From a virus (lineage: Duplodnaviria > Caudoviricetes): a stretch of 59,735 nucleotides of DNA. Both the position numbers and the translations under genes were made by a program. The notes beneath the pieces were generated by a model. It was not told the DNA's origin. It worked only from the letters and a program-made list of their open reading frames with translations, and searched no databases. Position 1 is the first letter of the stretch. Each line of letters opens with the position of its first letter. The stretch lies in the IMG/VR virus record IMGVR_UViG_3300008012_000002, positions 1 through 59,735 of that record. One strand, written 5' to 3'. Below, piece after piece: positions 1-59,735 of the stretch.

Positions 1-123
1 GCTTTGAGCGGAGCTGGTCACACATACGGCGATGCGGTTAAGTGTTCTGCTAAAATTGGAGCTTCTTTTGAAGATCAGGACCCCGTTACTTTCCAATTCT
101 TTGTATCTGCGTCGCTTAGCACA
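1..123. repeat. Terminal overlap, copy 1 (identical to 59613-59735); circular assembly
   Basis: Exact 123-nt match between the window start and end; an ORF reads in frame across the junction. Confidence 0.95.
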
Positions 124-291
124 TTCGATGTCCCTCAGGATGTGTCTTACACTATGCAGTTTTCTGATGGCCTCCAGATACCAACCACCTCTATCGGATT
201 CCTAAATCCCAGCGGCAACCCCGACGATCTCCCAAGTACTGGGGATGTTATTTATATCAAAGACGTTAAAGTAGAGTTACTTACACCATGA
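1..291 (+). CDS. 3' part of the junction-spanning hypothetical protein
   Basis: In frame with the 59292 ATG through the overlap; stop overlaps the next start (ATGA). Confidence 0.75.
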   Translation, partial: ALSGAGHTYGDAVKCSAKIGASFEDQDPVTFQFFVSASLSTFDVPQDVSYTMQFSDGLQIPTTSIGFLNPSGNPDDLPSTGDVIYIKDVKVELLTP

Positions 292-686
292 TGAACTCAA
301 GCACAATGAGCGACATGCTCAGAGATATGATGATGCAGCGCGAAGAGCAGGCATCACAACCAGAGATGATTATGCCTGGGGAGGCAGCTTCCCCTGTCAT
401 GTATGAAGCAGAGACTGGTAGAGCCTACGTTATCTACGAGGACGAAGAAGGTGGTCGCAACAAAGTGTTCGGCAACTGGGAGATGTACATCGCAGGGCAG
501 GATGATCTCGGCAACGAGATGATCGCGCCAGAGCAGTACCCTGTTTCTAGAGACGACGCTGGCGACCTCGTTCTCGACGAGGAAGCCCTCGAAGAGATGG
601 TAATGGAGGAGCAAGCTGCAGAAGAAGAACAAATGATGAACCCCGAACAAGACATGGGAGGTATGCCTATGCAGTTCATGGAATAA
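288..686 (+). CDS. Acidic, Met/Glu-rich hypothetical protein
   Basis: ORF coupled to the upstream gene; phage-like codon usage. Confidence 0.75.
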   Translation: MMNSSTMSDMLRDMMMQREEQASQPEMIMPGEAASPVMYEAETGRAYVIYEDEEGGRNKVFGNWEMYIAGQDDLGNEMIAPEQYPVSRDDAGDLVLDEEALEEMVMEEQAAEEEQMMNPEQDMGGMPMQFME

Positions 687-693
687 CAACGAT

Positions 694-1188
694 ATGGCTA
701 AACCACTATTTCACGGGATTAAAACTCACCCAAGCAAGAGAAAGAAGTCGAACATTGTCAAAAACCGCGCAGACTTCAACCTTCGAAACACTCTTGAAAA
801 CATCGCTGAAAGAAGACGTCAGAAGATGAACGAAGGTTATGAAGCCGAGGAGCAGGAGGCTCAAGAGGATGGCGTCGTTCAGGGCATGTGCGATAAAGAC
901 GGATGCAGTGCTTACGATCAAACAGGAAGCAGCGAAGGAGCTGGTGAGGAAAAAGAAATGAGAGAACCCCTGGCTCAAAAGCTAGCAAACGCTATCATGG
1001 GCATGAAGGGAAACAAGTACGACCGCATCCAAGCTAGGAAGAAGAGATTGAATCAGCAGTTTAGACAGGGGCTTGGAAGCAAGCACAACATGGTCATGTA
1101 CAACCCCATTAACAGACTCAGAAAGAGAAGAGCTAATACTCAGTTGTACAGACTTAAGCAAAGACACGACGGAGTACAATCAGCATAA
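694..1188 (+). CDS. Hypothetical protein
   Basis: 164-aa ORF in a tightly packed + strand operon. Confidence 0.7.
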   Translation: MAKPLFHGIKTHPSKRKKSNIVKNRADFNLRNTLENIAERRRQKMNEGYEAEEQEAQEDGVVQGMCDKDGCSAYDQTGSSEGAGEEKEMREPLAQKLANAIMGMKGNKYDRIQARKKRLNQQFRQGLGSKHNMVMYNPINRLRKRRANTQLYRLKQRHDGVQSA

Positions 1189-1197
1189 ACTAACAAC

Positions 1198-1416
1198 ATG
1201 AAAAAATCATACAAAGGCGGCGGAGGTATTGCGAAGAAGCTCAGTGGCGCACTGAGGAAGGCTGCTGCAAAAGCATCAAAGAACGCCAGCAAGCAATCGA
1301 GAAAGGCTGCATCAGCTAAGACTGATCTTGGATTTGCATTCCACACAAAAAGATCTAAGAAGGCTGCAAACAGAGCCCAGAGACGCAGAAACGCTGCTAG
1401 AAGACTTTCTCGCTAA
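1198..1416 (+). CDS. Small Lys/Arg/Ala-rich basic protein (possible DNA-condensing virion protein)
   Basis: 72 aa, highly basic, starts MKKSYKGGG. Confidence 0.65.
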   Translation: MKKSYKGGGGIAKKLSGALRKAAAKASKNASKQSRKAASAKTDLGFAFHTKRSKKAANRAQRRRNAARRLSR

Positions 1417-1419
1417 TAC

Positions 1420-1890
1420 GTGAAACTGTCCAAGAACCTCACTCTCAAGGAGTGCCTTCGCAGCAAGACTGCAAAGCGCCTTGGGATTGACAACACACCC
1501 GAAGATGAAACAGTCATCAAAAACCTGGAGAAAGTTGCAAGATTTATTTTTCAACCTCTCCGCGACGCTTTCGGGTGCCCTATATACGTGTCGTCAGGCT
1601 ATCGTTGCCCTGATCTCAACCGTGCGATCGGTGGCTCAAAGCGCAGTCAGCACATGGAAGGAAGAGCACTCGACCTTGACGCAGACGTTTACGGACGTTG
1701 TACAAACGCTCAGATCTTCAACTGGATTAAAAACAATCTGGACTTTGATCAAATCGTTTGGGAGTTTGGTACTGAAGACAATCCTGATTGGGTTCACGTT
1801 AGTTATGTTTCTGAAGACGACAATCGTAACCGCTGTCTTGTGGCTAAGAGAGACGATAAAGGCAAGGTTTACTACGAAGTCTTAACTTGA
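1420..1890 (+). CDS. Endolysin, peptidase M15 family Zn peptidase
   Basis: Motifs SSGYRC, SQH..G.A.D and WVHVSY typical of Peptidase_M15_3. Confidence 0.88.
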   Translation: MKLSKNLTLKECLRSKTAKRLGIDNTPEDETVIKNLEKVARFIFQPLRDAFGCPIYVSSGYRCPDLNRAIGGSKRSQHMEGRALDLDADVYGRCTNAQIFNWIKNNLDFDQIVWEFGTEDNPDWVHVSYVSEDDNRNRCLVAKRDDKGKVYYEVLT

Positions 1891-1891
1891 T

Positions 1892-1899
1892 TATATTTG
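1892..1899 (+). promoter_or_regulatory. TATATTTG -7 promoter element (also at 5451, 10652, 17112, 18656, 22074, 28634, 58134, 59133; - strand variants at 3498, 41975, 42057, 45969)
   Basis: Matches the Bacteroidota TAnnTTTG element; sits at gene boundaries just upstream of starts (42057 has no following ORF). Confidence 0.8.
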
Positions 1900-1902
1900 T
1901 AT

Positions 1903-3081
1903 ATGCGTAAGTACCGAGCAATTAAAGCAGAAGAGGGAGTTAGATTTGGATATCGTCCATCTAGTTTCTCTCGAAACACAGGGGCTGATAGTTCAAGGTA
2001 CACTACGCCTAGCTTCTCCAGTGGTATGTTTACCGACCCTCTTGCTGGAACTAAAAGCTACCTCAAGGGTGCTTCTTCAGGATCAGAAGAAGAAGGGTCA
2101 TCAGCATCTACTGGTAACGTCGAGGGTGGAGCAGCGGAGCTTGGGCTGCAGAAGGGGAGCACGGAAAGACCAGAGCTTCTGTTTAGACAGGGTTCTGACA
2201 GAATGAGAGACAGGATGTCTCGCAGAAAGTACAGAGCCACCAAGCGTGGTGAAGTTTACGATCCAGAACAAGAGCTTACCATGAAGGGTAAGAGGGATCA
2301 AAGAAAAGCTGATCGCCTTCAGAAGAGGCTCGACAAGACCACTGACGCTATGATGGAGTCGGGTCAGGAAGCGGCTCAGTTGCAGGGAGCAAGACTTGAT
2401 CAGAATCAACTCAGAAGAGAGGCTTCTGATGCTGAGTACGCTTACGACAAGGACCGATATGACAAGGCTCGTGCTGCGCAGGGACCTGGGCCTATGGGCA
2501 TGGGGGATAGCAAGGACCCATCAAACCTTGTCCCAACTGGTCCTTCTGGTAGTTCCCTTACTGCACCAACAAGAAGACAAGTCACTGATGACGAAGCCTC
2601 TAAGGAAGAGCTCAGTGCGTTCAATCGGACAGAGAAGCTTGACAAGAGGAGAGAAAAGCTTCTGAAGAAGCAGGGCAAGCTCGACACACCAGAGACTGCT
2701 CAAGGCAAGTACGAGCGCAAGCTTAGAGAAGAGGATGCGAAGGAGCTCATGCGTAAAGAGCAGGGTAGATACGGCTGGCCATACACAGAGGACATGAACC
2801 TCTTGCCCGAACATCAAGAAGCATTGAAGCAGCAGAGATCTGGTCAAAACATCACAAGCAGGTCATTTGGTCACTATGACCTCGACGCAGCAAAGAATGC
2901 TGAGCTCAAGGCAAAGTTGTATCCTACAGGAAGCTCATCAGTGACTCCCATCATGACCACCCAAACCACCACGGGCGAGGGCGATACTGCCTACGAAAGA
3001 GTGACGGGAAAGAAGAACCCCTTTGCACGAAGCGGTGAGAATGGCTTGAAGATCAAGAGAGGTTACAGAGCTATTCGCTAA
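1903..3081 (+). CDS. Hypothetical low-complexity (possibly internal virion) protein
   Basis: Long ORF; ATG at 1903 follows a TATATTTG promoter element. Confidence 0.75.
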   Translation: MRKYRAIKAEEGVRFGYRPSSFSRNTGADSSRYTTPSFSSGMFTDPLAGTKSYLKGASSGSEEEGSSASTGNVEGGAAELGLQKGSTERPELLFRQGSDRMRDRMSRRKYRATKRGEVYDPEQELTMKGKRDQRKADRLQKRLDKTTDAMMESGQEAAQLQGARLDQNQLRREASDAEYAYDKDRYDKARAAQGPGPMGMGDSKDPSNLVPTGPSGSSLTAPTRRQVTDDEASKEELSAFNRTEKLDKRREKLLKKQGKLDTPETAQGKYERKLREEDAKELMRKEQGRYGWPYTEDMNLLPEHQEALKQQRSGQNITSRSFGHYDLDAAKNAELKAKLYPTGSSSVTPIMTTQTTTGEGDTAYERVTGKKNPFARSGENGLKIKRGYRAIR

Positions 3082-3493
3082 ACAAAGCGTAGAAGCGCTG
3101 AACTAACAGCCTCGCCCTTTGGGTGATTGCATATCGCACCCTATAATTGTACTTAGTTTCTTCCCTGAACAAATGATCTTCGTGCCGATCACTAGGCGTA
3201 AGCTTATCGAAGTGCTTGTACACCAACCCTGCTTTCATCAGCGGGTAGATGATTCTGTCCCCCATGTTGTTCTTGTTGAACCCATACTCATCAGCCGCGT
3301 AGTTGAGAGTCCAGAACTCTTTGTCGTAAGCCCAAAGAAGAAACTCAAGGTGACTGAAGCTAACCTCGTTGTCTTCGCAAAACATTGTCCTTTTACTACG
3401 AAGATCTTTCAAGAAGTTTTTGTTGACGAACTTTTTGTCTAAGAACGATACCTCTCGAAAGAGCCTGGATCGTTTCACTTTTGACTTTGGCAT
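3071..3493 (-). CDS. Putative winged-helix (MarR-like) DNA-binding protein
   Basis: Pattern LEFLLW...L.KAGLV.K...Y.IT.RAR; has its own TATCTTTG promoter; only clear - strand gene in the late arm. Confidence 0.5.
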   Translation of the reverse strand: MPKSKVKRSRLFREVSFLDKKFVNKNFLKDLRSKRTMFCEDNEVSFSHLEFLLWAYDKEFWTLNYAADEYGFNKNNMGDRIIYPLMKAGLVYKHFDKLTPSDRHEDHLFREETKYNYRVRYAITQRARLLVQRFYALFSE

Positions 3494-3525
3494 AGATCAA
3501 AGATAATCCTTATCTTTAACGTATC

Positions 3526-3825
3526 ATGAAAAAAGAAGAAGCAGATTTTATCGCTGAGATTTACGAGCAAGTACAGAAGATTGAGGAGATGATCAACGCT
3601 TCTGAGTACAGGGATAGAGTCATGGCTGGCCTCGTTATCGGATTGATGGACGAGTTTGACATCGAGAAAGACCCAGACAATGTGGAGATGAAGTCTCTGT
3701 TTAGCTTTAACCTCAGGTCTAGAAGCGAGCTCGAAGTAATCAAAGAGATTATGGATGAGATGTACACGGACTCTGGTGGAGATCTGGAGGACATGCTTGG
3801 AGATCTTGGCATATCTTTGAACTGA
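3526..3825 (+). CDS. Acidic hypothetical protein
   Basis: 99-aa ORF divergent from 3071..3493. Confidence 0.75.
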   Translation: MKKEEADFIAEIYEQVQKIEEMINASEYRDRVMAGLVIGLMDEFDIEKDPDNVEMKSLFSFNLRSRSELEVIKEIMDEMYTDSGGDLEDMLGDLGISLN

Positions 3826-3826
3826 T

Positions 3827-4114
3827 ATGCGAGTCATTAAGAAAAAACCAAAACCCGCACCGCGTCAAGGCACAAGAAAGAACCCAGATGGTTCTGAGTC
3901 TACGCACCTGTATGCTACAGAAACTCTAGACGGTAAGAACTGGGTTAGCTTTCCTACACTGTTTCAGAATCAAGATGGATCGTGGGTAGACATGTCTCAG
4001 GGAGACTGGGTAGATGCCTACAACGAAGCAAAGAAAAGAGGAGAGGTTATTGACTTCGGAAGAAGAAAAAGAAAAGCATTATCTTTTGGTGAAGGTAGCT
4101 GGAAAGATCAATGA
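3827..4114 (+). CDS. Hypothetical protein
   Basis: 95-aa ORF with tight spacing. Confidence 0.7.
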   Translation: MRVIKKKPKPAPRQGTRKNPDGSESTHLYATETLDGKNWVSFPTLFQNQDGSWVDMSQGDWVDAYNEAKKRGEVIDFGRRKRKALSFGEGSWKDQ

Positions 4115-4121
4115 TGCAATC

Positions 4122-4292
4122 ATGAAAGACAAAGGATTAGGCGACACTATCGCCAGAGCAACAAAAGCAACTGGAATTAACGCGCTTGTCAAGGCCGTCA
4201 CAAAAGACTGTGGCTGTAAGAAGAGACAAGAGAAATTGAATAACATGTTCCCTTATGGAAGGACTAATCAGAAAAATCGTAATAGGCCGTGA
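4122..4292 (+). CDS. Small conserved phage protein (KGLGDTI...DCGC..RQEKLN)
   Basis: Motif recalled as recurrent in aquatic phages; start reassigned to ATG 4122. Confidence 0.65.
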   Translation: MKDKGLGDTIARATKATGINALVKAVTKDCGCKKRQEKLNNMFPYGRTNQKNRNRP

Positions 4293-4491
4293 CCCTAAGA
4301 ACGGCATGGCATACTACATCGGTATGCGTGCTGGAGACGGAAAGGTGTCGGCCATTCTAGAAGACGAAAGACACTTAGTGAAATACGGGAAGGTGAGATA
4401 CCTCATTTACATTGATAGAGAGGACGGTACCCTTCTGTGGAAGGCAGTAGACGAAATGCCTTGCTTACTTGAATTTGATCTTAACTTCTAA
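4255..4491 (+). CDS. Hypothetical protein
   Basis: 78-aa ORF coupled to the GroES-like gene. Confidence 0.7.
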   Translation: MEGLIRKIVIGRDPKNGMAYYIGMRAGDGKVSAILEDERHLVKYGKVRYLIYIDREDGTLLWKAVDEMPCLLEFDLNF

Positions 4492-5087
4492 TGAAAACGT
4501 ACAACTACTTTATTGTGGAGATCCCCACGAGGATCAAGGATACCGTCACCACAGACGGAGGTCTGGAGCTCTATGTCGATAACAAGTTCAAAGAGTTCGA
4601 GAATAGAGTGAACGAGGGTAAGGTAGTAGCCGCCCCGTTCAAGTATGACCACGGAGTGGAAGAGGGGGATACGCTTTACTTTCATCACCACGTCGTTATC
4701 AACGACGGACAACCACTGACAGGACATGAAGATCACTACGTCGTTGTTTACTCTCATGGGCCCGAAACTCCCATGGCCAGCCAAGCATTCGCTTTTAAGA
4801 ATCAACAAGGAGAAATCAAACTCCTTTCGGGCTGGTGTTTACTTGAAGAGGTTGACGAGCCCGAAGTGGAACAAGCCGCCATCGTCGAAGCTGTATCTCT
4901 TGAGGAATCACCTAAGCTTCGGGGGAGAGTCGCATTCACCTCTGGGGAATGGATGAAAGACCTCGGCCTTGATGTTGGAGACATCGTTGGGTTCCAAAAG
5001 AACAGAGACTACAGACTCAAGGTGGATGGCAAGGAGTACTACCGTGTAAGAGCAGAAGACCTTCTCTATGTCGAGGAAGAAGTTTGA
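4491..5087 (+). CDS. Tandem GroES-like co-chaperonin
   Basis: Two GroES-like halves (G.VVAAP...VEEGD.LYF and GRV...LDVGDIV.F...VDGKEYY.V.AEDLL). Confidence 0.7.
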   Translation: MKTYNYFIVEIPTRIKDTVTTDGGLELYVDNKFKEFENRVNEGKVVAAPFKYDHGVEEGDTLYFHHHVVINDGQPLTGHEDHYVVVYSHGPETPMASQAFAFKNQQGEIKLLSGWCLLEEVDEPEVEQAAIVEAVSLEESPKLRGRVAFTSGEWMKDLGLDVGDIVGFQKNRDYRLKVDGKEYYRVRAEDLLYVEEEV

Positions 5088-5358
5088 CACCGTATCCGCA
5101 TCGAAGCGGCTGATGGATAGTATGGCTGCGGCAATCGACAATATGATCGACGAGATCCGAAAGCCAGTAGACCCAGAGGTCAGCGGCAGCGCACGCAAGG
5201 CCGAACTTCAATCCATCAAGCAGACCGCAACAGATTGTAAAGAACTAATCATCGAGCGCCAGAAGCTAGAGCAGATGGTGACAGATCTACAGAACAATGG
5301 ACAAATCGAAGAAGACAAAGATTACTCAGGAGGGTTCGCAGAAAGATTCTCAAAGTGA
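5068..5358 (+). CDS. Helical protein, candidate terminase small subunit
   Basis: All-helical 96 aa ending GGFAERFSK, upstream of terL; assignment by synteny only. Confidence 0.4.
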   Translation: MSRKKFDTVSASKRLMDSMAAAIDNMIDEIRKPVDPEVSGSARKAELQSIKQTATDCKELIIERQKLEQMVTDLQNNGQIEEDKDYSGGFAERFSK

Positions 5359-5461
5359 GTACTGGTGGAGCAACATCACCATAACTGACAAGGATGTAGA
5401 GCGTTACAGATTCTGGGAAAGCATGTGGAACGAGGAATACGAGGATTGATTATATTTGCGT

Positions 5462-6181
5462 ATGCCTCGAAAGCCAAAAGAACCAACTCAGTTTGAAAAA
5501 GAGATCTTAAACTACTTAGCTGAGTCTGGAGCAAGTCGCGCAAAAAAGCATAAGTTCCCTGAGATTACTTATGTAGAAGATTATGGTAGTGGGGTTGTTC
5601 CAGAGTTTGCGAACCCATTCAATCCCTTTCACGTTAGCCCAGACGATATAGTTGTCGAAGACGTATTGAACTACATTGCTAGTGACATGTACGGTCCTAA
5701 CTCCATCGAGGGAGAATCTTTACGAAGGGATGCTGTAATCGCAAAGTCTCTTGAAGACGATGAGCTTGTGAATTACGAAGAGTCCATCCATGGAGCTCAG
5801 AAAAGAAAGTTCCTGGACAACACCTTGGGTCGAGGGGTAGGTAAATCAAAGAGGCAGCTGAGAAGAGCCGTAAAGGATGCGTTTAGTCCAGAGTTAATGG
5901 ATGCGGTTTACAAGGGTCCAAGTGGTCTTAGGGGCTACGTGCTTTCTGGGCCAGGAAGCAACATGGAGACTGAAGCTAAGGCTATAGCTACTAAGGCAGC
6001 TATGCAGAAGTACGGGGTTATCGACTCACCTCAAATGACTGACTCTGACTTGGATAGCATCAACGCATGGTACAAGGCGAACCCCGACAGACAAGACAGC
6101 TTCGCGTACTTGTTCCACACCGACACCTTAAAGAATGAAGAATATCGTAAGGCTCTTCTTGACTTTATGAATAAGTTCTGA
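5462..6181 (+). CDS. Hypothetical protein
   Basis: ATG 3 nt after TATATTTG. Confidence 0.75.
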   Translation: MPRKPKEPTQFEKEILNYLAESGASRAKKHKFPEITYVEDYGSGVVPEFANPFNPFHVSPDDIVVEDVLNYIASDMYGPNSIEGESLRRDAVIAKSLEDDELVNYEESIHGAQKRKFLDNTLGRGVGKSKRQLRRAVKDAFSPELMDAVYKGPSGLRGYVLSGPGSNMETEAKAIATKAAMQKYGVIDSPQMTDSDLDSINAWYKANPDRQDSFAYLFHTDTLKNEEYRKALLDFMNKF

Positions 6182-6193
6182 TATCTTAGCTGT

Positions 6194-6361
6194 ATGAAAT
6201 TCATTTTTACTCTACTCTCAGTCTGTTTCTTGTTGGCGTCCTGCGCCCCACACTCCACAGTTACAAAGCACCACAGGTATCATAACTGGAAGCAACAAGG
6301 CCCAGACTTCCCAGACATCGGAAACCTCGGTGAGCCAGAGCCCTGTTCCTGTAACTGGTAA
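6194..6361 (+). CDS. Small lipoprotein (55 aa; not in the ORF track)
   Basis: MKFIFTLLSVCFLLASC: signal peptide II with LASC lipobox. Confidence 0.65.
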   Translation: MKFIFTLLSVCFLLASCAPHSTVTKHHRYHNWKQQGPDFPDIGNLGEPEPCSCNW

Positions 6362-6368
6362 CAGGTAT

Positions 6369-6442
6369 GCGCTCGTAGCTCAGCTGGATAGAGCATCTGC
6401 CTTCTAAGCAGACGGTCCCAGGTTCGAATCCTGGCGGGCGTA
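6369..6442 (+). tRNA. tRNA-Arg (anticodon TCT)
   Basis: Full cloverleaf: GCGCTCG/CGGGCGT, D arm GCTC/GAGC, TCTGC-CTTCTAA-GCAGA, T loop TTCGAAT. Confidence 0.95.
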
Positions 6443-6460
6443 CAATTCAATCTAATAACA

Positions 6461-6646
6461 ATGGCTGATTACATTTGCGACTGCGACAAAAAGCACGAAG
6501 AGAGCAAGAGCGGCGTATCCATTAAGTTTGGGGATGACGGCGCATACCACGACATCAAGTGTCCGTGCGGCAAGTACATGAAGATCAAAAACCCCAAGAC
6601 AGGGGTACCTTCCTTTAAGAGAGATAGTCACGGTCGAGTTTACTGA
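6461..6646 (+). CDS. Small zinc-ribbon protein
   Basis: CDC..KH...CPCG motif, 61 aa. Confidence 0.65.
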   Translation: MADYICDCDKKHEESKSGVSIKFGDDGAYHDIKCPCGKYMKIKNPKTGVPSFKRDSHGRVY

Positions 6647-7776
6647 TGGGTAAGAACAAGATCTGTCTTGCCATGATCGTTAAGAACGAAGAGCAGGACA
6701 TCCGAAGATGCCTAGACAGCGTTAAGGATCATATCGACTACTGGGTTATATCAGACACTGGGTCTGAAGACAACACCAAACAGCTTATCCAGGAAATCAT
6801 GGATGAGCATGGAGTGCCTGGAGAGCTTCACGAGCACAAGTGGAAAGACTTTTCTACCAACAGAAACTACGTCCTCGAACTCGCTAAGGAGCACGGGGAC
6901 TTTGTTTGGTTTATGGATGCCGATGACAACTTCGTGCCTCAATCCAAAAGACCCCTCAACGCTCTGGACAAAGATGAGCACGAAGGGGCGTGCATTGAAT
7001 TTCAAGTCTTAGGGTACAAGTTTACCAGAAACTGCATCATCAACGTAAAGCACAACTGGGCTTATCATGGCGTTCTTCACGAGGTTTTAATGATCGACGG
7101 GGAGCCAACCCCAACCCCTCAAATTACAAACTGTCACATCGTTGCTAGGTCTTCACCAACCAAAAGGGCTGAAACTGAAGAGGAGAAGTACAGACAAGAT
7201 GCAAAGATTCTTTTGAAGGAGTATAAAAAAGATCCTAGCAATACCCGAACCATATTCTATTTGGCTCAGTCATACAGGGACTGTGGGGATCACGCTAAAT
7301 CTATCAAGTACTACAAAGAAAGACTGAAGCATCCAGACAAAGGCTTTAAGGATGAGCTTGAGATTTCTGCAATAGAGCTTACAAAGGGAATGGTTAAGCT
7401 TGGCAAGAGTCCTGCTGATTGTTTGTACTGGGCTATGAAGGCGTGGGAATACAATCCATACAGGATTGAACCAGCCATTCTTTTGATGGAGATCTACATG
7501 ATGCAAGACATGTACTTCGCTGCTTTTGCAATAGGCCAAGCCGCCTCAGGCATATCAGATCCAAACAAAGTCGGTCTTCATCACAACAGCTACGACAGAA
7601 AAGTCAGGTTCAGAGCTCACTACTCTTACGCTTGTTATAGGATAGGACTGTACAATCTTTCGGTTGCTAATATGGAGAACGTTCTCAAGGAGGAGATGAC
7701 GGAAGAAGAAAGGCAATCACATGAAAAACACTACAAGGTCTATAAGAAGGCAATGGAAAAGGCTTTTGATCAATGA
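6646..7776 (+). CDS. Glycosyltransferase family 2 with TPR repeats
   Basis: ICLAMIVKNEE, DTGSED, F...RN, MDADD, then TPR-like helices (FYLAQSY). Confidence 0.9.
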   Translation: MGKNKICLAMIVKNEEQDIRRCLDSVKDHIDYWVISDTGSEDNTKQLIQEIMDEHGVPGELHEHKWKDFSTNRNYVLELAKEHGDFVWFMDADDNFVPQSKRPLNALDKDEHEGACIEFQVLGYKFTRNCIINVKHNWAYHGVLHEVLMIDGEPTPTPQITNCHIVARSSPTKRAETEEEKYRQDAKILLKEYKKDPSNTRTIFYLAQSYRDCGDHAKSIKYYKERLKHPDKGFKDELEISAIELTKGMVKLGKSPADCLYWAMKAWEYNPYRIEPAILLMEIYMMQDMYFAAFAIGQAASGISDPNKVGLHHNSYDRKVRFRAHYSYACYRIGLYNLSVANMENVLKEEMTEEERQSHEKHYKVYKKAMEKAFDQ

Positions 7777-8528
7777 TTGTAGCGTCCTTTACAACGTCTC
7801 CTTCTCGCATTCATAAGTGCGAAAAGACAGTGGACTCCATCTTAAATCAAGAAGTTGCTCCAGACATTGTTCTTTTGAACATTCCAGAAAAGTACAGGGG
7901 GTCATCCGAGTACTCAATTCCAAAATTTGTTTCTGATAAAGTAATTGTAAACGTTATTAAAAACGATTTAGGACCAGGTACAAAGGTGCTTGGATCTCTG
8001 ATGTATTGCAACTCAAACAACATAACTCCTGAGAAACTGATTTACTTTGACGATGATGTCGTCTACCCAAAGGGAATGATTGGGTCTATGCTTATGTGCT
8101 CAAAAAAAGGAAGGGTTGTTGGAGCCTCTTGTTTTGACGCTTTTTCCAACTCTCAAGTTGGGATATTTTTTCACAGGTCGAATGTATCTCACCAGGTGGT
8201 CGAGGGCTTTGCTGGCGTGTGCGTTGACTACAAAGACCTAGACGGACTTTTGGAGTATTTTGAATCGCTTCCAAATACCGAAGAGGTTCTGAGGTCTGAC
8301 GATCTGTACCTGTCATTGTTTTATCACGAAAAAAAATGCTCAATAAGACCAATAGATATGCCAGGGGTCTACAGTTTTGTTGACCTATTTAGTGAGGGTA
8401 GGATTCTTGAATATGGAAATGAAGGTGATGCACTTCACAATCAAGAGGTTAGCAATGTTGAGCGGTATTTATATGCCGCGAGACAGATATCTGAAACTAG
8501 AAACGTGTCTTTACCAAACCTCCCCTAA
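7773..8528 (+). CDS. GT-A fold glycosyltransferase
   Basis: SFTTSPSRI, DSILNQ, DLGPGTK, YFDDD, EGFAG and DDLYLS motifs. Confidence 0.8.
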   Translation: MIVASFTTSPSRIHKCEKTVDSILNQEVAPDIVLLNIPEKYRGSSEYSIPKFVSDKVIVNVIKNDLGPGTKVLGSLMYCNSNNITPEKLIYFDDDVVYPKGMIGSMLMCSKKGRVVGASCFDAFSNSQVGIFFHRSNVSHQVVEGFAGVCVDYKDLDGLLEYFESLPNTEEVLRSDDLYLSLFYHEKKCSIRPIDMPGVYSFVDLFSEGRILEYGNEGDALHNQEVSNVERYLYAARQISETRNVSLPNLP

Positions 8529-10645
8529 TGCTAATTGACGTCAAAGGATATGAAGATAAAGCTGTTGTTCTGGACCCTGGGGGTTCAGTGGGAGAGATCA
8601 TCGAACTCCATGGGGTTCTCGTTGCTCTACCAAAGAAGCCGTCCAGATCTGAGATTCTCTTCCATGACAAACCAAAGAAGATGCAGATGTGGCAAAGGAC
8701 ACCTATGCCCGAGGAACTGCAAAGGCTTGGAAGTATGGATGAGTGGTTCGAACAGCCTTCCGAGTTTCGAAAGCGCTTTTCTCCTTTCATCGAAAAAGAG
8801 TTTGAGCGCAGGCGTAACGGTGTTTGGTTTTACAACAATGGCGTCCCTACGTACATTACAGGGAGACATTACATGCTTCTCCAGTGGTCGAAAATCGACA
8901 TTGGGTATCCTTACTATCTTGCCTTCCAGCGTGAAATCTTTATCCACATGGCTGCGTGCGAAGCTGATCCCCGTTGTCTCGGTCAGCTTTATACTAAGTG
9001 TCGCCGTTCTGGGTATACTAATATCTGTTCTTCTGTACTTGTCGACGAAGCTACGCAGGTTAAGGATAAGCTGCTCGGAATACAGTCGAAGACTGGTAAG
9101 GACTCACAGGAGAACATCTTCATGAAGAAGGTCGTTCCGATCTTCAAGTCATACCCATTCTTCTTCAAGCCTATTCAGGACGGTACTACCAACCCTCGTA
9201 TGGAGCTTGCGTTCAGAGAGCCATCAAAAAGAATTACCAAGAGTAATAAAATTTCAAGAAGAGGTGACGCCCTGAATACAATCATCAACTGGAAGAACAC
9301 AACTAACAACGCTTATGACGGTGAGAAGCTACACCTTCTGTATCTTGATGAGGCAGGCAAGTGGGAAAAGCCAGTCGACATTCGTGAGGCTTGGCGTATT
9401 GAGCGTACGTGCCTTATCGTGGGTCGCAAGATTGTGGGAAAGGCTATGGTGGGTTCTACTGTGAATCCTATGGACAAAGGCGGCAACGAGTATAAAGATC
9501 TTTGGGAAGATTCAGACCCATCAAAACGAAATGCAAATGGACGCACACGTAGTGGCCTCTACAGAATTTTTATCCCAGCTTACGAAGCATTGGAGGGATT
9601 TTTCGACGTTTATGGAAACCCAGTCGTGGACGATCCTAGTGGGGACGTGGCTGGGATTGATGGCGACGATGTTCCTTCTGGCGCGAAATCCTTTCTCAAG
9701 AACGAAAGGGACAGCCTCAAAGACGACCCATCGGAACTCAATGAGGTAACTCGACAGTTTCCATGGACAGAAGAGGAAGCCTTCAGGGATAGCATCGAAG
9801 GCAGCCTATTCAACATCGGGAAGATTTATCAACAGATCGATAGTAACAACAATCTATATCCCAATCCAGTAGTAGTTGGTAACTTTATGTGGAAGGAGAA
9901 AGACAAGGAAGTTGTGTTCTCTCCGACACCCAACGGGAGGTTCAGGGTTTGCTGGCACCCAAAGGTGGAAAACAGAAACAAGTACTATGAAGAAAGAGGT
10001 AAGAAGAAACCTGGAAATCATCTTGTGGGTTGTGGTGGTGTTGACTCTTATGACCTTGACCAAACGGTGGATGGACGAGGCTCGAAGGGAGCTCTTCACA
10101 TGTACAACAAGTTCAACATGGATGCACCGTCCAACATGTTTATTGTGGAGTACGCATCTAGACCTGACCTCGCCAGCATCTTTTATGAAGACGTATTGAT
10201 GTGTGCTTTTTACTACGGCTACCCTTTGCTTGTGGAGAACAACAAGTACGGTATTGTAAGGTACTTTGAGTCAAGAGGTTACGACGAATACCTGATGGAT
10301 CGGCCTCAGTTCCTGTCCTCTGGCAGCTCAAGAGTCAATGTCAAGACGAAAGGTATACCTTCTAACTCTCAAGATGTGATTCAATCTCACGCCCATGCTA
10401 TCGAGTCATACATCCATGATCACGTAGGCATCAACCCCAAAACAGATGAGTTCGGTAAGATGTACTTCAACCGAACACTAGAAGATTGGATTGGCTACAA
10501 CATCACAAATAGAACAAAGTTTGACTTGACAATCAGTTCTGGATTGGCTCTTCTTGGGGCGCAGAAAACAAAAGAAAAGCCAAAGTCAACCTTCATTGAT
10601 AAGAAGTTTTTCCGCAAACACAAGACAAAAGAGTGGCACCGCTGA
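8528..10645 (+). CDS. terL: Terminase large subunit
   Basis: Walker A KCRRSGYT, Walker B LYLDEAGK, coupling motif GST, nuclease GGVDSYD and VENN. Confidence 0.92.
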   Translation: MLIDVKGYEDKAVVLDPGGSVGEIIELHGVLVALPKKPSRSEILFHDKPKKMQMWQRTPMPEELQRLGSMDEWFEQPSEFRKRFSPFIEKEFERRRNGVWFYNNGVPTYITGRHYMLLQWSKIDIGYPYYLAFQREIFIHMAACEADPRCLGQLYTKCRRSGYTNICSSVLVDEATQVKDKLLGIQSKTGKDSQENIFMKKVVPIFKSYPFFFKPIQDGTTNPRMELAFREPSKRITKSNKISRRGDALNTIINWKNTTNNAYDGEKLHLLYLDEAGKWEKPVDIREAWRIERTCLIVGRKIVGKAMVGSTVNPMDKGGNEYKDLWEDSDPSKRNANGRTRSGLYRIFIPAYEALEGFFDVYGNPVVDDPSGDVAGIDGDDVPSGAKSFLKNERDSLKDDPSELNEVTRQFPWTEEEAFRDSIEGSLFNIGKIYQQIDSNNNLYPNPVVVGNFMWKEKDKEVVFSPTPNGRFRVCWHPKVENRNKYYEERGKKKPGNHLVGCGGVDSYDLDQTVDGRGSKGALHMYNKFNMDAPSNMFIVEYASRPDLASIFYEDVLMCAFYYGYPLLVENNKYGIVRYFESRGYDEYLMDRPQFLSSGSSRVNVKTKGIPSNSQDVIQSHAHAIESYIHDHVGINPKTDEFGKMYFNRTLEDWIGYNITNRTKFDLTISSGLALLGAQKTKEKPKSTFIDKKFFRKHKTKEWHR

Positions 10646-10666
10646 TTTTAGTATATTTGTGCCAGC

Positions 10667-13117
10667 ATGTACAACAATAAACTTAAGAATTCTACTGGCT
10701 TTCCAGACCCTCTAGCAAGCAGAGGAGAGAAGGAGAGTGAGGAGTATGGCCTGAGATATGCAAAGGCCATCGAAGCTCAGTGGGGTAGTGTGGAGCAAGA
10801 CACATCTCTTCTTAGGCAGAGGTCTAGGACCTTTGAAAAGAATAGGGCGTATGCCAACGGAACCCAAGATACTGGTATCTATAGGCAGCTTCTGACCAGT
10901 CTCGACCCAAACAACGGTGACGGGACCATGCTCAACCTGGACTTCACGCCAGTGCCCATCCTACCAAAGTTCGTGCGCATCGTGGAGAACAAGATCATGT
11001 CGGGTAATCCATACCCAAACCTTGAGGCGGTTGATCCGCTTTCATCTTCCGAGAAAGACAGGGAGAGAAGAAAGGTTGAGATGATCATCAAAAAAAAGAA
11101 ACAGCTTAAGGACATCAACTCCAAGATTGGTCTGGACATCAGTAAGGCTGAGAAGCTACCAGAAACCCTTGAGGAGGCGGAGATCTTTATTGAAAACAAC
11201 GTAAAGTCTTCTGGGGAGATTGCGGCTCAACTTGCAACTCAGCTAACCCTGAAGTGGAATGACTTCCACGACTCTGTTTACAGGAGGTGTGTTCACGATA
11301 TAACTACGTTGGGCATGGCTGTGGTAAAGAGAACAAATGATCCCAACTACGGAATTAAGACTGACTACGTAGATCCCATTAAGTTTGTTCACAGCTACAC
11401 TGAAGACCCCAACTTTAACGACTTAGTTTACGCTGGACATATTAGACAGATCCCCATTTATGAACTTAAGCGTATCGCTGGAGATCAGTTCACCGAAGAG
11501 GAATACAAGAAGATTGCTCAAAAGGCAGCGTCTAAGTACAACTACAATGTCGGTAAGCTCAACGAAACGTTTTACGACAGGAAGAGAAATAAAACCAGGT
11601 TCGGTTATGACGAGTATATGATCGACATCATGGACTTTGAGTTCAAGGTTGTCGAGACAATGTACTTCGAGGAGAAGCCTAGCCAGTACGGAAACGTTGG
11701 CTTCTACCAGAGAAAAGGACCAAGCAAGTCTGTGTACAACAAGTCTATCAGTGAGATTGACAATGAGGTTGTTTACGGGGGTAGCTACATCCTTGGATGC
11801 GAAATGATGTTCGATTACGGACTGAAGACCAACGTGCCAAAGAATATGCACGACCTGTCTCGTGCCTGCCTTTCTTACTCAGTAGCAGCTACAAACTTGG
11901 AGAACATGATTCCCAAGTCCATGGTTAACAGCTGCATTGGGTTTGCAGACCAACTTCAGCTTACTCACCTTAAGATCCAGCAAGCCATCTCAAAGGCAAA
12001 GCCCGACGGCATTATCATTGATATCGAGGGACTGGAGAATGTACAGCTCGGTAAGGGGGGAGAACTACAGCCCCTTGAACTGCACGACATCTACGAGCAG
12101 ACTGGTGTGTTCTACTACAGAAGTAAGAACCCTGACGGAGGTTTCCAGAACCCGCCAATCAGAGAGATTGGAAATGCAGTAAGAAACATCAACGAGTTTA
12201 TTGGCATCTACAACCACTACCTGAGACTTATCCGTGACGCAACGGGAATCAATGAAGTGATGGATGCGACGTCACCAAACAGCAATGACTTGGTGGGTGT
12301 GCGCAATCAGGCCTTGGCTGCTGCAAACAACGCTATTGGAGATATCACTAATTCATCTACAATGTTGTTTAAGAAGGTGTGCTCCGATATCGTCAAGTGC
12401 GTTCAGATCATCCCAAGAGATTCCGTTCTGTTTAGATCCTACTCTAACGCGATCGGAAGCGATAACATGGATATGATCTCTACGTTCGAGAAGCTGTCTC
12501 TGTACAACTTCGGGGTGATGGTCGTTAAGGAGATGGAAGAAAGCGAGAGACAGTACCTGGAACAAAACATCCAAGTATCACTCGCTCAGAAGGAACTCGA
12601 CATCGAAGACGCAATCGCCATTAGACAGCTTAAGGACTTAAGTCAAGCTGAAAGATTGCTGGTCGTTAGACGCAAGAAGCGGGTAGCAATGAACCAGCAG
12701 ATTGCTATGCAAAACTCTCAACAGCAAGCTCAGATTCAGCAGCAGTCAGCAATGGCGGCATCACAAGCTAGACAGCAGGAGCTGCAGATGCAGACTCAGC
12801 TCAAGCTCCAGGAGATGCAAGCTAAGATGCAGATGGATATGGAGATGGAAAGAGCTAAGCATGAGATGCGCAAGGAGATCGAAATGATCAAGGCCCAGGC
12901 TACGCTCGGATTCAGAACAGAAGATCAGGAGTTCAAAGAGAAGCTTGAGGTTCTCAAAGAAGACAGAAAGGACGACCGTGTGAAGAAGCAGGCTGTCCAA
13001 CAAAGCAAGCTCATCTCACAAAGGGATGGAGTAAGAGGAGAGCTCCAGTCAGAGGACGAAGGACTCGCTGGAGAGGTACAACAAATCGTAAACCAAATCA
13101 CTGATGGCGAAGGTTAA
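10667..13117 (+). CDS. Portal protein
   Basis: 816 aa after terL, with TGINE motif and Gln-rich C-terminal coiled coil typical of podovirus portals. Confidence 0.85.
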   Translation: MYNNKLKNSTGFPDPLASRGEKESEEYGLRYAKAIEAQWGSVEQDTSLLRQRSRTFEKNRAYANGTQDTGIYRQLLTSLDPNNGDGTMLNLDFTPVPILPKFVRIVENKIMSGNPYPNLEAVDPLSSSEKDRERRKVEMIIKKKKQLKDINSKIGLDISKAEKLPETLEEAEIFIENNVKSSGEIAAQLATQLTLKWNDFHDSVYRRCVHDITTLGMAVVKRTNDPNYGIKTDYVDPIKFVHSYTEDPNFNDLVYAGHIRQIPIYELKRIAGDQFTEEEYKKIAQKAASKYNYNVGKLNETFYDRKRNKTRFGYDEYMIDIMDFEFKVVETMYFEEKPSQYGNVGFYQRKGPSKSVYNKSISEIDNEVVYGGSYILGCEMMFDYGLKTNVPKNMHDLSRACLSYSVAATNLENMIPKSMVNSCIGFADQLQLTHLKIQQAISKAKPDGIIIDIEGLENVQLGKGGELQPLELHDIYEQTGVFYYRSKNPDGGFQNPPIREIGNAVRNINEFIGIYNHYLRLIRDATGINEVMDATSPNSNDLVGVRNQALAAANNAIGDITNSSTMLFKKVCSDIVKCVQIIPRDSVLFRSYSNAIGSDNMDMISTFEKLSLYNFGVMVVKEMEESERQYLEQNIQVSLAQKELDIEDAIAIRQLKDLSQAERLLVVRRKKRVAMNQQIAMQNSQQQAQIQQQSAMAASQARQQELQMQTQLKLQEMQAKMQMDMEMERAKHEMRKEIEMIKAQATLGFRTEDQEFKEKLEVLKEDRKDDRVKKQAVQQSKLISQRDGVRGELQSEDEGLAGEVQQIVNQITDGEG

Positions 13118-13442
13118 TCTAGATACAGCTTCACGGCTTGACATTACATGCAGGAAGGGAGATACTTTTTCCCTTGTTATTGATTTCGGAGAAGCTATCT
13201 CTGCGACAGCCTCAAACTACTCGATGAAAGTAGCCGAGACAGACACTTCTGGATCTTTCGAGTTTACCTCCACCTCTGGCAACTTTAGCCCATCAGGAAA
13301 TAAACTCACCATTTCCATCGCAGCCTCAACGACCTCGACATGGGACTCTGGGAACTACGTTTACGATCTTCAAGAGAGCGACGGTGGCGTAGTGCAAACC
13401 AGACTGTACGGCTCATTTGTGATCAATGAAGATGTAAGCTGA
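13104..13442 (+). CDS. Ig-like/BppU-N-like virion protein
   Basis: GDTF...YVYDLQ...G.F pattern; precedes the tail fibre. Confidence 0.55.
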   Translation: MAKVNLDTASRLDITCRKGDTFSLVIDFGEAISATASNYSMKVAETDTSGSFEFTSTSGNFSPSGNKLTISIAASTTSTWDSGNYVYDLQESDGGVVQTRLYGSFVINEDVS

Positions 13443-15994
13443 TGGCTTCCGTCAACATTGTCCAAGGAACCACCCCTGTGGTAAAGGTGACTGGAAGCTC
13501 GGTCCCCGAGATTAAAGTTACAAACCCTACCGTCAACGTTGTTAAGGTAGTCGGTGGTACGCTTTCGTTTGAGAATGTAACTATCCCGAGCGTCCCCTCT
13601 GGCGGGCTTGAGTATCAGTTCCTGACTTCAGAGAATGATGAAGGTACGTGGGATTACGTTCAAAACATTTTTGTTGAGGTACAAAACGGAACAGCGGGAT
13701 CTATCTCAGAGGGGACACCGATATACGCTGTTGGTCTTAGCGGCAATAGAATTACAGTAGGTTTAGCTTCTGCTAATTCCTCGACCTCTATGCCTTGCAT
13801 TGGTATTCTTTACCAAACGCTTGCTGTCGGGGCTCATGGATACGCAGTGACCGCAGGCGTTTACAAGAAGACTATTAGTGGTCTTACTGGAGTGTCTGTT
13901 GGGGATACCATTTACGTAGGGTCTAGTGGCGGTTTAACCACTACCAAGCCTTCGCACCCAGACTTGATTCAGAACATTGGTGTTGTCCTGAAGACAAACG
14001 GTAGTAACATTCAGAAGATGAAGGTGTCTGCCATTGACAGGGTGAACGACGTACCGAACATCACTCAAGGCAAGTTCCTTATTGGTGGATCTTCATACGC
14101 TGAAGAGTCTGCATACACACTACCGACATCTGACGGAACTCAGAATCACTACCTGAAGACAGACGGAAGCGGAGCTGTCACCTTTAATCAGATTGCTTAC
14201 TCTGAAATCTCTGGAGTCCCAACGCTCCCAGCAAACAACGGAGAGCTTTTGATTGGGGGTACCAGTGGAGTCAACATATCCACGCTTACAGCAGGTACTG
14301 GTATTACCATCGCTAACGCTGATGGTCAGATCACCATTACGAGTACCGTTTCAGAACCTGGAGCAGATACTCACTTGGGTAACGCAAACCTCACGTTGAC
14401 TGCTGACAGGACTCACGATCTTGACGGAAACTACCTTTACTTCAAGGACGGTGCTGATCCTATCCTGTACTTAGCCGATGGAACAAACAGAGTAGGCGTA
14501 AACACCACATCTCCAGATCAAGCTCTTCACGTAGCTGGACAAATTAAGATTGACGACGGGTCAAACCCATACACCTTCCCAGCGGCAGACGGGTCATCGT
14601 CTGAAATTCTTATTACAGATGGTAGCGGAACTTTGTCCTTTACTGTCAATAACACTGTAGGGTTGGCTGATGTGTCCGCGACTGCAGCTGACACAGCGGG
14701 AGATGTTCTGATCTGGGATAACACAAATACAGAGTGGGTTCCCAACAACCTTACTGCAGGCACTGGCATCACAATCACAAATGCTGACGGTAGCGTTACG
14801 ATTGCATCTACTGGCACTGACCTTACGGTAGAGGAGGTGGACGGAACTCCAAGTGTTTCAAGTGTCTCGACAATCAAGGTTACAAACGGAACACTTACCG
14901 ACAACGGTAGCGGGGTGGTGACTATCGACACTGGAGGTGCAGACACCCACATAGGAAATACAAATCTAACTGTTCCATCGAGCACCATTAGAACCTTAAG
15001 CTTTGGGTCTAATTCTATACTTGATCTAAACTTTGACCAAAACACTAACACTGGTCTTAGAATACAAAGTGTGACTGGTGCTAGTACGCACTCAATGTTG
15101 ACCGTAGGAAGGGTGGCAGCTGACCAGTACGGTACCACCGTTACGGGAGAACTTATCGTTGAGGACGATCCTTCCGCTAGTAAAAGAAATAGTCTTACCT
15201 ACGCCTCCAATGGAGGTCAATTAAGACTTTTTGGTCCGACGACTATGACGGCGGATTACAGCATTGTGTTCCCCTCTTCTAGTCCAGGAGCAAACAGTAA
15301 AATTCTTGAGTCGGACTCCTCTGGAAATCTTTCCTGGATTGACACCCCGACAGGAGGTACCATTACGGTTAAGGATGTTGATGGCTCTCCAACCGTGGGT
15401 GGTGTTAATGTGATTCAGGTCACTAATGGAACGCTTACAAATAACGGGGGAGGTACAGTAACTATTGATACATCTGGAGCTGTTGATGTTTCTGGAACTC
15501 CAACAGCAGGTCAGCTTGCGCAGTGGGTGGATGTCAACACGATTGAGGGTAGTGATAGCACAACTGCTAAGCAAGTAACTGGTGCAGCTGGAGTTAGCGC
15601 GGCGGGAGACTACGGCACTGGATCTCTTATTTCTGCAAAGCTTGGAGCAAACACTGGTAGCTTGACAGCAGGTCACATCTACAGGATAGGCTCGTCGGCC
15701 TGGTCAAAAACAAATGCCGATGCCGAAGCTGATGCTGTGGGATTGATTGCAATGGCTGTAGGAACAAGCGCCTGGAACAATATGCTTCTTAGAGGTTTTG
15801 TTAAAGTGTCTGGAGCAAACGCACTCGCAGGAGGATCTATCGGTGATCCAATCTACTTGTCAACGGTTGACGGCCAAGTATCTATAAACCCACCAACGGC
15901 TACCAATCATATCTCAAGGGTCGTGGGTTATTTGATCAATACTACTGGAACAATATACTTTGATCCGTCTCAAGACTGGGTTAAAATTTCCTAA
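13442..15994 (+). CDS. Tail fibre protein
   Basis: Gly/Thr/Ser-rich with internal repeats (LTAGTGITI.NADG x2; L.TDGSG.L.F; VTNGTLT.NG.G.VTIDT x2). Confidence 0.8.
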   Translation: MASVNIVQGTTPVVKVTGSSVPEIKVTNPTVNVVKVVGGTLSFENVTIPSVPSGGLEYQFLTSENDEGTWDYVQNIFVEVQNGTAGSISEGTPIYAVGLSGNRITVGLASANSSTSMPCIGILYQTLAVGAHGYAVTAGVYKKTISGLTGVSVGDTIYVGSSGGLTTTKPSHPDLIQNIGVVLKTNGSNIQKMKVSAIDRVNDVPNITQGKFLIGGSSYAEESAYTLPTSDGTQNHYLKTDGSGAVTFNQIAYSEISGVPTLPANNGELLIGGTSGVNISTLTAGTGITIANADGQITITSTVSEPGADTHLGNANLTLTADRTHDLDGNYLYFKDGADPILYLADGTNRVGVNTTSPDQALHVAGQIKIDDGSNPYTFPAADGSSSEILITDGSGTLSFTVNNTVGLADVSATAADTAGDVLIWDNTNTEWVPNNLTAGTGITITNADGSVTIASTGTDLTVEEVDGTPSVSSVSTIKVTNGTLTDNGSGVVTIDTGGADTHIGNTNLTVPSSTIRTLSFGSNSILDLNFDQNTNTGLRIQSVTGASTHSMLTVGRVAADQYGTTVTGELIVEDDPSASKRNSLTYASNGGQLRLFGPTTMTADYSIVFPSSSPGANSKILESDSSGNLSWIDTPTGGTITVKDVDGSPTVGGVNVIQVTNGTLTNNGGGTVTIDTSGAVDVSGTPTAGQLAQWVDVNTIEGSDSTTAKQVTGAAGVSAAGDYGTGSLISAKLGANTGSLTAGHIYRIGSSAWSKTNADAEADAVGLIAMAVGTSAWNNMLLRGFVKVSGANALAGGSIGDPIYLSTVDGQVSINPPTATNHISRVVGYLINTTGTIYFDPSQDWVKIS

Positions 15995-15997
15995 TTG

Positions 15998-16906
15998 ATG
16001 AGTACTGCAAACGAGCTAAGCGGAATCGCCGTAGCAAACATCTCTGAAGTGAGCGGAGTTGCCAACAACGCAATCTCTGAGGTGAGCGGTATTGCTTTAA
16101 CTCAGGCCGCCAACCTATCCATTACTTGGAATTTTGACGACCAAACTGTTGCTACAAGTACTTCAGCTACTAATGCTGGTTGGGTTCCCTCTCTTACTCA
16201 TTCATCATGGGTTAATGGGGGTGCAGCAGTGGACAATCTTAACGGATACTGGAGCGGCGACCCAGGAACTCCAGCAACGAGTACAAACCCATCTCCTGGA
16301 AAGGTTAGTTATGGATGGCGGTGCGATAGCAATGCCACAAGCTCAGCGAGTACAGGCCCTCTTGGGGCGCTTAACGCAGCTCTAAATGGAACCCACGATA
16401 CTGGAACCTCCACTAAGTATATCTTTTCAGAGACCAGTGGGACGCTCGGGACAAATCTGAATGTATGTAGGACTCCAGGCTTTACGCCTAGAACCGATAT
16501 GACAGACTTTGCCAACAACGACTTGAAGCTAAAGTTTTGGCTTCACGCTTTTGGAGATTCTATTGATTATCTTAGAGTGTATGTAGATGACGCTCAATCT
16601 TCAAATACTTCAAACGCACTTGAGTATGTGAAGTTTATTGGATCTTATTCTGGAACTAGTGCGGGTACAGGAACTTCGACAATGACAGCGTCTGCTGCAA
16701 ACCACACGCAAGTTTCACCAACAACACTCACTTACTCAAATGGCCTTTCCTCTCTCTGGATACAGGTTGAGATATCTTTGAACAATCTTAGAGGCCTTAA
16801 CGTGCCTCAGTACATTTACTTTGTCGCCGCAGCAAAACCTGGAATTGCCAATCAAAGATTCAGAGGTGACATTGCTATTGACCACGTACAAATCATAGAA
16901 GAGTAA
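15998..16906 (+). CDS. Putative receptor-binding/tail protein with a MAM-like domain
   Basis: TGP...HDTG, Y...ETS, FWLHAFG...LRVY, W..VEISL and GDIAID match MAM-domain landmarks. Confidence 0.65.
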   Translation: MSTANELSGIAVANISEVSGVANNAISEVSGIALTQAANLSITWNFDDQTVATSTSATNAGWVPSLTHSSWVNGGAAVDNLNGYWSGDPGTPATSTNPSPGKVSYGWRCDSNATSSASTGPLGALNAALNGTHDTGTSTKYIFSETSGTLGTNLNVCRTPGFTPRTDMTDFANNDLKLKFWLHAFGDSIDYLRVYVDDAQSSNTSNALEYVKFIGSYSGTSAGTGTSTMTASAANHTQVSPTTLTYSNGLSSLWIQVEISLNNLRGLNVPQYIYFVAAAKPGIANQRFRGDIAIDHVQIIEE

Positions 16907-17106
16907 TGACCAGAACAGCTTACTATTTATGCACAGGATCTTCCTACTGCGTAGTAGAGTCAGACATGGTTACTGAAATCTCTCAGTATAAGGCATGCGA
17001 CTTGCCTTCAGATGACCCAGAGGTAGGCGATTCTCAAAGAGGTGTTTACGACGTCAAGGCATCGACATTTACCTTCGATACAGGGGGTACAATACTTCTG
17101 TCTTAA
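16906..17106 (+). CDS. Hypothetical protein
   Basis: 66-aa ORF coupled by TAATG. Confidence 0.6.
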   Translation: MTRTAYYLCTGSSYCVVESDMVTEISQYKACDLPSDDPEVGDSQRGVYDVKASTFTFDTGGTILLS

Positions 17107-17123
17107 TAGATTATATTTGCATT

Positions 17124-17411
17124 ATGCCAACACCTATCAAGGCAGCAAAGGGCGTCAGTCTGAAAATGGGTAAGCATAAGTCCAGAAGCGGAGGGCTTAC
17201 GGCTGCTGGTGTGGCTAAGTACAACAGGGAGACTGGTAGCAATCTTAAGACGGCTGTAACCACCCCACCGTCAAAACTCAAGAAGGGAAGCAAGGCTGCA
17301 AAAAGACGTAAGTCTTTCTGCGCCAGGATGAAGGGTGTAAAGGGTCCAATGAGAAAACCAAACGGCAAGCCCACACGAAAGGCGCTTGCTCTTAGAAAGT
17401 GGAATTGTTAA
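17124..17411 (+). CDS. Small basic conserved phage protein
   Basis: GGLT.AG...YN...GSNLK...RRKSFCARM...ALRKWNC, recalled from aquatic phages. Confidence 0.75.
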   Translation: MPTPIKAAKGVSLKMGKHKSRSGGLTAAGVAKYNRETGSNLKTAVTTPPSKLKKGSKAAKRRKSFCARMKGVKGPMRKPNGKPTRKALALRKWNC

Positions 17412-17596
17412 TGAAGGCCGTAAAGAAAAATCCAAAGAAGCTGTCCGTGTCTAGCAAGAAGGTCAGCATTGATCCACCAAGTGGTTATCACTGGATGGAA
17501 GAGTCGGGTAGGTACTACCTGATGAAAGGCGACTATAAACCTCACCCAGGAGCTGTAGCTAAGGCATCCTTCAAATTAGTGAATCATGCGAAATGA
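17411..17596 (+). CDS. Small basic hypothetical protein
   Basis: MKAVKK...PPSGYHWM; coupled start. Confidence 0.65.
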   Translation: MKAVKKNPKKLSVSSKKVSIDPPSGYHWMEESGRYYLMKGDYKPHPGAVAKASFKLVNHAK

Positions 17597-18266
17597 CGTA
17601 ATTAAAATGCTTCTGGAAGGGGGCTACCTGTCTACTGGAAATCCTACTGGAAATCCTACTGGAAATCCTACTGGGGGTCCAGGCAAGCCCACAACGAAGA
17701 CAGTAACCTCCTCAACTAGGCTGGCTACAGATCAGGCTACGGCTGATGATCTTCCCGATTATACGCAAAGCGAAACATCTCCTGGAAGTAACTTGTTCGA
17801 CACAGTGACATCAGAAGACGTCGAAGCAAGGCTGTCTGAAGAATCTTGGTTTAACCCCAACGATCCTATGTTTGGGGAGGGAGGGTTTGATGTGACTAAC
17901 TCGGATCACGTGACAGCCTACCAAGAGATGTACAACGATTTGGCTCCAGAGGATCAACAGATTCAAGTTGATGGTGACTGGGGTAAGCAGACACAGACCG
18001 CTCACATTCCAATGGAAACTATTGTTGTCGAAAGAGAAGATGAAGATGAATACGAGGACGAGGACGACGACGAGAGTTTTCGCGTTGGCGGACCGCCTCC
18101 TCAGACACGTAGTAGCGGGAACACGAAAGGCTACAGAGGTAAGGGCAGAGCTGGCATCGCTGGAGACAAGAGTGTGCTCGGAGGTAGGTCTGCATACAGA
18201 GGGATCTTTGGCATAAGAAAGAAAAATAAAGCAGGAAGGGGTAGGTTGTTTAGGCCAAAAGTATAA
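17586..18266 (+). CDS. Hypothetical protein with a peptidoglycan-binding-like motif
   Basis: YQ..YN...IQVDGDWGKQT resembles the PG_binding_1 VDG..G..T motif. Confidence 0.55.
   Translation: MRNDVIKMLLEGGYLSTGNPTGNPTGNPTGGPGKPTTKTVTSSTRLATDQATADDLPDYTQSETSPGSNLFDTVTSEDVEARLSEESWFNPNDPMFGEGGFDVTNSDHVTAYQEMYNDLAPEDQQIQVDGDWGKQTQTAHIPMETIVVEREDEDEYEDEDDDESFRVGGPPPQTRSSGNTKGYRGKGRAGIAGDKSVLGGRSAYRGIFGIRKKNKAGRGRLFRPKV
17632..17675 (+). repeat. 12-bp tandem repeat (ACTGGAAATCCT x3+, encodes TGNP)
   Basis: Seen directly in the sequence. Confidence 0.85.
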
Positions 18267-18268
18267 TC

Positions 18269-18433
18269 ATGGCAAAGGCAGTAAAGTCAAGCAAGGATGC
18301 GTGCTACCACAAGGTCAAGGCTAGATATAAAGTCTGGCCCTCTGCTTACGCATCAGGAGCTGTAGCTAAGTGCAGAAAAGTAGGAGCAAGTAACTGGGGC
18401 AATGGCGGTAAGAAAAACAAAAGCAGGTCTTAA
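18269..18433 (+). CDS. Small basic conserved phage protein (not in the ORF track)
   Basis: MAKAVKSSKDACYHKVKARYKVWPSAYASGAVAKCRK, recalled from aquatic phages. Confidence 0.7.
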   Translation: MAKAVKSSKDACYHKVKARYKVWPSAYASGAVAKCRKVGASNWGNGGKKNKSRS

Positions 18434-18653
18434 TCTAAAGCGCTGGTTCAAAGAGGATTGGCGAACGCTATCGGGCGACAAGGATTACTCTAAGGGTGAT
18501 CGTTCGTTCCGTCCTACAAAAAGGATTTCTGAGGACACCCCCGTAACAGCTTCAGAACTTACGCCCGCAGAAAAGGCACGAGGTAGAAAAGAGAAGAAAG
18601 AGAAGGGCAGGGTAAGCAGATGGAAGGCCATCAAGAAGAATAAGAAAAAGTAA
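18402..18653 (+). CDS. Small basic phage protein
   Basis: LKRWFKEDW...RPTKRIS..TP.TASEL motif. Confidence 0.7.
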   Translation: MAVRKTKAGLNLKRWFKEDWRTLSGDKDYSKGDRSFRPTKRISEDTPVTASELTPAEKARGRKEKKEKGRVSRWKAIKKNKKK

Positions 18654-18680
18654 TCTATATTTGCACTAATAATTTAATTC

Positions 18681-19787
18681 ATGGAAAATCAAGAAGTTAA
18701 CCAAGGTCAGGTGGAGGAAACCTCTAGCTTTAGCTTTGTTTCAGATCAAGAGGCCGCACAAGGTCTTTCAGGAGAAGCTAATCAAGAGGCCCCCCAAGTA
18801 GAAGAGCAGCCTGTTCAACAGGAAGCTCCCGTCCAACCAGAAGCGTCTGAGTTCGATGCTGTCCTAGGTGGTGAAATTACGGAACAACAAGGTCAAACCG
18901 AAACCGACGGTGGGTATGAGTACACGCCAGAGGAGATCGATGCTGCCGTTCAAATGTACCTCAGTGATAGACTGGGCATGGACATCAACAGCTACGAAGA
19001 TCTCCAAGGTGGAGGAGGTTATGAGGACGAGCGTATTCAGGCGATTGCTGAGTTCGTGTCCGACACTGGTAGAGACCCTAGCGACTGGTTTGCTTATCAG
19101 TCATTGAATCCAGATCAAATGGATGACATGACTGCTATTCAGGTTCAGATGGCGACGGACTACCCCAACCTTTCTCATCAGGAGATCGAGACACTTATGA
19201 ACAATAAGTACAAGATCGACGAGAATCTTCACACCGAAGAGGAGGTAAGACTTTCACAACTTCAGATGAAAATCGATGCTGAGAATGCAAGGAAGGTGGT
19301 CTCTCAATACAGAGAGAAGTACGCCGCTCCTGAAATTCCAGGTGGGCTTTCTGAAGAAGAGGCTGCAGTGGAGTTGGAGGCTATCCAGGATTGGACAGAC
19401 CAAAACCTCGAAGGTATTCAAGATTTGCGCGGAGTCGAATTTGACCTCGGCAATGGGAACAGCTTCAGGTTCGGACTGTCAGATCAATACAAGACTAATC
19501 TTGGACGGCGGAGTATCGACATTGACGGCTACTTTGATCAGTACATTTCTGAAGACGGTTCATTTGATCATGACACGTTTAATGTTCACAGGTCCGTTGT
19601 TGACAACATCGACAACATTGTTCAGTCAATCTACAAGCAAGGTCTTGCAGATGGACAGAGAGGACTGGTGAATCAGGCAGCGAACGTCAGAGTCAATACA
19701 CCTCAAGGAAACGTACAACCCCAAGAGGATTCACTCACCGCTCAACTTAGAGAAGCGATGGGTGGTAATTCCGCTTGGTCTTTTTAA
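18681..19787 (+). CDS. Capsid scaffolding protein (putative)
   Basis: Acidic protein with a disordered N-terminus directly upstream of the capsid gene. Confidence 0.65.
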   Translation: MENQEVNQGQVEETSSFSFVSDQEAAQGLSGEANQEAPQVEEQPVQQEAPVQPEASEFDAVLGGEITEQQGQTETDGGYEYTPEEIDAAVQMYLSDRLGMDINSYEDLQGGGGYEDERIQAIAEFVSDTGRDPSDWFAYQSLNPDQMDDMTAIQVQMATDYPNLSHQEIETLMNNKYKIDENLHTEEEVRLSQLQMKIDAENARKVVSQYREKYAAPEIPGGLSEEEAAVELEAIQDWTDQNLEGIQDLRGVEFDLGNGNSFRFGLSDQYKTNLGRRSIDIDGYFDQYISEDGSFDHDTFNVHRSVVDNIDNIVQSIYKQGLADGQRGLVNQAANVRVNTPQGNVQPQEDSLTAQLREAMGGNSAWSF

Positions 19788-19812
19788 GAACAAACAATAA
19801 CAACTAGAAAAA

Positions 19813-21150
19813 ATGGCAACATTTGGAGGAAATAGAGGTAGCAACGCGACAAGCAAGCCACCTCTGTCAAAAACAACTCCAGACAGATACGTCGCTCTCG
19901 GCGATCTTTTGGATTACAACAAGCCCGACAACAGAGATCTGTTGATCAAAACTTTCGGTGATCAGGGCATCACTGGTTTCTTGAAGCTCACTGGTGCTGT
20001 CCGCAGCGCTGGCGTTGCTGACGAAGTTCAGTACTGGGAAGAAGGTAGATTGCATAAGTCAATCACTGCCACTTTGCCAGTTATCTCTACCGCAGACACT
20101 GCAGTTACTATGTCTGGTATCACGGCTGGAGAAATTAGACCTAACGATGTTTTGTTGGGTGGTAGCGGTGTGAGACTGTTGGTTGCTGAGTACCTCGGCT
20201 CTACTACAGCTTCTGTCAGAACTTTGGACGGTAGCACTGCTGCTGTTCAGAACGGAGGCAACTTCTCAATCATCGGTAACTTGTACGCTCAGGGTACAGA
20301 TCAGCCTGATTCTTTCTTGCAGACTGACGTAGAAAAGCGCGCCAACCCATTCATGATCGTTAAGGACACCTACCACGTCAACGGTTCACAGGCGACTAAC
20401 ATCGGCTGGATCAACGTTGGTAACGGTGACTACAGATGGTACGTGAAGGGTGAGATGGATACTCGTAAGAGATTCCTCGACCAGCGCGAAATGATGATGA
20501 TCTACGGTCAGAAGAACGATGGCACTGCTGGTCAGCAGAACAGCATTCCAGGATCTGAAGGCTACTTTGCAGCGATTGAAGACAGAGGTATTGTTTCTTC
20601 GGGCACCAGCTTTGGCAACTTTAGCGACATGGATGAAATCATCCTCGAACTCGACAAAGAGGGCGCTCCTTCTGAGTACGCTATGTATGTGAATAGAGCA
20701 ACAGCTTTGGCTATCGACGACATGGTTGCCCAAGGACCTGCTGGAACCGCAACTACTGCTGGCTTGGCTGGTAAGTTCGGTGCATTCCAAAACAGCCCAG
20801 ATATGGCAGTTCAGCTCGGTTTCCAATCATTCACTCGTGGCGGGTACACCTTCCACAAGCACGACTGGAAGCTGTTGAACGATCCTACCTTGGGTGCGTT
20901 GAACGGATACCACAAAGGTGTTTTGTGCCCAATGTCTCAAGTTGCTGACGCAAAGACTGGTGTTAAGTCTCCAGCTTTGGAGATGAACTTCAAGGAGACT
21001 AACGGCTACAGCAGAGAGTTGGAGCACTGGGTTGAAGGCGGCGGCGTCCTCGGCTACAAGACCAACGGCGAAGACAAGGCTAAGTTCCACTACCGTTCGG
21101 AGTGCAACTTGATCACTCGTGCTGCAAACCAGCACGTCTTGTTGAGATAA
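19813..21150 (+). CDS. Major capsid protein
   Basis: 445 aa, strongly biased codons, follows the scaffold gene and precedes a terminator; W.EEGRLH and GF..F.RG.Y.F...DWK.LND motifs. Confidence 0.85.
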   Translation: MATFGGNRGSNATSKPPLSKTTPDRYVALGDLLDYNKPDNRDLLIKTFGDQGITGFLKLTGAVRSAGVADEVQYWEEGRLHKSITATLPVISTADTAVTMSGITAGEIRPNDVLLGGSGVRLLVAEYLGSTTASVRTLDGSTAAVQNGGNFSIIGNLYAQGTDQPDSFLQTDVEKRANPFMIVKDTYHVNGSQATNIGWINVGNGDYRWYVKGEMDTRKRFLDQREMMMIYGQKNDGTAGQQNSIPGSEGYFAAIEDRGIVSSGTSFGNFSDMDEIILELDKEGAPSEYAMYVNRATALAIDDMVAQGPAGTATTAGLAGKFGAFQNSPDMAVQLGFQSFTRGGYTFHKHDWKLLNDPTLGALNGYHKGVLCPMSQVADAKTGVKSPALEMNFKETNGYSRELEHWVEGGGVLGYKTNGEDKAKFHYRSECNLITRAANQHVLLR

Positions 21151-21166
21151 TTCGACTATCAGGAAT

Positions 21167-21200
21167 GGGGAGGGGAACGGCCTCTCCCCCTTTCTTTTTC
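21167..21200 (+). terminator. Rho-independent terminator after the capsid gene
   Basis: GGGGAGGGG/CCTCTCCCC hairpin followed by TTTCTTTTT. Confidence 0.8.
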
Positions 21201-21218
21201 ATTTAATTCTATTTAATC

Positions 21219-22022
21219 ATGAGCAACACAACATCAAAGCGCGGTCGCCCCGCTAAAGAGGCGGCACCACAAACCCCCACAAAATCTTTTAAGATTAAGC
21301 GTGAGGAAAAAGTCCCAACCGTAACAGAGTACAGGTGTAAAAACGGAGGAAACACTTTTCTTCTTAAGGCTAGAGGGGTTGTTGTTTGGGACGAAGAGGC
21401 TGGGTACAACAGAGAAATCAGATATTGTGAATCTGAAAGAAGCATCTACGTTGACGAGCAATCTCCAAGAGCTGTTAAATCCCCAGTGGTATTTAGGCTT
21501 GGGGTTCTTATTGTTGGCGAAAGACAATCAACCCTTAGAGACTTTCTTGACGCACACCCAGAAAACGAATCTAATGGAGGTAGAGGGTTTTACAAGGTGA
21601 AGGCAAACAAAGAGGTTGTAGAGAAGAACATCAAGAAAGAGTTCGCCGTCATGGACGCAATCGGTCTGCTTAGAGAGAAGTCATTGGATGACCTCCTTGC
21701 TGTAGCCATTTCATTCGCTATTGACATCGACAGATCTGTAGACGAGATCAAGTACGACCTTCTTCAAAAAGCTAAGAGAAGCCCAAAGACTTTTATCGAG
21801 GCGTTTGACAACCCCGTCGTTCAGATGAAAGCTAAGATCAAGCAAGCCGAATCCTTGAACATCATTAAACTTTCAGGAGATGGTGTCAAGTGGTTTGATA
21901 CAAACAAGCTCATCGTGTCGGTTCCAGCAGGAATGGATCCCATGGATGTGTTTGTACGGTACTGTCTTACGGAAGCGGCTGCACCAACGGTTGCTGAGAT
22001 GGAAAGACAACTCCAGTCGTAA
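21219..22022 (+). CDS. Conserved hypothetical protein downstream of the capsid gene
   Basis: 267-aa ORF between two terminators. Confidence 0.8.
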   Translation: MSNTTSKRGRPAKEAAPQTPTKSFKIKREEKVPTVTEYRCKNGGNTFLLKARGVVVWDEEAGYNREIRYCESERSIYVDEQSPRAVKSPVVFRLGVLIVGERQSTLRDFLDAHPENESNGGRGFYKVKANKEVVEKNIKKEFAVMDAIGLLREKSLDDLLAVAISFAIDIDRSVDEIKYDLLQKAKRSPKTFIEAFDNPVVQMKAKIKQAESLNIIKLSGDGVKWFDTNKLIVSVPAGMDPMDVFVRYCLTEAAAPTVAEMERQLQS

Positions 22023-22043
22023 GACGAATACATACAGTGAATT

Positions 22044-22072
22044 AGCCGTCCATAGGGCGGCTTTTTCTTTTT
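22044..22072 (+). terminator. Rho-independent terminator
   Basis: AGCCGTC-CATA-GGGCGGCT followed by a T tract. Confidence 0.75.
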
Positions 22073-22085
22073 GTATATTTGCGCT

Positions 22086-22838
22086 ATGGCCAGTGTAAAA
22101 CTTGTATACGAAACACTTGCTGATCTGGTAAACAAGGATGTAAACGGATTCATTGCCCCAGCTCAGTTTAACAACTACGCACAGCTTGCTCAACTGAAGA
22201 TCTTCAACAGATTGTTTGGGCAGCTGAAGATGGCGCAGCAAGCGCTAAAGGGTGGGTTGGATAGAGGTAGAGATAAGAGTAGGGTAAAGCAGATCGAGGA
22301 AGACCTCGCTTTCTTTGCCAAGACGTCAGACACTCTTACGAGAGATAGCAGCACAAATGACTTCCTTAAGCCTGATGACCTGTCCAGAATCATCAGCATC
22401 ACTACTTCTGGGGATATCCTCCTCTCGTCTTCTACTAGAACCCCTGTTGAGATTATCTACGACGAAGAGAAGATTGAGAGAATCTTGCTTAGCGACATCA
22501 GCAAACCCACAGAGACTTACCCTGTAGCGCTGGTGTCAGACAACATCGAGGTATATCCAGAGGCTGTTAAGAAGATTAGGGTTAGGTACTACAAGATCCC
22601 TCAGGGCATCAATATCGGAACGGGAGCCAGAACAGCTTCCCCACCTACGTTTGGGTATACTACGGTCAATGGTAACGCTATCTACGCTCAGTCAAGCTCT
22701 ATAGACTTTGAGCTTCCAGACCACTATGCCAATGAGTTGGTCATGGAGATCGCTGAGATGGCAGGTCTGACCCTGAGAGATCAGGCGGTGATGGGTGCGG
22801 CAGCACAGGAGGGTAATCAACTTAACGCTGAGAAGTAA
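22086..22838 (+). CDS. Head-tail adaptor / tail ring protein (putative)
   Basis: NK...G.I.P..FN..A..AQ and DFELP motifs; ATG 4 nt after TATATTTG. Confidence 0.6.
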   Translation: MASVKLVYETLADLVNKDVNGFIAPAQFNNYAQLAQLKIFNRLFGQLKMAQQALKGGLDRGRDKSRVKQIEEDLAFFAKTSDTLTRDSSTNDFLKPDDLSRIISITTSGDILLSSSTRTPVEIIYDEEKIERILLSDISKPTETYPVALVSDNIEVYPEAVKKIRVRYYKIPQGINIGTGARTASPPTFGYTTVNGNAIYAQSSSIDFELPDHYANELVMEIAEMAGLTLRDQAVMGAAAQEGNQLNAEK

Positions 22839-23662
22839 TGGCAAGAAACTACATTGATATCAATAAGGTGGTGAACGACTTTATCGTTACCATGGATGGG
22901 GATGATTATGTATCTGAGGTGTCGGACAATGCCATCAGATCCTTTGCGCTTAGAGGGGTAAGGGATATGGGGTTCGATATGCTGAAGGTTGTGAGATCGA
23001 TTAAGCTTCCCGTTGAGTCGAACAATACTGTCACATTGCCAGACGATTACGTGGCCTGGACCAAGATTGGCACGGTCGGTAGCGATGGCATTGTTTATGT
23101 GATGGGTGAAAACAAAAACATCAACATGTCTCAGAAGTACTCTGAGATCAGCAACAACAAATACGATACCGACGGAGACGGTCTCTTCGAGAGAGAAGAC
23201 TCTAAGTCTGCTACTTCGGGTGGATCGCCCATGGCTGACTCTGGTATCACTGACGGTATGAACAGCTACCTGTTCAGAAACTACATCCACGGATCTGACT
23301 CTGGGGGATTGTACGGTGTCGGTGGTGGTCACTACTACGGTGAGTTCAGAATCAATGATGATCAAAACAGAGTAGAGCTCAAGGTCAAGAACGACATCAA
23401 AGAAATCGTTATGGAGTATGTGGCTGACGAGGCTAGATCTTCTAACCCTCGCGTTCACATCTTCGCAGAAGAAGCACTCAGGGCTTACATCTACTACAAG
23501 CTCATCGAAAGAAAGTCAAGCGTTCCTGGAGGGGAGAAGCAGAGAGCACGAGCTGAATACTACAACGAAAGAAGATTGGCCAACTCTAGAATCAACTCAT
23601 TCACAAAAGAAGAACTGCTTAAGACGATTAGAAAGAATACAAAGCAATCACCTAAAGCATGA
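22838..23662 (+). CDS. Tail ring/tubular protein (putative)
   Basis: LPDDYV.W.KI motif; lies between the adaptor and the large tail protein. Confidence 0.6.
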   Translation: MARNYIDINKVVNDFIVTMDGDDYVSEVSDNAIRSFALRGVRDMGFDMLKVVRSIKLPVESNNTVTLPDDYVAWTKIGTVGSDGIVYVMGENKNINMSQKYSEISNNKYDTDGDGLFEREDSKSATSGGSPMADSGITDGMNSYLFRNYIHGSDSGGLYGVGGGHYYGEFRINDDQNRVELKVKNDIKEIVMEYVADEARSSNPRVHIFAEEALRAYIYYKLIERKSSVPGGEKQRARAEYYNERRLANSRINSFTKEELLKTIRKNTKQSPKA

Positions 23663-26600
23663 TCGATAGAATCATTCCTAGATTCCTTGCATCCGACAAG
23701 GATCAAAGGTTCACCGACGAAGGCGTCATGGTGGAGGCTAGTAACGTCACCCTTACTGAGGCTGGCGAGAAGTCTGGAAACATCCTTAAGAACTCAAAGT
23801 CTAACGCAGCCATTCCCCCCGATTCAACAGCCTTTGTTGCGCTGGACAGCGGAGGCAACCCAGAGGATGTAAAGATCATCGGATCTATCGAGGATGACAA
23901 GAACAATCACGTGTACTTCTTTGTGGCTTCAGAAGCTACCGATACCATTGAAGGTGAAGATGATCACACTGTGTTTTCTGCCATCTACAGGTATGAGCTT
24001 TCTACTCTTGAATACACCCTCATTCTTAACAACGTACACCTTAAGTTTGATTCCAACTCCTTCGTTAAGGCGGATATCATTCATGGTACGTTTGGGGAGA
24101 ACATAGATGAGAATCCACTTATCTATTTCACAGATAACATCAACCCACCTAGAAAGATAAACGTAGATAGGGCTCTCAACGGAGAGTACAATCAAACCAC
24201 TAGGGAGGATTTTAACTTTGCTGTTTCTGTAATGAGAGCAGCTCCGACCAAGGCTCCAACAATATCTTTTGAATCCGATGAGACTGTAACGGTAAATTCC
24301 ATTGACGGAAATTTCTTTCAGTTCGCAACTCAAATCATTTACAGCGACGGAGAAGAATCTGCGGTGGGGCCGTACTCTGAAATTGCTATTTGTAGGCCGA
24401 CTTTTCTCAACGCTCTCACTTCCACCTCTGGTCAGAACTTCGGTGTTGAAAGGCTGGTTGACAATGTAATCATAGTTGACCTCAATGTCGACCTGACAAT
24501 TCCTGGGATCGACAAGATTAACGTCCTTTGCAGAAACGGAAATGACTCAAACTGGTTTATATCTGACTCGTTCAAACCCTATGCAGATGTAAAGAGAAAC
24601 ATTTCTGGGCAGGAGAAAAATATCTTCGAGGCTGGTAGTAATAGGTATAAATTTTACAACGATACCATTGGGGCTATGGTACCCCCAGTAACTACACAGA
24701 AGAGCTACGACAACGTTCCTCTCAAGGCTCGCGGTCAAAGCATCGTTAAGAACAGACTGTTCTACTCAAACTACGAGGAGGGGTTTGGAAACGTAAACGC
24801 TGGTGAAGTTAAGATTGAGGCCAAGTATTCCGATCAAACTGCTTCATCGAGCGAGGCCTTTCCATCTTCTGTCTGGGACGCCTTGATTGAGCAGGGAAAC
24901 TGTGGAACAGATCCTATCGGAGCCAACACTGATATCGTAATTGATCTTTCTGAGGGTAACGGATATACAGATGAAAACACTTCTGTAGGTGCGGGGACTA
25001 AGTACAACATTTCTTTTAAGTGGGCGCCATCCGCTTCAGTTACTCTTGACAACATATCCAACGACGACGTTTACCTTAAGTATGAGTTCCCTATTACATA
25101 CAGAAACGAAGTTTTTGACGACCAAGGCGACCTTACGGGTATGTCTCAAGAGTATGACCTTGGGACTATAGATATGAGTGTTGCAGGCACGACGAATCTT
25201 TACTATTCGGAGCAGACGGATATTAACGATTTTCTCGACGTTAACCTGAACACAAATCAAACTCCTTTTGTCCCGAACAAGAGGAAAAGATATTCGTTTT
25301 CATACACTCAGTCTACGGACGGGAACTTGGGGGATGTCGCTATTGGTTTGAGGAACGCTATTAACGATTCAGACCTTAGGGTAAAGTACTCTTACTTGAT
25401 GCCAGTTACTTTTTCCCATGTCGACGACCCAGGCTTTAGCTTCGCCTTCACTAACGATACGCTTTCGTCTCAAAGCCAAAACATATATGGGGACTTTGAC
25501 ACTGAGATTAAAGCTCTTGCATCTCAGCACAAGGTTGTTGTCACTTGGAATTTCGAGGTGGTTGTAAATGACGTTGAGATTTGTCTAAAGCCATACATCG
25601 AGGACATTGAGATGGATCGATGGTTCAAGAATTACACAGGAGGCGGTGCACCTTTAGAGGGAGGTCCGACGGCAGTGACGGGGGTACAGTGGGATGGATC
25701 TAGTCTCATCACAGGAGATGCGTTTAGCGGTCCTGGATCGCTCGGAAATGTAACTATAAACACCTCTTTCAATCCAAGTACTATGTACACTAATGGGGGC
25801 TTTTCAACTCCAACCCCAGTAGCTGGGTCTAGGATCTACATTAAGCAACCTGTATTTACGTTTATCCCCACGTCAAACGATCAAGAGGACTTAGAGTACG
25901 CCTCCCTGGGTAGCACGGTAGACATTGCAAGCAGATCAGCGTCTGCTGTAAATGTCTCAATTACACCCACTTTTAAGGCAGGGTCTACGCATAGCTTCGG
26001 GATTGTATACTACGATGCTTACGGAAGGCACGGGTTTGTAAATCCTATTGGATCTATGTATGCTAAGTACCCTAACGAAAGGGGGACGCCACAAGCTCAG
26101 GCAGGTGGTGAATACTTATCCATTGGAGCAAAAGAAGGTGTCGTATCTGCGAAGTTTGAGTTTAGTGAATATGACTCTCAGGGGCTTGGTGGCCTTGGAT
26201 CTTATCAAGACTACCTACAGCCACCCAGCTGGGCAAAGTCTTGGCAGATTGTTTATGGTGGGAGTAACCTTCAAACAAACTTTATTCAGTACGAAGCTTT
26301 CTCTGCCTACCCAGAACTAAAGATTTACAGCGCAACCTCAGGAGCCAACCCTCCGCTCATCAAGGAGGTGAATGAGGAAACCATGCGTATTTATGTTAGG
26401 CTTGAAAACCTAAACGAATATCAAAGAGAAAGGGGGGTTTCAAAAAGCTATTCATTTACTAAAGGGGATAAGCTTAGAGTCATCAAGTATAAGGAGTCAG
26501 AGAACATGGAAGGCACGAATGACTTCGTGTTCCCCACCGCTAATGATGGATCTCTTGTAGAGTTTGACGTTGTCGGCAATGCAATCCTCACAAGAAGCTT

Positions 26601-28629
26601 AGACAATCCTATTGATCCTGGAACTACCGACGCCACCTTGAATAACGAGGGCAAGTACGAGGGAGAGTTTATCATCCTCGAATCCCCAAGGATAAACACA
26701 GGACTGACCACAGAGATTAGCGGCTCGACTGTCCCCCTTAAATATGTTGGGTTCGACTGGCAGTCTGTAGCTAAGTTTCACAACCCTAATGACACCTTCT
26801 ACTATCAGGACGCAGACACTACGGTCGCTTCAAACACCTTCAGGTGGGGGAGAAGAACCATTGTTGATATTGTAACACCAACCAAGAACACCGCAGAAAA
26901 AATCTACTACGAGATTGGTACTGGAGGTAAGGTGGTGAAGTACAACGAGGCTTTCACGGAGCAAAACGCAAGGGGTTCAGGGGTTTTGAATAACCACGGA
27001 CTGAGCGGACAGAATGGAGAGCTAATAACAAACAATGGTGACGCATGGTTTAGACCTGTAGCCATGAAAGGTCCTAAGTGGTACGACCCCACCGATGGCG
27101 ACCATACGTGGTCTGGAATCATTGGAGGTTCGTTTAACTACACCACTAGAATGAATGAGCCTGATAAGCTGTCTGTCTACACAACTCAGATCGTAGAGGA
27201 TAGCTCCCTTACAGATAAGATTGCATCTAAGTCTTGGAACAAGGGTAGGCCGCATGCTGTATACGCCAAAGCAAAACAAGTAAGGAGGTACAACTCCATT
27301 ACTTATAGCCAGGCGTATAACGTTGACGTTCAAGAACTTACGCTGTCTGACTTTAATGCTGGACTGGTAAACTACGCTGACTTGTCAAACAAGTACGGTG
27401 CGATCAACTACATAGGCAACTATGAGGATATGCTGTTTGCCGCTCAGGAAAACAAGGTTAGCATTACACCGATTGAAAGAGCAGTACTTAATCAGGCAGC
27501 AGGTGGCGATGGTGTTGTGAGTCTGTCCTCTGCGGTCATCAATGATGCCAACACAAACTACATGGCTGGTGACTGGGGCATTGGAGACAACCCAGAAAGC
27601 GTGCTCATTTACGACACGCAGATCTTCTTCGCTGACCCAAGCAGAGCTAGAGTGGTAAGACTCACTAGAGAGGGACTGAGCGCTATCTCAGACAAGGGAA
27701 TGTCTGAGGTGTTTAACGAGCAGTTTAGGACTTGGCTAAATAGTTCTCATGCCTTTAAGAGAGTCGTTAGCGGGTACGACCCCTCAGACAATGTATACTA
27801 CATCAGCCTTGTAAACCCATCAGCTTTTGGTGGGGGAAAGACTTATGGTTATGACGTACAGCGAGGCATTTGGCAATCCGAGTACAGCTTCGTCCCAGAC
27901 CTATACTCAAGACAGAACGATGACATGTTCACGTTTAATCAGTCTGGACAGGAGCTTATGTGGGTTCACAACGTAACGAACGTAAGGAACAGATTCTATG
28001 GTGCGACGTATCAATCGAAGTTTAAGGTTGTGTCTAAGTACAACCCAAGCATGTCTAAGATTTACAAGGCGATTGGCATCAACGGGGGCACAGCCTTCGA
28101 CACTAGAATTACTTCATCTGTGGGGCATGACACTGGCACTGGATCATCTGTGATGCCAGCAGACAGCTACGCCCTCAGAGAGGGCCAACACTATAGAGAG
28201 ATTCCAGGAGACACATCAAACGTAGACTCTCAACACTACTTTGGAGTGGGCAAGTGCGAAAGTGTAAGTGGTAATTCTCTTATTATGGAGAACATTCAGG
28301 GTATGAGCATCCCCACAGGCTTGGTTTGTTTTTACACAGATGGATCCTCTCTTTCTACTGGAGGCTTCCTTAGCATTGTGGCTAGTGTGAATCATGAAAC
28401 CAACACAATAACAACATCAGGATCGCCCAATGGAGCGTTTGCTGGAAAGGAAGTGATTCTTGGTCTCAGCACCTTCCCAGAAGGCAACCCACAAGGCGCT
28501 AGAATCAGAGGCCACTATGTAGAGGTTGAGTTGGAATCACCTCTGCTCACTTCAGGAACTCCATTCGAAGTATATTCTATCGATCTAAACTATGAGAACT
28601 CAAGGCCGAATTACGCTTTAGGCCAATAA
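23659..28629 (+). CDS. Tail nozzle/stabilisation protein (P22 gp10-like)
   Basis: 1656 aa; YFTDNINPPRKIN, NRLFYSNY, FGIVYYD.YGR, GI..NPES and GYDP motifs of beta-propeller tail proteins. Confidence 0.7.
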   Translation: MIDRIIPRFLASDKDQRFTDEGVMVEASNVTLTEAGEKSGNILKNSKSNAAIPPDSTAFVALDSGGNPEDVKIIGSIEDDKNNHVYFFVASEATDTIEGEDDHTVFSAIYRYELSTLEYTLILNNVHLKFDSNSFVKADIIHGTFGENIDENPLIYFTDNINPPRKINVDRALNGEYNQTTREDFNFAVSVMRAAPTKAPTISFESDETVTVNSIDGNFFQFATQIIYSDGEESAVGPYSEIAICRPTFLNALTSTSGQNFGVERLVDNVIIVDLNVDLTIPGIDKINVLCRNGNDSNWFISDSFKPYADVKRNISGQEKNIFEAGSNRYKFYNDTIGAMVPPVTTQKSYDNVPLKARGQSIVKNRLFYSNYEEGFGNVNAGEVKIEAKYSDQTASSSEAFPSSVWDALIEQGNCGTDPIGANTDIVIDLSEGNGYTDENTSVGAGTKYNISFKWAPSASVTLDNISNDDVYLKYEFPITYRNEVFDDQGDLTGMSQEYDLGTIDMSVAGTTNLYYSEQTDINDFLDVNLNTNQTPFVPNKRKRYSFSYTQSTDGNLGDVAIGLRNAINDSDLRVKYSYLMPVTFSHVDDPGFSFAFTNDTLSSQSQNIYGDFDTEIKALASQHKVVVTWNFEVVVNDVEICLKPYIEDIEMDRWFKNYTGGGAPLEGGPTAVTGVQWDGSSLITGDAFSGPGSLGNVTINTSFNPSTMYTNGGFSTPTPVAGSRIYIKQPVFTFIPTSNDQEDLEYASLGSTVDIASRSASAVNVSITPTFKAGSTHSFGIVYYDAYGRHGFVNPIGSMYAKYPNERGTPQAQAGGEYLSIGAKEGVVSAKFEFSEYDSQGLGGLGSYQDYLQPPSWAKSWQIVYGGSNLQTNFIQYEAFSAYPELKIYSATSGANPPLIKEVNEETMRIYVRLENLNEYQRERGVSKSYSFTKGDKLRVIKYKESENMEGTNDFVFPTANDGSLVEFDVVGNAILTRSLDNPIDPGTTDATLNNEGKYEGEFIILESPRINTGLTTEISGSTVPLKYVGFDWQSVAKFHNPNDTFYYQDADTTVASNTFRWGRRTIVDIVTPTKNTAEKIYYEIGTGGKVVKYNEAFTEQNARGSGVLNNHGLSGQNGELITNNGDAWFRPVAMKGPKWYDPTDGDHTWSGIIGGSFNYTTRMNEPDKLSVYTTQIVEDSSLTDKIASKSWNKGRPHAVYAKAKQVRRYNSITYSQAYNVDVQELTLSDFNAGLVNYADLSNKYGAINYIGNYEDMLFAAQENKVSITPIERAVLNQAAGGDGVVSLSSAVINDANTNYMAGDWGIGDNPESVLIYDTQIFFADPSRARVVRLTREGLSAISDKGMSEVFNEQFRTWLNSSHAFKRVVSGYDPSDNVYYISLVNPSAFGGGKTYGYDVQRGIWQSEYSFVPDLYSRQNDDMFTFNQSGQELMWVHNVTNVRNRFYGATYQSKFKVVSKYNPSMSKIYKAIGINGGTAFDTRITSSVGHDTGTGSSVMPADSYALREGQHYREIPGDTSNVDSQHYFGVGKCESVSGNSLIMENIQGMSIPTGLVCFYTDGSSLSTGGFLSIVASVNHETNTITTSGSPNGAFAGKEVILGLSTFPEGNPQGARIRGHYVEVELESPLLTSGTPFEVYSIDLNYENSRPNYALGQ

Positions 28630-28648
28630 ACATTATATTTGCAAGACC

Positions 28649-29632
28649 ATGGCAATACCTATCTCAATGCTTGGATCTCTTGCGGGATCAGCAATCAACT
28701 ACTTTGGCCAGAGAAAAATGCTGAAGGATCAGACAGCGATGGCAGACGAAAGGTTTGCCGCCGCTCAAGCTGATGAAGCAGCAGCTCGGCAAGGACTAGA
28801 AACAACACAATACTCAGTAGACCCTGCTCTAAGATCGGCTTATGCCATGTCTAAGCAGGACCCAGCTGCTGACGCACTGAGAGCAAAACAGCAGAGGCAA
28901 GAAGCCGCTAGTATGGACGCTCTGAAAGCGTCTGGACCTAGAGGCTTGGCTATGCTCGGTCAAGTTACTGACGCTCAAGCAGATCAGAGGGCTCAGATCG
29001 AAGCAGACTCCTACGCTAGACAGCAGGCAGCTGCTCAAACATTTGGAACTCAGAGTCAACAGATCAGCAACATGAATGTCGGGGACAAAAGATCCTTGCT
29101 TGAGCATGACTTCGGTAGAGCTCAGGGTCAGTCGGACACCTATCAGGCCTACGGAGATCAGACCAAACTGGCAAACCAACAGCTTCTTTCAAACACGCTT
29201 AGCGGGTTGGCAAGCGATGTAATCCCTGGGGTTCTTGGTCAGGCTGGAATCACATCCATCGGCGGAACAAGACAGGCCAAGCACGGAGCTAAGGTTGAGT
29301 ATAAAAAGGGAGGAGAGTTCCCAGACCTTACTGGAGACGGAAAGACCACCATGGCAGACATTCTCAAGGGTAGAGGAGTCTTTGCTGGTGGAGGTATGAT
29401 GGGCGGCAATCCTTTTGAAGAAGGTGGTGAACTCCCAGGTGAGTTCTCTCACGACACCAACCCCATCTCTATCGCACGAGACGGAGATAAGGTGGCCAAG
29501 TATGAAGCCACTGGAGGCGAGACAATCCTCAACCCAGAGCAATCAGGAAAGATCGAAGTGCTCGCTTCGAAAGGAGACTCACCACTTCATCAGTATGTGA
29601 GAGACCTTTTCAGAAAATTCAATAGCAAGTAA
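28649..29632 (+). CDS. Internal virion/ejection protein (putative)
   Basis: Hydrophobic Gly/Ala N-terminus, Gln/Ala coiled coil, FPDLTGDGK.T.ADILKGRG motif. Confidence 0.6.
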   Translation: MAIPISMLGSLAGSAINYFGQRKMLKDQTAMADERFAAAQADEAAARQGLETTQYSVDPALRSAYAMSKQDPAADALRAKQQRQEAASMDALKASGPRGLAMLGQVTDAQADQRAQIEADSYARQQAAAQTFGTQSQQISNMNVGDKRSLLEHDFGRAQGQSDTYQAYGDQTKLANQQLLSNTLSGLASDVIPGVLGQAGITSIGGTRQAKHGAKVEYKKGGEFPDLTGDGKTTMADILKGRGVFAGGGMMGGNPFEEGGELPGEFSHDTNPISIARDGDKVAKYEATGGETILNPEQSGKIEVLASKGDSPLHQYVRDLFRKFNSK

Positions 29633-29633
29633 G

Positions 29634-31148
29634 ATGCCATCATCACTGAGTTACACTACTGGTTTTAACCACGGATACACTCCGCCTCTGAGCAGAAGGG
29701 ACTTGGTCGATCCTATCGACAAGGATGTATTCGCCCCCTTCAACGACGCTCTTGAAAGCATTGAGGCCAATAGAAAGAAGGCTGAAGAGGAGAAGGCCAA
29801 GAGGCTGGAGGAGCATAAGAAACTCAGAGAGGAAGTAGATACAGCCTCCACAGTAAGCTTGTGGGATGGGGATTACTCCCTGTACAATGAGGTTGGGCAA
29901 TGGCTTATGAGTGACGAGGTGATCAACGAGTTTGCATCTACTCCAGAGGGCATGGCTCAGTGGGAACAAATGGTTCAGCAGTACAGCGATCAGATCGGAC
30001 TCAGTGAGGATTACTACAAGAGCACGTATGGCAGCAACGAGGAGGCAGAAAATCCTACGCTCTCTACATGGAACTCAGGATACTTTAGAAGCTTGCTTCC
30101 AGATCAGAACTTTTACGAGAACGTTAGCATGCGCGACACTGTGACTTGGAATCAGATGGAGGCTAGGGCTGCGCAACTCAACGAAGCATATCACGTTCCT
30201 GGAAGCATTAGGTTTGAGAACGGTCAGATCGTGTACACAACCATTGACGGAAAGACCGAGGTTATGGGACAGCACGCTAAGGACATGAAAGTGTTTGACC
30301 CTGGACTTGTCAATCTCGATGTAAGTGGATACGACTACTTTACCAAGGTGGACGATGGTAAGTTCGATACAGAGGAGTCTGTTCGATACCATATCAAGAA
30401 CGCTACTACCGACATGCAGGGCGTGAACTTTAAGCGCATGATGGAGCACTACTTGAACAACGGTGATTTTGACGGTCAGGCCCCCTCGTATGACGAGGTT
30501 ATGGCATCCCCAGACCTTGTTCAGAAGTACGCCCCTTCAGCCCTTGAGATGTGGCAAGATGAGGCTCTTAAGGGTTGGAGAAAGCCCAAGTCAACTACAC
30601 CGAAGACAACGGAGACGCAAACAGATAGAGATAGACGTCTGCGTAGAGAAGCTGGTCTTAATGGAATTAGAGCCATTGGAGACGGAGCGACCTATGTTGG
30701 AGAATTGTTCCGATCTGTTGTGGGTGAAGAAGGCCCAAGCACCGTCCCAGGAAGTACGCTAGACATGCCCTTGCCATTGTCGACAAACATTCAAGTCCTT
30801 GGTGATGACGGAGAGGCTTTGGATATGAAGGTATCAGCAATTAGATACGAAGCTGGTGGTGAGGGGCAAGATGTTATTTACTTGACTGGAACCACCACAA
30901 AGGTCAGTGGCCCTGGTCAAGCACAAACTATCGTTGAGCAACAGGTAAAGGTTACAGCTGATCAGGCAGACATTTTGACATCCCTTTCAGCCGCTATTGA
31001 CTTCGACTACCGAAGGACACTAGAGGAGATCTTGCTTAAATTTGCAGCGGGAGAATACAAAACAACTCCTGCTGGAACACCAAGGTCCAGAGGTCCACAA
31101 CCAGGGACTACGGGGTCGGAGAATAATACAGGCGGTAAAGCTAGATAA
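29634..31148 (+). CDS. Internal virion/ejection protein (putative)
   Basis: Lies between the tail genes and the giant protein. Confidence 0.55.
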   Translation: MPSSLSYTTGFNHGYTPPLSRRDLVDPIDKDVFAPFNDALESIEANRKKAEEEKAKRLEEHKKLREEVDTASTVSLWDGDYSLYNEVGQWLMSDEVINEFASTPEGMAQWEQMVQQYSDQIGLSEDYYKSTYGSNEEAENPTLSTWNSGYFRSLLPDQNFYENVSMRDTVTWNQMEARAAQLNEAYHVPGSIRFENGQIVYTTIDGKTEVMGQHAKDMKVFDPGLVNLDVSGYDYFTKVDDGKFDTEESVRYHIKNATTDMQGVNFKRMMEHYLNNGDFDGQAPSYDEVMASPDLVQKYAPSALEMWQDEALKGWRKPKSTTPKTTETQTDRDRRLRREAGLNGIRAIGDGATYVGELFRSVVGEEGPSTVPGSTLDMPLPLSTNIQVLGDDGEALDMKVSAIRYEAGGEGQDVIYLTGTTTKVSGPGQAQTIVEQQVKVTADQADILTSLSAAIDFDYRRTLEEILLKFAAGEYKTTPAGTPRSRGPQPGTTGSENNTGGKAR

Positions 31149-31157
31149 ACAATCTAC

Positions 31158-34100
31158 ATGAACGAAAACGAACAGCTTCTAAAAGACTACGTTGCTACGT
31201 GGGATAAGTATCAAGACTGGGACACTGTTAACTCAAAGTTCCCAGAGTTTGAAAGTGTAGACCCTCAGATCCTCAAGGACTACGTTGCCACTTGGGAAAA
31301 GTATCAGAACTGGGATCAGGTAAACGAAAGATTCCCAGAGTTCTTCCCTGAAAAAAAAAAGGATGGAGCATCCGAATCGGACGCCTCTCCATCTCCTGGA
31401 TACGGAACTGAGCCTGGAACCCTAGGCTGGACCTTAACTAAGTTCTTCAGCAAGATGTCTCCCAACATGGGGATTAAGATGGGGGGCTACGAAATGGAAG
31501 CCGAGGAAAGAAGGCTGGCTGAAGCTGGGCTTCTTGAGGATTTCAACAGGTATGATTTTGGGGATTTTGATGCAAATGCAGTAGCGGTTAATGCTCAGCA
31601 AAAGTCTGACGCCAGAACAGAAAACATTTTCAGCGTACTCGGGGGTGATGAGGAGTTCAGGCTTGGTCTTGCTAAGATTGACGAGAAGAAAGCTGGGGAT
31701 AGGGTTGCTGTTACCACAAATCCTGTGGGGCTGAACATGAATATCAAAACTCATCAGGATAGAGAGATTACTCAGGATGAGATTGATAAGGAGAGAAAGG
31801 AGTACATTAGGTCTGCTTACGAAGAAAGGCTTACAGAGTTTCATCAAGGGGAGCTTAGGGAGTCCATTCTTGAAAACCTTACTCCAGAGCAAAGAGAGGA
31901 TAAGGAGTTTCTTTCTATGCTCTCTGACAAGCTGTACTACCACGCTGGTGTAAATGCAGACCTAGATGGAGATGGCAGATACAATGACCAGCCAATTCTT
32001 CAAGACGCTGTAAACACCTTCGACACGACTATCAATGGTTTAGCAGAGGGCTTGATGGTTCCCGTCATGATGGCCACTATGGAGGAGGAGGAGCTTAAGG
32101 AGGCGTTCACTAATATGAGCGAGATGGATGAGGTTAGAGGTAGACTCCAGACTCAATATGACAGCGGCATTTTTGAATCATACGGAAACCTGGATATCTA
32201 TAACGGAACCAGGCAGTTGCTAAACGGTCTTGTTGGGGCTGTGCCAAGCATCTCCTTAAGCATGACAGGCGGTGTCGGCGCTGTCGTTTTGGGTACAAGC
32301 GGAGGCTTTAAGGCTTACTCGGAGGTGGCTTATGACGATAAGTTCACTAACAACTACGGCAAGTATGGGTACGCCATCGCTAATGGTGTTGGTGACTTTG
32401 CCTTCGCTAAGATTGGAAGCTCCATTTTTAAGGGCGCTGAACAGGCCGCAATCAAGTCTTTTCAGGCTGGAGCTAAGGGGGCTAAGGATGCTGGCAAGTT
32501 CATGACCAAGGAGATGATCAAGGGTTACGGTTACAGAAAGGGTATTGCTTTTTCTTCCGAGTTCCTTGAGGAGGCTGCAACTGAGCTTGCTACAAGCTAC
32601 TTCTCTGCTATTGGTCAGGGGAAAAAGTTTGATCTTTCAAAGGCGATTGGAGGTGTTATTGACGCTGGTCTTATTGGTGGTTTTGCTGGTGTTAGTATCG
32701 ACACGGCTGGTAACGCCTCAGGCAGAGTCAAGGCAGCAGCCAATGCCAGAGCAAACCTCGCTGCAGAAACACAGCGACAACTCGAAGCACAAAAGGCACA
32801 GCTTGAAAGGGAGCTTGCTGGATACGCTACTGGAGATCCGAGGACTCAAGAGATTCAGGCTGAGATTAACAGGATCAACTCTGACATCGAAAGTATTGTG
32901 AGGGGTAGAGAGGATTTCTACACCATGATGAGCGTGCGCCATGAGGCAGACTTCAAAGAGATGCAGGCGCTTGATGCGGAGATCGAAAGAATAGCGTCTA
33001 GACTTAAAGAGGATGGTGTCTCATCAGAAGAGAAATCCGTGCTTGAGGAAAGACAAAAGTCGGCGATCAAGAGAAGACTTGAGATTCAACAGGTTCACAT
33101 TGAAGAAAGTGTTGAGCTAAATCAAGAGGAGTCTGAATCTCTGTTTGGCAGATCCGTTAGCGACGCTATGAGCGCTATTGATGAAGAGCTTGATGCTGCT
33201 AGAAACTCTGCTAATTACCTGAGAGATAGAATGGGAACACAAGACCCACCTTCTCAGGCGGCAGTAGACAAGGCCAATGAAACCGTCAATGAACTGATTC
33301 AGAGAAAGCGCGACATTCAAAAGCTTATCGGTGAGGTTGAGCAAGCAAGAGGTGAGGTAAGATCCGCTAGGGCCGAAGCTCAGACAGAGGGTGGTGACGT
33401 TGAAGCCTTCAACGAAGCCATTGACAAACTTACTGTCCTGGAGGAGGCACTTGCTGAAGCGTCTGGCATCAACGAAAGAACCGTATCGGGACCATCAAGG
33501 TTTGTTGGCGACATCTTGGACATCAATGCGCAGATTGCGAATAGGTCTACACCGCAGTGGACTGAGGCCAACATCGAGGCAATGGAGAGCTCAGGCCTGA
33601 CGAGAGAACAGATCGAAGGCATACTTCAGTCTGAGAACTACGCGATGCTTACCGCTGAAAACCCTAACAACAGGGCTGTCAGTGACGAGTCTAACGATGC
33701 GAACAACAAGAAGGCAGAGGAGTACATCAAGAAACTTGGGCTGAAGTACCATAAGATTATTGGTAGATACGATGGAAAAGGAGAGAACAGCTTCCTTGTT
33801 GAAGGCATGACTAGAGAGCAGGCTGCGGAGTTTGCTAGGCAGTTTAATCAGGAGTCTATCGCCCATAGAGACGGTCTTGTCTTGAGAGACGGGAGCATGC
33901 AGATGTTTGGAGAAGGTGTTAGTTTTGACGACTCCTTTGACAATTTCTTCAGCGCCGTTAAGGACAACGAAGGTAACGTTCTGCGTTTTGCAAAACCTCT
34001 TTCAGACAAGTTCGTAGATAAAGACGGAAATGAAATTACCGCTCAGGAATTTGAGAACCGAGTAAAGGATCTTGAATCCAACATGCAGGCCATCGAAGAC

Positions 34101-37100
34101 TATATCGTAGAACAGGCGAACAAGCAAGAGTCTGAGGCTGAATCCCAAAAGGCTACCATCGATCAAAACACTGGGCTTCCAGAGGGCGCTATTAGCGTCA
34201 ACCCAAAGGCTGGTGTCAAGGTTGGTGAGGGCGGAGTTCTCAATAAGAACGAGGCGAAAACAATTAACAACCTCTTTAAGCTTTTTCAATCCCTGTACGG
34301 CGGTGATGCCAGAATGGTAATTATGCCTGAGGGGTCTCAAGCGTTTATGGGAGAGGGGAACGGGGGACTGTTCATCGACATGAAGGATGGTGTCCCCACC
34401 ATCTTTGTATCCCCTTCTCAGGTTAGAATCAACGCAGCTAATGAAGCATCACAGGCTAAAGAGAAGGGAGTTGCATTCAGGACAAAGTCGTTTGCCGAGA
34501 CAGTCGTCGAGGAAGTGAGTCACGCTGCTGTCGGGCCAGCTTTTCAGAAGCTAACAGAGAACGAACAGATAAAGCTAGAGCAGAGAGCATTTGAGATCGC
34601 CAGAAAAGCAAAGGATAAAGGCGCTCTGTTCAATAGATTGACAGCAAAGAAAGCCACGTACACTGCTCAAGGAAAGCCCGTTTCCATAGTTAGAGAGGAG
34701 GTTGTTCTCGACCTGATCTCGGCTTTGTCTGGAGGATCAAGCGAAGTAAATCTGGGAATGATTGATGGCGTAAGACGCCTCGTTAACGAGATCCTCGTAA
34801 AGGCTGGTATGGCCAAGGAGATGCAGATCAAAGATCCGAACTCGATCTTCCGTGTTGCAGCACAGCTTAACGCGGCAAGAAAGTCTGGCGCTTCGTTTGA
34901 TGCTAACGTTAACACCAGGAAGGACACAGAAGCCAAAGCTTCTGGGGCTTTGAATCCGTTCACGCTCAAGCAAGGACCTGACGGTAAGGTAACAGTTAAA
35001 CTCCTTGAAGCTGTTTATACATACAAGAAAGGATTTAAGAAGGATGTAGGCAGCAGAGAAGTAACTAGAAAGTTTAACGACAAGTACCACTTCGTAAATT
35101 GGTGGAAGAAGGCAACCAACTTTGGAGCGGATACACATTACTCACGATTCCAAACCGAAGATGGAAAGGATATTAACATGGGGGCTGTTAAGAAAAACTT
35201 CGGAAGAGGTCAGCAACCAACAGGAGACATCGTCAAGGACGGACTAGAGGTCTACAAGGAAAGAGTCCTTGAAGCAGAAAGGCAGGGGCTTATCGACAGC
35301 AACGCTAAGCGTATGATGTTGAACAACTACTACTCTGTCAAAAGAAACTACAGCGCAGAACTCAAGAAGACTGGATACAAAAACTCTGACGGGTTCAGCT
35401 ACGAGAGTTACGTAAGGAGCATGAACGAGAAGGCGGAAGAGATGCTCAAGAGAGCAAGCGACCGCACGGGAAAGGGTTTTGAGTTTGATCAAGACACGCC
35501 TTCTGGAAAAGCTTCTCAGATGTTGAAGCTTGACTTGATGGAGAAAGGTATGTACCTGAGCCTCATTGAAAAGGGCGATGCCCTATCAACTAGATATGGT
35601 ATCAACTTTGACCCATCCAACAAGGCGCTCACTAGAATGCTTCACTCCTCTGTAGCTAAGGAAGTGTACGGTATTGACTACGACAACCAGTCAGAGGCTG
35701 AGGTAATTGAAAGAACCACAAGCGCACTGCTTGGATTGGTTCGATCTTACTACGGAACCGTGGGGCAAAGAGTAGAGATGTTTGGCGCAGATCCAATAGA
35801 GTTCTTTGCTAAGGATAAGGAGCAAGCTGAGATTGACGTAGACAACATGCTTAAGGAGTTTGTAGGCGGTGAAGTCGATTCGTCTAGAGAAGGGTTTTTA
35901 GTCGCCTATCAGTTTGTAAAGGCGCTTGCTTCGGTGGGCAACAAGGCAAAACCCAACATTAACCTTGCTAAGCAGATCATGCTTGAGTCAGCGAGATGGA
36001 GAAGCAGCGGAGGTAACGCTTACATTGATCCAAGGATCATTCAAGACATCAGAGAGGGTTCTGATTCTGCAGGACTGGACATCTCTGGAGTTCCAGGTAA
36101 GACGAGAAAAACTATTGCCGATAACCTCGATAAGTTCAACGAACAGATGGAGTCGTTTCAATCAACGGAAGGACAGTATAACATCGTTCAGTTCTTGGAC
36201 GCAATGAATCAAGTTGATTCTACTGCAAAGTCTGGAGCCAAGAGGTTTGTAGCTCAGTCTGTGTTCTCTGAAAAGGTAGGGGCTTTCGCCCTGAACCTGA
36301 ACGGGAACGAGGAGGCTATGACCATCGACAGCCACATGGGTAGAACGATTCTGCAACTACTAGGTAACTACAATACGTTCGAGGGGGTCATGGATAGGCA
36401 CAGAGATAGGCTCGCCTCTATGACCGATATGCCAAGCATAGCGGATAGCGCTACTGGACAGTTGGACGCATTTAAGGAAGAGGAGTACGACAGAAAGCTG
36501 ATCGATAGAGCGAGCAATCTTGCAGCTAAGTCTGAGAAGTCTGTCCGAGGCAAGCTTGAGCGAATGCTTGAGAGTATTGCTGGAGAGGACAAGCCTATTC
36601 CTACGAACTACAAGAAGCGCAGAGTAATGGAGACTGTGATTGCTAACGTAGCAAGCGAAATGGGTATGCCTATCTCACAGTTCACGCAACTCCTTTTTGC
36701 AGATGGTCAGGTGATGAGGGGTAGAGCGGCAGGGCCAGGGCTTTACGAGGATTTTGCCACAGCCGCAGAGCAAGCAAGACTCATGGAGGATATGACAGAA
36801 ACCGAAAGAAGACAAGCGATGCTTGACAACCTTACGGTTAGTGCAATCAACGAAGCTACCGCTGAGGCTAGACGAAAAGAAAACTTGAAGAAGCAACTGG
36901 AGGCTGAGGGATCTGCAATGCCTACTGCGGCGGATGAAGTAAAGGCTTCGTCTCAACTGTCCCTTGATCTAGTGCCCAAGCAGAATGCCGACGAGTCACC
37001 CCTCTATAGAAGAAGAACAGCCTCAGAAGCCCTTCAGGTTTCTCCTGATGTAAAGATCAGCGACAGAAAGGTGATGGACGCCCTTGGCACTGACGCTACT

Positions 37101-40100
37101 TCAAGAAGAATTTTAGGTAAGAACTCTCAACTTACTGAAGGACAACAAGTTGGAGTCAGGCTTAACCTGAATGTGATGAAGAACACTGGTGTTCCAGTTC
37201 AGACTCTGCACAGCAAGAATGCTACTGGTGAGGCTTTGAGATACGCAGGTGTGGTCACTGTTAAGAACCCAACCCTTGCTGTGAATCAGAATGCCAGAAG
37301 AAAGATCTTCTCATTCCAAGAGAACAAGTTTCCAATGGCTAGCGTCAATGGTGAGTTCCTTACAGACAAGATCTCTGAGTCTAACTTCGACGGGGTGAAG
37401 GCCTTCTTCAATCCGTTCAAGCACAATGTATTCGTTGATGCTCAAGGACGTCCGATCAAGAGTGCAGGTGAAGCCACCATCGTGGGTAACACGGTGTACT
37501 TGAGAGGTGACATTGAATACTACGACTACAACGATCCAATTTTGAAAGAGGGTAGGACTGAAAGTCCAGAGCAGAAAGCGAAGAGAATCGAAAGAGGGCC
37601 TAAGTACGACAAGGCTGTCAATAGGTTTAGAGCTTATGCCGAACGAGTGATGGGTCTTCAATTCGCTAATGATGAAGATGTCCGCGAGGCATACGACAAC
37701 ATGACCTTTACTTCTCAGGTGGCGCTCAACGAAAGCGAGGTTGCTTCTAGAGCTGAGGAGGCTGTTGAACGAGCCTCGACTAGGTTGATTATCAGGAAGA
37801 CCGCTGGCAAGGCTGCTAGAAAGTATGGGTCAGTTCGTAATCAAATCCTTCAGGACCCGAAGAACTATTTCTCAAGACAGAGCATCGCAAAGGTTAAAGA
37901 CAACCTTGAAGTGATGACGGATCAAGAGCTTGTTGACATCATGACTGACGACGCTCTTGGTAGGCTTCAGAATAGGAACGATGATATGGGTGTGCTCGCT
38001 TCTGCAGAGATGATCAAGAGGGCTGTGGCTCGCGGAGACATGGATGCTATCCCTGGGATTGTAGCCGAGGCTGCAGCAATGGGGACTACAGCGGGTAGAT
38101 TGTTGAGACACTTCCGTGAGCTTAAGAACTCTACCCCAGTGGGTATCACTCAAATCATCAGAAAGGAAGTTGAGGCAAGAGGAAGAACCTTAAACTCAAA
38201 GCAAGAGTCTCAGCTTGAAACAATCGCTGGGAACCTGTTTAGACTTCAAGCAGAAGTAGAACAGCTTATGAAAGATGGCGCTCAAGGCATCGACGTGGAC
38301 GCTGAACTCAAGGCTAAGACTAAGGAGATGAAGGAGGCTGAGAGAGCTCTCGATACGTTCGCCAACACAGTCATTGAAAGAAGCTGGAGTGAGATTGGAC
38401 AAATGCTCATTCAAGGAAACTTGTTGACGCCGATGTCTCAGATCACAAACGTTGGCGCAAACATCATTAACGCTATTGGTCAGATCGGTGTGGACTTGGT
38501 TGGATACCCAGTCGAAAGACTGATCAACATCTTTGATAGGAACTCAGAGCCAGCTCGCAGACCATCGATCTCCGCTTACATGTACGGAGTGAGAAAGTTT
38601 GGTAGTGGTTTCATTGAAGCCCTCAACGAGGTCGTCACTGGTCAACAGCAGGACGTTACAGAGTGGAGAGTTAACAGAGGGTTCATGCCGTTCAGATCTT
38701 TGAAGGCGGCTGTAGCGAACGACAACCTCCCCCTTATGATGGACGGAGAGCCAAGAGTTATTGACAGTCAGTTTGTGAAGTTGCTCGTTCAGGGGACTGT
38801 TGGTATTCCAGCTGAGATCATGTTTAGATTCCTATCGCTCGGTGATACACCATTCAGAAGAATGTTTGAGGGTATTGATCTCTACGAGCAAGCTACTGAG
38901 ATGGGGCTGGAGGGAGAAGCCAGAGAAAACTTTATCAAGTATCCAGGCAAGAGGGCCAAGGAGGTTGCCGAGAGACGAGGTAGAAAGCTGACGTTCCAAG
39001 AGGAGACTGCCGCATCCAGAATGGCTGACGAGGGAATCAAAGTCATTGAAAAAATCTTTGATGGCATTCCATTCATGGATGGTAAGTTCCTTGTACGGAC
39101 GTTTATCCCATACAGAAGAACCCCAGCTAACATGCTCTATGAGACGCTGACTTTTGCTGCACCTCCAGTAGCTATTGCGAGAGCTTACAATGCTTTGGCA
39201 GAAGGAGATAGCAGAGAGGCGTCGCAGAATATCGGCAAGGCTGTTATTGGTGGTATGGCATCTACAACAGCGATCATGCTTCTCAAAGAAGGTTTGCTTA
39301 GTGGACCGATTGACTTCGGAGATGACGAAGAGAGAAACCTTATGTATGATCAGTTCCCTCCGAACAGCGTCAACGTAAGCGGGCTTCGGAGACTTCTCGC
39401 TGGAGAAGACCCAGCCAAGCAGCCTGATGATTACTTCATCTCGTACAACAAGCTTGGAATTATTGGGGCCATCTTTGGTGCCGTTGCTAAGGGCACATCG
39501 AAGCAAGAGATTCTTGAGCGAGGAGACACGCCTTTGATTACTCATACAATTCAAGACGCATTCGGACTTAAGGCATTCTCTACTATGTCTCACATGATGG
39601 ATCAAAGCTTCCTCCAAGGCATTCAAGGTCTTACTGGAATCCTTTCTGCGGCTACTGAGGGTGAGGTTGAGAGGGCAGTAGAGAACTGGTTCAAGAGCAT
39701 GTGGCAAGCAACCACAGCCATGGCTCTCCCGAACACTCTCTCAGCTTTGTACAGGTCTCACAGAGAGTACCTGCCAGACACAAGAGTGACCAAGGACATG
39801 GACGTCATGAAAAGAATGTACACAGCGGGTAAGTACATCGTTCTTAACAGGACATTTGGATTGGGTAATGTGCCAGTCAGAGTAAACTGGAAAGGAGAGC
39901 CCATTCAACAGACTCCAAGAGGTGCCGACGAATACATGTACCAGTTGTTCGACATCACCAAGGCGAGACAAGCTGAAGCAGATCCAGTATCCAACGAGAT
40001 CTACAGGCTGTTCGAGCGAACAGAAGAGATCACTACTGCGGTGGGAACTCCGAGGTTTGCTAGTACGTCTCAGGTCAGCATCCCTGACGTGATTAAGCCT

Positions 40101-40430
40101 AGAGATAAGTACATGGCAAGACGCGCAGGTGTGGACTTCGATTGGATGGATGATAAAGAGTTCATGAAAGAGAGCGTCCGACTCAACACAGAGCAGATCA
40201 ATCGCATGATGGCTGTGGCGGGTAAGAACCGATACGCAGATCTGGAAAAGCTCATCAACACGAGAATCTACAATGCGGCTACTGACGAGGAGAAGATTGA
40301 CATGATGGATGAGATCAACAGAGATTACTCAAGAGCGTGGTCTTACGAAGGAACCAACCTTGCACCGCACACGGTAGAGCTCTGCAAAATCCTAAACGAA
40401 ATCTATGAAGCAAGAAAGAAAGAAGATTAA
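31158..40430 (+). CDS. Giant polyvalent internal virion/DNA-ejection protein (3090 aa)
   Basis: Coiled coils, DUF3293-like LTAENP module, degenerate zincin EEVSH, HhH-GPD-like TIDSHMGR. Confidence 0.75.
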   Translation: MNENEQLLKDYVATWDKYQDWDTVNSKFPEFESVDPQILKDYVATWEKYQNWDQVNERFPEFFPEKKKDGASESDASPSPGYGTEPGTLGWTLTKFFSKMSPNMGIKMGGYEMEAEERRLAEAGLLEDFNRYDFGDFDANAVAVNAQQKSDARTENIFSVLGGDEEFRLGLAKIDEKKAGDRVAVTTNPVGLNMNIKTHQDREITQDEIDKERKEYIRSAYEERLTEFHQGELRESILENLTPEQREDKEFLSMLSDKLYYHAGVNADLDGDGRYNDQPILQDAVNTFDTTINGLAEGLMVPVMMATMEEEELKEAFTNMSEMDEVRGRLQTQYDSGIFESYGNLDIYNGTRQLLNGLVGAVPSISLSMTGGVGAVVLGTSGGFKAYSEVAYDDKFTNNYGKYGYAIANGVGDFAFAKIGSSIFKGAEQAAIKSFQAGAKGAKDAGKFMTKEMIKGYGYRKGIAFSSEFLEEAATELATSYFSAIGQGKKFDLSKAIGGVIDAGLIGGFAGVSIDTAGNASGRVKAAANARANLAAETQRQLEAQKAQLERELAGYATGDPRTQEIQAEINRINSDIESIVRGREDFYTMMSVRHEADFKEMQALDAEIERIASRLKEDGVSSEEKSVLEERQKSAIKRRLEIQQVHIEESVELNQEESESLFGRSVSDAMSAIDEELDAARNSANYLRDRMGTQDPPSQAAVDKANETVNELIQRKRDIQKLIGEVEQARGEVRSARAEAQTEGGDVEAFNEAIDKLTVLEEALAEASGINERTVSGPSRFVGDILDINAQIANRSTPQWTEANIEAMESSGLTREQIEGILQSENYAMLTAENPNNRAVSDESNDANNKKAEEYIKKLGLKYHKIIGRYDGKGENSFLVEGMTREQAAEFARQFNQESIAHRDGLVLRDGSMQMFGEGVSFDDSFDNFFSAVKDNEGNVLRFAKPLSDKFVDKDGNEITAQEFENRVKDLESNMQAIEDYIVEQANKQESEAESQKATIDQNTGLPEGAISVNPKAGVKVGEGGVLNKNEAKTINNLFKLFQSLYGGDARMVIMPEGSQAFMGEGNGGLFIDMKDGVPTIFVSPSQVRINAANEASQAKEKGVAFRTKSFAETVVEEVSHAAVGPAFQKLTENEQIKLEQRAFEIARKAKDKGALFNRLTAKKATYTAQGKPVSIVREEVVLDLISALSGGSSEVNLGMIDGVRRLVNEILVKAGMAKEMQIKDPNSIFRVAAQLNAARKSGASFDANVNTRKDTEAKASGALNPFTLKQGPDGKVTVKLLEAVYTYKKGFKKDVGSREVTRKFNDKYHFVNWWKKATNFGADTHYSRFQTEDGKDINMGAVKKNFGRGQQPTGDIVKDGLEVYKERVLEAERQGLIDSNAKRMMLNNYYSVKRNYSAELKKTGYKNSDGFSYESYVRSMNEKAEEMLKRASDRTGKGFEFDQDTPSGKASQMLKLDLMEKGMYLSLIEKGDALSTRYGINFDPSNKALTRMLHSSVAKEVYGIDYDNQSEAEVIERTTSALLGLVRSYYGTVGQRVEMFGADPIEFFAKDKEQAEIDVDNMLKEFVGGEVDSSREGFLVAYQFVKALASVGNKAKPNINLAKQIMLESARWRSSGGNAYIDPRIIQDIREGSDSAGLDISGVPGKTRKTIADNLDKFNEQMESFQSTEGQYNIVQFLDAMNQVDSTAKSGAKRFVAQSVFSEKVGAFALNLNGNEEAMTIDSHMGRTILQLLGNYNTFEGVMDRHRDRLASMTDMPSIADSATGQLDAFKEEEYDRKLIDRASNLAAKSEKSVRGKLERMLESIAGEDKPIPTNYKKRRVMETVIANVASEMGMPISQFTQLLFADGQVMRGRAAGPGLYEDFATAAEQARLMEDMTETERRQAMLDNLTVSAINEATAEARRKENLKKQLEAEGSAMPTAADEVKASSQLSLDLVPKQNADESPLYRRRTASEALQVSPDVKISDRKVMDALGTDATSRRILGKNSQLTEGQQVGVRLNLNVMKNTGVPVQTLHSKNATGEALRYAGVVTVKNPTLAVNQNARRKIFSFQENKFPMASVNGEFLTDKISESNFDGVKAFFNPFKHNVFVDAQGRPIKSAGEATIVGNTVYLRGDIEYYDYNDPILKEGRTESPEQKAKRIERGPKYDKAVNRFRAYAERVMGLQFANDEDVREAYDNMTFTSQVALNESEVASRAEEAVERASTRLIIRKTAGKAARKYGSVRNQILQDPKNYFSRQSIAKVKDNLEVMTDQELVDIMTDDALGRLQNRNDDMGVLASAEMIKRAVARGDMDAIPGIVAEAAAMGTTAGRLLRHFRELKNSTPVGITQIIRKEVEARGRTLNSKQESQLETIAGNLFRLQAEVEQLMKDGAQGIDVDAELKAKTKEMKEAERALDTFANTVIERSWSEIGQMLIQGNLLTPMSQITNVGANIINAIGQIGVDLVGYPVERLINIFDRNSEPARRPSISAYMYGVRKFGSGFIEALNEVVTGQQQDVTEWRVNRGFMPFRSLKAAVANDNLPLMMDGEPRVIDSQFVKLLVQGTVGIPAEIMFRFLSLGDTPFRRMFEGIDLYEQATEMGLEGEARENFIKYPGKRAKEVAERRGRKLTFQEETAASRMADEGIKVIEKIFDGIPFMDGKFLVRTFIPYRRTPANMLYETLTFAAPPVAIARAYNALAEGDSREASQNIGKAVIGGMASTTAIMLLKEGLLSGPIDFGDDEERNLMYDQFPPNSVNVSGLRRLLAGEDPAKQPDDYFISYNKLGIIGAIFGAVAKGTSKQEILERGDTPLITHTIQDAFGLKAFSTMSHMMDQSFLQGIQGLTGILSAATEGEVERAVENWFKSMWQATTAMALPNTLSALYRSHREYLPDTRVTKDMDVMKRMYTAGKYIVLNRTFGLGNVPVRVNWKGEPIQQTPRGADEYMYQLFDITKARQAEADPVSNEIYRLFERTEEITTAVGTPRFASTSQVSIPDVIKPRDKYMARRAGVDFDWMDDKEFMKESVRLNTEQINRMMAVAGKNRYADLEKLINTRIYNAATDEEKIDMMDEINRDYSRAWSYEGTNLAPHTVELCKILNEIYEARKKED

Positions 40431-40845
40431 GGATACAAAGCTCGGTCAGTGGCTTAAGAGTAAGGCTCCTGACGTGCTTGATACGGTAGCAGACTTGCTT
40501 CCAGATAAGGGCGGACTTGGAGTTGTAAAGAATCTCCTCGACAAAAAGCCTGACATCGATCCACAGGAAGTGCAAGCACGCATCGATGCTGAGGTACAGT
40601 TTCAGAACAACGTGACTGAGAGGTGGAAGGCAGACATGGGTAGCGACGTCAAGATTGCAAAGTACATCAGACCCGTGACTTTGATCTGTTTGATGGCGAT
40701 GTTTATGGCCACTATGATAGCTGACTCCCTTGATAATCTGCCCTTTAACGTTAAGGATAGTTATGTATCTTTGCTTGAGATCTTAATGCTCACTGCGTTC
40801 GGCGCTTACTTTGCTGGGAGGACAATAGAAAAGGTCAGGAAATGA
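40405..40845 (+). CDS. Holin (3TM holin family)
   Basis: RW.ADM.SD...K.IRP, hydrophobic helices, AYF.GRT.EK. Confidence 0.75.
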   Translation: MKQERKKIKDTKLGQWLKSKAPDVLDTVADLLPDKGGLGVVKNLLDKKPDIDPQEVQARIDAEVQFQNNVTERWKADMGSDVKIAKYIRPVTLICLMAMFMATMIADSLDNLPFNVKDSYVSLLEILMLTAFGAYFAGRTIEKVRK

Positions 40846-41054
40846 TAGAGAATTACTTATCGCATTTCGAATTTCTCGTGGTCGCAGGGTCACTTATCGG
40901 GGCGTGGATAAAGTTTCAGTCCGACTACAGCAGACTTTCATCTAGGGTTCGAACGCTAGAAACAGATAACAAGGAGTTTAAGGACGACGTTAAACAGCTT
41001 CTTAAAGATATTCAAGAGATCAAGATCCTGCTTGCTAAAAATAAAATGGAGTGA
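40842..41054 (+). CDS. Small membrane-anchored coiled-coil protein (possible lysis accessory)
   Basis: N-terminal TM helix followed by a coiled coil. Confidence 0.6.
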   Translation: MIENYLSHFEFLVVAGSLIGAWIKFQSDYSRLSSRVRTLETDNKEFKDDVKQLLKDIQEIKILLAKNKME

Positions 41055-41061
41055 GGGGTCG

Positions 41062-41970
41062 TTAACGAATGAGGGTAACGTGACCCTGCATCTCGTAAGC
41101 TTTTCCATATCTGTGTCTAGCTCTTAGCTTCCACACATAAACGCCATCAGGGGCGTAGTGTTTACCGCCGCGCACATCTCCCAGCCATTGCTGTCCAGGA
41201 TAGTCTGTCTCGAACATGAGACCTCCCCACCTATTGTAGACCTGAAACTCCCAGAAGTCCCAGCATTCAGCTGGTGATGCGATCACTGGGTAAAAAGCCT
41301 GGTTGTATCTGTCTCCGTTGGGGGTGAAGGCATTTGGTATAAACAGCGAGGGGTCCTCACACACATCAGGGTATCCGTCGTTGTCTGGACCTCCACCATC
41401 CGCGTCTCCACCTCCAGTATCTACCGTGTTGCAGCTGGGATCGAATGGAGAAAACTGAATGATGTTGTTGTACAGCAGTTCATCTGGGTATTCAAATCCA
41501 CCAATGCTTGAATCGTCTTCGTAAGGCCAAGCCTCACTGTCGTTGATCTGAGTGATAGCCAGAACCCAGCACTGATCCTCAAAGAAGCCGTCGCTGATAG
41601 CCTCCTGCCAGCAGTAACTAGCATCTGATCCAGCAACGAAGGCATCCACTACGTTAAATGAGATGGTATCTCCTGACTGCAGCCACGATCCAGGAGCGTT
41701 GACGTCAACAAGCGGGAAGCTTACTGGGTAGATGAGAAGCGCCCAGCCGTTGTCATAGAAGCAGCTGTATGGGTAGTCGCTGAGCTGTGGGTCTGTTGTA
41801 ATCCCCAAGAGAAATTCTCCGATGCTATCCGTGGACGAACCGCAGTTTACCCCTGAGTTCACAGCTATAGAAATGTCCAGCGTGTAGGGGTTGAAGGATA
41901 GGATTTCCATGTCGCACTGACCCAGCATTGTGAGTGGGAACAGCATGAATGGAAGCATCAGTTTTCTCAT
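41062..41970 (-). CDS. Secreted protein with a T9SS type-B (gliding motility-associated) C-terminal domain
   Basis: Signal peptide MRKLMLPFMLFPLTMLG-Q; C-terminal FIPNAFTPNGD.YN...VYNRWG...W.G...PDGVY...GHVTLIR; true start 41970 follows TATCTTTG. Confidence 0.85.
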   Translation of the reverse strand: MRKLMLPFMLFPLTMLGQCDMEILSFNPYTLDISIAVNSGVNCGSSTDSIGEFLLGITTDPQLSDYPYSCFYDNGWALLIYPVSFPLVDVNAPGSWLQSGDTISFNVVDAFVAGSDASYCWQEAISDGFFEDQCWVLAITQINDSEAWPYEDDSSIGGFEYPDELLYNNIIQFSPFDPSCNTVDTGGGDADGGGPDNDGYPDVCEDPSLFIPNAFTPNGDRYNQAFYPVIASPAECWDFWEFQVYNRWGGLMFETDYPGQQWLGDVRGGKHYAPDGVYVWKLRARHRYGKAYEMQGHVTLIR

Positions 41971-41983
41971 GATGCAAAGATAC

Positions 41984-42016
41984 AAAAGGGCCGACTGCAC
42001 AGTTAGCAGCCGACCC
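41984..42016 (-). terminator. Rho-independent terminator downstream of nrdA
   Basis: GGGTCGGCTGC/GCAGTCGGCCC hairpin plus TTTT on the - strand. Confidence 0.8.
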
Positions 42017-42068
42017 CCGTAGCGAAGTTCCACGGACGAATTCCCGTGTAACGTTGCAAATATAAGCA

Positions 42069-43772
42069 CTACGCCTCACACACTGCGCAATTTAAGATAT
42101 CCCTACCAACAGCCTGTGCTTGGTTGACACCTCGTTGATAGTACAAAGTCTTGATACCAAGCTCCCATGCCTTGATGACGAGCTGATTCACATCCTTGAG
42201 TGGCACGTCGTCGCTGATCATCACGTTAAGTGACTGGCCTTGATCGATGAATACCTGCCTGTCTGCTGCTTGCTGGATAATTTCCATCTGAGAGATCTCA
42301 GCAAAGGTCTTGAACACATCCTTCTCCTCCTGAGTAAGGAAGTCCAGATGCTGTACTGATCCACCCTTCATCATGATATCCTTCCATGTAGCTGCATCAT
42401 CCTTACCCTTCTCAGCAAGTAGGTCTTTGAGGTATGGGTTCTTGTATGTGAACTTACCCTTAGCCAAATCCTTTGTGAAATAGTTAGACTGGAGCGGTTC
42501 GATAGATGGTGACACTTGGCCGAGGATGAACGACGAGGAGGTCGTAGGTGCCACGGCCATGCGCGTGCTGTGGCGCTGAGCATAACCCTTGAGTACCTCT
42601 GGCTCCCCGAAGAATGTGGAGAGGAACATGCTGTGGCTACGGCTCTGCGCATTGATAATTCTGAACATCTCCTTGTTGATCATTCTAGCTTGGATACTCT
42701 CAAAGGGAATACCCTTGCTCTGCAGATAGGAGTGATACCCTAGCACACCAATACCAATGGACCTATGCTCACGGGCAAAACGAACAGCCTTCTCCATGAA
42801 CGGAATGTCCTTGGCTTTCTCGATGAACTCAGAATACACAGCATCAAGGAATGTTGTCATCACTCTCACAGCCATGTCGTGCTTCCACTCGTCGTAGTGC
42901 AGTGCATTCAAAGAGGACAAGCAGCACACAAAAGACTTTCTGTCGTCGGTGTACTCCATGATCTCAGCACACAGCTGCGAGTGCTTGATCTCCATGCCCT
43001 TCTCCTTGTACCAGTCTGGCGCCTGATCGTTTACGTTGTCACGGAAGAAGATGTATGGGTAGCCTGTCTCGCTACGCTTCTTGTGGATCTTCGCCATGAT
43101 GCGTCGCTTGTCTTGATCTCCGTCGATCATTGACTGCATCCATTCGTTGCCGATGCACACCGCAAACGAAACGTCCTGAATAGGATGTCCTTCGCTTCGG
43201 ATCTGCAAGAACTCTTCGATGTCTTCGTGCTCTACGTCAAGGTATGCAGCCCAGCTTCCTCGACGCACCTTGCCCTGCGAGATGATGTTTGTCGTTGTGT
43301 TAAACAACTCCATCATAGACACAGACCCGTTGGTCTCTCCGCCTGTGCTGATCTTGCTGCCACGTGGTCGCACCTCACCGAAGTATGTGGCAGTACCACC
43401 ACCGAGCTTACTCATGGCTCCAATCTCCGCAGCCCCACGCAAGATATCGAACGTGTCGTCCTGAACCTGAGTGCCAAAGCAAGAGATGGGGAGGCCCTTG
43501 TCCTTGCCAAAGTTCACCCATACTGGTGTGCTGAGACTGAACCACCCCTTTGCTAGGCAGCTATAGAAGTTCTCTGCAAAGTTTTCCGCTACGACCTTGG
43601 CTGTGTGGTGGTCGCCCACCTTCTCTGTGTTGATCGCCTGCCTCATGAGGATACCCTCTGCATGCTTGGCGATTTCCCACGCCCTCTCTTCGACTGTCTG
43701 TCCAGGGTCGAGGTAGCCCTTCTCCATAAACTGTCGGGTCTCGTCTGTGACCCAGTAGAAATCCTTGTACAT
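42069..43772 (-). CDS. nrdA: Ribonucleotide reductase class I alpha subunit (no ATP cone)
   Basis: PISCF, GGGT, RRG, SQLCAEI, APTTSSS, DQGQSLN, KTLYY, C-terminal CAVC. Confidence 0.95.
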   Translation of the reverse strand: MYKDFYWVTDETRQFMEKGYLDPGQTVEERAWEIAKHAEGILMRQAINTEKVGDHHTAKVVAENFAENFYSCLAKGWFSLSTPVWVNFGKDKGLPISCFGTQVQDDTFDILRGAAEIGAMSKLGGGTATYFGEVRPRGSKISTGGETNGSVSMMELFNTTTNIISQGKVRRGSWAAYLDVEHEDIEEFLQIRSEGHPIQDVSFAVCIGNEWMQSMIDGDQDKRRIMAKIHKKRSETGYPYIFFRDNVNDQAPDWYKEKGMEIKHSQLCAEIMEYTDDRKSFVCCLSSLNALHYDEWKHDMAVRVMTTFLDAVYSEFIEKAKDIPFMEKAVRFAREHRSIGIGVLGYHSYLQSKGIPFESIQARMINKEMFRIINAQSRSHSMFLSTFFGEPEVLKGYAQRHSTRMAVAPTTSSSFILGQVSPSIEPLQSNYFTKDLAKGKFTYKNPYLKDLLAEKGKDDAATWKDIMMKGGSVQHLDFLTQEEKDVFKTFAEISQMEIIQQAADRQVFIDQGQSLNVMISDDVPLKDVNQLVIKAWELGIKTLYYQRGVNQAQAVGRDILNCAVCEA

Positions 43773-44755
43773 TAAAATAATTCTTCTGCTGTGAAACTCT
43801 TAGTGCTCTTCGCGTAGTCGATAGGCTTCTTGTGGAAGAAGTCTGACAGCGCAGAAGCATACACCTCTTCGTCCATCCATGCTGTTACTTCTAGCTCCTC
43901 TTGGTTCACGGGAAACTCGAATGCGAATCCGATGCGACGCATGCTCTCGTTGACACGGTTCTTCAAGTAGTTGTTCAAGATAGACTCGCTAAGGAACTGA
44001 TTATCAAACCCTTGCAAGATCCACTTAATCAAGTTGCTTTCTGCATCGAGTGCCACCTGAGCCTCCTCCCAGATGCGTGACTCCAAGTCAGCATCAAACA
44101 ACTCGGGGTGCTCTGCTCGGATCTGATTGATCAAAGCCATGCCACCCTCAGCGTGGAGGTTCTCCTCCTTTGAGGTGTACTGCACCACGTTTGCCGTGTC
44201 CTTGAGGACAGCATTGAACCTATTGAATCCGAGGATGGTGTAGAACTGACTGAACAGTGACACGTTCTCCGTAAACAAGGTGAAGAGAATGAGGCTGTAG
44301 AGGAACTGCTTGCGATCGTCTTCGTATACGCGATCAACGTACTTGTTGAGATAGCTAACGCGGTTCAGTACAGGCTCATTCTCCAACAGAGTTTTGAACT
44401 CATCCTCCAGTCCCAGCTTCGTCAGGATCTCTGAGTAGGCACGGGAGTGGATCACCTCAACCCCACCAAATACAGCACCCATGTCTGCAATCTCTGGCTT
44501 GGGCAGATGCTTGCCGATGTTCGACCAGTAAGATTTCACTGCCACTTCGACCTGCGAGATGAGAAGGATGGCGCGTTTGATCACACCGCGCTCCTGTTCT
44601 GTCAGGGAAGTATGGTAGTCCTGAACGTCAGCCTTGAAGTTAAATTCATTGTGAGTCCAATGGCTTGCCCACATCGCATTGATGAGTGGGTCAGTGATTT
44701 CAGAATAGTCAAAGGGCTTGTAGCTCAGCCTCTTCTCAAAGATTGAGGTAGTCAT
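43772..44755 (-). CDS. nrdB: Ribonucleotide reductase class I beta subunit
   Basis: EVIHSRAY, ENVSLFSQF, EENLH, DFF.K...Y. Confidence 0.95.
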   Translation of the reverse strand: MTTSIFEKRLSYKPFDYSEITDPLINAMWASHWTHNEFNFKADVQDYHTSLTEQERGVIKRAILLISQVEVAVKSYWSNIGKHLPKPEIADMGAVFGGVEVIHSRAYSEILTKLGLEDEFKTLLENEPVLNRVSYLNKYVDRVYEDDRKQFLYSLILFTLFTENVSLFSQFYTILGFNRFNAVLKDTANVVQYTSKEENLHAEGGMALINQIRAEHPELFDADLESRIWEEAQVALDAESNLIKWILQGFDNQFLSESILNNYLKNRVNESMRRIGFAFEFPVNQEELEVTAWMDEEVYASALSDFFHKKPIDYAKSTKSFTAEELF

Positions 44756-44797
44756 GGGTTGGGTAAATAGTGTGGGTTAAAAGGACCTACAAGATAA

Positions 44798-45295
44798 TCA
44801 AAAAGTCTTGTCGTATTCCCAAACTCGGAACGACTTTAACTCCTTGATATCGTAGATGTTAAGCTTAGTGATGACGTCTTGCCTGTCTTTCCGCGTGTAC
44901 TTTCTGCGGTAAGCATCAGCTTTATTCGTCACCGACTCATCGAGTACATTCTTTTCGCACCAGAATGCAAGCTCATCTCGATTGACAATAGCAAACCCTC
45001 CGACTTCAGGCATATCAAAGGCGATGATTCTCGCCCCTCCATACATCCATCCTGGGTTTCCCCTAACATTCTTGAACTCACACCAGATCTCGTCTGGTAG
45101 ATTGTTCCCCTTCACATCGACGCCCCAATTCTTTCCGTCCTCTGAGACAGCAAGCCAGAAGTCTATGTGCTGGTGTATGTCCTCCGTGTGTGAGGACTTC
45201 TTGACAAGTAGCCCGAGGGATTCTGCGGCTCTGCGGAAGCGGATCTCCGCAACCTTACCAGTCCTTCCCGAATAAACCCTCCTGCTCTTGTTCAT
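44798..45295 (-). CDS. PD-(D/E)xK nuclease-like protein
   Basis: G..AE...D...HIDFW...VDVKG motif. Confidence 0.6.
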   Translation of the reverse strand: MNKSRRVYSGRTGKVAEIRFRRAAESLGLLVKKSSHTEDIHQHIDFWLAVSEDGKNWGVDVKGNNLPDEIWCEFKNVRGNPGWMYGGARIIAFDMPEVGGFAIVNRDELAFWCEKNVLDESVTNKADAYRRKYTRKDRQDVITKLNIYDIKELKSFRVWEYDKTF

Positions 45296-45521
45296 GTTTC
45301 GATTCAAAGTATTGGAACGCAGACTCCTTGATCAGGTCTAGCTCCAGATTTAATTGTTGCCTCAGTGATGCGACTATTCTGTGTACGTCACCTGAGTTCT
45401 CTCTTGGATTTCCATCCTTGTCAAAGAGGTTCTCGTAGAAGTCAGCGATAAGCCTGTGGGCTCTGTCGCAGGCGATAGCATAGCTACCGCCGAGTTCCTC
45501 TTTTGTTATCTCCTTTACCAT
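45255..45521 (-). CDS. Hypothetical protein
   Basis: 88-aa ORF in the operon. Confidence 0.65.
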   Translation of the reverse strand: MVKEITKEELGGSYAIACDRAHRLIADFYENLFDKDGNPRENSGDVHRIVASLRQQLNLELDLIKESAFQYFESKHEQEQEGLFGKDW

Positions 45522-45963
45522 CCTTCTTGATTATTTCGATTGCTTGTTGGATCTGTTGTCGATTCTTGCAAATAAACAACATGGGTAATGGTTCTCCAAG
45601 CTCAGCCACATGTTTAAGGAACAGCTTCCACCTCATAGGAAAGTCATGGTGCGAGGGTGTGTACCCCTTGGTCTCAATGATCCAGCTCCTGTCCTTCGCT
45701 ACAAAGTCTGGCGTGTATCGGATAGGTAAGACTACGCTGTTAGATCTGTCGGTCAGATCCTTCTTCTTCGCTGTCATCTTGTGGTATACCCCTTCGTATC
45801 TAAACTTATCTACAAGGGTGTACTCCACTTCCTCATAGTCAAAAGGTAGCCCCGATTCAGAAAGAAGATCAGCGCAAGTCTTTTCAAGATTACTCTTGTA
45901 CCTACCCAAATTCCTTTTCTTAGCGGACTTCCGCCTAGTAGTACCAGCTTTTCTTCGCTTCAC
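45484..45963 (-). CDS. Endonuclease I-like Holliday junction resolvase (T7 gp3 family)
   Basis: YKS.LE, YE, YTPDF and IIETKG motifs. Confidence 0.8.
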   Translation of the reverse strand: MKRRKAGTTRRKSAKKRNLGRYKSNLEKTCADLLSESGLPFDYEEVEYTLVDKFRYEGVYHKMTAKKKDLTDRSNSVVLPIRYTPDFVAKDRSWIIETKGYTPSHHDFPMRWKLFLKHVAELGEPLPMLFICKNRQQIQQAIEIIKKDGKGDNKRGTRR

Positions 45964-45980
45964 TTAAGCAAAGTTACAGC

Positions 45981-47786
45981 CTAATTTTCTAAAAACAAAT
46001 CATTTGAGGGCATGTTGAACTGTTTGTAGTTATCAAACTCCTTGTCAATGCTTTGGAATAGCTCACTGCCTGTCGTGTTGATACGGAAAGCTGTGTGAGA
46101 AGTGTTCATTGTGAAGGTGATTGGGTCGTCAATAGGTGTAGGCTGTCCCCCTGTCTCTGTCTCACGAACCTTACGCACGTGCAGCTCAGTAGTTTTCTTG
46201 ATGTTGTGATCAGGGGCTTGGACCTTACGGTGTATCGTGATGAAGCAGTCTGCTCTGTTCACGAACTTGCCGCCACCCTCGGTGTCCTCAGCATACGGAG
46301 CAACAGGCAAGCCGTCGTCACCCTTGCGTCGTTGCGCCTCAGTCACAGCGTGCATGTTCAACCACACCGCTACGTCGTTGGCATTCGAGAACGTAAGGAA
46401 CTCAGAAGCAGCTTGGTAGTGGTAGTCGTGTGAACTAGCGTTGCCACTCAGCTCGATCTTCAGGCTGTTGTATGGGTCCACGAATACCGCGTCGCACTCC
46501 TGCTGTCTGACGATCTTCTCAAGGAAGAGGAGGATGTCAGAGTAAGAGTACACTTGGTTGTTGCTGATGACGGTGAAGTGTTCGTTCACCCACTTGTACG
46601 CAGTCTTGCGTTGGTCGTAGGTCATGTCACCGATCTTCCTGTTGACGGCGAACTGCATGAGCGACATCTTCAGGGATGCGGTACGGTTCTCCGAGGAGTA
46701 CACCACCCACTTCCAGTCGTGCCTGACTGCAGAGTTGACCATCATGTACAGTGCGAACGTCGTCTTACCTACGTTGGAGTGACCATTCATGATGACGAAC
46801 TCCTTCTTGTATCTGAAGTAGTCATCGAGCTTGGTGTCCCCCGTGTCCAACCCTACAGGAATCTTGCCATTGGCGTAGTCATCGATCCATCGGAAGTCCT
46901 CGTCGTCAGAAGAGATGAATGACATGTCACCGTCGTTGATCAGCAGCTCACGCTGTGCATCCTGCTCACTGTCGATGACCTCACGGATTGGCATCTGCTT
47001 ACCCACCTCGACTGCTTGTCGGATGGTGGTCATGGCTGCCTGCTCACTGTCGATGTCACGCTTGCAGATCTCACGGAACAATACACGAACAGCCTCTTCC
47101 TCCTCAATGCGACCTGCTGAGATGTAACCACCCACAAGCTTGGCTGCCTTGAGTAGGGCTGCGTGTTTCTCTCCGTCATCTGCCTGCCGCACGATGCGAC
47201 ATGCGAGGTTCAGCTTCATGTAGTCTGTGAACTCACCGACCTTGGCCTCTTGTGGTTGCTCGCTCCGCTCTGTTGCGAACGCACCGAACTTCTTAGACTC
47301 AGGATTGATGATGATGTCAGGGTCGTAAGACTCGAAGCAAGCTCGTGACTCGTTGATACCCGACTCGTCTACCTCCAAGTCATACTGCTTGTGGAAGTAT
47401 GTACGTAGGGCACGGAAGTGATCCCGATGACGCTCGGGGTTGGTGACTCGTACTAGAGCTTTGAGCCCATCACCACTCGGTGAAACCCAGCAGCTAAAGA
47501 TGTGAGCATCCGTAGCCAGCGCGCCCTTGGCCTGAGCAACATCAATGTGATCGAAGTCCAGAACAACCAAGCCGCTGTGCTCGAATAGAGCATCGTCTGC
47601 ACGAGACGCAAACTCTCCGCTGAAGCACACGACAGGAAGTTTCTTCTTGGCTTCCTTGTCTCCAGACCGAACGTCATCAATCGTGGTTTTCGACTGGCCC
47701 GTCTTGATCCTGTCGAGGGCAGTCATGATGTTCACATGGTGCGGGGCGTTCTTGTCGAAGACGTCTTTGAAGAATGTCACTTTCAT
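45981..47786 (-). CDS. Primase-helicase (VirE-N/BT4734-like primase plus DnaB-like SF4 helicase)
   Basis: K..LP...FSG.F, SG...LDFD, SPSG.GLK; helicase GHSNVGKT, VDPYN, KVR. Confidence 0.85.
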   Translation of the reverse strand: MKVTFFKDVFDKNAPHHVNIMTALDRIKTGQSKTTIDDVRSGDKEAKKKLPVVCFSGEFASRADDALFEHSGLVVLDFDHIDVAQAKGALATDAHIFSCWVSPSGDGLKALVRVTNPERHRDHFRALRTYFHKQYDLEVDESGINESRACFESYDPDIIINPESKKFGAFATERSEQPQEAKVGEFTDYMKLNLACRIVRQADDGEKHAALLKAAKLVGGYISAGRIEEEEAVRVLFREICKRDIDSEQAAMTTIRQAVEVGKQMPIREVIDSEQDAQRELLINDGDMSFISSDDEDFRWIDDYANGKIPVGLDTGDTKLDDYFRYKKEFVIMNGHSNVGKTTFALYMMVNSAVRHDWKWVVYSSENRTASLKMSLMQFAVNRKIGDMTYDQRKTAYKWVNEHFTVISNNQVYSYSDILLFLEKIVRQQECDAVFVDPYNSLKIELSGNASSHDYHYQAASEFLTFSNANDVAVWLNMHAVTEAQRRKGDDGLPVAPYAEDTEGGGKFVNRADCFITIHRKVQAPDHNIKKTTELHVRKVRETETGGQPTPIDDPITFTMNTSHTAFRINTTGSELFQSIDKEFDNYKQFNMPSNDLFLEN

Positions 47787-47985
47787 TGTAATCGTATTCA
47801 AGTATCAGTTCGAGGTAGTGAATGGCTTTCAGGATATCCTCCGCCCCATTCTTTGAGCGGTGTCTGCAGAGATACTTAATCACGTTACCCTCGATGAAGG
47901 GGATATTGTTCTTGAAGATGAACTCTGTTGGTTGGATGGGCATGTCGTAGTGATCCCCACCCTCTTGCCATAGTGATGGTTTCAT
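47677..47985 (-). CDS. DUF3310 / T7 gp1.7-like nucleotide kinase
   Basis: Q.GG.HY, F.EGNVIKY..R...KNG.EDI.KA.HY. Confidence 0.85.
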   Translation of the reverse strand: MKPSLWQEGGDHYDMPIQPTEFIFKNNIPFIEGNVIKYLCRHRSKNGAEDILKAIHYLELILEYDYNESDILQRRLRQERPAPCEHHDCPRQDQDGPVENHD

Positions 47986-48269
47986 ATTGCGCTTCTGTTT
48001 ACTTTACCTACAGCCTTCTTACTGCGGATGTTTCTAATCATGATAGACCTGATGCCCTTGTATGATTTGCCATACAGCTCGCTGTCCAGTCTATCCATAG
48101 TCTTCTTGTCCTTGGACATGATGTCTGGTGGTGTCTCGTACCTGCTGACGATCCACACTACACGGTCATGAATCTTCTTGCCTTTCTTGTAGGAGATGTC
48201 GGCAGTCATTGAGTAGATGTTCGGGAGATCTTCGTTGCCCATTTCTTTTTGATTCTGTTTGCTATCCAC
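47982..48269 (-). CDS. Hypothetical protein
   Basis: ORF in the operon. Confidence 0.55.
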   Translation of the reverse strand: MDSKQNQKEMGNEDLPNIYSMTADISYKKGKKIHDRVVWIVSRYETPPDIMSKDKKTMDRLDSELYGKSYKGIRSIMIRNIRSKKAVGKVNRSAI

Positions 48270-48421
48270 TCCATGCTAACCTTTGTGCCCATGACCTCCT
48301 TGCAATCCTCGTTTGTCAGGAGCACATTGTTGTCCCCCTTCTTGTTCGGAAGGGCGATCATAATGAAATCCTCCGTGAACTTGGGGATGTAAACCTTGAA
48401 GTCATCGTCGTAGTCTTGCAT
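48206..48421 (-). CDS. Hypothetical protein (start uncertain)
   Basis: 3' portion of ORF 48206..48700, downstream of the terminator. Confidence 0.45.
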   Translation of the reverse strand: MQDYDDDFKVYIPKFTEDFIMIALPNKKGDNNVLLTNEDCKEVMGTKVSMEWIANRIKKKWATKISRTSTQ

Positions 48422-48464
48422 CGAGCAGTAGAATGTGTGTGTGATATCGTCTTTACTTCCGCAG

Positions 48465-48504
48465 AAAGAGAAGGGACTAAGAAACTTTACGTCTCTCAGC
48501 CCCC
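48465..48504 (-). terminator. Rho-independent terminator after the SSB-like gene
   Basis: 13-bp GGGGCTGAGAGAC/GTTTCTTAGTCCC hairpin plus TTCTCTTT. Confidence 0.65.
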
Positions 48505-48533
48505 ACTCAAGCGCGGCATACAGCCCTAATGGT

Positions 48534-48842
48534 TTAGAAGGGCAGGTCCGCAGACTCTTGCTCTGCATTGCTGTTTGCCTTGGCCGCACGCTTCTCCTTC
48601 GCAGCTTCGCTGTTCGGGTTGAAGACACGGGCACATGCCTTACCATTCTTGGACATGAACATGGTGACATAGACGTTGCCGCCACGACCTTCTTCGTCAC
48701 GGGTGGTGACGTACTGGTCGAGCATGTCTTTCAGCTCATGGTCTTTGAGTCGGAGGTTCCAAGATAGGAGCTCTCCTTGTTCGTTGAACTTGGGTTCGTC
48801 GGCCCAGCCAACGAGAACGGAATCATACTTCTGATCGCTCAT
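48534..48842 (-). CDS. Single-stranded DNA-binding protein (putative)
   Basis: Acidic C-terminal tail ending DLPF; adjacent to exonuclease and SSAP genes. Confidence 0.6.
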   Translation of the reverse strand: MSDQKYDSVLVGWADEPKFNEQGELLSWNLRLKDHELKDMLDQYVTTRDEEGRGGNVYVTMFMSKNGKACARVFNPNSEAAKEKRAAKANSNAEQESADLPF

Positions 48843-48926
48843 GATAAAATGAAATTTATTAGGTGAGAAAAAATTGTTATTGCACAAATGTAAGCTCCAG
48901 TAAGGAGCAGGCCAAGCATCGCTCGG

Positions 48927-49712
48927 TTAAACTTTGAACTCGACATAGTCTTGTGTAGGCTTTTTGCCTTCGTCGAGGAAGGTTGTGATACGCTCGACGG
49001 CATCGTTGAACTTCATCTCTCCAGTGAAGAGAGTCTCGTCCGTACACTCCACAACTCCAGGCAGGTATGGGTATGTCTTCTCCTGGACCAGCCAGTAGAA
49101 CTTCTTGATACCGAATACTTTACAGTAGATGTAGGCTTGGATGTCGTAGCAGAAGTCACGAACGCTGAAGCGGAACTTGTCCACGGACTTGGTAGACTTG
49201 GAGTCAACGATGAATCCGTTGCCGAGGCAGTCGAGGAATCCTTTGACACGCACAGGTCCGATCATCTCGTTGAACTCTACCTGATACTTGTTGGATGACA
49301 ACAGTCGCTCGACCAACCCACACTCGTGCAGTCGATCGATCATCTCGTTAGCCATCTTCCAGTCTGAAGGTGAGCATAACTCCTTACCCTGCTTGGCTGC
49401 CTCCTCGATGAGGATAGCCTCGCGCTCCTTGTACTCCTTGGTCAGGTTAGGCTTCTTCATGTCACGTGTCTTCTGTGAGCACGTGTCGAGGATCGCCTCA
49501 GGTGAGACCACTGCATACGTATCGAATGCTCGGTCGCGTTCGAACAACAGCATGTCGTACAGCGTGCCGAACGTCAGCGCAGGGGACTGAAACTTCAGCT
49601 CCCCGCGCATGTACTGATCGAACTTGGCCATGTCCGTGAGCGCCACCTTGAGTGACGAGTAGGACAGGTGCGGTTTGTTATACCGCTCTTGTAGCAGTTC
49701 TGGAATGTTCAT
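48927..49712 (-). CDS. RecE/DUF3799-like PD-(D/E)xK exonuclease
   Basis: LSYSSLK, FGT, KG.LD, DSKST, Y.IQA.IY. Confidence 0.85.
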   Translation of the reverse strand: MNIPELLQERYNKPHLSYSSLKVALTDMAKFDQYMRGELKFQSPALTFGTLYDMLLFERDRAFDTYAVVSPEAILDTCSQKTRDMKKPNLTKEYKEREAILIEEAAKQGKELCSPSDWKMANEMIDRLHECGLVERLLSSNKYQVEFNEMIGPVRVKGFLDCLGNGFIVDSKSTKSVDKFRFSVRDFCYDIQAYIYCKVFGIKKFYWLVQEKTYPYLPGVVECTDETLFTGEMKFNDAVERITTFLDEGKKPTQDYVEFKV

Positions 49713-50230
49713 CGCACGAACTTCTTGAGTCCAGCTTTCTGCTTGTCGGTGAGTTGCTCACCATACTTGCTGATGATGCTATCAAATGCCTTCTGCTTAT
49801 CGGTCGAAGACTTGACGTAGTTCACCGCCTTGTCCATGATGTTCTCAACAGGATCGGCCTCTTGTGTGGAGTCCTGCTTTGCGATTGCATCTTGGACTTC
49901 ATTAGCTGACGCAATAGACGTGTCGATTCCGATTCCGAGTAGCGCCAAGGCACGACCGACGGCTGAGGTCTCGCAGTTCTCGACGTAGCTTGTCTTGTTG
50001 ATGTTGCTAGATCCACGCTCTTCATGTGCGTGACCTGTTGCGATGACACGTCCGTTCTCGTCTGCGATAGTGGCCTTACATACAGCCTGCTCTGCATCGA
50101 GGGCAGTGAACTCGGACATGAGGGTCCAGTTCTTGTATTGCTCTTCTTGACGAAAAAACTTGATGCGTTCGTTGACTTCAACGTACTGCTTGCCACGGAT
50201 GTTAGTGGTCTTGAATTTGTAGTTGCTCAT
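49709..50230 (-). CDS. Single-strand annealing protein (Rad52/Sak-like)
   Basis: GK.YVEV.ER, ATG.A.E, ENCETSAVGRAL. Confidence 0.7.
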   Translation of the reverse strand: MSNYKFKTTNIRGKQYVEVNERIKFFRQEEQYKNWTLMSEFTALDAEQAVCKATIADENGRVIATGHAHEERGSSNINKTSYVENCETSAVGRALALLGIGIDTSIASANEVQDAIAKQDSTQEADPVENIMDKAVNYVKSSTDKQKAFDSIISKYGEQLTDKQKAGLKKFVR

Positions 50231-50642
50231 GTAATTGAGTTTGAATTTGTAATTTTTCTTTGAGTAGTTCGTTCACAGTCTTGTCGATGTACTTAAGACG
50301 CTCGACCTTCGCCACGCCGTCGAAGTGTGAGTTCACGATGTATTCTGCGGTCTCGTAGAATAGTGCGTAACCATCCCAGTTTTCTAGGTTGGCACCGTGA
50401 GTCTTCTTGTAATGAATGATGGTGGTCCTGTCTTTGTGCAGGACGTCTGCTGTTAGGCTGTCCCCAATCTTGTTGGAGAGAGCCACCCCGATAGCAATGC
50501 GGGGCTGAGAGTTCTTGAACTTTCTGTCTGTGGGGCTAAAGTGTTGTCCGATCGAGTCATAGTATATGTTTCTTGCCTCCTTGCCCTGCTCAATTAGGGC
50601 CAATGGATTGCTAAATTTACGATAGGCCAGTTGTTTTTCCAT
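50202..50642 (-). CDS. Protein with a DnaA domain-IV-like HTH
   Basis: A.VL.KDRTTIIHY resembles the DnaA C-terminal RDHTTV.H motif. Confidence 0.5.
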   Translation of the reverse strand: MEKQLAYRKFSNPLALIEQGKEARNIYYDSIGQHFSPTDRKFKNSQPRIAIGVALSNKIGDSLTADVLHKDRTTIIHYKKTHGANLENWDGYALFYETAEYIVNSHFDGVAKVERLKYIDKTVNELLKEKLQIQTQLHEQLQIQDH

Positions 50643-50982
50643 GTGTTTCTTGAATTTTTTTCTTGAGCATGCTGTGCATGTCTGTGTATAGTTGCATTGC
50701 AATCATGACTACCTCCATCTTTTCTGCGAAGTCGTGAAGGACAGCCTCCATCTTGTTCTTGTCTCGCATGGCCACCTCTGCGTTGTGGTCAATCACAATC
50801 TCGTTAGCGGTGCGAGCATGGGTCACGAACTCAGATAGACCTGCTGACACGGGCATCTTCACCCACTCAAGCACGTCGTACTCGATGATGTCCTCCATCG
50901 CAAACATCTTGGCAAGGAACACGGCACGAGATTCGTAGTCGTACTCCTCTTGAATCCAGTTGATAGCTTCTTCATTCGTCAT
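50617..50982 (-). CDS. Hypothetical protein
   Basis: ORF with probable start MTNEEA. Confidence 0.6.
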   Translation of the reverse strand: MTNEEAINWIQEEYDYESRAVFLAKMFAMEDIIEYDVLEWVKMPVSAGLSEFVTHARTANEIVIDHNAEVAMRDKNKMEAVLHDFAEKMEVVMIAMQLYTDMHSMLKKKIQETHGKTTGLS

Positions 50983-51253
50983 TTGTTCGCTCAATAATTT
51001 CAGGGTCTCCATGTGTTCGTCGGTTCCATGCAAGGTTAAGATCGGGTGTGACATACATCACACCGTTGCGGAAGTAGGCGTAGATAGCCTCGTCATTGTT
51101 CGTCTCTCTCATCTTTGAATTTGAGTTTTTGTTTTGCGTCATAGTCATTCAGTAGCGTCCACACTACGGTCTTGTTCCATTCGGTTGGGTCGGCTTCCGC
51201 CTTGTCCATCGCTGCTTCTATCTTCTTCCACAGCATGTCCATGTATTCGTCTG

Positions 51254-51379
51254 TCATTTTAGGTTGTGTTGTTTGAGTAGTCTGTACAGGTGACGCTCCG
51301 TGATGCCGAGCAAGGATGCGGCCTTGCGTCGGACACCACAGGCGTCATCAAGCGCTCTTGCTATCGTCTCCTTGGTCAT
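51254..51379 (-). CDS. Stand-alone Fis-type HTH (HTH_8) mini-protein, 41 aa
   Basis: IARAL...G.R.KAA.LLGI.ER.LYR.LK. Confidence 0.7.
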   Translation of the reverse strand: MTKETIARALDDACGVRRKAASLLGITERHLYRLLKQHNLK

Positions 51380-52040
51380 CAATTCCGTGGATTCGGCATT
51401 CGAACTCCTTGTCTGCACATAGCCCTTTGAGCGAGTCAATGACAGCCTCCTCGGTGTAGTCACCGCACTTGCCACGCATCCAGTCGAGGTCAAGCTCGTC
51501 GTCGAGGTCGATAAGTTTATCGAATGACACGTCGAAGCCACCGACATACTCTCTCTCTTCGACGTTAATCGTCTGACCCTCAAGCTCTGCGCATGCCGAA
51601 AGCACACCAGTTTGAATACCCTCACGGAAGATGGCGATAGCTACATCCTTGGGGATGACGGGCATAGTGGCTTTCTCTTCGAGGTCTCGGTATGCTTGGC
51701 AACCGCATGGCCCGCTTGATGCTTCTTTCTCTTTGCGTAGCTTCTCAAGCTCTGCCTTGAACGTCATCATGTTGTCGTAGTACCCCTGACCAAGGTCTTG
51801 TTGGCGTTGCACCTCGGCTTCGAGGTCTTTGATTTGGTCAAGGAACCCTGCCTCCCTGTCGATGTGGAACTGCACGTTAGCATTGGCGGCAGTGAGTTGA
51901 TTTTCGAGGGCGGCCTCACGACCTGTCTGCTCTTGGTATGTAGCCATGGATTCGATGGTTTTGTTTGCTGATGAAATAGCATTCTCTGCGTAGCGGATAG
52001 CCGCTTCAAGCTCTTGCTTGGATTCTTGGATTGGATTCAT
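51348..52040 (-). CDS. Coiled-coil hypothetical protein
   Basis: Heptad-rich N-terminal half. Confidence 0.7.
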   Translation of the reverse strand: MNPIQESKQELEAAIRYAENAISSANKTIESMATYQEQTGREAALENQLTAANANVQFHIDREAGFLDQIKDLEAEVQRQQDLGQGYYDNMMTFKAELEKLRKEKEASSGPCGCQAYRDLEEKATMPVIPKDVAIAIFREGIQTGVLSACAELEGQTINVEEREYVGGFDVSFDKLIDLDDELDLDWMRGKCGDYTEEAVIDSLKGLCADKEFECRIHGIDDQGDDSKSA

Positions 52041-52276
52041 GATTGGTAAATAAATTTGAAGTTTTCTCTGATTGCTCTGCCGTAACGGGTATGGAATCCG
52101 TAGCTGTGTGTGCCGAGCATTGGCTCGTTGGCAAGCATGAAGCGAAGGACTTTCCACTCTTCAAGGTCAAAGATGGATGCGGTTTCTTGTGTTGCTTCGA
52201 GTAGCATATCGGGATCGTGACGCATGGGTTGGCCGAGGTCTACCTCGATGTAGTCTTGTATGTCTTTACTCGTCAT
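52037..52276 (-). CDS. Hypothetical early protein
   Basis: Coupled ORF. Confidence 0.6.
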   Translation of the reverse strand: MTSKDIQDYIEVDLGQPMRHDPDMLLEATQETASIFDLEEWKVLRFMLANEPMLGTHSYGFHTRYGRAIRENFKFIYQS

Positions 52277-52374
52277 TGTTTTTTGGTTTTGCATTGAAGT
52301 TCAGATAGTCTTCGGCAGTCATGCCGTAGAGCTTGCGCTCTTCTTGCGTCAGCTCCATGGGGGTGTTCCATTCT

Positions 52375-52617
52375 TCATTCGTCATTGTCTTGGAATTTTG
52401 GGGAGTTCTCCATGATGTGTCGAGCCACCATCTCTTCGATTTCGAAGGCGAGGGCGTCCACGTCGTTGTGGTCGAGGTCGTACTCTTCAAGCATCAGCTT
52501 GGTGAGTCGCATGTATGCGCTTTCGCTCGGTCTGTCGCTGTCATAAATTCCGTATGAGCGGTGGTTGAAGCAGTCGCTTACATAGCCACGGATGTCTGAT
52601 TCTGTTTCTTCACTCAT
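52375..52617 (-). CDS. Hypothetical early protein
   Basis: Acidic 80-aa ORF. Confidence 0.6.
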   Translation of the reverse strand: MSEETESDIRGYVSDCFNHRSYGIYDSDRPSESAYMRLTKLMLEEYDLDHNDVDALAFEIEEMVARHIMENSPKFQDNDE

Positions 52618-52887
52618 CGTCTTTTGCTTTTTCGTAGATAAATACTAGTTCGTCGTACAGGTCGTAGAGACGTGTACTTGGGTCGAAGTTGGGGTCGTCT
52701 TGCTGACGTTCTTGATAGTCGTCCATGATTGCCATGAACTGCACGCCCACGGTGGCCGCTGTAATTGTTGCGTTACTCATTGTCTTCGTTGTCTAGTTGG
52801 TAAAGGGTGTCGAGTACCACTTGCAAGTCGTACTTGATGTCCGCCACCTTGTGGCAGAGGTCTTCGATGATTTCTTTCTTGGTTGAT

Positions 52888-53094
52888 TTAGTCATTTGTA
52901 TTCTTGATTGGGCAGAGCCGTAGCTCGTACATAGTTTCGTGGCTGTCTTCGTTGAAGTTGAAGCGAGTCCATTGGATAGGGTCTAGTGTGAAGTCGTATA
53001 GGTCTTCGTGTAACTCGGTGTCATGCACCTCGATTACTACCTCTGCGTTGTCGGGGTATTGTGCGATGAGGTCAAGCAGTTGTTTCTTCGTCAT
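52888..53094 (-). CDS. Hypothetical early protein
   Basis: MTKKQLLDLIAQYPDNAEV, a common phage small-protein start pattern. Confidence 0.6.
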   Translation of the reverse strand: MTKKQLLDLIAQYPDNAEVVIEVHDTELHEDLYDFTLDPIQWTRFNFNEDSHETMYELRLCPIKNTND

Positions 53095-53257
53095 TGTCTT
53101 CAAAGTATTGGTTGTACAATTCATTAAGCTCTTCGTCTGTTGTAGAGTGTTCAAGGTCGTAGAGCATGGATTCAAAGACGTATTGATACATCGTATTCCA
53201 ATCCATGTCTTGCACTACGCTGTCAACGTAGCGTGTGAGTTTCTCATACCTCGTCAT
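53072..53257 (-). CDS. Hypothetical early protein
   Basis: MTRYEKL... acidic helical ORF. Confidence 0.55.
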   Translation of the reverse strand: MTRYEKLTRYVDSVVQDMDWNTMYQYVFESMLYDLEHSTTDEELNELYNQYFEDNDEETTA

Positions 53258-53846
53258 AGCTGTCAGAGTTTTTGGGTTTAGGAATGCGGAAAGCGTGCAT
53301 CGAGAAGTCGTCGACGTCGATGAAAGCGTGGTTGCGGTAGTACACATCCGAAATGAACTCACCGAGTTGTGCAAGGTTGTGCAAGCCCTCGTCTTTCCAG
53401 TTCTCGTTGGTACCGCCTACCACATCGGATGAGACACGAGCCACAAGTGACATACACAAGGGGTGGTAATCCCATGCTTGGTCGGCTTCGATTTGATTCC
53501 ACGTCAACCAACATGACTCGGTGGAGTCGGAGCGGTTAGACAGGTCAACCTCGATGATGCGGAATACCTCGACACTTACGTCGTCCATGAACTCCGCAAC
53601 GTAGTCGTCGTGCTCCATGTCAGAGGGGACGCAAGCGTGGTAGTTCTCGTAGTCACGAGTGAGGGTGACGTAGATGTCAAGCTCTCGGTGTTCGATGTTG
53701 ACGCACATCTCATCCTTGCGGTATTCGTCAAGAATCTGACTGACGTGCTTGTCTGCAAGCCCCCTGTCGGGGAAGAACTCGCAGGTGGTGTCGGAGTACC
53801 CTTCGAAGAGTCCTGCGACAGCGTGGATTACTGCATATTGTTTCAT
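53244..53846 (-). CDS. Hypothetical early protein
   Basis: 200-aa acidic ORF with an A/C-rich leader. Confidence 0.7.
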   Translation of the reverse strand: MKQYAVIHAVAGLFEGYSDTTCEFFPDRGLADKHVSQILDEYRKDEMCVNIEHRELDIYVTLTRDYENYHACVPSDMEHDDYVAEFMDDVSVEVFRIIEVDLSNRSDSTESCWLTWNQIEADQAWDYHPLCMSLVARVSSDVVGGTNENWKDEGLHNLAQLGEFISDVYYRNHAFIDVDDFSMHAFRIPKPKNSDSYDEV

Positions 53847-53875
53847 GTTGATTGAATTGAAGTTTAAGATTTGAA

Positions 53876-53933
53876 GTGTTCGTGTATATCACCTTCTTCG
53901 TAAACTCAGAAGGTGTATATACACTCACACATA
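53876..53933 (-). repeat. Conserved hairpin element, copy 1 (core CCTTCT-GAGTTTACGA-AGAAGG)
   Basis: Three near-identical intergenic copies with a long inverted repeat. Confidence 0.85.
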
Positions 53934-53935
53934 AG

Positions 53936-54064
53936 TAGCGGAAGGTGGAGTCGAACCACCGCACATCTCATGTTCGTTGCCATAAGCCCTCGGTAAAGGG
54001 TAGAAGGAACAGATATTGATATGCACACACCACCTCACGACCTCTCGTGATAAGTGTCTCCGCT
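53936..54064 (-). ncRNA. tRNA-like RNA 1 (129 nt; expanded D- and anticodon-arm regions)
   Basis: Acceptor AGCGGAG/TTCCGCT+A, T arm GGTGG-TTCGACT-CCACC, long internal stems. Confidence 0.7.
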
Positions 54065-54143
54065 TGGCGTGTTATCCTACGTCAGCAACCCAGTAGAGAC
54101 CCGATTTTGCTTAACTAGTATACGGGATGATAACTGCCATGTA

Positions 54144-54208
54144 GAAGGGAGGTTGGGATTCGAACACAACTGCCATCCGTAGATGTACGCACCGAACTGC
54201 GCTCCCTT
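54144..54208 (-). ncRNA. tRNA-like RNA 2 (65 nt; anticodon loop replaced by a UACG tetraloop)
   Basis: AAGGGAG/CTCCCTT, CGCA/TGCG, CATC-TACG-GATG, T loop TTCGAAT. Confidence 0.75.
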
Positions 54209-54250
54209 GAAAAAGGTGGGGGTGGCGTGACGTTTCACGTCTCACCCCCG
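54209..54250 (-). terminator. Terminator-like hairpin upstream of tRNA-like RNA 2
   Basis: GGGGGTG...CACCCCC followed by TTTTT on the - strand. Confidence 0.55.
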
Positions 54251-54260
54251 TGGTCAAACT

Positions 54261-54710
54261 TCAATCAACCAATTCCTTTTCGAGAAGACCATCCTCCATG
54301 ATGCCCTCCATGATATGATCGATTATGCGGTCAATAATGCCCGCTTGGTCACTCCATCTGCCGTACCCTTGAGCATCAAGCATGAATGATTTGAGTTCCT
54401 TGTACAAGTCATTACTCGGTAGGTTGTCTTCGAGGTACTCTGCCAAATCTTGGTAGTACGAATCCATCTTGTACTCCGTGTAGCACTCGTCGCCATCATA
54501 CTCCTCCCACTCACGCCACAGGTTACAGAACCCGTTGTTGTAGTAGTCGTAGCCGATTCGAGAGATGGCACGGAGGAGTTCAGGCCATCCGTCCTCCGCT
54601 TCACCCTCCATGGGTATAAGCTGTTTCCATGCTCGGTCGTACAGACCTTGATACTTGCCTTCGTTATCCCAGTAAATGCCGCTTGGCTTGTCGATAATTA
54701 CTTTCGTCAT
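54261..54710 (-). CDS. Hypothetical early protein
   Basis: YW...GKYQ..Y...LIP..G...ELLRA..R..YDYYNNG, a recurrent phage family. Confidence 0.75.
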   Translation of the reverse strand: MTKVIIDKPSGIYWDNEGKYQGLYDRAWKQLIPMEGEAEDGWPELLRAISRIGYDYYNNGFCNLWREWEEYDGDECYTEYKMDSYYQDLAEYLEDNLPSNDLYKELKSFMLDAQGYGRWSDQAGIIDRIIDHIMEGIMEDGLLEKELVD

Positions 54711-54727
54711 TGTCTTGTTTTTTTGGT

Positions 54728-54928
54728 TTACCAAAATCCATCGGTGTTCATGATTCTCTGAAGTTCTGCTGTCGTCACTCGTTTGAACGATTTTTCGTTG
54801 ATGGTGAGTCTTTTTGAGTCAGCCCACTTCTCTCTCGCTTGCTTACGAGCGGAGCGAATGTTGGCGGCCCACTCGAAGTTCCATCCACCTTGATTCCAGT
54901 TGAACACGTAGCAGTGCTTCTTACTCAT
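54728..54928 (-). CDS. Hypothetical early protein
   Basis: 66-aa ORF. Confidence 0.6.
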   Translation of the reverse strand: MSKKHCYVFNWNQGGWNFEWAANIRSARKQAREKWADSKRLTINEKSFKRVTTAELQRIMNTDGFW

Positions 54929-55115
54929 GGTTGTCTCGTCTTGTTGGTGTAATTTCCATGGTTACATCCCATGTTGCTTGGCAGTCCTCGCACTCGTAGT
55001 CGTGGCACTGCTGTACCCAACCTCCTGCGCTCCATCCAGTCTCCTGTGAGCCGAGGTGTATGCCGACTCCACCACACTTGTGGCAGGTGTCGTAGTCTCC
55101 TAATGGATTTCTCAT
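54921..55115 (-). CDS. Small Zn-finger protein
   Basis: CHKC...CEDC. Confidence 0.65.
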   Translation of the reverse strand: MRNPLGDYDTCHKCGGVGIHLGSQETGWSAGGWVQQCHDYECEDCQATWDVTMEITPTRRDNHE

Positions 55116-55122
55116 GTGTGTG

Positions 55123-55323
55123 TCATTTTCTTTTTGTTGTTTCGATTCCCCACCATTCTACTTCTTCATCGTGGATGCGGAAGCTGTGTGTTTCTTGCAG
55201 GGCGTCATTCCATACCTCGTCCAACCACACGCCGTGGTCGTCAGGTGCTCCCTGCACATAGGAAGCAGGGAAGCCTTGTTCTTGCAGTGCTTTGACTGCA
55301 CGTTCGCATTTGTCTTGTGTCAT
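55123..55323 (-). CDS. Hypothetical early protein
   Basis: 66-aa ORF. Confidence 0.6.
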   Translation of the reverse strand: MTQDKCERAVKALQEQGFPASYVQGAPDDHGVWLDEVWNDALQETHSFRIHDEEVEWWGIETTKRK

Positions 55324-55499
55324 TTGCTCAAGTTGAATGCAGTTTTACGAACAGCCTCGACCTTCTTCAAGGTCCACCCAGGAGGTGTCATCATCCGTGC
55401 TTGGATGAGTGCTGATGTGCTGTCATTGGATGCGAACTCGCGGTCTCGCCAATCGTCTCGGTCTTTGCCGAAGTAGTATACCATGCGGTAAATGTTCAT
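55320..55499 (-). CDS. Small early protein (59 aa; not in the track), paralogue of 56076..56309
   Basis: MNIYRMVYYFGKDRDDW; preceded by the shared leader. Confidence 0.65.
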   Translation of the reverse strand: MNIYRMVYYFGKDRDDWRDREFASNDSTSALIQARMMTPPGWTLKKVEAVRKTAFNLSK

Positions 55500-55537
55500 G
55501 TGAATGAAGTTTGAAATTTGAAAGATTTTGCAAGTTT

Positions 55538-55608
55538 TAGATGTGGCGGGATTCGAACCCGCACCTCCACCTTTCAGTGGCGTGCTATCCTGTTACACTA
55601 TCACACCT
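55538..55608 (-). ncRNA. tRNA-like RNA 3 (71 nt; anticodon arm shortened to CCACT-GAAA-GGTGG)
   Basis: AGGTGTG/CACATCT+A, D arm GTGT/GCAC, T arm GCGGG-TTCGAAT-CCCGC. Confidence 0.75.
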
Positions 55609-55642
55609 TGCGGGCTATGCCCCTCAAAGCTACGTTCGCTTT

Positions 55643-55692
55643 GACACAGACGCCTCTCGGCGTTTCGTCCATTGAGGACTCATCAGTGTGTC
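55643..55692 (-). ncRNA. Type I hammerhead ribozyme 1
   Basis: GACACA-CTGATGA-GTCC-TCAAT-GGAC-GAAA-CGCC-GAGA-GGCG-TC^TGTGTC; complete catalytic core with a GUC cleavage triplet. Confidence 0.92.
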
Positions 55693-55698
55693 TCTTTA

Positions 55699-55757
55699 GT
55701 GTTCGTGTATACTACCTTCTTCGTAAACTCAGAAGGTATGTATACACTCACACATAG
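55699..55757 (-). repeat. Conserved hairpin element, copy 2
   Basis: Same core as copy 1; immediately 5' of hammerhead 1. Confidence 0.85.
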
Positions 55758-55979
55758 TCAGTCGTCAGTCGACCACCGCTTCAGCATTCGCATCACATGG
55801 AACACCGTCGTAGCGTCAGCGTCAGGTGTGTTTGCCACGATTGATGCCATGCCCTTGACGTCATCAGGGATGAGCCGAGCGTAGCGGTTCAGGTCAGACA
55901 GGTACTTCCCGTTGTGGAAGTCGTTGAGGTAGAGGACGGCACGTCCTACGGGTTGGGAGAAAAAGTTGTCCTTAATCAT
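55758..55979 (-). CDS. Hypothetical early protein
   Basis: 73-aa ORF. Confidence 0.6.
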   Translation of the reverse strand: MIKDNFFSQPVGRAVLYLNDFHNGKYLSDLNRYARLIPDDVKGMASIVANTPDADATTVFHVMRMLKRWSTDD

Positions 55980-56076
55980 TGTTCAAGGCTTTGATGATGA
56001 TGCAGAGAATTGAAGCACCGACTAGCATCATGGCGAGCATGAGCGGGGTGCATGAGATGATGAACTCGGGTGTCAT
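55972..56076 (-). CDS. 34-aa single-TM peptide (not in the track)
   Basis: MTPEFIISCTPLMLAMMLVGASILCIIIKALNND; coupled to both neighbours. Confidence 0.5.
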   Translation of the reverse strand: MTPEFIISCTPLMLAMMLVGASILCIIIKALNND

Positions 56077-56309
56077 TACTTGTTGAGTTGGAAGTGGGCT
56101 TTCACGGACTTGACACAATGCCCATCAGGGCAGAGGTCAAGCGCTCGTTGCTTCGCATGGTCGAGAGACCACGCCTTGAACACGATGGCGTCCCAATCGT
56201 CGCGGTCGTAGCCACGATAGTACACCATCCTGAACTCCATTGAGGGGCAGGATTTCGGGAGCCAATCGCTCATCGTGCCCCGCTTGGGGTAGCGTTCCCA
56301 AATGTTCAT
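56076..56309 (-). CDS. Small early protein, paralogue of 55320..55499
   Basis: MNI...FRMVYYRGYDRDDW. Confidence 0.65.
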   Translation of the reverse strand: MNIWERYPKRGTMSDWLPKSCPSMEFRMVYYRGYDRDDWDAIVFKAWSLDHAKQRALDLCPDGHCVKSVKAHFQLNK

Positions 56310-56467
56310 GACAAGTCGACGATTTCTTGTGCGACCATCATCTGCTCGTTACATGACAGGCTTGCGAACTCCTCGGAGTTGAAGTAGGCGTCAGCCCCGA
56401 ACACTTGGTACATATCGACCATAGCTTGCAATTTGGCGATTCTCGCCTCAACATTTGTAGTTTTCAT
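56306..56467 (-). CDS. Small early protein (53 aa; not in the track)
   Basis: MKTTNVEARIAKLQAM...; first ORF after the hammerhead 2 cleavage site. Confidence 0.6.
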   Translation of the reverse strand: MKTTNVEARIAKLQAMVDMYQVFGADAYFNSEEFASLSCNEQMMVAQEIVDLS

Positions 56468-56487
56468 TGGAAATGAATTTGAAGTTT

Positions 56488-56539
56488 GATACAGACACCC
56501 CGAAGGGTGTTTCGTCCATTGAGGACTCGTCAGTGTACC
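56488..56539 (-). ncRNA. Type I hammerhead ribozyme 2
   Basis: GGTACA-CTGACGA-GTCC-TCAAT-GGAC-GAAA-CACCC-TTCG-GGGTG-TC^TGTATC; stems I and III covary with hammerhead 1. Confidence 0.92.
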
Positions 56540-56546
56540 TGTGATG

Positions 56547-56750
56547 TCAGTATGGGGGCTTGTCAGGTTTGGGTGAGAGAGCAGACTCCATGGCCTTGGA
56601 CAGGAGGTACTCCTCGAGTTCTTCGTCGAGGTGGTGCTTGAGGATGTAATCCTCGGCTTCGGGGTCGCTACCTAACACCCTGTAGACGTCTACACTTGTC
56701 ATGTAGCCTGATTGGATGACGCAATCGATGATGTCTGAAACGTTTGACAT
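56547..56750 (-). CDS. Hypothetical early protein
   Basis: 67-aa ORF with the shared leader. Confidence 0.65.
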   Translation of the reverse strand: MSNVSDIIDCVIQSGYMTSVDVYRVLGSDPEAEDYILKHHLDEELEEYLLSKAMESALSPKPDKPPY

Positions 56751-56781
56751 GGCTTGAAGTTTGAATTTCGAGTTAGAGAGA

Positions 56782-56831
56782 GGGGTCGTATATCACCTTC
56801 TTCGTAAACTCAGAAGGTGTATATACTCCCC
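56782..56831 (-). repeat. Conserved hairpin element, copy 3
   Basis: Same core; basal stem swapped to GGGG/CCCC (covariation). Confidence 0.85.
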
Positions 56832-56841
56832 CACTCATGGA

Positions 56842-57396
56842 TTAGCAGGTTGGGTCGAACGGCAAGTCAGAGAAGCAAACTTCGTTTGCCGTGGGTGTCA
56901 CATCTGACGTCATCATGACGGCCAAGGTAGCGGTCAACTGCTCCAACTTGGCTTCCAAGGAAGCTACGCGGTCATCTGACGTCACCTTCATGGGTGCGGC
57001 CTTCGGCATGGCGACAGCCTTCTTGACTGCCCCTGCCTTCCGCTTGGCTCTTGCCGTAGCTCCTGACTTGTCAGACACCTCTTGGGCTGACTTCCGAGCC
57101 TCCTCAACGGAGGCCGTACGCTTGGTGTGACATGGCGTCACCACGCCATCGGCTTTGCCGTGGAAAGCCTTTTCCTGCCTGTCAGCTACTTTGGTAGCTG
57201 GTGTGGCTTTGCCATTCTTCTGCTTCGTCTTACGACGACGCTTTGGCTTCGGAGCCTCAAGGCTCTCAACGTATGACATGAGGGAAGCAACAGCCTTCTT
57301 CGCATCTTCGATGCGGTCTGCGGTTGGTGAGAACGAAGCAGTATTGACTGCTGTCTTAACCTCCTTCAGGAGGTTGATTCTAGATTGATTGTTCAT
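56842..57396 (-). CDS. First early gene; basic Lys/Ala-rich protein
   Basis: Start MNNQSR after the early promoter and the CAAACTTCA leader. Confidence 0.7.
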   Translation of the reverse strand: MNNQSRINLLKEVKTAVNTASFSPTADRIEDAKKAVASLMSYVESLEAPKPKRRRKTKQKNGKATPATKVADRQEKAFHGKADGVVTPCHTKRTASVEEARKSAQEVSDKSGATARAKRKAGAVKKAVAMPKAAPMKVTSDDRVASLEAKLEQLTATLAVMMTSDVTPTANEVCFSDLPFDPTC

Positions 57397-57437
57397 CGTA
57401 GATGAAGTTTGAAGTTTGGTTGGCAACATCGCCGAGG

Positions 57438-57469
57438 CAAATCTACGGCGGCACTTTCCTTCTCACAAA
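57438..57469 (-). promoter_or_regulatory. Early promoter, Bacteroidota housekeeping sigma type (-33 TTTG, 20 nt, -7 TAGATTTG)
   Basis: Full match to TTTG-N19-21-TAnnTTTG, pointing into the early arm. Confidence 0.8.
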
Positions 57470-57974
57470 TTTTTGAGGGACTAAATCCATGCGCGATTTT
57501 ACTTCGTAAAACACGCGTGAAGATTTCGTGTATGCGCGTAAGGCATGGGGCCGTCTAGCGTATGCGACGTGTCCTGCGTGGTGTGCAATGCGACGTCGTT
57601 GGTGCGGGTGCAGGTTCGAGTGTTAGGTGAGGTAGGGGATTGTCATGCAGTGGAAAGCAACGGGTTGCAGTCGTCTTGCTGTAGCTATGCTCCAAGAAAG
57701 GCTGGATAAATTGCTGAAACATAGCAGGTTAGCCCTCGCGTGTGACGCATCATGCGTTGTGTGTCGCGTTCGTGACCCACGGGGGTAACGCATCCGATTC
57801 CGTACGTGCGTGCGTAGGTAGTGGGGTACGTATAATCCCACAGATCTGTATAACTCCCCCCATTTTCTTAGCGGGTTCCCCCTCGATCGGGGACCCCACG
57901 GCTCTATATATAAGCGTATAAGCTGTTATATGACAGTACATTAGCCTACATTACCTACACAAATGCTTAGGGGG

Positions 57975-58005
57975 TTGACATTTAAGCTTTTCTGCTGTAA
58001 CTTCG
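57975..58005 (+). promoter_or_regulatory. Promoter TTGACA-N17-TAACTTCG driving a candidate ncRNA
   Basis: Consensus-like elements with canonical spacing. Confidence 0.55.
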
Positions 58006-58145
58006 CCTCAGCGACTAAGCGAAATGGACGTCTTGAGCAAGTGTTTCGAAGCTTCTTAAGTAAATAAGTCGTTTGTCTACGAAAACGAAGGCTGTTAGCT
58101 TTAGTTGCTGAATGGGCGCAAGGACTATCTTGTTATATTTGCCCT

Positions 58146-59132
58146 ATGAAAGCTATCACTAAGTATGTTGCTGGGGGTATGATGGATGAAGGATCCCCTA
58201 CCATTGAAGAACTTGGACTTGCCAAGCGGCTTATGAATATCAAAGGGACGGATGTCCCAGGGTTTGTCCGTTTGGCTGGCGATGTGGACTTCAGTAAACT
58301 AACTGACCTAGATGATGAGCAGCTGGGAGCGCTGTACGATATGGCTGACAAGTATGCCACTATGTTCAAAGGGAAGGGAGATGGTGCGTCAGGGGTAATC
58401 AGTAAGCTCAAGGACAATTACAAGAATGTAAGGGCGGATCTCGACAAGGCGGCTGAGATCACGGGACTAGATAGGGATGAGATCAAGGATATCGGCTATG
58501 ATATCATCGATGCTAACCCAGGAGACAAGATGGGATTCGTCGCAAGAGGAGGCGCCAAAGCTTTGCTCTATTCGCTAGATCAAGGAGGAAAAGTAAACGA
58601 GGGGGAGGAACAGCTTGATGTCGATCTCCTGAGAAAGGGTATTGCTTACGCGGAGTCTTTGGGTGGGGAACTTATGATGAACCCAGATTCTTCTGCTACT
58701 GGACTGTACGGTCAGCTCTACAACGAAATCAAAGACCTAGACTTCATGAAGGGTGTGTCTAGAGAGCAGTTTGCCAAAGACAAGGAACTGCAGAACAGAG
58801 TCTTTGACATGAGAGTCAACGAAGGTATCAATGCCCCTTCACTCAGACGTAATGCAATCGAGCTTACAAAGGAGTATCGTCCTCAGCTCGGTGACGATTG
58901 GAACTTCTCACTTGATGATGTAGCCGCCATCTCTAACTACTTGGGAAGGCAGGGCGCAAGAGAGTACTTCGCATCCCTGAGAGACGGAACAGAATACGAG
59001 GTAGAAGGGGTAAACAAGTCTGTCCAGGATTACCTGGATAAGTATCATGCAGGTAGAGGGGACTTCGATTACTACACTGGTGGCAAGATCCGTGCAGTCA
59101 AGGCCGCTAAAAATGGAATGAGGTTTTATTGA
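58146..59132 (+). CDS. Virion-associated lysozyme-fold / lytic transglycosylase-like protein
   Basis: IAYAES.GG...NP.SSATGLYG catalytic-like motif in the C-terminal half. Confidence 0.65.
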   Translation: MKAITKYVAGGMMDEGSPTIEELGLAKRLMNIKGTDVPGFVRLAGDVDFSKLTDLDDEQLGALYDMADKYATMFKGKGDGASGVISKLKDNYKNVRADLDKAAEITGLDRDEIKDIGYDIIDANPGDKMGFVARGGAKALLYSLDQGGKVNEGEEQLDVDLLRKGIAYAESLGGELMMNPDSSATGLYGQLYNEIKDLDFMKGVSREQFAKDKELQNRVFDMRVNEGINAPSLRRNAIELTKEYRPQLGDDWNFSLDDVAAISNYLGRQGAREYFASLRDGTEYEVEGVNKSVQDYLDKYHAGRGDFDYYTGGKIRAVKAAKNGMRFY

Positions 59133-59144
59133 TATATTTGCGAC

Positions 59145-59288
59145 ATGACTATTAAAGGACACACCAAAGAATACTGCTACGAAACTCTCATTAGAGACTT
59201 CGACTGGGTCAACGATGACTTGGACACTTACTCTATTTCACGAGGCGCAGACGGCCTTTGGACTTTGACTGCTACAGAGGCCTCGTAA
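59145..59288 (+). CDS. 47-aa hypothetical protein (not in the track)
   Basis: ATG 4 nt after TATATTTG. Confidence 0.55.
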   Translation: MTIKGHTKEYCYETLIRDFDWVNDDLDTYSISRGADGLWTLTATEAS

Positions 59289-59291
59289 TAA

Positions 59292-59735
59292 ATGCCCGAC
59301 TACACAACTTCATACAACAAGAAATGGCTCGCTATTGAGGATGCGCTGAATAATGCAGCTGCACCTGATCTATCGGACGTTCTTACTCTTGCAGAGTCTG
59401 CGGGAGGGAGGTATGAGGTTACAAACTCTGGGTGGTCGAACGCAACAACTATATACGAGTCTGACTTCACATCAAATACGACTGGCTGGGCAGCCACAGG
59501 CGCTACCACGACAATCACCGCAAACGAAACGGGACCAGATGGAACGGATGGGTGGATGAAAATTGTTTGCGACAGTGACGCATCCTCTTTTATGATTATC
59601 CAAAATACGCTTGCTTTGAGCGGAGCTGGTCACACATACGGCGATGCGGTTAAGTGTTCTGCTAAAATTGGAGCTTCTTTTGAAGATCAGGACCCCGTTA
59701 CTTTCCAATTCTTTGTATCTGCGTCGCTTAGCACA
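59292..59735 (+). CDS. 5' part of a ~203-aa hypothetical (possibly virion) protein that continues across the junction to 291
   Basis: ATG at 59292 (MPDYTTSYNKKW...) is open to the end and in frame with ORF 4..291. Confidence 0.8.
   Translation, partial: MPDYTTSYNKKWLAIEDALNNAAAPDLSDVLTLAESAGGRYEVTNSGWSNATTIYESDFTSNTTGWAATGATTTITANETGPDGTDGWMKIVCDSDASSFMIIQNTLALSGAGHTYGDAVKCSAKIGASFEDQDPVTFQFFVSASLST
59613..59735. repeat. Terminal overlap, copy 2
   Basis: gctttgagcggagc...cgcttagcaca is identical to 1-123. Confidence 0.95.

Follow-up and report, generated by a model that had tools for sequence, protein, structure and literature searches.

The question raised by this locus is what an uncultured phage, living on Flavobacteria-type bacteria, does with the interchangeable RNA devices that stand between its early genes. 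The window, i.e., the whole stretch of viral DNA analysed, comprises 59,735 nucleotides, and the array lies on its minus strand (Table 1). In the direction of that strand, the order is hairpin 3, one ORF, HH2, four ORFs, hairpin 2, HH1 and tRNA-like 3, followed by five ORFs, a terminator-like hairpin, tRNA-like 2, a stem, tRNA-like 1, hairpin 1 and one ORF. All eight elements that the first-pass annotation had listed were recovered on this strand, at these positions and in this order. As for its "further stems", the terminator-like hairpin was upheld, whereas for the stem between tRNA-likes 2 and 1 shuffled sequences were as good; in relatives without this stem, tRNA-like 2 and tRNA-like 1 are 7 nt apart.

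Table 1. Features of the early region, listed in the direction of the minus strand.
Feature	Position	Strand	Properties
Host-type (Bacteroidota) promoter-like site, TTTG-N20-TAGATTTG	57438..57469	-	before the leader of the first early gene
Hairpin 3, class A	56778..56836	-	-32.4 kcal/mol; z -7.48
ORF after hairpin 3	56547-56750	-	operon order
HH2, type I hammerhead	56488..56539	-	predicted cut 56494/56493; family model 75.9 bits, E 3.5e-22
Hairpin 2, class A	55699..55753	-	z -6.90; two compensated pairs vs hairpin 1
HH1, type I hammerhead	55643..55692	-	predicted cut 55649/55648; family model 69.3 bits, E 5.1e-20; z -3.08
Spacer, HH1 to tRNA-like 3	55608..55642	-	two small hairpins; z -1.04, alone not significant
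tRNA-like 3	55539..55607	-	cloverleaf, 6-bp acceptor stem, canonical D and T arms
Anti-leader	54251..54267	-	exact leader complement; overlaps stop codon of ORF 54261-54710
Terminator-like hairpin, then ACC and U5	54210..54249	-	hairpin 54218-54249, U5 54210-54214; z -4.42; apex conserved in relatives
tRNA-like 2	54144..54208	-	7-bp acceptor stem, D-like arm, T arm; 4-bp UACG-capped arm at anticodon position
Inserted stem between tRNA-likes 2 and 1	54065..54143	-	z -1.28
tRNA-like 1	53936..54064	-	129-nt four-way junction, 7-bp acceptor stem, canonical T arm; z -3.47
Hairpin 1, class A	53876..53930	-	z -8.25
Leader, A/C/U-rich	53847..53875	-	one of five on strand; before ORF 53244-53846
ORF after hairpin 1	53244-53846	-	operon order; own leader

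Both claimed hammerhead ribozymes possess an intact catalytic core (CUGAUGA or CUGACGA, GAAA and GUC), and a family covariance model, built from 28 relatives with the window left out, found exactly HH1 and HH2, the next best match reaching 11.6 bits. In the Rfam search that had been proposed as a check, Hammerhead_1 (RF00163) matched the two sites at 24.9 bits (E 0.007) and 22.8 bits (E 0.033), but neither reached the gathering score of 34 bits; this model penalises their short stems and unusual loop lengths. Each folds at minimum energy into the three-way junction, in which stem I is open and stems II and III are closed. Alignment of 30 family members revealed the core columns to be invariant, 450 of 450 cells to be paired and both sides to have changed in 8 of 15 pairs. 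None of 500 shuffles matched the observed pairing, the both-side-changed pairs or cells, or the covariation score, while the count of further pair types was matched by 117 of them.

A hammerhead descriptor search returned 184 matches in 114 of 157 sources, and 0 when the same sequences were read backwards. In most cases, loop II consists of 5 nt of the form U...U, and of the 173 tabulated matches 108 have AA after stem I, which is a hint only. An ORF starting with ATG and coding for 30 aa or more was present within 60 nt of the cut for 154 of the 178 phage hammerheads with enough room, compared with 1328 of 3560 random same-strand positions, and the median distance from cut to start codon was 24 nt (quartiles 21–27). 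Hammerhead cleavage products carry 5′-OH and 2′,3′-cyclic phosphate ends. HH1 and HH2 are of the minimal type; their stem I has 6 bp and makes no evident tertiary contact with loop II, so that activity at cellular Mg2+ is only predicted.

The description of three further RNAs as tRNA-shaped without a normal anticodon loop proved accurate, with the arms present and the 7-nt loop on a 5-bp stem absent from all three. In tRNA-like 3, the anticodon position is occupied by a 4–5-bp stem capped by GAAA, and the ARAGORN output was tRNA-???. With the Rfam tRNA model (RF00005), the proposed search was successful for tRNA-like 3 (38.8 bits; gathering score 29), but tRNA-likes 1 and 2 gave no match even at E up to 10. 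The cassette of tRNA-like 3 and HH1, to which the spacer belongs, recurs in two relatives, L078 and L155, where one acceptor pair is compensated and the anticodon position has a UAU triloop. Taken alone, tRNA-like 2 has a z of −0.86, shuffles being as good, and its support comes from conservation in relatives, where 24 distinct versions have an invariant frame and a hypervariable central arm that ranges from absent to ~80 nt and is always helical. In tRNA-like 1, a GAGG-loop hairpin at the D position accompanies a long conserved central arm; 10 of its 43 consensus pairs are compensated, and an inner segment is invariant. A 10-nt T-loop pattern had four matches in the genome (0.99 expected), namely the phage's real tRNA-Arg and the three mimics.

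The features of RNase P and RNase Z substrates, i.e., an acceptor stem stacked on a T arm, a canonical T loop and a D-loop partner for the elbow, appear to be present by sequence and predicted fold. The real tRNA-Arg gene encodes no CCA, which implies that CCA-less 3′ processing would be the norm here. The conservation of the mimic frames goes far beyond what a cut signal would need, which speaks against processing alone. No case for a Y RNA (YrlA) with Ro60 emerged, with no TROVE family among the 69 ORFs and no Rfam match.

The three claimed copies of a conserved hairpin were confirmed, each 55–59 nt long and with z of −6.9 to −8.3. Hairpin 3 is built of ~20 pairs with one bulged A, tandem G.A pairs and an apical G-C pair closing UUUA. 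The 22-nt hairpin core occurs 3 times on the minus strand of the genome (0 for a control pattern) and is identical in 25 of 25 copies from the window and 14 loci, an identity that exceeds the need of RNase III and, hence, counts against the processing model discussed below. Both sides have changed in 9 of 23 hairpin pairs, the apical pair included, with one U.G intermediate. At least three sequence classes of hairpins were found, and the co-occurrence of different classes within one contig (L045, L120, L136 and L159) argues against one phage-specific DNA-binding factor. In class A, the sense strand folds ~4–5 kcal/mol better than the antisense strand owing to the tandem G.A pairs, whereas over all classes the sense strand is the better-folding one in only 27 of 43. 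RNase III requires about two turns of mostly double-stranded RNA; the predicted stems have ~20–23 pairs, including a bulge and G.A pairs. No U-run follows the window's hairpins, and motif scans revealed neither a host-type −33/−7 motif nor a sigma-70-like site at any hairpin.

Each element stands directly 5′ of the same short leader. Among 171 leader-plus-ATG sites in 54 sources, the leader is preceded by a hairpin in 62, a hammerhead in 28, a tRNA mimic in 7 and by other sequence in 74, the last including ordinary promoter-like sites, e.g., in L144 and L156. Orthologues of ORF 53244-53846 have a hairpin upstream in L120, L126 and L137, a tRNA mimic in L045, L124, L141, L142 and L147, and promoter-like sequence in L144 and L156; those of ORF 56306-56467 have a hammerhead in the window, L127 and L130 and a hairpin in L125. 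This swapping before orthologous genes fits a common role in making the mRNA 5′ end. Recurrence of the cassette in related contigs had been named as a check, and the elements do recur there, with compensatory changes.

In 26 of 36 cases, the leader complement, termed anti-leader, precedes tRNA-like 2 by no more than 140 nt. Its version TTGATGTTTG is confined to L155 and L157, which are the two loci with the leader CAAACATCAA; in the sequences compared, anti-leader and leader co-vary. Given the tie of the anti-leader to tRNA-like 2 and the over-conserved mimic frames, the array probably also makes functional small RNAs.

For promoters, a motif was used that we take to be of the Bacteroidota type. 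The site at 57438-57469 is the sole full match in the early region, where it heads the operon, and one of only 2 on the genome's minus strand; TAnnTTTG-like words occur at the equivalent place in relatives (rows for MNNQ/MSDV genes). For the genes 3′ of the terminator-like hairpin, the search gave no host-type promoter, so that hairpin 1 might initiate transcription after all. The terminator-like hairpin, not flagged in a simple terminator scan, might halt transcription ahead of tRNA-like 2, which would count against the processing model.

The elements, their positions, their conservation and covariation, and their interchangeability were observed directly. Building on these, we lean, if only slightly, towards the full model in which one long early RNA is cut by the junction modules into separate messages. 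Host RNA polymerase would start at the promoter-like site and produce one long polycistronic early RNA, which the modules would divide, each passing the same unstructured leader to the next gene block. HH1 and HH2 would cut themselves to give a 5′-hydroxyl mRNA beginning 6 nt ahead of the leader. The mimics would be excised by host RNase P, cutting on the 5′ side, and by a 3′ endonuclease that needs no CCA, such as RNase Z, freeing the downstream leader and yielding stable small RNAs; tRNA-like 2 would also set the 3′ end of the upstream piece bearing the leader complement. The long hairpins, acting as RNA, would be either cut sites of the RNase III type or stems that protect ends. The first-pass annotation had put forward such RNA processing, and conserved RNA structures, one promoter, a common leader and module swapping speak in its favour, whereas the cleavages, the enzymes and effects of the modules on stability or translation are what we infer from them. 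Some RNA-run contigs of relatives span a hammerhead cut site and hairpin 1, although contigs cannot show ends. Neither an RNA ligase nor a kinase-phosphatase or CCA enzyme was found among the 69 ORFs.

In the tRNA punctuation of mitochondrial polycistrons and the RNase P cleavage of bacterial operon mRNAs, tRNA shapes are cut signals for RNase P and RNase Z. The tRNA-shaped elements of the window likewise stand between coding regions, but they cannot decode, sit at some junctions only, fail the Rfam tRNA model in two cases (tRNA-likes 1 and 2), and their cleavage is predicted. The early transcript of phage T7, made by the host polymerase, has RNase III sites in long imperfect hairpins between early genes. 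Long imperfect hairpins with internal loops also lie between the early genes of the window, differing from those of T7 in their conserved apical motif, tandem G.A pairs and division into at least three sequence classes. Perreault et al. 2011 (PMC3088659, excerpt) describe several same-orientation hammerheads flanking single genes or short blocks in prophages and phages, suggest that the long transcripts of phages are divided into mRNAs of gene length and report one haloviral hammerhead situated 13 nt ahead of a start codon, where a 5′ end was mapped close to the cut. The novelty suggested for the locus is overstated in this respect, as the same processing idea was put forward there for phage hammerhead clusters. 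In contrast to those hammerheads, the ones in the window are minimal type I and score under the Rfam gathering score, and their type keeps a fixed distance of ~24 nt upstream of the start codon, on a standard leader, in a slot also taken by hairpins, tRNA mimics and promoters. Theta (HDV-like) self-cleaving ribozymes adjoin phage tRNAs (PMC10879173), and a word count for that paper gives no occurrence of "hammerhead"; here, the ribozyme class differs, the partner RNA cannot decode, and a spacer of 35 nt separates the hammerhead from the mimic on its 3′ side, the distance from the predicted cut being 41 nt. No paper on a mixed-module system was found in the literature. Clustered phage hammerheads and tRNA-like phage RNAs are already known.

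That the hairpins are instead transcription-level units, either N4-like promoters for a phage polymerase or PeSL-like, with a main evolutionary role as recombination points for shuffling small early genes, seems unlikely to us. Near-identical hairpin copies do lie directly 5′ of leader and ATG, their flanks are AT-rich, the genes past the terminator-like hairpin have no host-type promoter match, and gene content between modules differs widely among relatives; in DNA contigs of run X1, HH1 is joined to HH2 with 853–854 nt skipped, which marks the modules as recombination joints. PeSLs are described as doing exactly such things in T4-type phages, where, by the excerpted account of Arbiol et al. 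2010 (PMC2839356), these cassettes of sigma-70-like promoter and terminator flank small non-essential early ORFs and mark modular exchange points. The window's stem-loop modules are also repeated beside small early ORFs, but they have neither a host-type promoter motif nor a U-run and, thus, do not qualify as PeSLs. A 3090-aa ORF could hide a virion polymerase, yet it has no DFDxD motif, Pfam polymerase domain or PDB sequence match. Moreover, hairpin classes are mixed within one contig, relatives fill the same slot with a hammerhead or tRNA mimic, which are RNA-only actors, and the sense strand folds better in class A, if not throughout all classes. A recombination role is compatible with the processing model rather than opposed to it. 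We regard it as highly improbable that HH1 and HH2 excise the ~845-nt RNA between their cuts for circularisation by a host ligase. The two have the same orientation, lie 847 nt apart and would, by established chemistry, give products with 5′-OH and 2′,3′-cyclic phosphate ends, but the phage encodes no RNA ligase in its 69 ORFs, and the segment between the cuts holds ordinary ORFs with leaders. The stem I sequences of HH1 and HH2 differ, so that joining would not restore a proper hammerhead. In the excerpted text of Perreault et al. (PMC3088659), circular or spliced products of clustered phage hammerheads were sought and none reported, and the runs compared contained no back-joint, contigs being poor evidence.

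Doubtful, too, is the view that small RNAs are the main products and that hammerheads and hairpins merely release them. The mimics would then be stable trans-acting RNAs, e.g., decoys or sponges that occupy host enzymes or defence nucleases recognising the elbow or acceptor end of tRNA, and the anti-leader piece would be a 3′-UTR-derived small RNA pairing with the shared leader. T4 RNAC and RNAD have tRNA-like ends, and T5 possesses comparable stable RNAs. With these, the window's mimics share a tRNA-type frame and no decoding role, but they have no sequence relation to them, lie in an early mRNA operon instead of a tRNA cluster and, in tRNA-like 2, include a hypervariable arm. That arm on an invariant frame, the invariant inner segment of tRNA-like 1, the nearness of the anti-leader to tRNA-like 2 and the confinement of its variant to two loci favour small RNAs as main products. 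The excerpted text of PMC9697503 assigns RNAC and RNAD "yet unknown functions", and in the related flavobacterial crAss-like phage phi14:2 early non-coding RNAs are abundant, by the excerpted account in 10.1101/2020.03.07.982082. On the other hand, no target or partner protein was found, with no Ro60/TROVE or other RNA-binding family among the 69 ORFs, and tRNA-like 3 and some copies of tRNA-like 2 lie directly before the leader, like the other modules, which fits a cis role. A single DNA-binding protein reading both orientations could also account for the joint change of leader and anti-leader, and L155 and L157 may stem from one evolutionary event.

The processing model may be extended to an early control by RNA only, in which a host promoter, plug-in 5′-end generators, an anti-leader RNA and mimics as decoys act jointly, a combination that we put forward as speculative and rather improbable as a whole. 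If it were true, hammerhead, tRNA mimic and hairpin would all deliver one standard leader, and a 3′-UTR-derived anti-leader RNA, its 3′ end made by the terminator hairpin or by RNase P at tRNA-like 2, would pair with that leader and shut down all the early genes at once. Once excised, the mimics would serve additionally as stable decoys, with hypervariable arms evolving against host factors.

The first 123 bases of the window recur at its end, and the IMG/VR record is classed as a complete virus genome with terminal repeats. It codes for a terminase, a portal protein, a primase-helicase with a BT4734-type domain, a ribonucleotide reductase, as well as a protein that bears a type IX secretion signal domain. 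The closest cultured relatives of the primase-helicase, at no more than 35% identity, belong to phages of Maribacter, Cellulophaga and Flavobacterium, and on this ground we take the window to be an uncultured phage of Flavobacteria-type hosts. The sequencing runs sharing most words with it are freshwater metagenomes by label, one of them being run X1, and a blastn search in distant mode gave no match for the 3.3-kb array region among GenBank phages. Genome-wide, Pfam and PHROGs at the thresholds used gave no DNA or RNA polymerase family. Structural genes occupy the plus strand and small early-type genes the minus strand from ~57.4 kb downwards, where the order of the array elements was the one proposed in the first-pass annotation.

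Features of the early region and related features of the phage genome
Feature	Position	Strand	Remark
Genuine tRNA-Arg (TCT)	6369-6443	+	kept in four related loci; CCA not encoded
3090-aa ORF	31158-40430	+	domains: DUF3293 and L5 gp82-like only
Leader 9-mer, fifth copy	52056-52064	-
Long hairpin 1	53876-53930	-	class A
tRNA-like 1	53936-54064	-
tRNA-like 2	54144-54208	-
Terminator-like hairpin	54218-54249
Anti-leader, exact leader complement	54251-54267	-	overlaps stop codon of ORF 54261-54710; precedes terminator-like hairpin and tRNA-like 2
DRDDW-motif gene, paralogue	55320-55499
tRNA-like 3	55539-55607	-
Hammerhead HH1	55643-55692	-	type I
Long hairpin 2	55699-55753	-	class A
DRDDW-motif gene, paralogue	56076-56309
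Hammerhead HH2	56488-56539	-	type I
Long hairpin 3	56778-56836	-	class A
Bacteroidota-type promoter-like site TTTG-N20-TAGATTTG	57438-57469	-	directly 5' of the first early gene's leader

Both hammerheads were found on the minus strand where they had been placed, with intact cores and with matches to a model built from relatives. Each has the full core, a stem II of 4 bp, a stem III of 5-6 bp and an open stem I of 6 bp, and folds at minimum energy into a three-way junction. In the Rfam comparison suggested by the first-pass annotation, Hammerhead_1 matched at both sites with 24.9 bits (E 0.007) and 22.8 bits (E 0.033), but under its gathering score of 34. A covariance model of 28 relatives, from which the window was excluded, recovered only the HH2 and HH1 sites (75.9 and 69.3 bits), the next best hit scoring 11.6. 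At least 119 viral contigs were matched by a 25-letter pattern of core and stem II, and a descriptor adding stems I and III gave 184 matches in 114 of 157 sources and none on reversed sequences.

From the 148 distinct descriptor matches, a core-plus-flank pattern fetched the 30 distinct members of the closest family, which were aligned with MAFFT. This revealed 450 of 450 cells to be paired and 8 of 15 pairs to be changed on both sides; since the fetching pattern fixed part of stem I, free evidence for that stem comes from pairs 3-54 and 6-51 only. Among 500 shuffles, none reached the observed pairing, the both-side-changed pairs or cells, or the covariation score, and 117 reached the observed count of further pair types. 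The predicted cut lay within 60 nt of an ORF start in 154 of 178 hammerheads (median 24 nt, quartiles 21-27), as against 37% of random same-strand positions. Type I hammerheads with a 6-bp stem I were widespread among the viral contigs compared (L001-L159); stem I was often identical in sequence within one contig, loop II was mostly a 5-nt U...U, and AA usually followed stem I.

DNA contigs from X1 join HH1 to HH2 (55651 to 56505/56506), skipping 853-854 nt and having another loop on stem III. They come from relatives in which a single hammerhead stands in place of the window's two hammerheads and four genes. The modules thus mark recombination joints.

The conserved hairpin reported in three copies was likewise present, as a 22-nt core occurring three times, always on the minus strand; the core was also found in 14 related viral loci, in up to three copies each. 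The full hairpin has about 20 pairs, a bulged A, tandem G.A pairs and an apical G-C closing UUUA. Pairs were counted on 13 distinct copies of class A, out of 51 distinct stretches, with classes B and C and two indel-bearing class A copies excluded; a joint alignment of classes A and B was left unused, its outer stems being too ragged. Changes on both sides affect 9 of the 23 pairs, among them the apical pair, which was compensated twice from G-C to A-U, and one U.G intermediate occurs in the class A set. At least two further hairpin sequence classes of the same architecture were found in relatives.

The three tRNA-shaped RNAs without a normal anticodon loop are also real elements, recurring in relatives with compensatory changes. 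A 10-nt T-loop pattern had four matches in the genome, namely the tRNA-Arg and the three mimics. With Rfam, tRNA-like 3 passed the tRNA threshold at 38.8 bits; tRNA-likes 1 and 2 gave no match to the tRNA model at E values up to 10. The anticodon-loop position of tRNA-like 3 is taken by GAAA on a short stem. HH1, a 35-nt spacer and tRNA-like 3 form a cassette also present in L078 and L155, both with a UAU triloop at the end of the arm, and L078 with one compensated acceptor pair. tRNA-like 2 occurs in 24 distinct versions whose frame does not vary: an acceptor stem of 7 bp is joined by a D-like arm and a T arm. In L124, L129 and L131, two compensated pairs rebuild the T arm. The central arm differs between versions: some lack it, others, including the window's copy, have a 4-bp hairpin with a tetraloop, and it reaches up to ~80 nt; it is predicted to be helical in every case. 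The 129-nt tRNA-like 1 has seven distinct homologues, with a consensus four-way junction in which 10 of the 43 pairs are compensated (L077 was excluded as a different RNA).

Other origins of the mimics were considered. When cellular genomes were searched with the 5' half of tRNA-like 2, 85 stretches in very diverse bacteria matched, none of them carrying the 3' half, so that these are chance matches. Identity with Y RNA/Ro60 was ruled out, a TROVE gene not being found among the ORFs, as was an attP remnant, since no integrase was detected and each mimic is complete in both halves. Further mimic types occupy the same slot in relatives (L009 at about 11240-11290, L018, L120, L123, L128 and L132); one of them combines large internal inserts with a GGCAGAG/CUCUGCC acceptor stem, and L009 holds another.

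The leader, an A/C/U-rich stretch before early start codons, has a 9-mer core occurring six times in the genome versus 1.0 expected. Four minus-strand copies precede start codons, after the promoter-like site, hairpin 3, HH2 and hairpin 1, and tRNA-like 3 is followed by a copy with one mismatch. The sixth occurrence, on the plus strand, is the anti-leader when read on the minus strand (54256-54264). A strict host-type promoter pattern had two minus-strand matches in the genome, the promoter-like site being the sole full match in the early region; neither this pattern nor a sigma-70-type scan gave a match at any hairpin. The simplest reading would be one long early transcript made by host polymerase. 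The 700 nt upstream of the promoter-like site (57470-58145) seem to be GC-rich and free of coding sequence, and several stems are possible there. Another start-region word is found four times in 52262-54727 (repeat D3), reading ...CAAGACAATGAC... on the minus strand; it marks genes that do not have the standard leader and so suggests that translation starts in a second class of context.

The hammerheads, hairpins and tRNA mimics were traced in related viral contigs, and the device before orthologous genes was found to vary between phages. A census of leader-plus-ATG sites counted 171 in 54 sources, preceded by a hairpin (62), a hammerhead (28), a tRNA mimic (7) or something else (74), this last class comprising the promoter-headed first gene, promoter-like sites (L144, L156), hairpin classes missed by the pattern, and false leaders. 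A 200-aa gene stands behind a hairpin in some phages and behind a tRNA mimic or a promoter-like site in others, a 53-aa gene behind either a hammerhead or a hairpin, and one gene has a hammerhead before it in L011 and in L009 a tRNA mimic. The small early protein family with the motif YY..(R/K)DRDDW, of which the window has two paralogues, stands behind a hammerhead or tRNA-like 3, with a different junction device 5' of each gene in L126, L044 and L155. As a hammerhead acts only as RNA and its new 5' end would lie at the leader, the devices interchangeable with it would supply a 5' end there as well.

We read the array as punctuation of the polycistronic early RNA. The hammerheads would cleave themselves to give a new 5' end at the leader, a predicted capacity that is close to certain, and RNase P/RNase Z-type processing of the mimics is likely. 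These enzymes read the acceptor/T-arm unit, not the anticodon, and as the phage's own tRNA-Arg encodes no CCA, the CCA-less mimics match the local precursor type. In length and imperfections, the hairpins look like RNase III sites, of which T7 offers the classic case. The earlier proposal of RNA cutting gains partial support from the conserved RNA structures, the swapped devices and the single promoter; cleavage itself, like every functional step of the junction system, we infer from sequence. The minimal form of the ribozymes counts against processing, and the 22-nt hairpin core and the mimic frames are conserved beyond what a cut signal would need. In metatranscriptome X24, 16 contig pieces lie on the array, and as none is 99% identical they come from relatives only. 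One runs from the ORF through hairpin 1 into the other tRNA-mimic type and others span a hammerhead cut site; such contigs cannot show RNA ends and the library may contain DNA, so they were weighed neither for nor against processing.

Hairpin promoters for a virion polymerase of the N4 or crAss type, brought to mind by the 3090-aa ORF, were dropped as the main reading, since this ORF has no DFDxD motif, no polymerase family and no PDB sequence match, and a host-type promoter heads the operon. Single contigs mix hairpin classes, which argues against one phage-specific DNA-binding factor. In L155 and L157 the leaders carry A for T at one position and the anti-leader the matching change, no locus mixing both forms; one DNA-binding protein could also account for this co-change, and the two loci may stand for a single event. 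In 26 of 36 cases the anti-leader is found no more than 140 nt upstream of tRNA-like 2. Together with the stable hairpin, its U-run and a mimic that RNase P would cut off, it resembles a 3'-UTR-derived small RNA that would be aimed at all early leaders. A point against processing is that the hairpin with its U-run could end transcription. Its apex UGAAACGUCA is conserved across relatives while the lower stem covaries, which is unusual for a plain terminator; in L129 and L131 the U-run or the whole hairpin is missing, L129 retaining the hairpin without the U-run.

The hammerheads are of a known type. Clustered hammerheads around phage genes, and the processing idea, appear in the account of Perreault et al. 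2011 (PMC3088659), the supplementary figures of which may contain similar type I examples, and a 2026 RNA-virus paper takes type I hammerheads of DNA phages as known. A passage of a 2019 review (PMC6765202) calls the role of most genome-encoded hammerheads still unknown and their purpose undefined. The nearest published repeated junction cassettes are the PeSL cassettes of T4-type phages, but as presented in PMC2839356 these consist of promoter plus terminator. The function of T4 RNAC and RNAD is given as still unknown in a section of PMC9697503, as is that of the abundant early non-coding RNAs in an account of the crAss-like flavobacterial phage phi14:2 (10.1101/2020.03.07.982082). In the literature, no description was found of hammerheads, tRNA mimics and hairpins in one slot with one leader. 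The new part is the mixed, interchangeable junction system with its standard leader and anti-leader. Ribozyme insulators and tRNA-spaced polycistronic arrays are engineered designs, which this natural system resembles.

With the system comes a well-defined family of tRNA scaffolds that lack an anticodon and bear a hypervariable arm; the leader/anti-leader pair may be a global early-gene switch. The sister phages present a natural experiment, in which the same gene and leader stand behind a ribozyme, a tRNA mimic, a hairpin or a promoter, so that the notion of the ribozyme as a generator of mRNA 5' ends can be tested directly. The junction system is well defined, widespread within one phage lineage and open to direct test.

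What the first reader, a model, noticed from the sequence alone, without database searches (positions are those of the whole stretch)
55643..56539. Two covarying type I hammerhead ribozymes that could excise an 845-nt, potentially circularisable RNA
Seen: both ribozymes have CUGANGA, GAAA, a GUC cleavage triplet and an identical stem-loop II (GUCC-UCAAU-GGAC). Stems I and III differ in sequence but keep pairing (CGCC-GAGA-GGCG vs CACCC-UUCG-GGGUG), which indicates selection on structure. Predicted cuts are at 56494/56493 and 55649/55648. Known: cleavage leaves 5'-OH and 2',3'-cyclic phosphate ends, which are RtcB substrates. Inference: the released 845-nt fragment, carrying four small ORFs and a hairpin copy, could be a stabilised 5'-OH mRNA or a retrozyme-like circular mRNA.
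Basis: partly seen in the sequence, partly recalled or inferred. Interest (0 to 1): 0.85.

Follow-up and report, generated by a model that had tools for sequence, protein, structure and literature searches.

The report
Two hammerhead ribozymes punctuating phage operon
Two genuine self-cutting hammerhead RNA motifs sit between small early genes of an uncultured freshwater phage and most likely chop one long message into shorter ones, a layout known in phages since 2011; nothing supports a circular RNA product.

Summary
Two complete type I hammerheads lie on the minus strand at 56540-56487 and 55693-55642, with predicted cuts at 56494/56493 and 55649/55648, 845 nt apart. They score below Rfam's gathering cut-off (22.8 and 24.9 vs 34 bits). 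They belong to a covarying family in other viral contigs: across 30 distinct copies, 99.6% of cells are paired and 12 of 15 pairs show compensatory changes.

The window is a complete 59.7-kb phage genome, probably of a Bacteroidota host. All 5 related phages examined carry 2-3 same-strand hammerheads in the homologous early region, bounding 1-4 small genes. In this family the upstream stop codon usually touches the ribozyme, and the next ATG usually lies 20-36 nt after the cut.

The best reading is intercistronic processing of a long early transcript, as described for clustered phage hammerheads (PMC3088659). The circular, retrozyme-like idea is unsupported. There are no flanking repeats and no phage RtcB. 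The fragment ends would rebuild stem I with a mismatch, and such cross-pairing is perfect in only 3 of 22 adjacent pairs. No RNA data were decisive. This scan has noted phage hammerhead arrays many times on other DNA. It is a new member of a known kind.

The parts
56487..56540 (-). Hammerhead 1 (type I). Stem I is GGUACA/UGUAUC, the core is CUGACGA...GAAA, stem-loop II is GUCC-UCAAU-GGAC and stem III is CACCC-UUCG-GGGUG. The predicted cut follows C56494.
   Evidence: RF00163, 22.8 bits; R1, 76.4 bits; the MFE fold is the hammerhead junction. Its position between the 67-aa and 53-aa gene homologues was seen in G001, G002 and G003. G004 and G005 carry matching hits with the same spacing.
55642..55693 (-). 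Hammerhead 2 (type I). Stem I is GACACA/UGUGUC, the core is CUGAUGA...GAAA, stem-loop II is identical to HH1 and stem III is CGCC-GAGA-GGCG. The predicted cut follows C55649.
   Evidence: RF00163, 24.9 bits; R1, 74.0 bits.
55649..56493 (-). The 845-nt RNA segment between the two predicted cuts. It would carry a 5'-OH leader, four cistrons, a stable hairpin and the folded body of HH2 ending in a 2',3'-cyclic phosphate.
   Evidence: The end chemistry follows from established hammerhead chemistry and is not shown here.
56547..56750 (-). Upstream 67-aa ORF. Its stop codon lies 6 nt before HH1.
   Evidence: Homologues precede HH1 in relatives. No Pfam or PHROG match.
56306..56467 (-). 53-aa ORF, the first cistron after HH1. 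Its ATG lies 26 nt after the cut.
   Evidence: Conserved in L024, L025 and L026.
56076..56309 (-). 77-aa ORF, overlapping its neighbours by ATGA and TAATG. It has a paralogue at 55320-55499.
   Evidence: (family D5).
55972..56076 (-). 34-aa hydrophobic ORF, read from the ATG at 56076.
   Evidence: The hydrophobic character is read from the sequence. No family match.
55758..55979 (-). 73-aa ORF, the last cistron of the segment.
55707..55779 (-). Copy 2 of a three-copy long hairpin repeat, with loop GAGUUUACG. It lies between the 73-aa ORF and HH2. The other copies are at 53884-53956 and 56788-56860.
   Evidence: family D1; z -3.7 to -5.7. Two compensatory changes between copies 1 and 2 were read from the sequences.
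56480..56487 (-). Leader motif AAACUUCA directly after HH1. The same motif precedes the ATGs at 57429, 56750, 55499 and 53846.
   Evidence: 11 matches against 3.5 expected, and 0 of 100 shuffles reached 11. Six of the 11 lie on the minus strand between 53858 and 57417.
55538..55608 (-). tRNA-shaped RNA with a 4-6-nt loop where the anticodon loop should be. It starts 40 nt after the HH2 cut and lies before the next leader and the ATG at 55499.
   Evidence: RF00005, 38.8 bits; ARAGORN reports an undetermined two-base 'anticodon'.
57438..57445 (-). Candidate Bacteroidota-type -7 promoter box TAGATTTG, with TTTG 20 nt upstream. It is the likely start of the early transcript that contains both ribozymes.
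   Evidence: The motif is only weakly enriched overall: 38 matches against 28.2 expected, and 4 of 100 shuffles reached 38. No terminator-like site lies on the minus strand between 57700 and 53528. This is an inference.

Best explanation
Both elements are functional type I hammerhead self-cleaving ribozymes. They sit in the sense strand of the early, small-gene operon of a Bacteroidota-type podophage.

A long host-polymerase transcript, probably starting near 57435, runs leftwards. As it folds, each ribozyme cuts itself. HH1 cuts just after the 67-aa gene. HH2 cuts after a four-gene block and its hairpin.

Cleavage splits the polycistronic RNA into sub-operon messages. Each downstream piece starts with a 5'-OH. 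After HH1 this is a short, unstructured leader without a Shine-Dalgarno sequence (UGUAUC-AAACUUCA...), 26 nt before the ATG. Each upstream piece ends in the compact ribozyme fold with a 2',3'-cyclic phosphate. At HH2 a very stable hairpin also precedes that end.

This uncouples the stability and translation of neighbouring gene blocks. HH2 additionally frees the 5' side of an anticodon-less tRNA-like RNA that host tRNA-processing enzymes probably trim.

Shown here: motif integrity, fold, family covariation, conserved intercistronic placement, and same-strand pairs in all relatives examined. Inferred: actual cleavage, the transcript's extent, and the effects on stability and translation.
For: - Core and topology are intact.
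- Family covariation is strong in all three stems. 12 of 15 pairs carry compensatory changes across 30 distinct copies. The never-varying pairs (15-31, 35-88 and 36-87 of A2) lie next to the core.
- 5 of 5 related phage records have 2-3 hits on one strand, 200-590 nt apart, in the homologous region. HH1's slot is the same in the three relatives whose sequence was read, while the second ribozyme sits after 1, 2 or 4 genes.
- In 29 distinct family members, an ORF of at least 45 codons ends between 21 nt inside and 6 nt before the ribozyme in 26 of 29. An ATG-started ORF of at least 30 codons begins 20-36 nt after the cut in 17 of 29.
- Other phage loci carry 3-4 strong hits each, all on one strand.
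- The same leader motif follows HH1, the hairpin repeats, the tRNA-like RNA and the candidate promoter.
- No terminator-like site interrupts the minus strand here.
- Literature: clustered hammerheads flanking genes in prophages cleave during in vitro transcription, and processing of long phage transcripts was proposed (PMC3088659, passages). In haloviruses HF1 and HF2, a 5' end mapped by primer extension lies within 3 nt of a hammerhead cut site 13 nt upstream of a start codon (same passages).
- Bacteroidetes ribosomes do not use the Shine-Dalgarno sequence (PMC7797042, abstract in the search listing).
Against: - There is no RNA-level evidence for this phage. The four metatranscriptome runs gave only short contigs, most of them unlike the window in part, and contigs cannot show RNA ends.
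- Both ribozymes score below Rfam's gathering threshold.
- Stem I is only 6 bp, and I identified no definite stem I/loop II tertiary contact. Cleavage at cellular Mg2+ could therefore be slow.
- HH2 is atypical for the family. It lies 64 nt after the stop codon and 149 nt before the next ATG.
- The closest TerL relative in the phage collection (MW202828.1) has no hit. Flavobacterium phage elemoF has one weak hit of 34.9 bits with a poorly paired stem II. The ribozymes are therefore dispensable in this phage group.
- The transcript start is inferred from a motif that is only weakly enriched.
Confidence: 0.72

Rival explanations
1. Retrozyme- or viroid-like circular RNA. After double cleavage, the 845-nt fragment's 5'-OH and 2',3'-cyclic phosphate ends are joined into a circular, translatable mRNA. 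The joining would be done by host RtcB or by the reverse hammerhead reaction.
For: - The end chemistry of hammerhead products suits RtcB (established knowledge). RtcB circularises retrozyme monomers in vitro (PMC7229834, passages).
- RtcB is found in 10 of 14 control genomes, including Bacteroides thetaiotaomicron.
- The fragment's 5' end could pair with the HH2 5' strand in 5 of 6 positions.
- In the MFE fold of the fragment, the 5' end pairs near the 3' end.
- In 3 of 22 adjacent pairs the cross-pairing is perfect.
Against: - There are no direct repeats beyond the 46-nt ribozyme core.
- The fragment is coding and its gene content varies from 1 to 4 genes among relatives.
- 19 of 22 adjacent pairs have at least one mismatch in the chimeric stem I, whereas self stems are 6/6 in 34 of 34. 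There is thus no selection for end-joining geometry.
- The phage has no RtcB.
- No 'goes back' joint appeared in the RNA contigs, but they barely cover this phage, so this is not evidence.
- Perreault et al. looked for circular or spliced products of clustered phage hammerheads and detected none (PMC3088659, passages).
Confidence: 0.05
2. HH2 exists mainly to mature the downstream tRNA-like RNA. It sets a defined 40-nt, 5'-OH leader for RNase P, and processing of the protein-coding message is secondary.
For: - The tRNA-like RNA starts 40 nt after the HH2 cut.
- HH2 is the family outlier in its distance to the neighbouring ORFs.
- An RNA-library contig from a relative keeps the 48 nt that span the HH2 cut and run to the first bases of the tRNA-like RNA, while both flanks differ (record 3).
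Against: - None of the 13 other hammerhead-bearing loci scanned has a tRNA call, so the pairing is not a family trait.
- RNase P needs no pre-cut leader (established knowledge).
- A weak TAnnTTTG box at 55625-55632 could give the tRNA-like RNA its own start.
Confidence: 0.2
3. The ribozymes are chiefly boundary elements of mobile gene cassettes. Conserved ribozyme-plus-leader sequences serve as recombination points where related phages swap small early genes, and RNA cleavage is incidental.
For: - The genes between ribozymes differ among relatives, while the ribozyme and leader stay.
- Contigs from a relative in one RNA library skip 55521-55759, and replace 56442-56753 with 36 other letters (table 5). 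The first of these joints has only 22 letters on one side.
- Stem I sequences of neighbouring copies are near-identical.
Against: Strict maintenance of the catalytic core and compensatory changes in all three stems point to selection on RNA structure, not on DNA homology. The two roles are not exclusive.
Confidence: 0.12
4. Chance matches to a short degenerate motif, with no function.
For: The Rfam scores are below gathering. A loose core pattern has a third, apparently spurious match in the window.
Against: - Both matches are full-length, and the canonical structure is the MFE fold.
- The model separates them by about 58 bits from the next hit.
- Relatives conserve the ribozymes, with covariation.
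Confidence: 0.01

Closest known systems
Clustered hammerhead ribozymes flanking single genes or short gene blocks in prophages and phages (Perreault et al. 2011, PMC3088659; passages read)
   Same: Several same-strand hammerheads lie in intergenic gaps of a phage operon and bound variable small genes. The proposed role, cutting a long transcript into shorter messages, is the same. The circular or spliced alternative was already considered there.
   Different: - The three arrangements named in those passages were tested in vitro. Here nothing was assayed.
- Here both ribozymes are type I, with a 6-bp open stem I and a U-rich pentaloop II.
- They sit in a probable Bacteroidota phage with leaders that lack a Shine-Dalgarno sequence.
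- They alternate with a repeated hairpin and tRNA-like RNAs in the same architectural slot.
- I could not check whether this subfamily is in that paper's supplementary alignments, because supplements are closed.
Rfam Hammerhead_1 (RF00163, clan CL00010)
   Same: The core, type I topology and helix arrangement match. Both copies align full-length to the model.
   Different: They score 24.9 and 22.8 bits against a gathering score of 34, because stem III is longer than in the model and stem I differs. Rfam-threshold annotation therefore misses them.
Metazoan non-LTR and plant LTR retrozymes, which give circular RNAs through hammerheads plus RtcB or tRNA ligase (de la Pena et al. 2020, PMC7229834; passages read)
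   Same: Two hammerheads bound an RNA segment of a few hundred nt. The products have RtcB-compatible ends. The metazoan elements use type I hammerheads.
   Different: Retrozymes are non-coding tandem or LTR repeats, so each monomer rebuilds one whole ribozyme, and they are highly self-paired. Here the segment is unique coding DNA, the two ribozymes differ in stems I and III, and no circular form is seen.
Halovirus HF1/HF2 'HHphage' hammerhead, 13 nt upstream of a helicase start codon (as described in PMC3088659)
   Same: The ribozyme is placed a short, fixed distance upstream of the first start codon of an early polycistronic message, so cleavage defines the mRNA 5' end.
   Different: HHphage is a core-variant, salt-dependent ribozyme in an archaeal virus. 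Here the core is canonical and the host is probably bacterial.

Membership tests
Hammerhead ribozyme, type I (RF00163) | Conserved catalytic core: CUGANGA, GAAA, the A15.1-U16.1 pair, and a non-G residue at the cleavage site | tested here: met
   Both copies carry CUGA(C/U)GA, GAAA, the A-U pair and GUC. This holds in all 30 distinct family members, with C or A at the cleavage site.
Hammerhead ribozyme, type I (RF00163) | Three helices around the core, supported by covariation | tested here: met
   99.6% of 447 cells are paired and 12 of 15 pairs have changes on both sides. Slid controls pair 27-39%. In the MAFFT alignment A1, 100% of 150 cells are paired and 6 of 15 pairs change on both sides.
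Hammerhead ribozyme, type I (RF00163) | Type I topology: stem I open, stems II and III capped by loops | tested here: met
   The MFE folds show this topology, as does the Rfam alignment.
Hammerhead ribozyme, type I (RF00163) | Score at or above Rfam's gathering threshold (34 bits) | tested here: not met
   The scores are 24.9 and 22.8 bits, and neither appears in the gathering-threshold scan. This is a curatorial cut-off and not a structural feature.
Hammerhead ribozyme, type I (RF00163) | Site-specific self-cleavage that leaves 2',3'-cyclic phosphate and 5'-OH ends | not testable with these tools
   This needs an in vitro transcription or cleavage assay. The RNA contigs cannot show ends.
Hammerhead ribozyme, type I (RF00163) | Tertiary contact between stem I and loop II, which gives fast cleavage at low Mg2+ | tested here: inconclusive
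   No stem I bulge or pseudoknot was found. All 25 copies with a U-rich loop II have A...A flanking stem I. All 5 copies with a GNRA-like loop II lack a 3' flanking A, and 4 of them also lack the 5' one. This hints at a contact, but the copies are related to one another.
Clustered phage or prophage hammerheads (Perreault 2011) | Two or more hammerheads on the coding strand that flank one or a few genes of a phage operon | tested here: met
   The window has 2 hammerheads bounding 4 ORFs. 5 of 5 relatives have 2-3. Other loci have 3-4 strong hits each. Intercistronic placement is quantified.
Retrozyme or viroid-like circular RNA | Ribozymes embedded in direct repeats, so the excised monomer rebuilds one complete ribozyme | tested here: not met
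   Only the 46-nt core repeats, at 80% identity (family D6). The chimeric stem I pairs 5 of 6 positions with a C.A mismatch, and only 3 of 22 adjacent pairs in the family are perfect.
Retrozyme or viroid-like circular RNA | Non-coding, highly self-paired monomer | tested here: not met
   The segment holds four tightly packed ORFs, and the 53-aa and 77-aa ORFs have homologues in relatives. The fold has z -4.14 on 20 shuffles. The MFE structure is a multi-branched fold that includes the terminal hairpin and the ribozyme body. I did not test how much these contribute to the z-score.
Retrozyme or viroid-like circular RNA | Detectable circular junction | not testable with these tools
   Only Logan contigs of four RNA runs with small shares were available, and no back-joint was listed. 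This is uninformative.
RAGATH-1 hammerhead (RF03152) | Extra upstream hairpin plus hammerhead, scoring at least 56.3 bits | tested here: not met
   The scores are 26.0 and 21.6 bits, and the upstream hairpin is poorly aligned.

The most novel reading that the evidence does not exclude
The pair of ribozymes releases a four-gene 845-nt RNA whose 5'-OH and 2',3'-cyclic phosphate ends are sealed by the host's RtcB. This would give the phage an exonuclease-proof circular mRNA early in infection.

A milder novel reading: hammerheads, anticodon-less tRNA mimics and a conserved long hairpin are interchangeable 'punctuation marks'. Each would be placed before the same leader, which lacks a Shine-Dalgarno sequence, so that every sub-operon gets a 5'-proximal start codon in a host that does not use that sequence. 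I put this reading at about 0.3.
Probability: 0.05. Interest if true: 0.8.

Novelty: new member of a known kind. Interest (0 to 1): 0.3.

Why it matters
It adds a clean, covariation-backed subfamily of type I hammerheads that standard Rfam thresholds miss. It places them in a complete genome of a probable Bacteroidota phage, where they share one architectural slot with a repeated hairpin and tRNA-like RNAs, all followed by a common leader without a Shine-Dalgarno sequence.

This makes a practical question testable: does ribozyme cleavage set mRNA 5' ends to aid translation or stability in hosts that ignore the Shine-Dalgarno sequence? A cultured relative with a weak hammerhead hit, Flavobacterium phage elemoF, exists for such a test.

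It does not reveal a new mechanism. Clustered phage hammerheads have been described since 2011, and this scan has met them repeatedly.

Tried and rejected
- Rfam at gathering threshold found only the two tRNA-type hits and no ribozyme.
- blastn of 55400-56900 against 50,697 phage records gave no match.
- Exact-pattern scans of viral contigs gave 0 loci each for the 31-nt spacer after HH2 and for the tRNA-like anticodon/T-arm region.
- ARAGORN found no tRNA in 13 other hammerhead-bearing loci. I therefore dropped the idea that hammerhead-tRNA pairing is a family trait.
- Pfam and PHROGs gave nothing for the seven small ORFs around the ribozymes, apart from one marginal PHROG hit (E 0.005) for the 195-aa protein.
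- The sigma-70 promoter and terminator scan found no more sites than expected from shuffles.
- Sequencing runs: 24 runs held some of the stretch, and the best were freshwater DNA metagenomes. The four RNA runs (shares 0.04-0.09) gave only short contigs, 13 laid in all, most only partly alike and largely from relatives. No part without cover, no contig end and no missing joint is evidence for or against cleavage or circles. Two joints in one run suggest relatives that lack the HH2/tRNA-like block or the 67-aa gene plus HH1. One of them has only 22 letters on one side, and the contigs were laid at a likeness threshold of 85.
- The RAGATH-1 hammerhead was considered and rejected on score.
- An N4-like hairpin-promoter idea for the three-copy hairpin was considered. 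I did not pursue it, because the 3090-aa protein gave only one weak PHROG hit of unknown function.
- Literature searches found no paper on hammerheads in Flavobacterium, Cellulophaga or Bacteroidetes phages or on circular RNAs from phage hammerhead pairs. For one search I saw the 7 papers listed. For one search I saw 15 of 222, none of which holds 'hammerhead'. For one search I saw 12 of 154. Only the listings were seen, and subscription journals are not covered.
- Supplements of PMC3088659 are closed. They may already hold this subfamily.
Full report
WHAT IS THERE

The window is a complete virus record of 59,735 bp with direct terminal repeats. Its terminase, portal and structural genes lie on the plus strand. 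A replication and small-gene block lies on the minus strand from about 57.4 kb leftwards.

The large terminase is closest to an uncultured podovirus (47.7% identity). Next come 68 Flavobacterium phage records (40.1% in the rows listed) and Cellulophaga phages. All 117 matching records are below 60% identity. The runs holding half or more of the stretch's sampled words are labelled freshwater metagenomes. A Bacteroidota host is therefore likely but not shown.

- HH1 (56540-56487): stem I GGUACA/UGUAUC, core CUGACGA, stem-loop II GUCC-UCAAU-GGAC, GAAA, stem III CACCC-UUCG-GGGUG, GUC.
- HH2 (55693-55642): stem I GACACA/UGUGUC, core CUGAUGA, the same stem-loop II, stem III CGCC-GAGA-GGCG, GUC.

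The predicted cuts, after C56494 and C55649, are 845 nt apart.

IS IT MORE THAN CHANCE?

Rfam at its gathering thresholds reports only two tRNA-type matches. With the E-value threshold, RF00163 aligns both copies end to end at 24.9 and 22.8 bits, against a gathering score of 34. The genome-level search gives E 2.5e-5 and 1.2e-4. For both, the canonical three-way junction is the minimum-free-energy fold.

An exact scan for the shared 25-nt core found 19 loci on 17 viral contigs. Ten distinct copies aligned by MAFFT are 100% paired over 150 cells. Six of 15 pairs change on both sides, and 0 of 500 shuffles reach the covariation score.

A covariance model built from them (R1) scores the window's two copies 76.4 and 74.0 bits. 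The next best hit in the whole window, with filters off, is 16.1 bits.

Across 30 distinct copies gathered with the model, 99.6% of 447 cells pair. Twelve of 15 pairs show compensatory changes, and slid controls pair only 27-39%. This alignment is fitted to the model and leans towards the structure. The three pairs that never vary lie next to the catalytic core. From my own knowledge of hammerheads, these correspond to the pairs usually numbered G10.1-C11.1, A15.1-U16.1 and C15.2-G16.2.

CONTEXT IN THE WINDOW

HH1 begins 6 nt after the stop of a 67-aa ORF, and its cut lies 26 nt before the ATG of a 53-aa ORF.

The 845-nt segment holds four tightly packed ORFs of 53, 77, 34 and 73 aa, whose start and stop codons overlap. 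After them comes copy 2 of a three-copy, very stable hairpin (z -3.7 to -5.7), and then the body of HH2.

After the HH2 cut come two small hairpins. They are followed by a tRNA-shaped RNA whose anticodon loop is reduced to 4-6 nt (RF00005, 38.8 bits; ARAGORN cannot name an anticodon). Then comes a leader and the ATG at 55499.

The motif AAACUUCA occurs 11 times in the window against 3.5 expected, and 0 of 100 shuffles reach 11. Six of the 11 lie on the minus strand between 53858 and 57417. They sit just upstream of the ATGs at 57429 (two copies), 56750, 56467, 55499 and 53846. In other words, the same leader follows the candidate promoter, hairpin copy 3, HH1, the tRNA-like RNA and hairpin copy 1.

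A Bacteroidota-type box, TAGATTTG, with TTTG 20 nt upstream, lies at 57445-57438. No terminator-like site lies on the minus strand from 57700 to 53528. I infer one long early transcript that is punctuated by different RNA elements. The promoter motif is only weakly enriched overall: 38 against 28.2 expected, with 4 of 100 shuffles reaching 38.

RELATIVES

All five related virus records reached through the core scan have 2-3 model hits on one strand in the homologous region. I read the sequence of three of them.
- HH1's slot, after the 67-aa gene homologue, is kept in G001, G002 and G003.
- The second ribozyme lies after one gene in G001, giving a 201-nt segment. It lies after two genes in G002 (370 nt) and G003 (591 nt).
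- G004 and G005 show the same hit spacing as G002 and G003 respectively.
- In G002 and G003 the stop codon of the upstream gene is the UGA of the ribozyme's CUGAUGA.

Other, more distant phage loci carry three or four strong hits (at least 34 bits) each, all on one strand.

Over 29 distinct ribozymes, an ORF of at least 45 codons ends between 21 nt inside and 6 nt before the ribozyme in 26 of 29. An ATG-started ORF of at least 30 codons begins 20-36 nt after the cut in 17 of 29. At least two of the misses look like GTG starts or a wrong-frame ATG picked by my simple rule. HH2 of the window is one of the three outliers on the upstream side.

The closest terminase relative in the phage collection has no hit. 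Flavobacterium phage elemoF has one weak hit (34.9 bits) in an intergenic gap that carries a small opposite-strand ORF annotation.

HOW IT MOST LIKELY WORKS

The layout is the one Perreault et al. described in 2011. Multiple hammerheads flank single genes or short gene blocks in prophages. They cleaved during in vitro transcription in three tested cases, and the proposed role is to process long phage transcripts (PMC3088659, passages). The same passages note a halovirus hammerhead 13 nt upstream of a start codon, with the transcript's mapped 5' end within 3 nt of the cut.

I therefore read HH1 and HH2 as intercistronic processing sites. The downstream product starts with a 5'-OH and, after HH1, a short unstructured leader. 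The upstream product ends in a folded ribozyme with a cyclic phosphate, and at HH2 a strong hairpin precedes that end. This would let the phage set the stability and translation of each sub-operon separately.

Bacteroidetes ribosomes do not recognise the Shine-Dalgarno sequence (PMC7797042, abstract only). A shared A/U-rich leader brought close to a new 5' end is therefore a plausible reason for this design, but that step is inference.

HH2 may in addition free the tRNA-like RNA for host tRNA-processing enzymes. I confirmed only that the element exists and lacks an anticodon loop.

THE CIRCULAR-RNA IDEA

Retrozymes and viroid-like RNAs carry their hammerheads in repeats, so that each monomer rebuilds one whole ribozyme. 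They are non-coding and highly self-paired, and RtcB or a tRNA ligase seals them (PMC7229834, passages). Here the evidence runs against that model.
- Only the 46-nt core repeats, at 80% identity.
- The segment is coding, and its gene content varies among relatives.
- The phage has no RtcB.
- The stem I that the two ends would form pairs 5 of 6 positions, with a C.A mismatch.
- Across 12 loci, the ribozymes' own stem I is 6/6 in 34 of 34. The cross-pairing of adjacent ribozymes is 6/6 in 3 of 22, 5/6 in 16 and 4/6 in 3. Some of these loci come from near-identical phages, and the weak insertion-bearing hammerhead of L025 was left out. Neighbouring copies thus tend to differ by one compensated pair, which is the opposite of what self-ligation would select.

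The MFE fold of the fragment does bring its 5' end near its 3' end. This pairing involves the ribozyme core and not stem I, so I give it little weight.

Perreault et al. considered circular or spliced products and detected none. A host RtcB could still join some molecules. I put that at about 5%.

RNA DATA

Their short contigs came largely from relatives. They cannot show ends and are not used as evidence.

COMPARISON AND NOVELTY

The elements meet every structural criterion of type I hammerheads that I could test. They fail only Rfam's score cut-off, and catalysis is untested. They fit the known class of clustered phage hammerheads. They fail the defining features of retrozymes and of the RAGATH-1 variant.

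Earlier notes of this scan list many phage hammerhead arrays on other DNA: 173 notes hold the search words, in at least 153 genomes. The finding is thus a new member of a known kind.

Some local features are of modest interest:
- an Rfam-invisible subfamily with an open 6-bp stem I;
- a loop II/flank correlation (25 of 25 against 5 of 5);
- a probable Bacteroidota host context;
- the sharing of one slot with hairpins and tRNA mimics.

Interest: 0.3.

Noticed in passing
window 53938-54064 (-): A 127-nt tRNA-shaped RNA candidate. It has a 7-bp acceptor-like stem (AGCGGAG/UUCCGCU), a T-arm with loop UUCGACU, and two long inner arms. MFE is -50 kcal/mol, z -3.39. It has no Rfam hit and no ARAGORN call. 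It sits just upstream of hairpin copy 1 and the leader of the ATG at 53846.
   Followed up: partly
window 53884-53956, 55707-55779, 56788-56860 (-): A three-copy long hairpin with the conserved loop GAGUUUACG. Copies 1 and 2 differ by two compensatory stem changes. Copies 1 and 2 are followed by ACGAACACU. Copies 1 and 3 are then followed directly by the AAACUUCA leader and an ATG, while HH2 and the tRNA-like RNA intervene after copy 2. It may be a processing or stabilising element used in the same slot as the hammerheads.
   Followed up: partly
L025 1554-1707 (same in L023; virus records G003 and G005): A second hammerhead directly abuts the first. It has a canonical core and stems I and II, but about 125 nt are inserted in stem III. 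The model scores it only 21.4 bits. It could be a discontinuous or regulated ribozyme.
   Followed up: no
L024 1131-1181 (-) and L025 2095-2145 (+): The stop codon of the upstream gene is the UGA inside the ribozyme's CUGAUGA core, so coding sequence and catalytic core overlap.
   Followed up: partly
Alignment A2 (30 distinct hammerheads from the window and 11 loci): All 25 copies with a U-rich loop II (UNAAU-like) have an A on both sides of the 6-bp stem I and a G-C closing pair. All 5 copies with a GNRA-like loop II have U instead of A on the 3' side, and 4 of them also lack the 5' A. This may mark a stem I-end/loop II tertiary contact, but the copies are not independent.
   Followed up: no
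window 55625-55632 (-): A TAGCTTTG box (Bacteroidota -7-like) lies inside the small hairpin between the HH2 cut and the tRNA-like RNA. It could give that RNA its own start, but no TTTG lies about 20 nt upstream.
   Followed up: no
NC_055853.1 16030-16137 (L039 1531-1638): In Flavobacterium phage elemoF, the only opposite-strand ORF annotated in a run of small minus-strand genes ('gp66', 35 aa) overlaps the candidate hammerhead at 16044-16103. It is probably a spurious gene call.
   Followed up: partly
window 54144-54215 (-): A second anticodon-less tRNA-like sequence is visible in the early region. It has a T-loop-like UUCGAAU and an acceptor-like GGGAG.../...CUCCC pairing.
   Followed up: no
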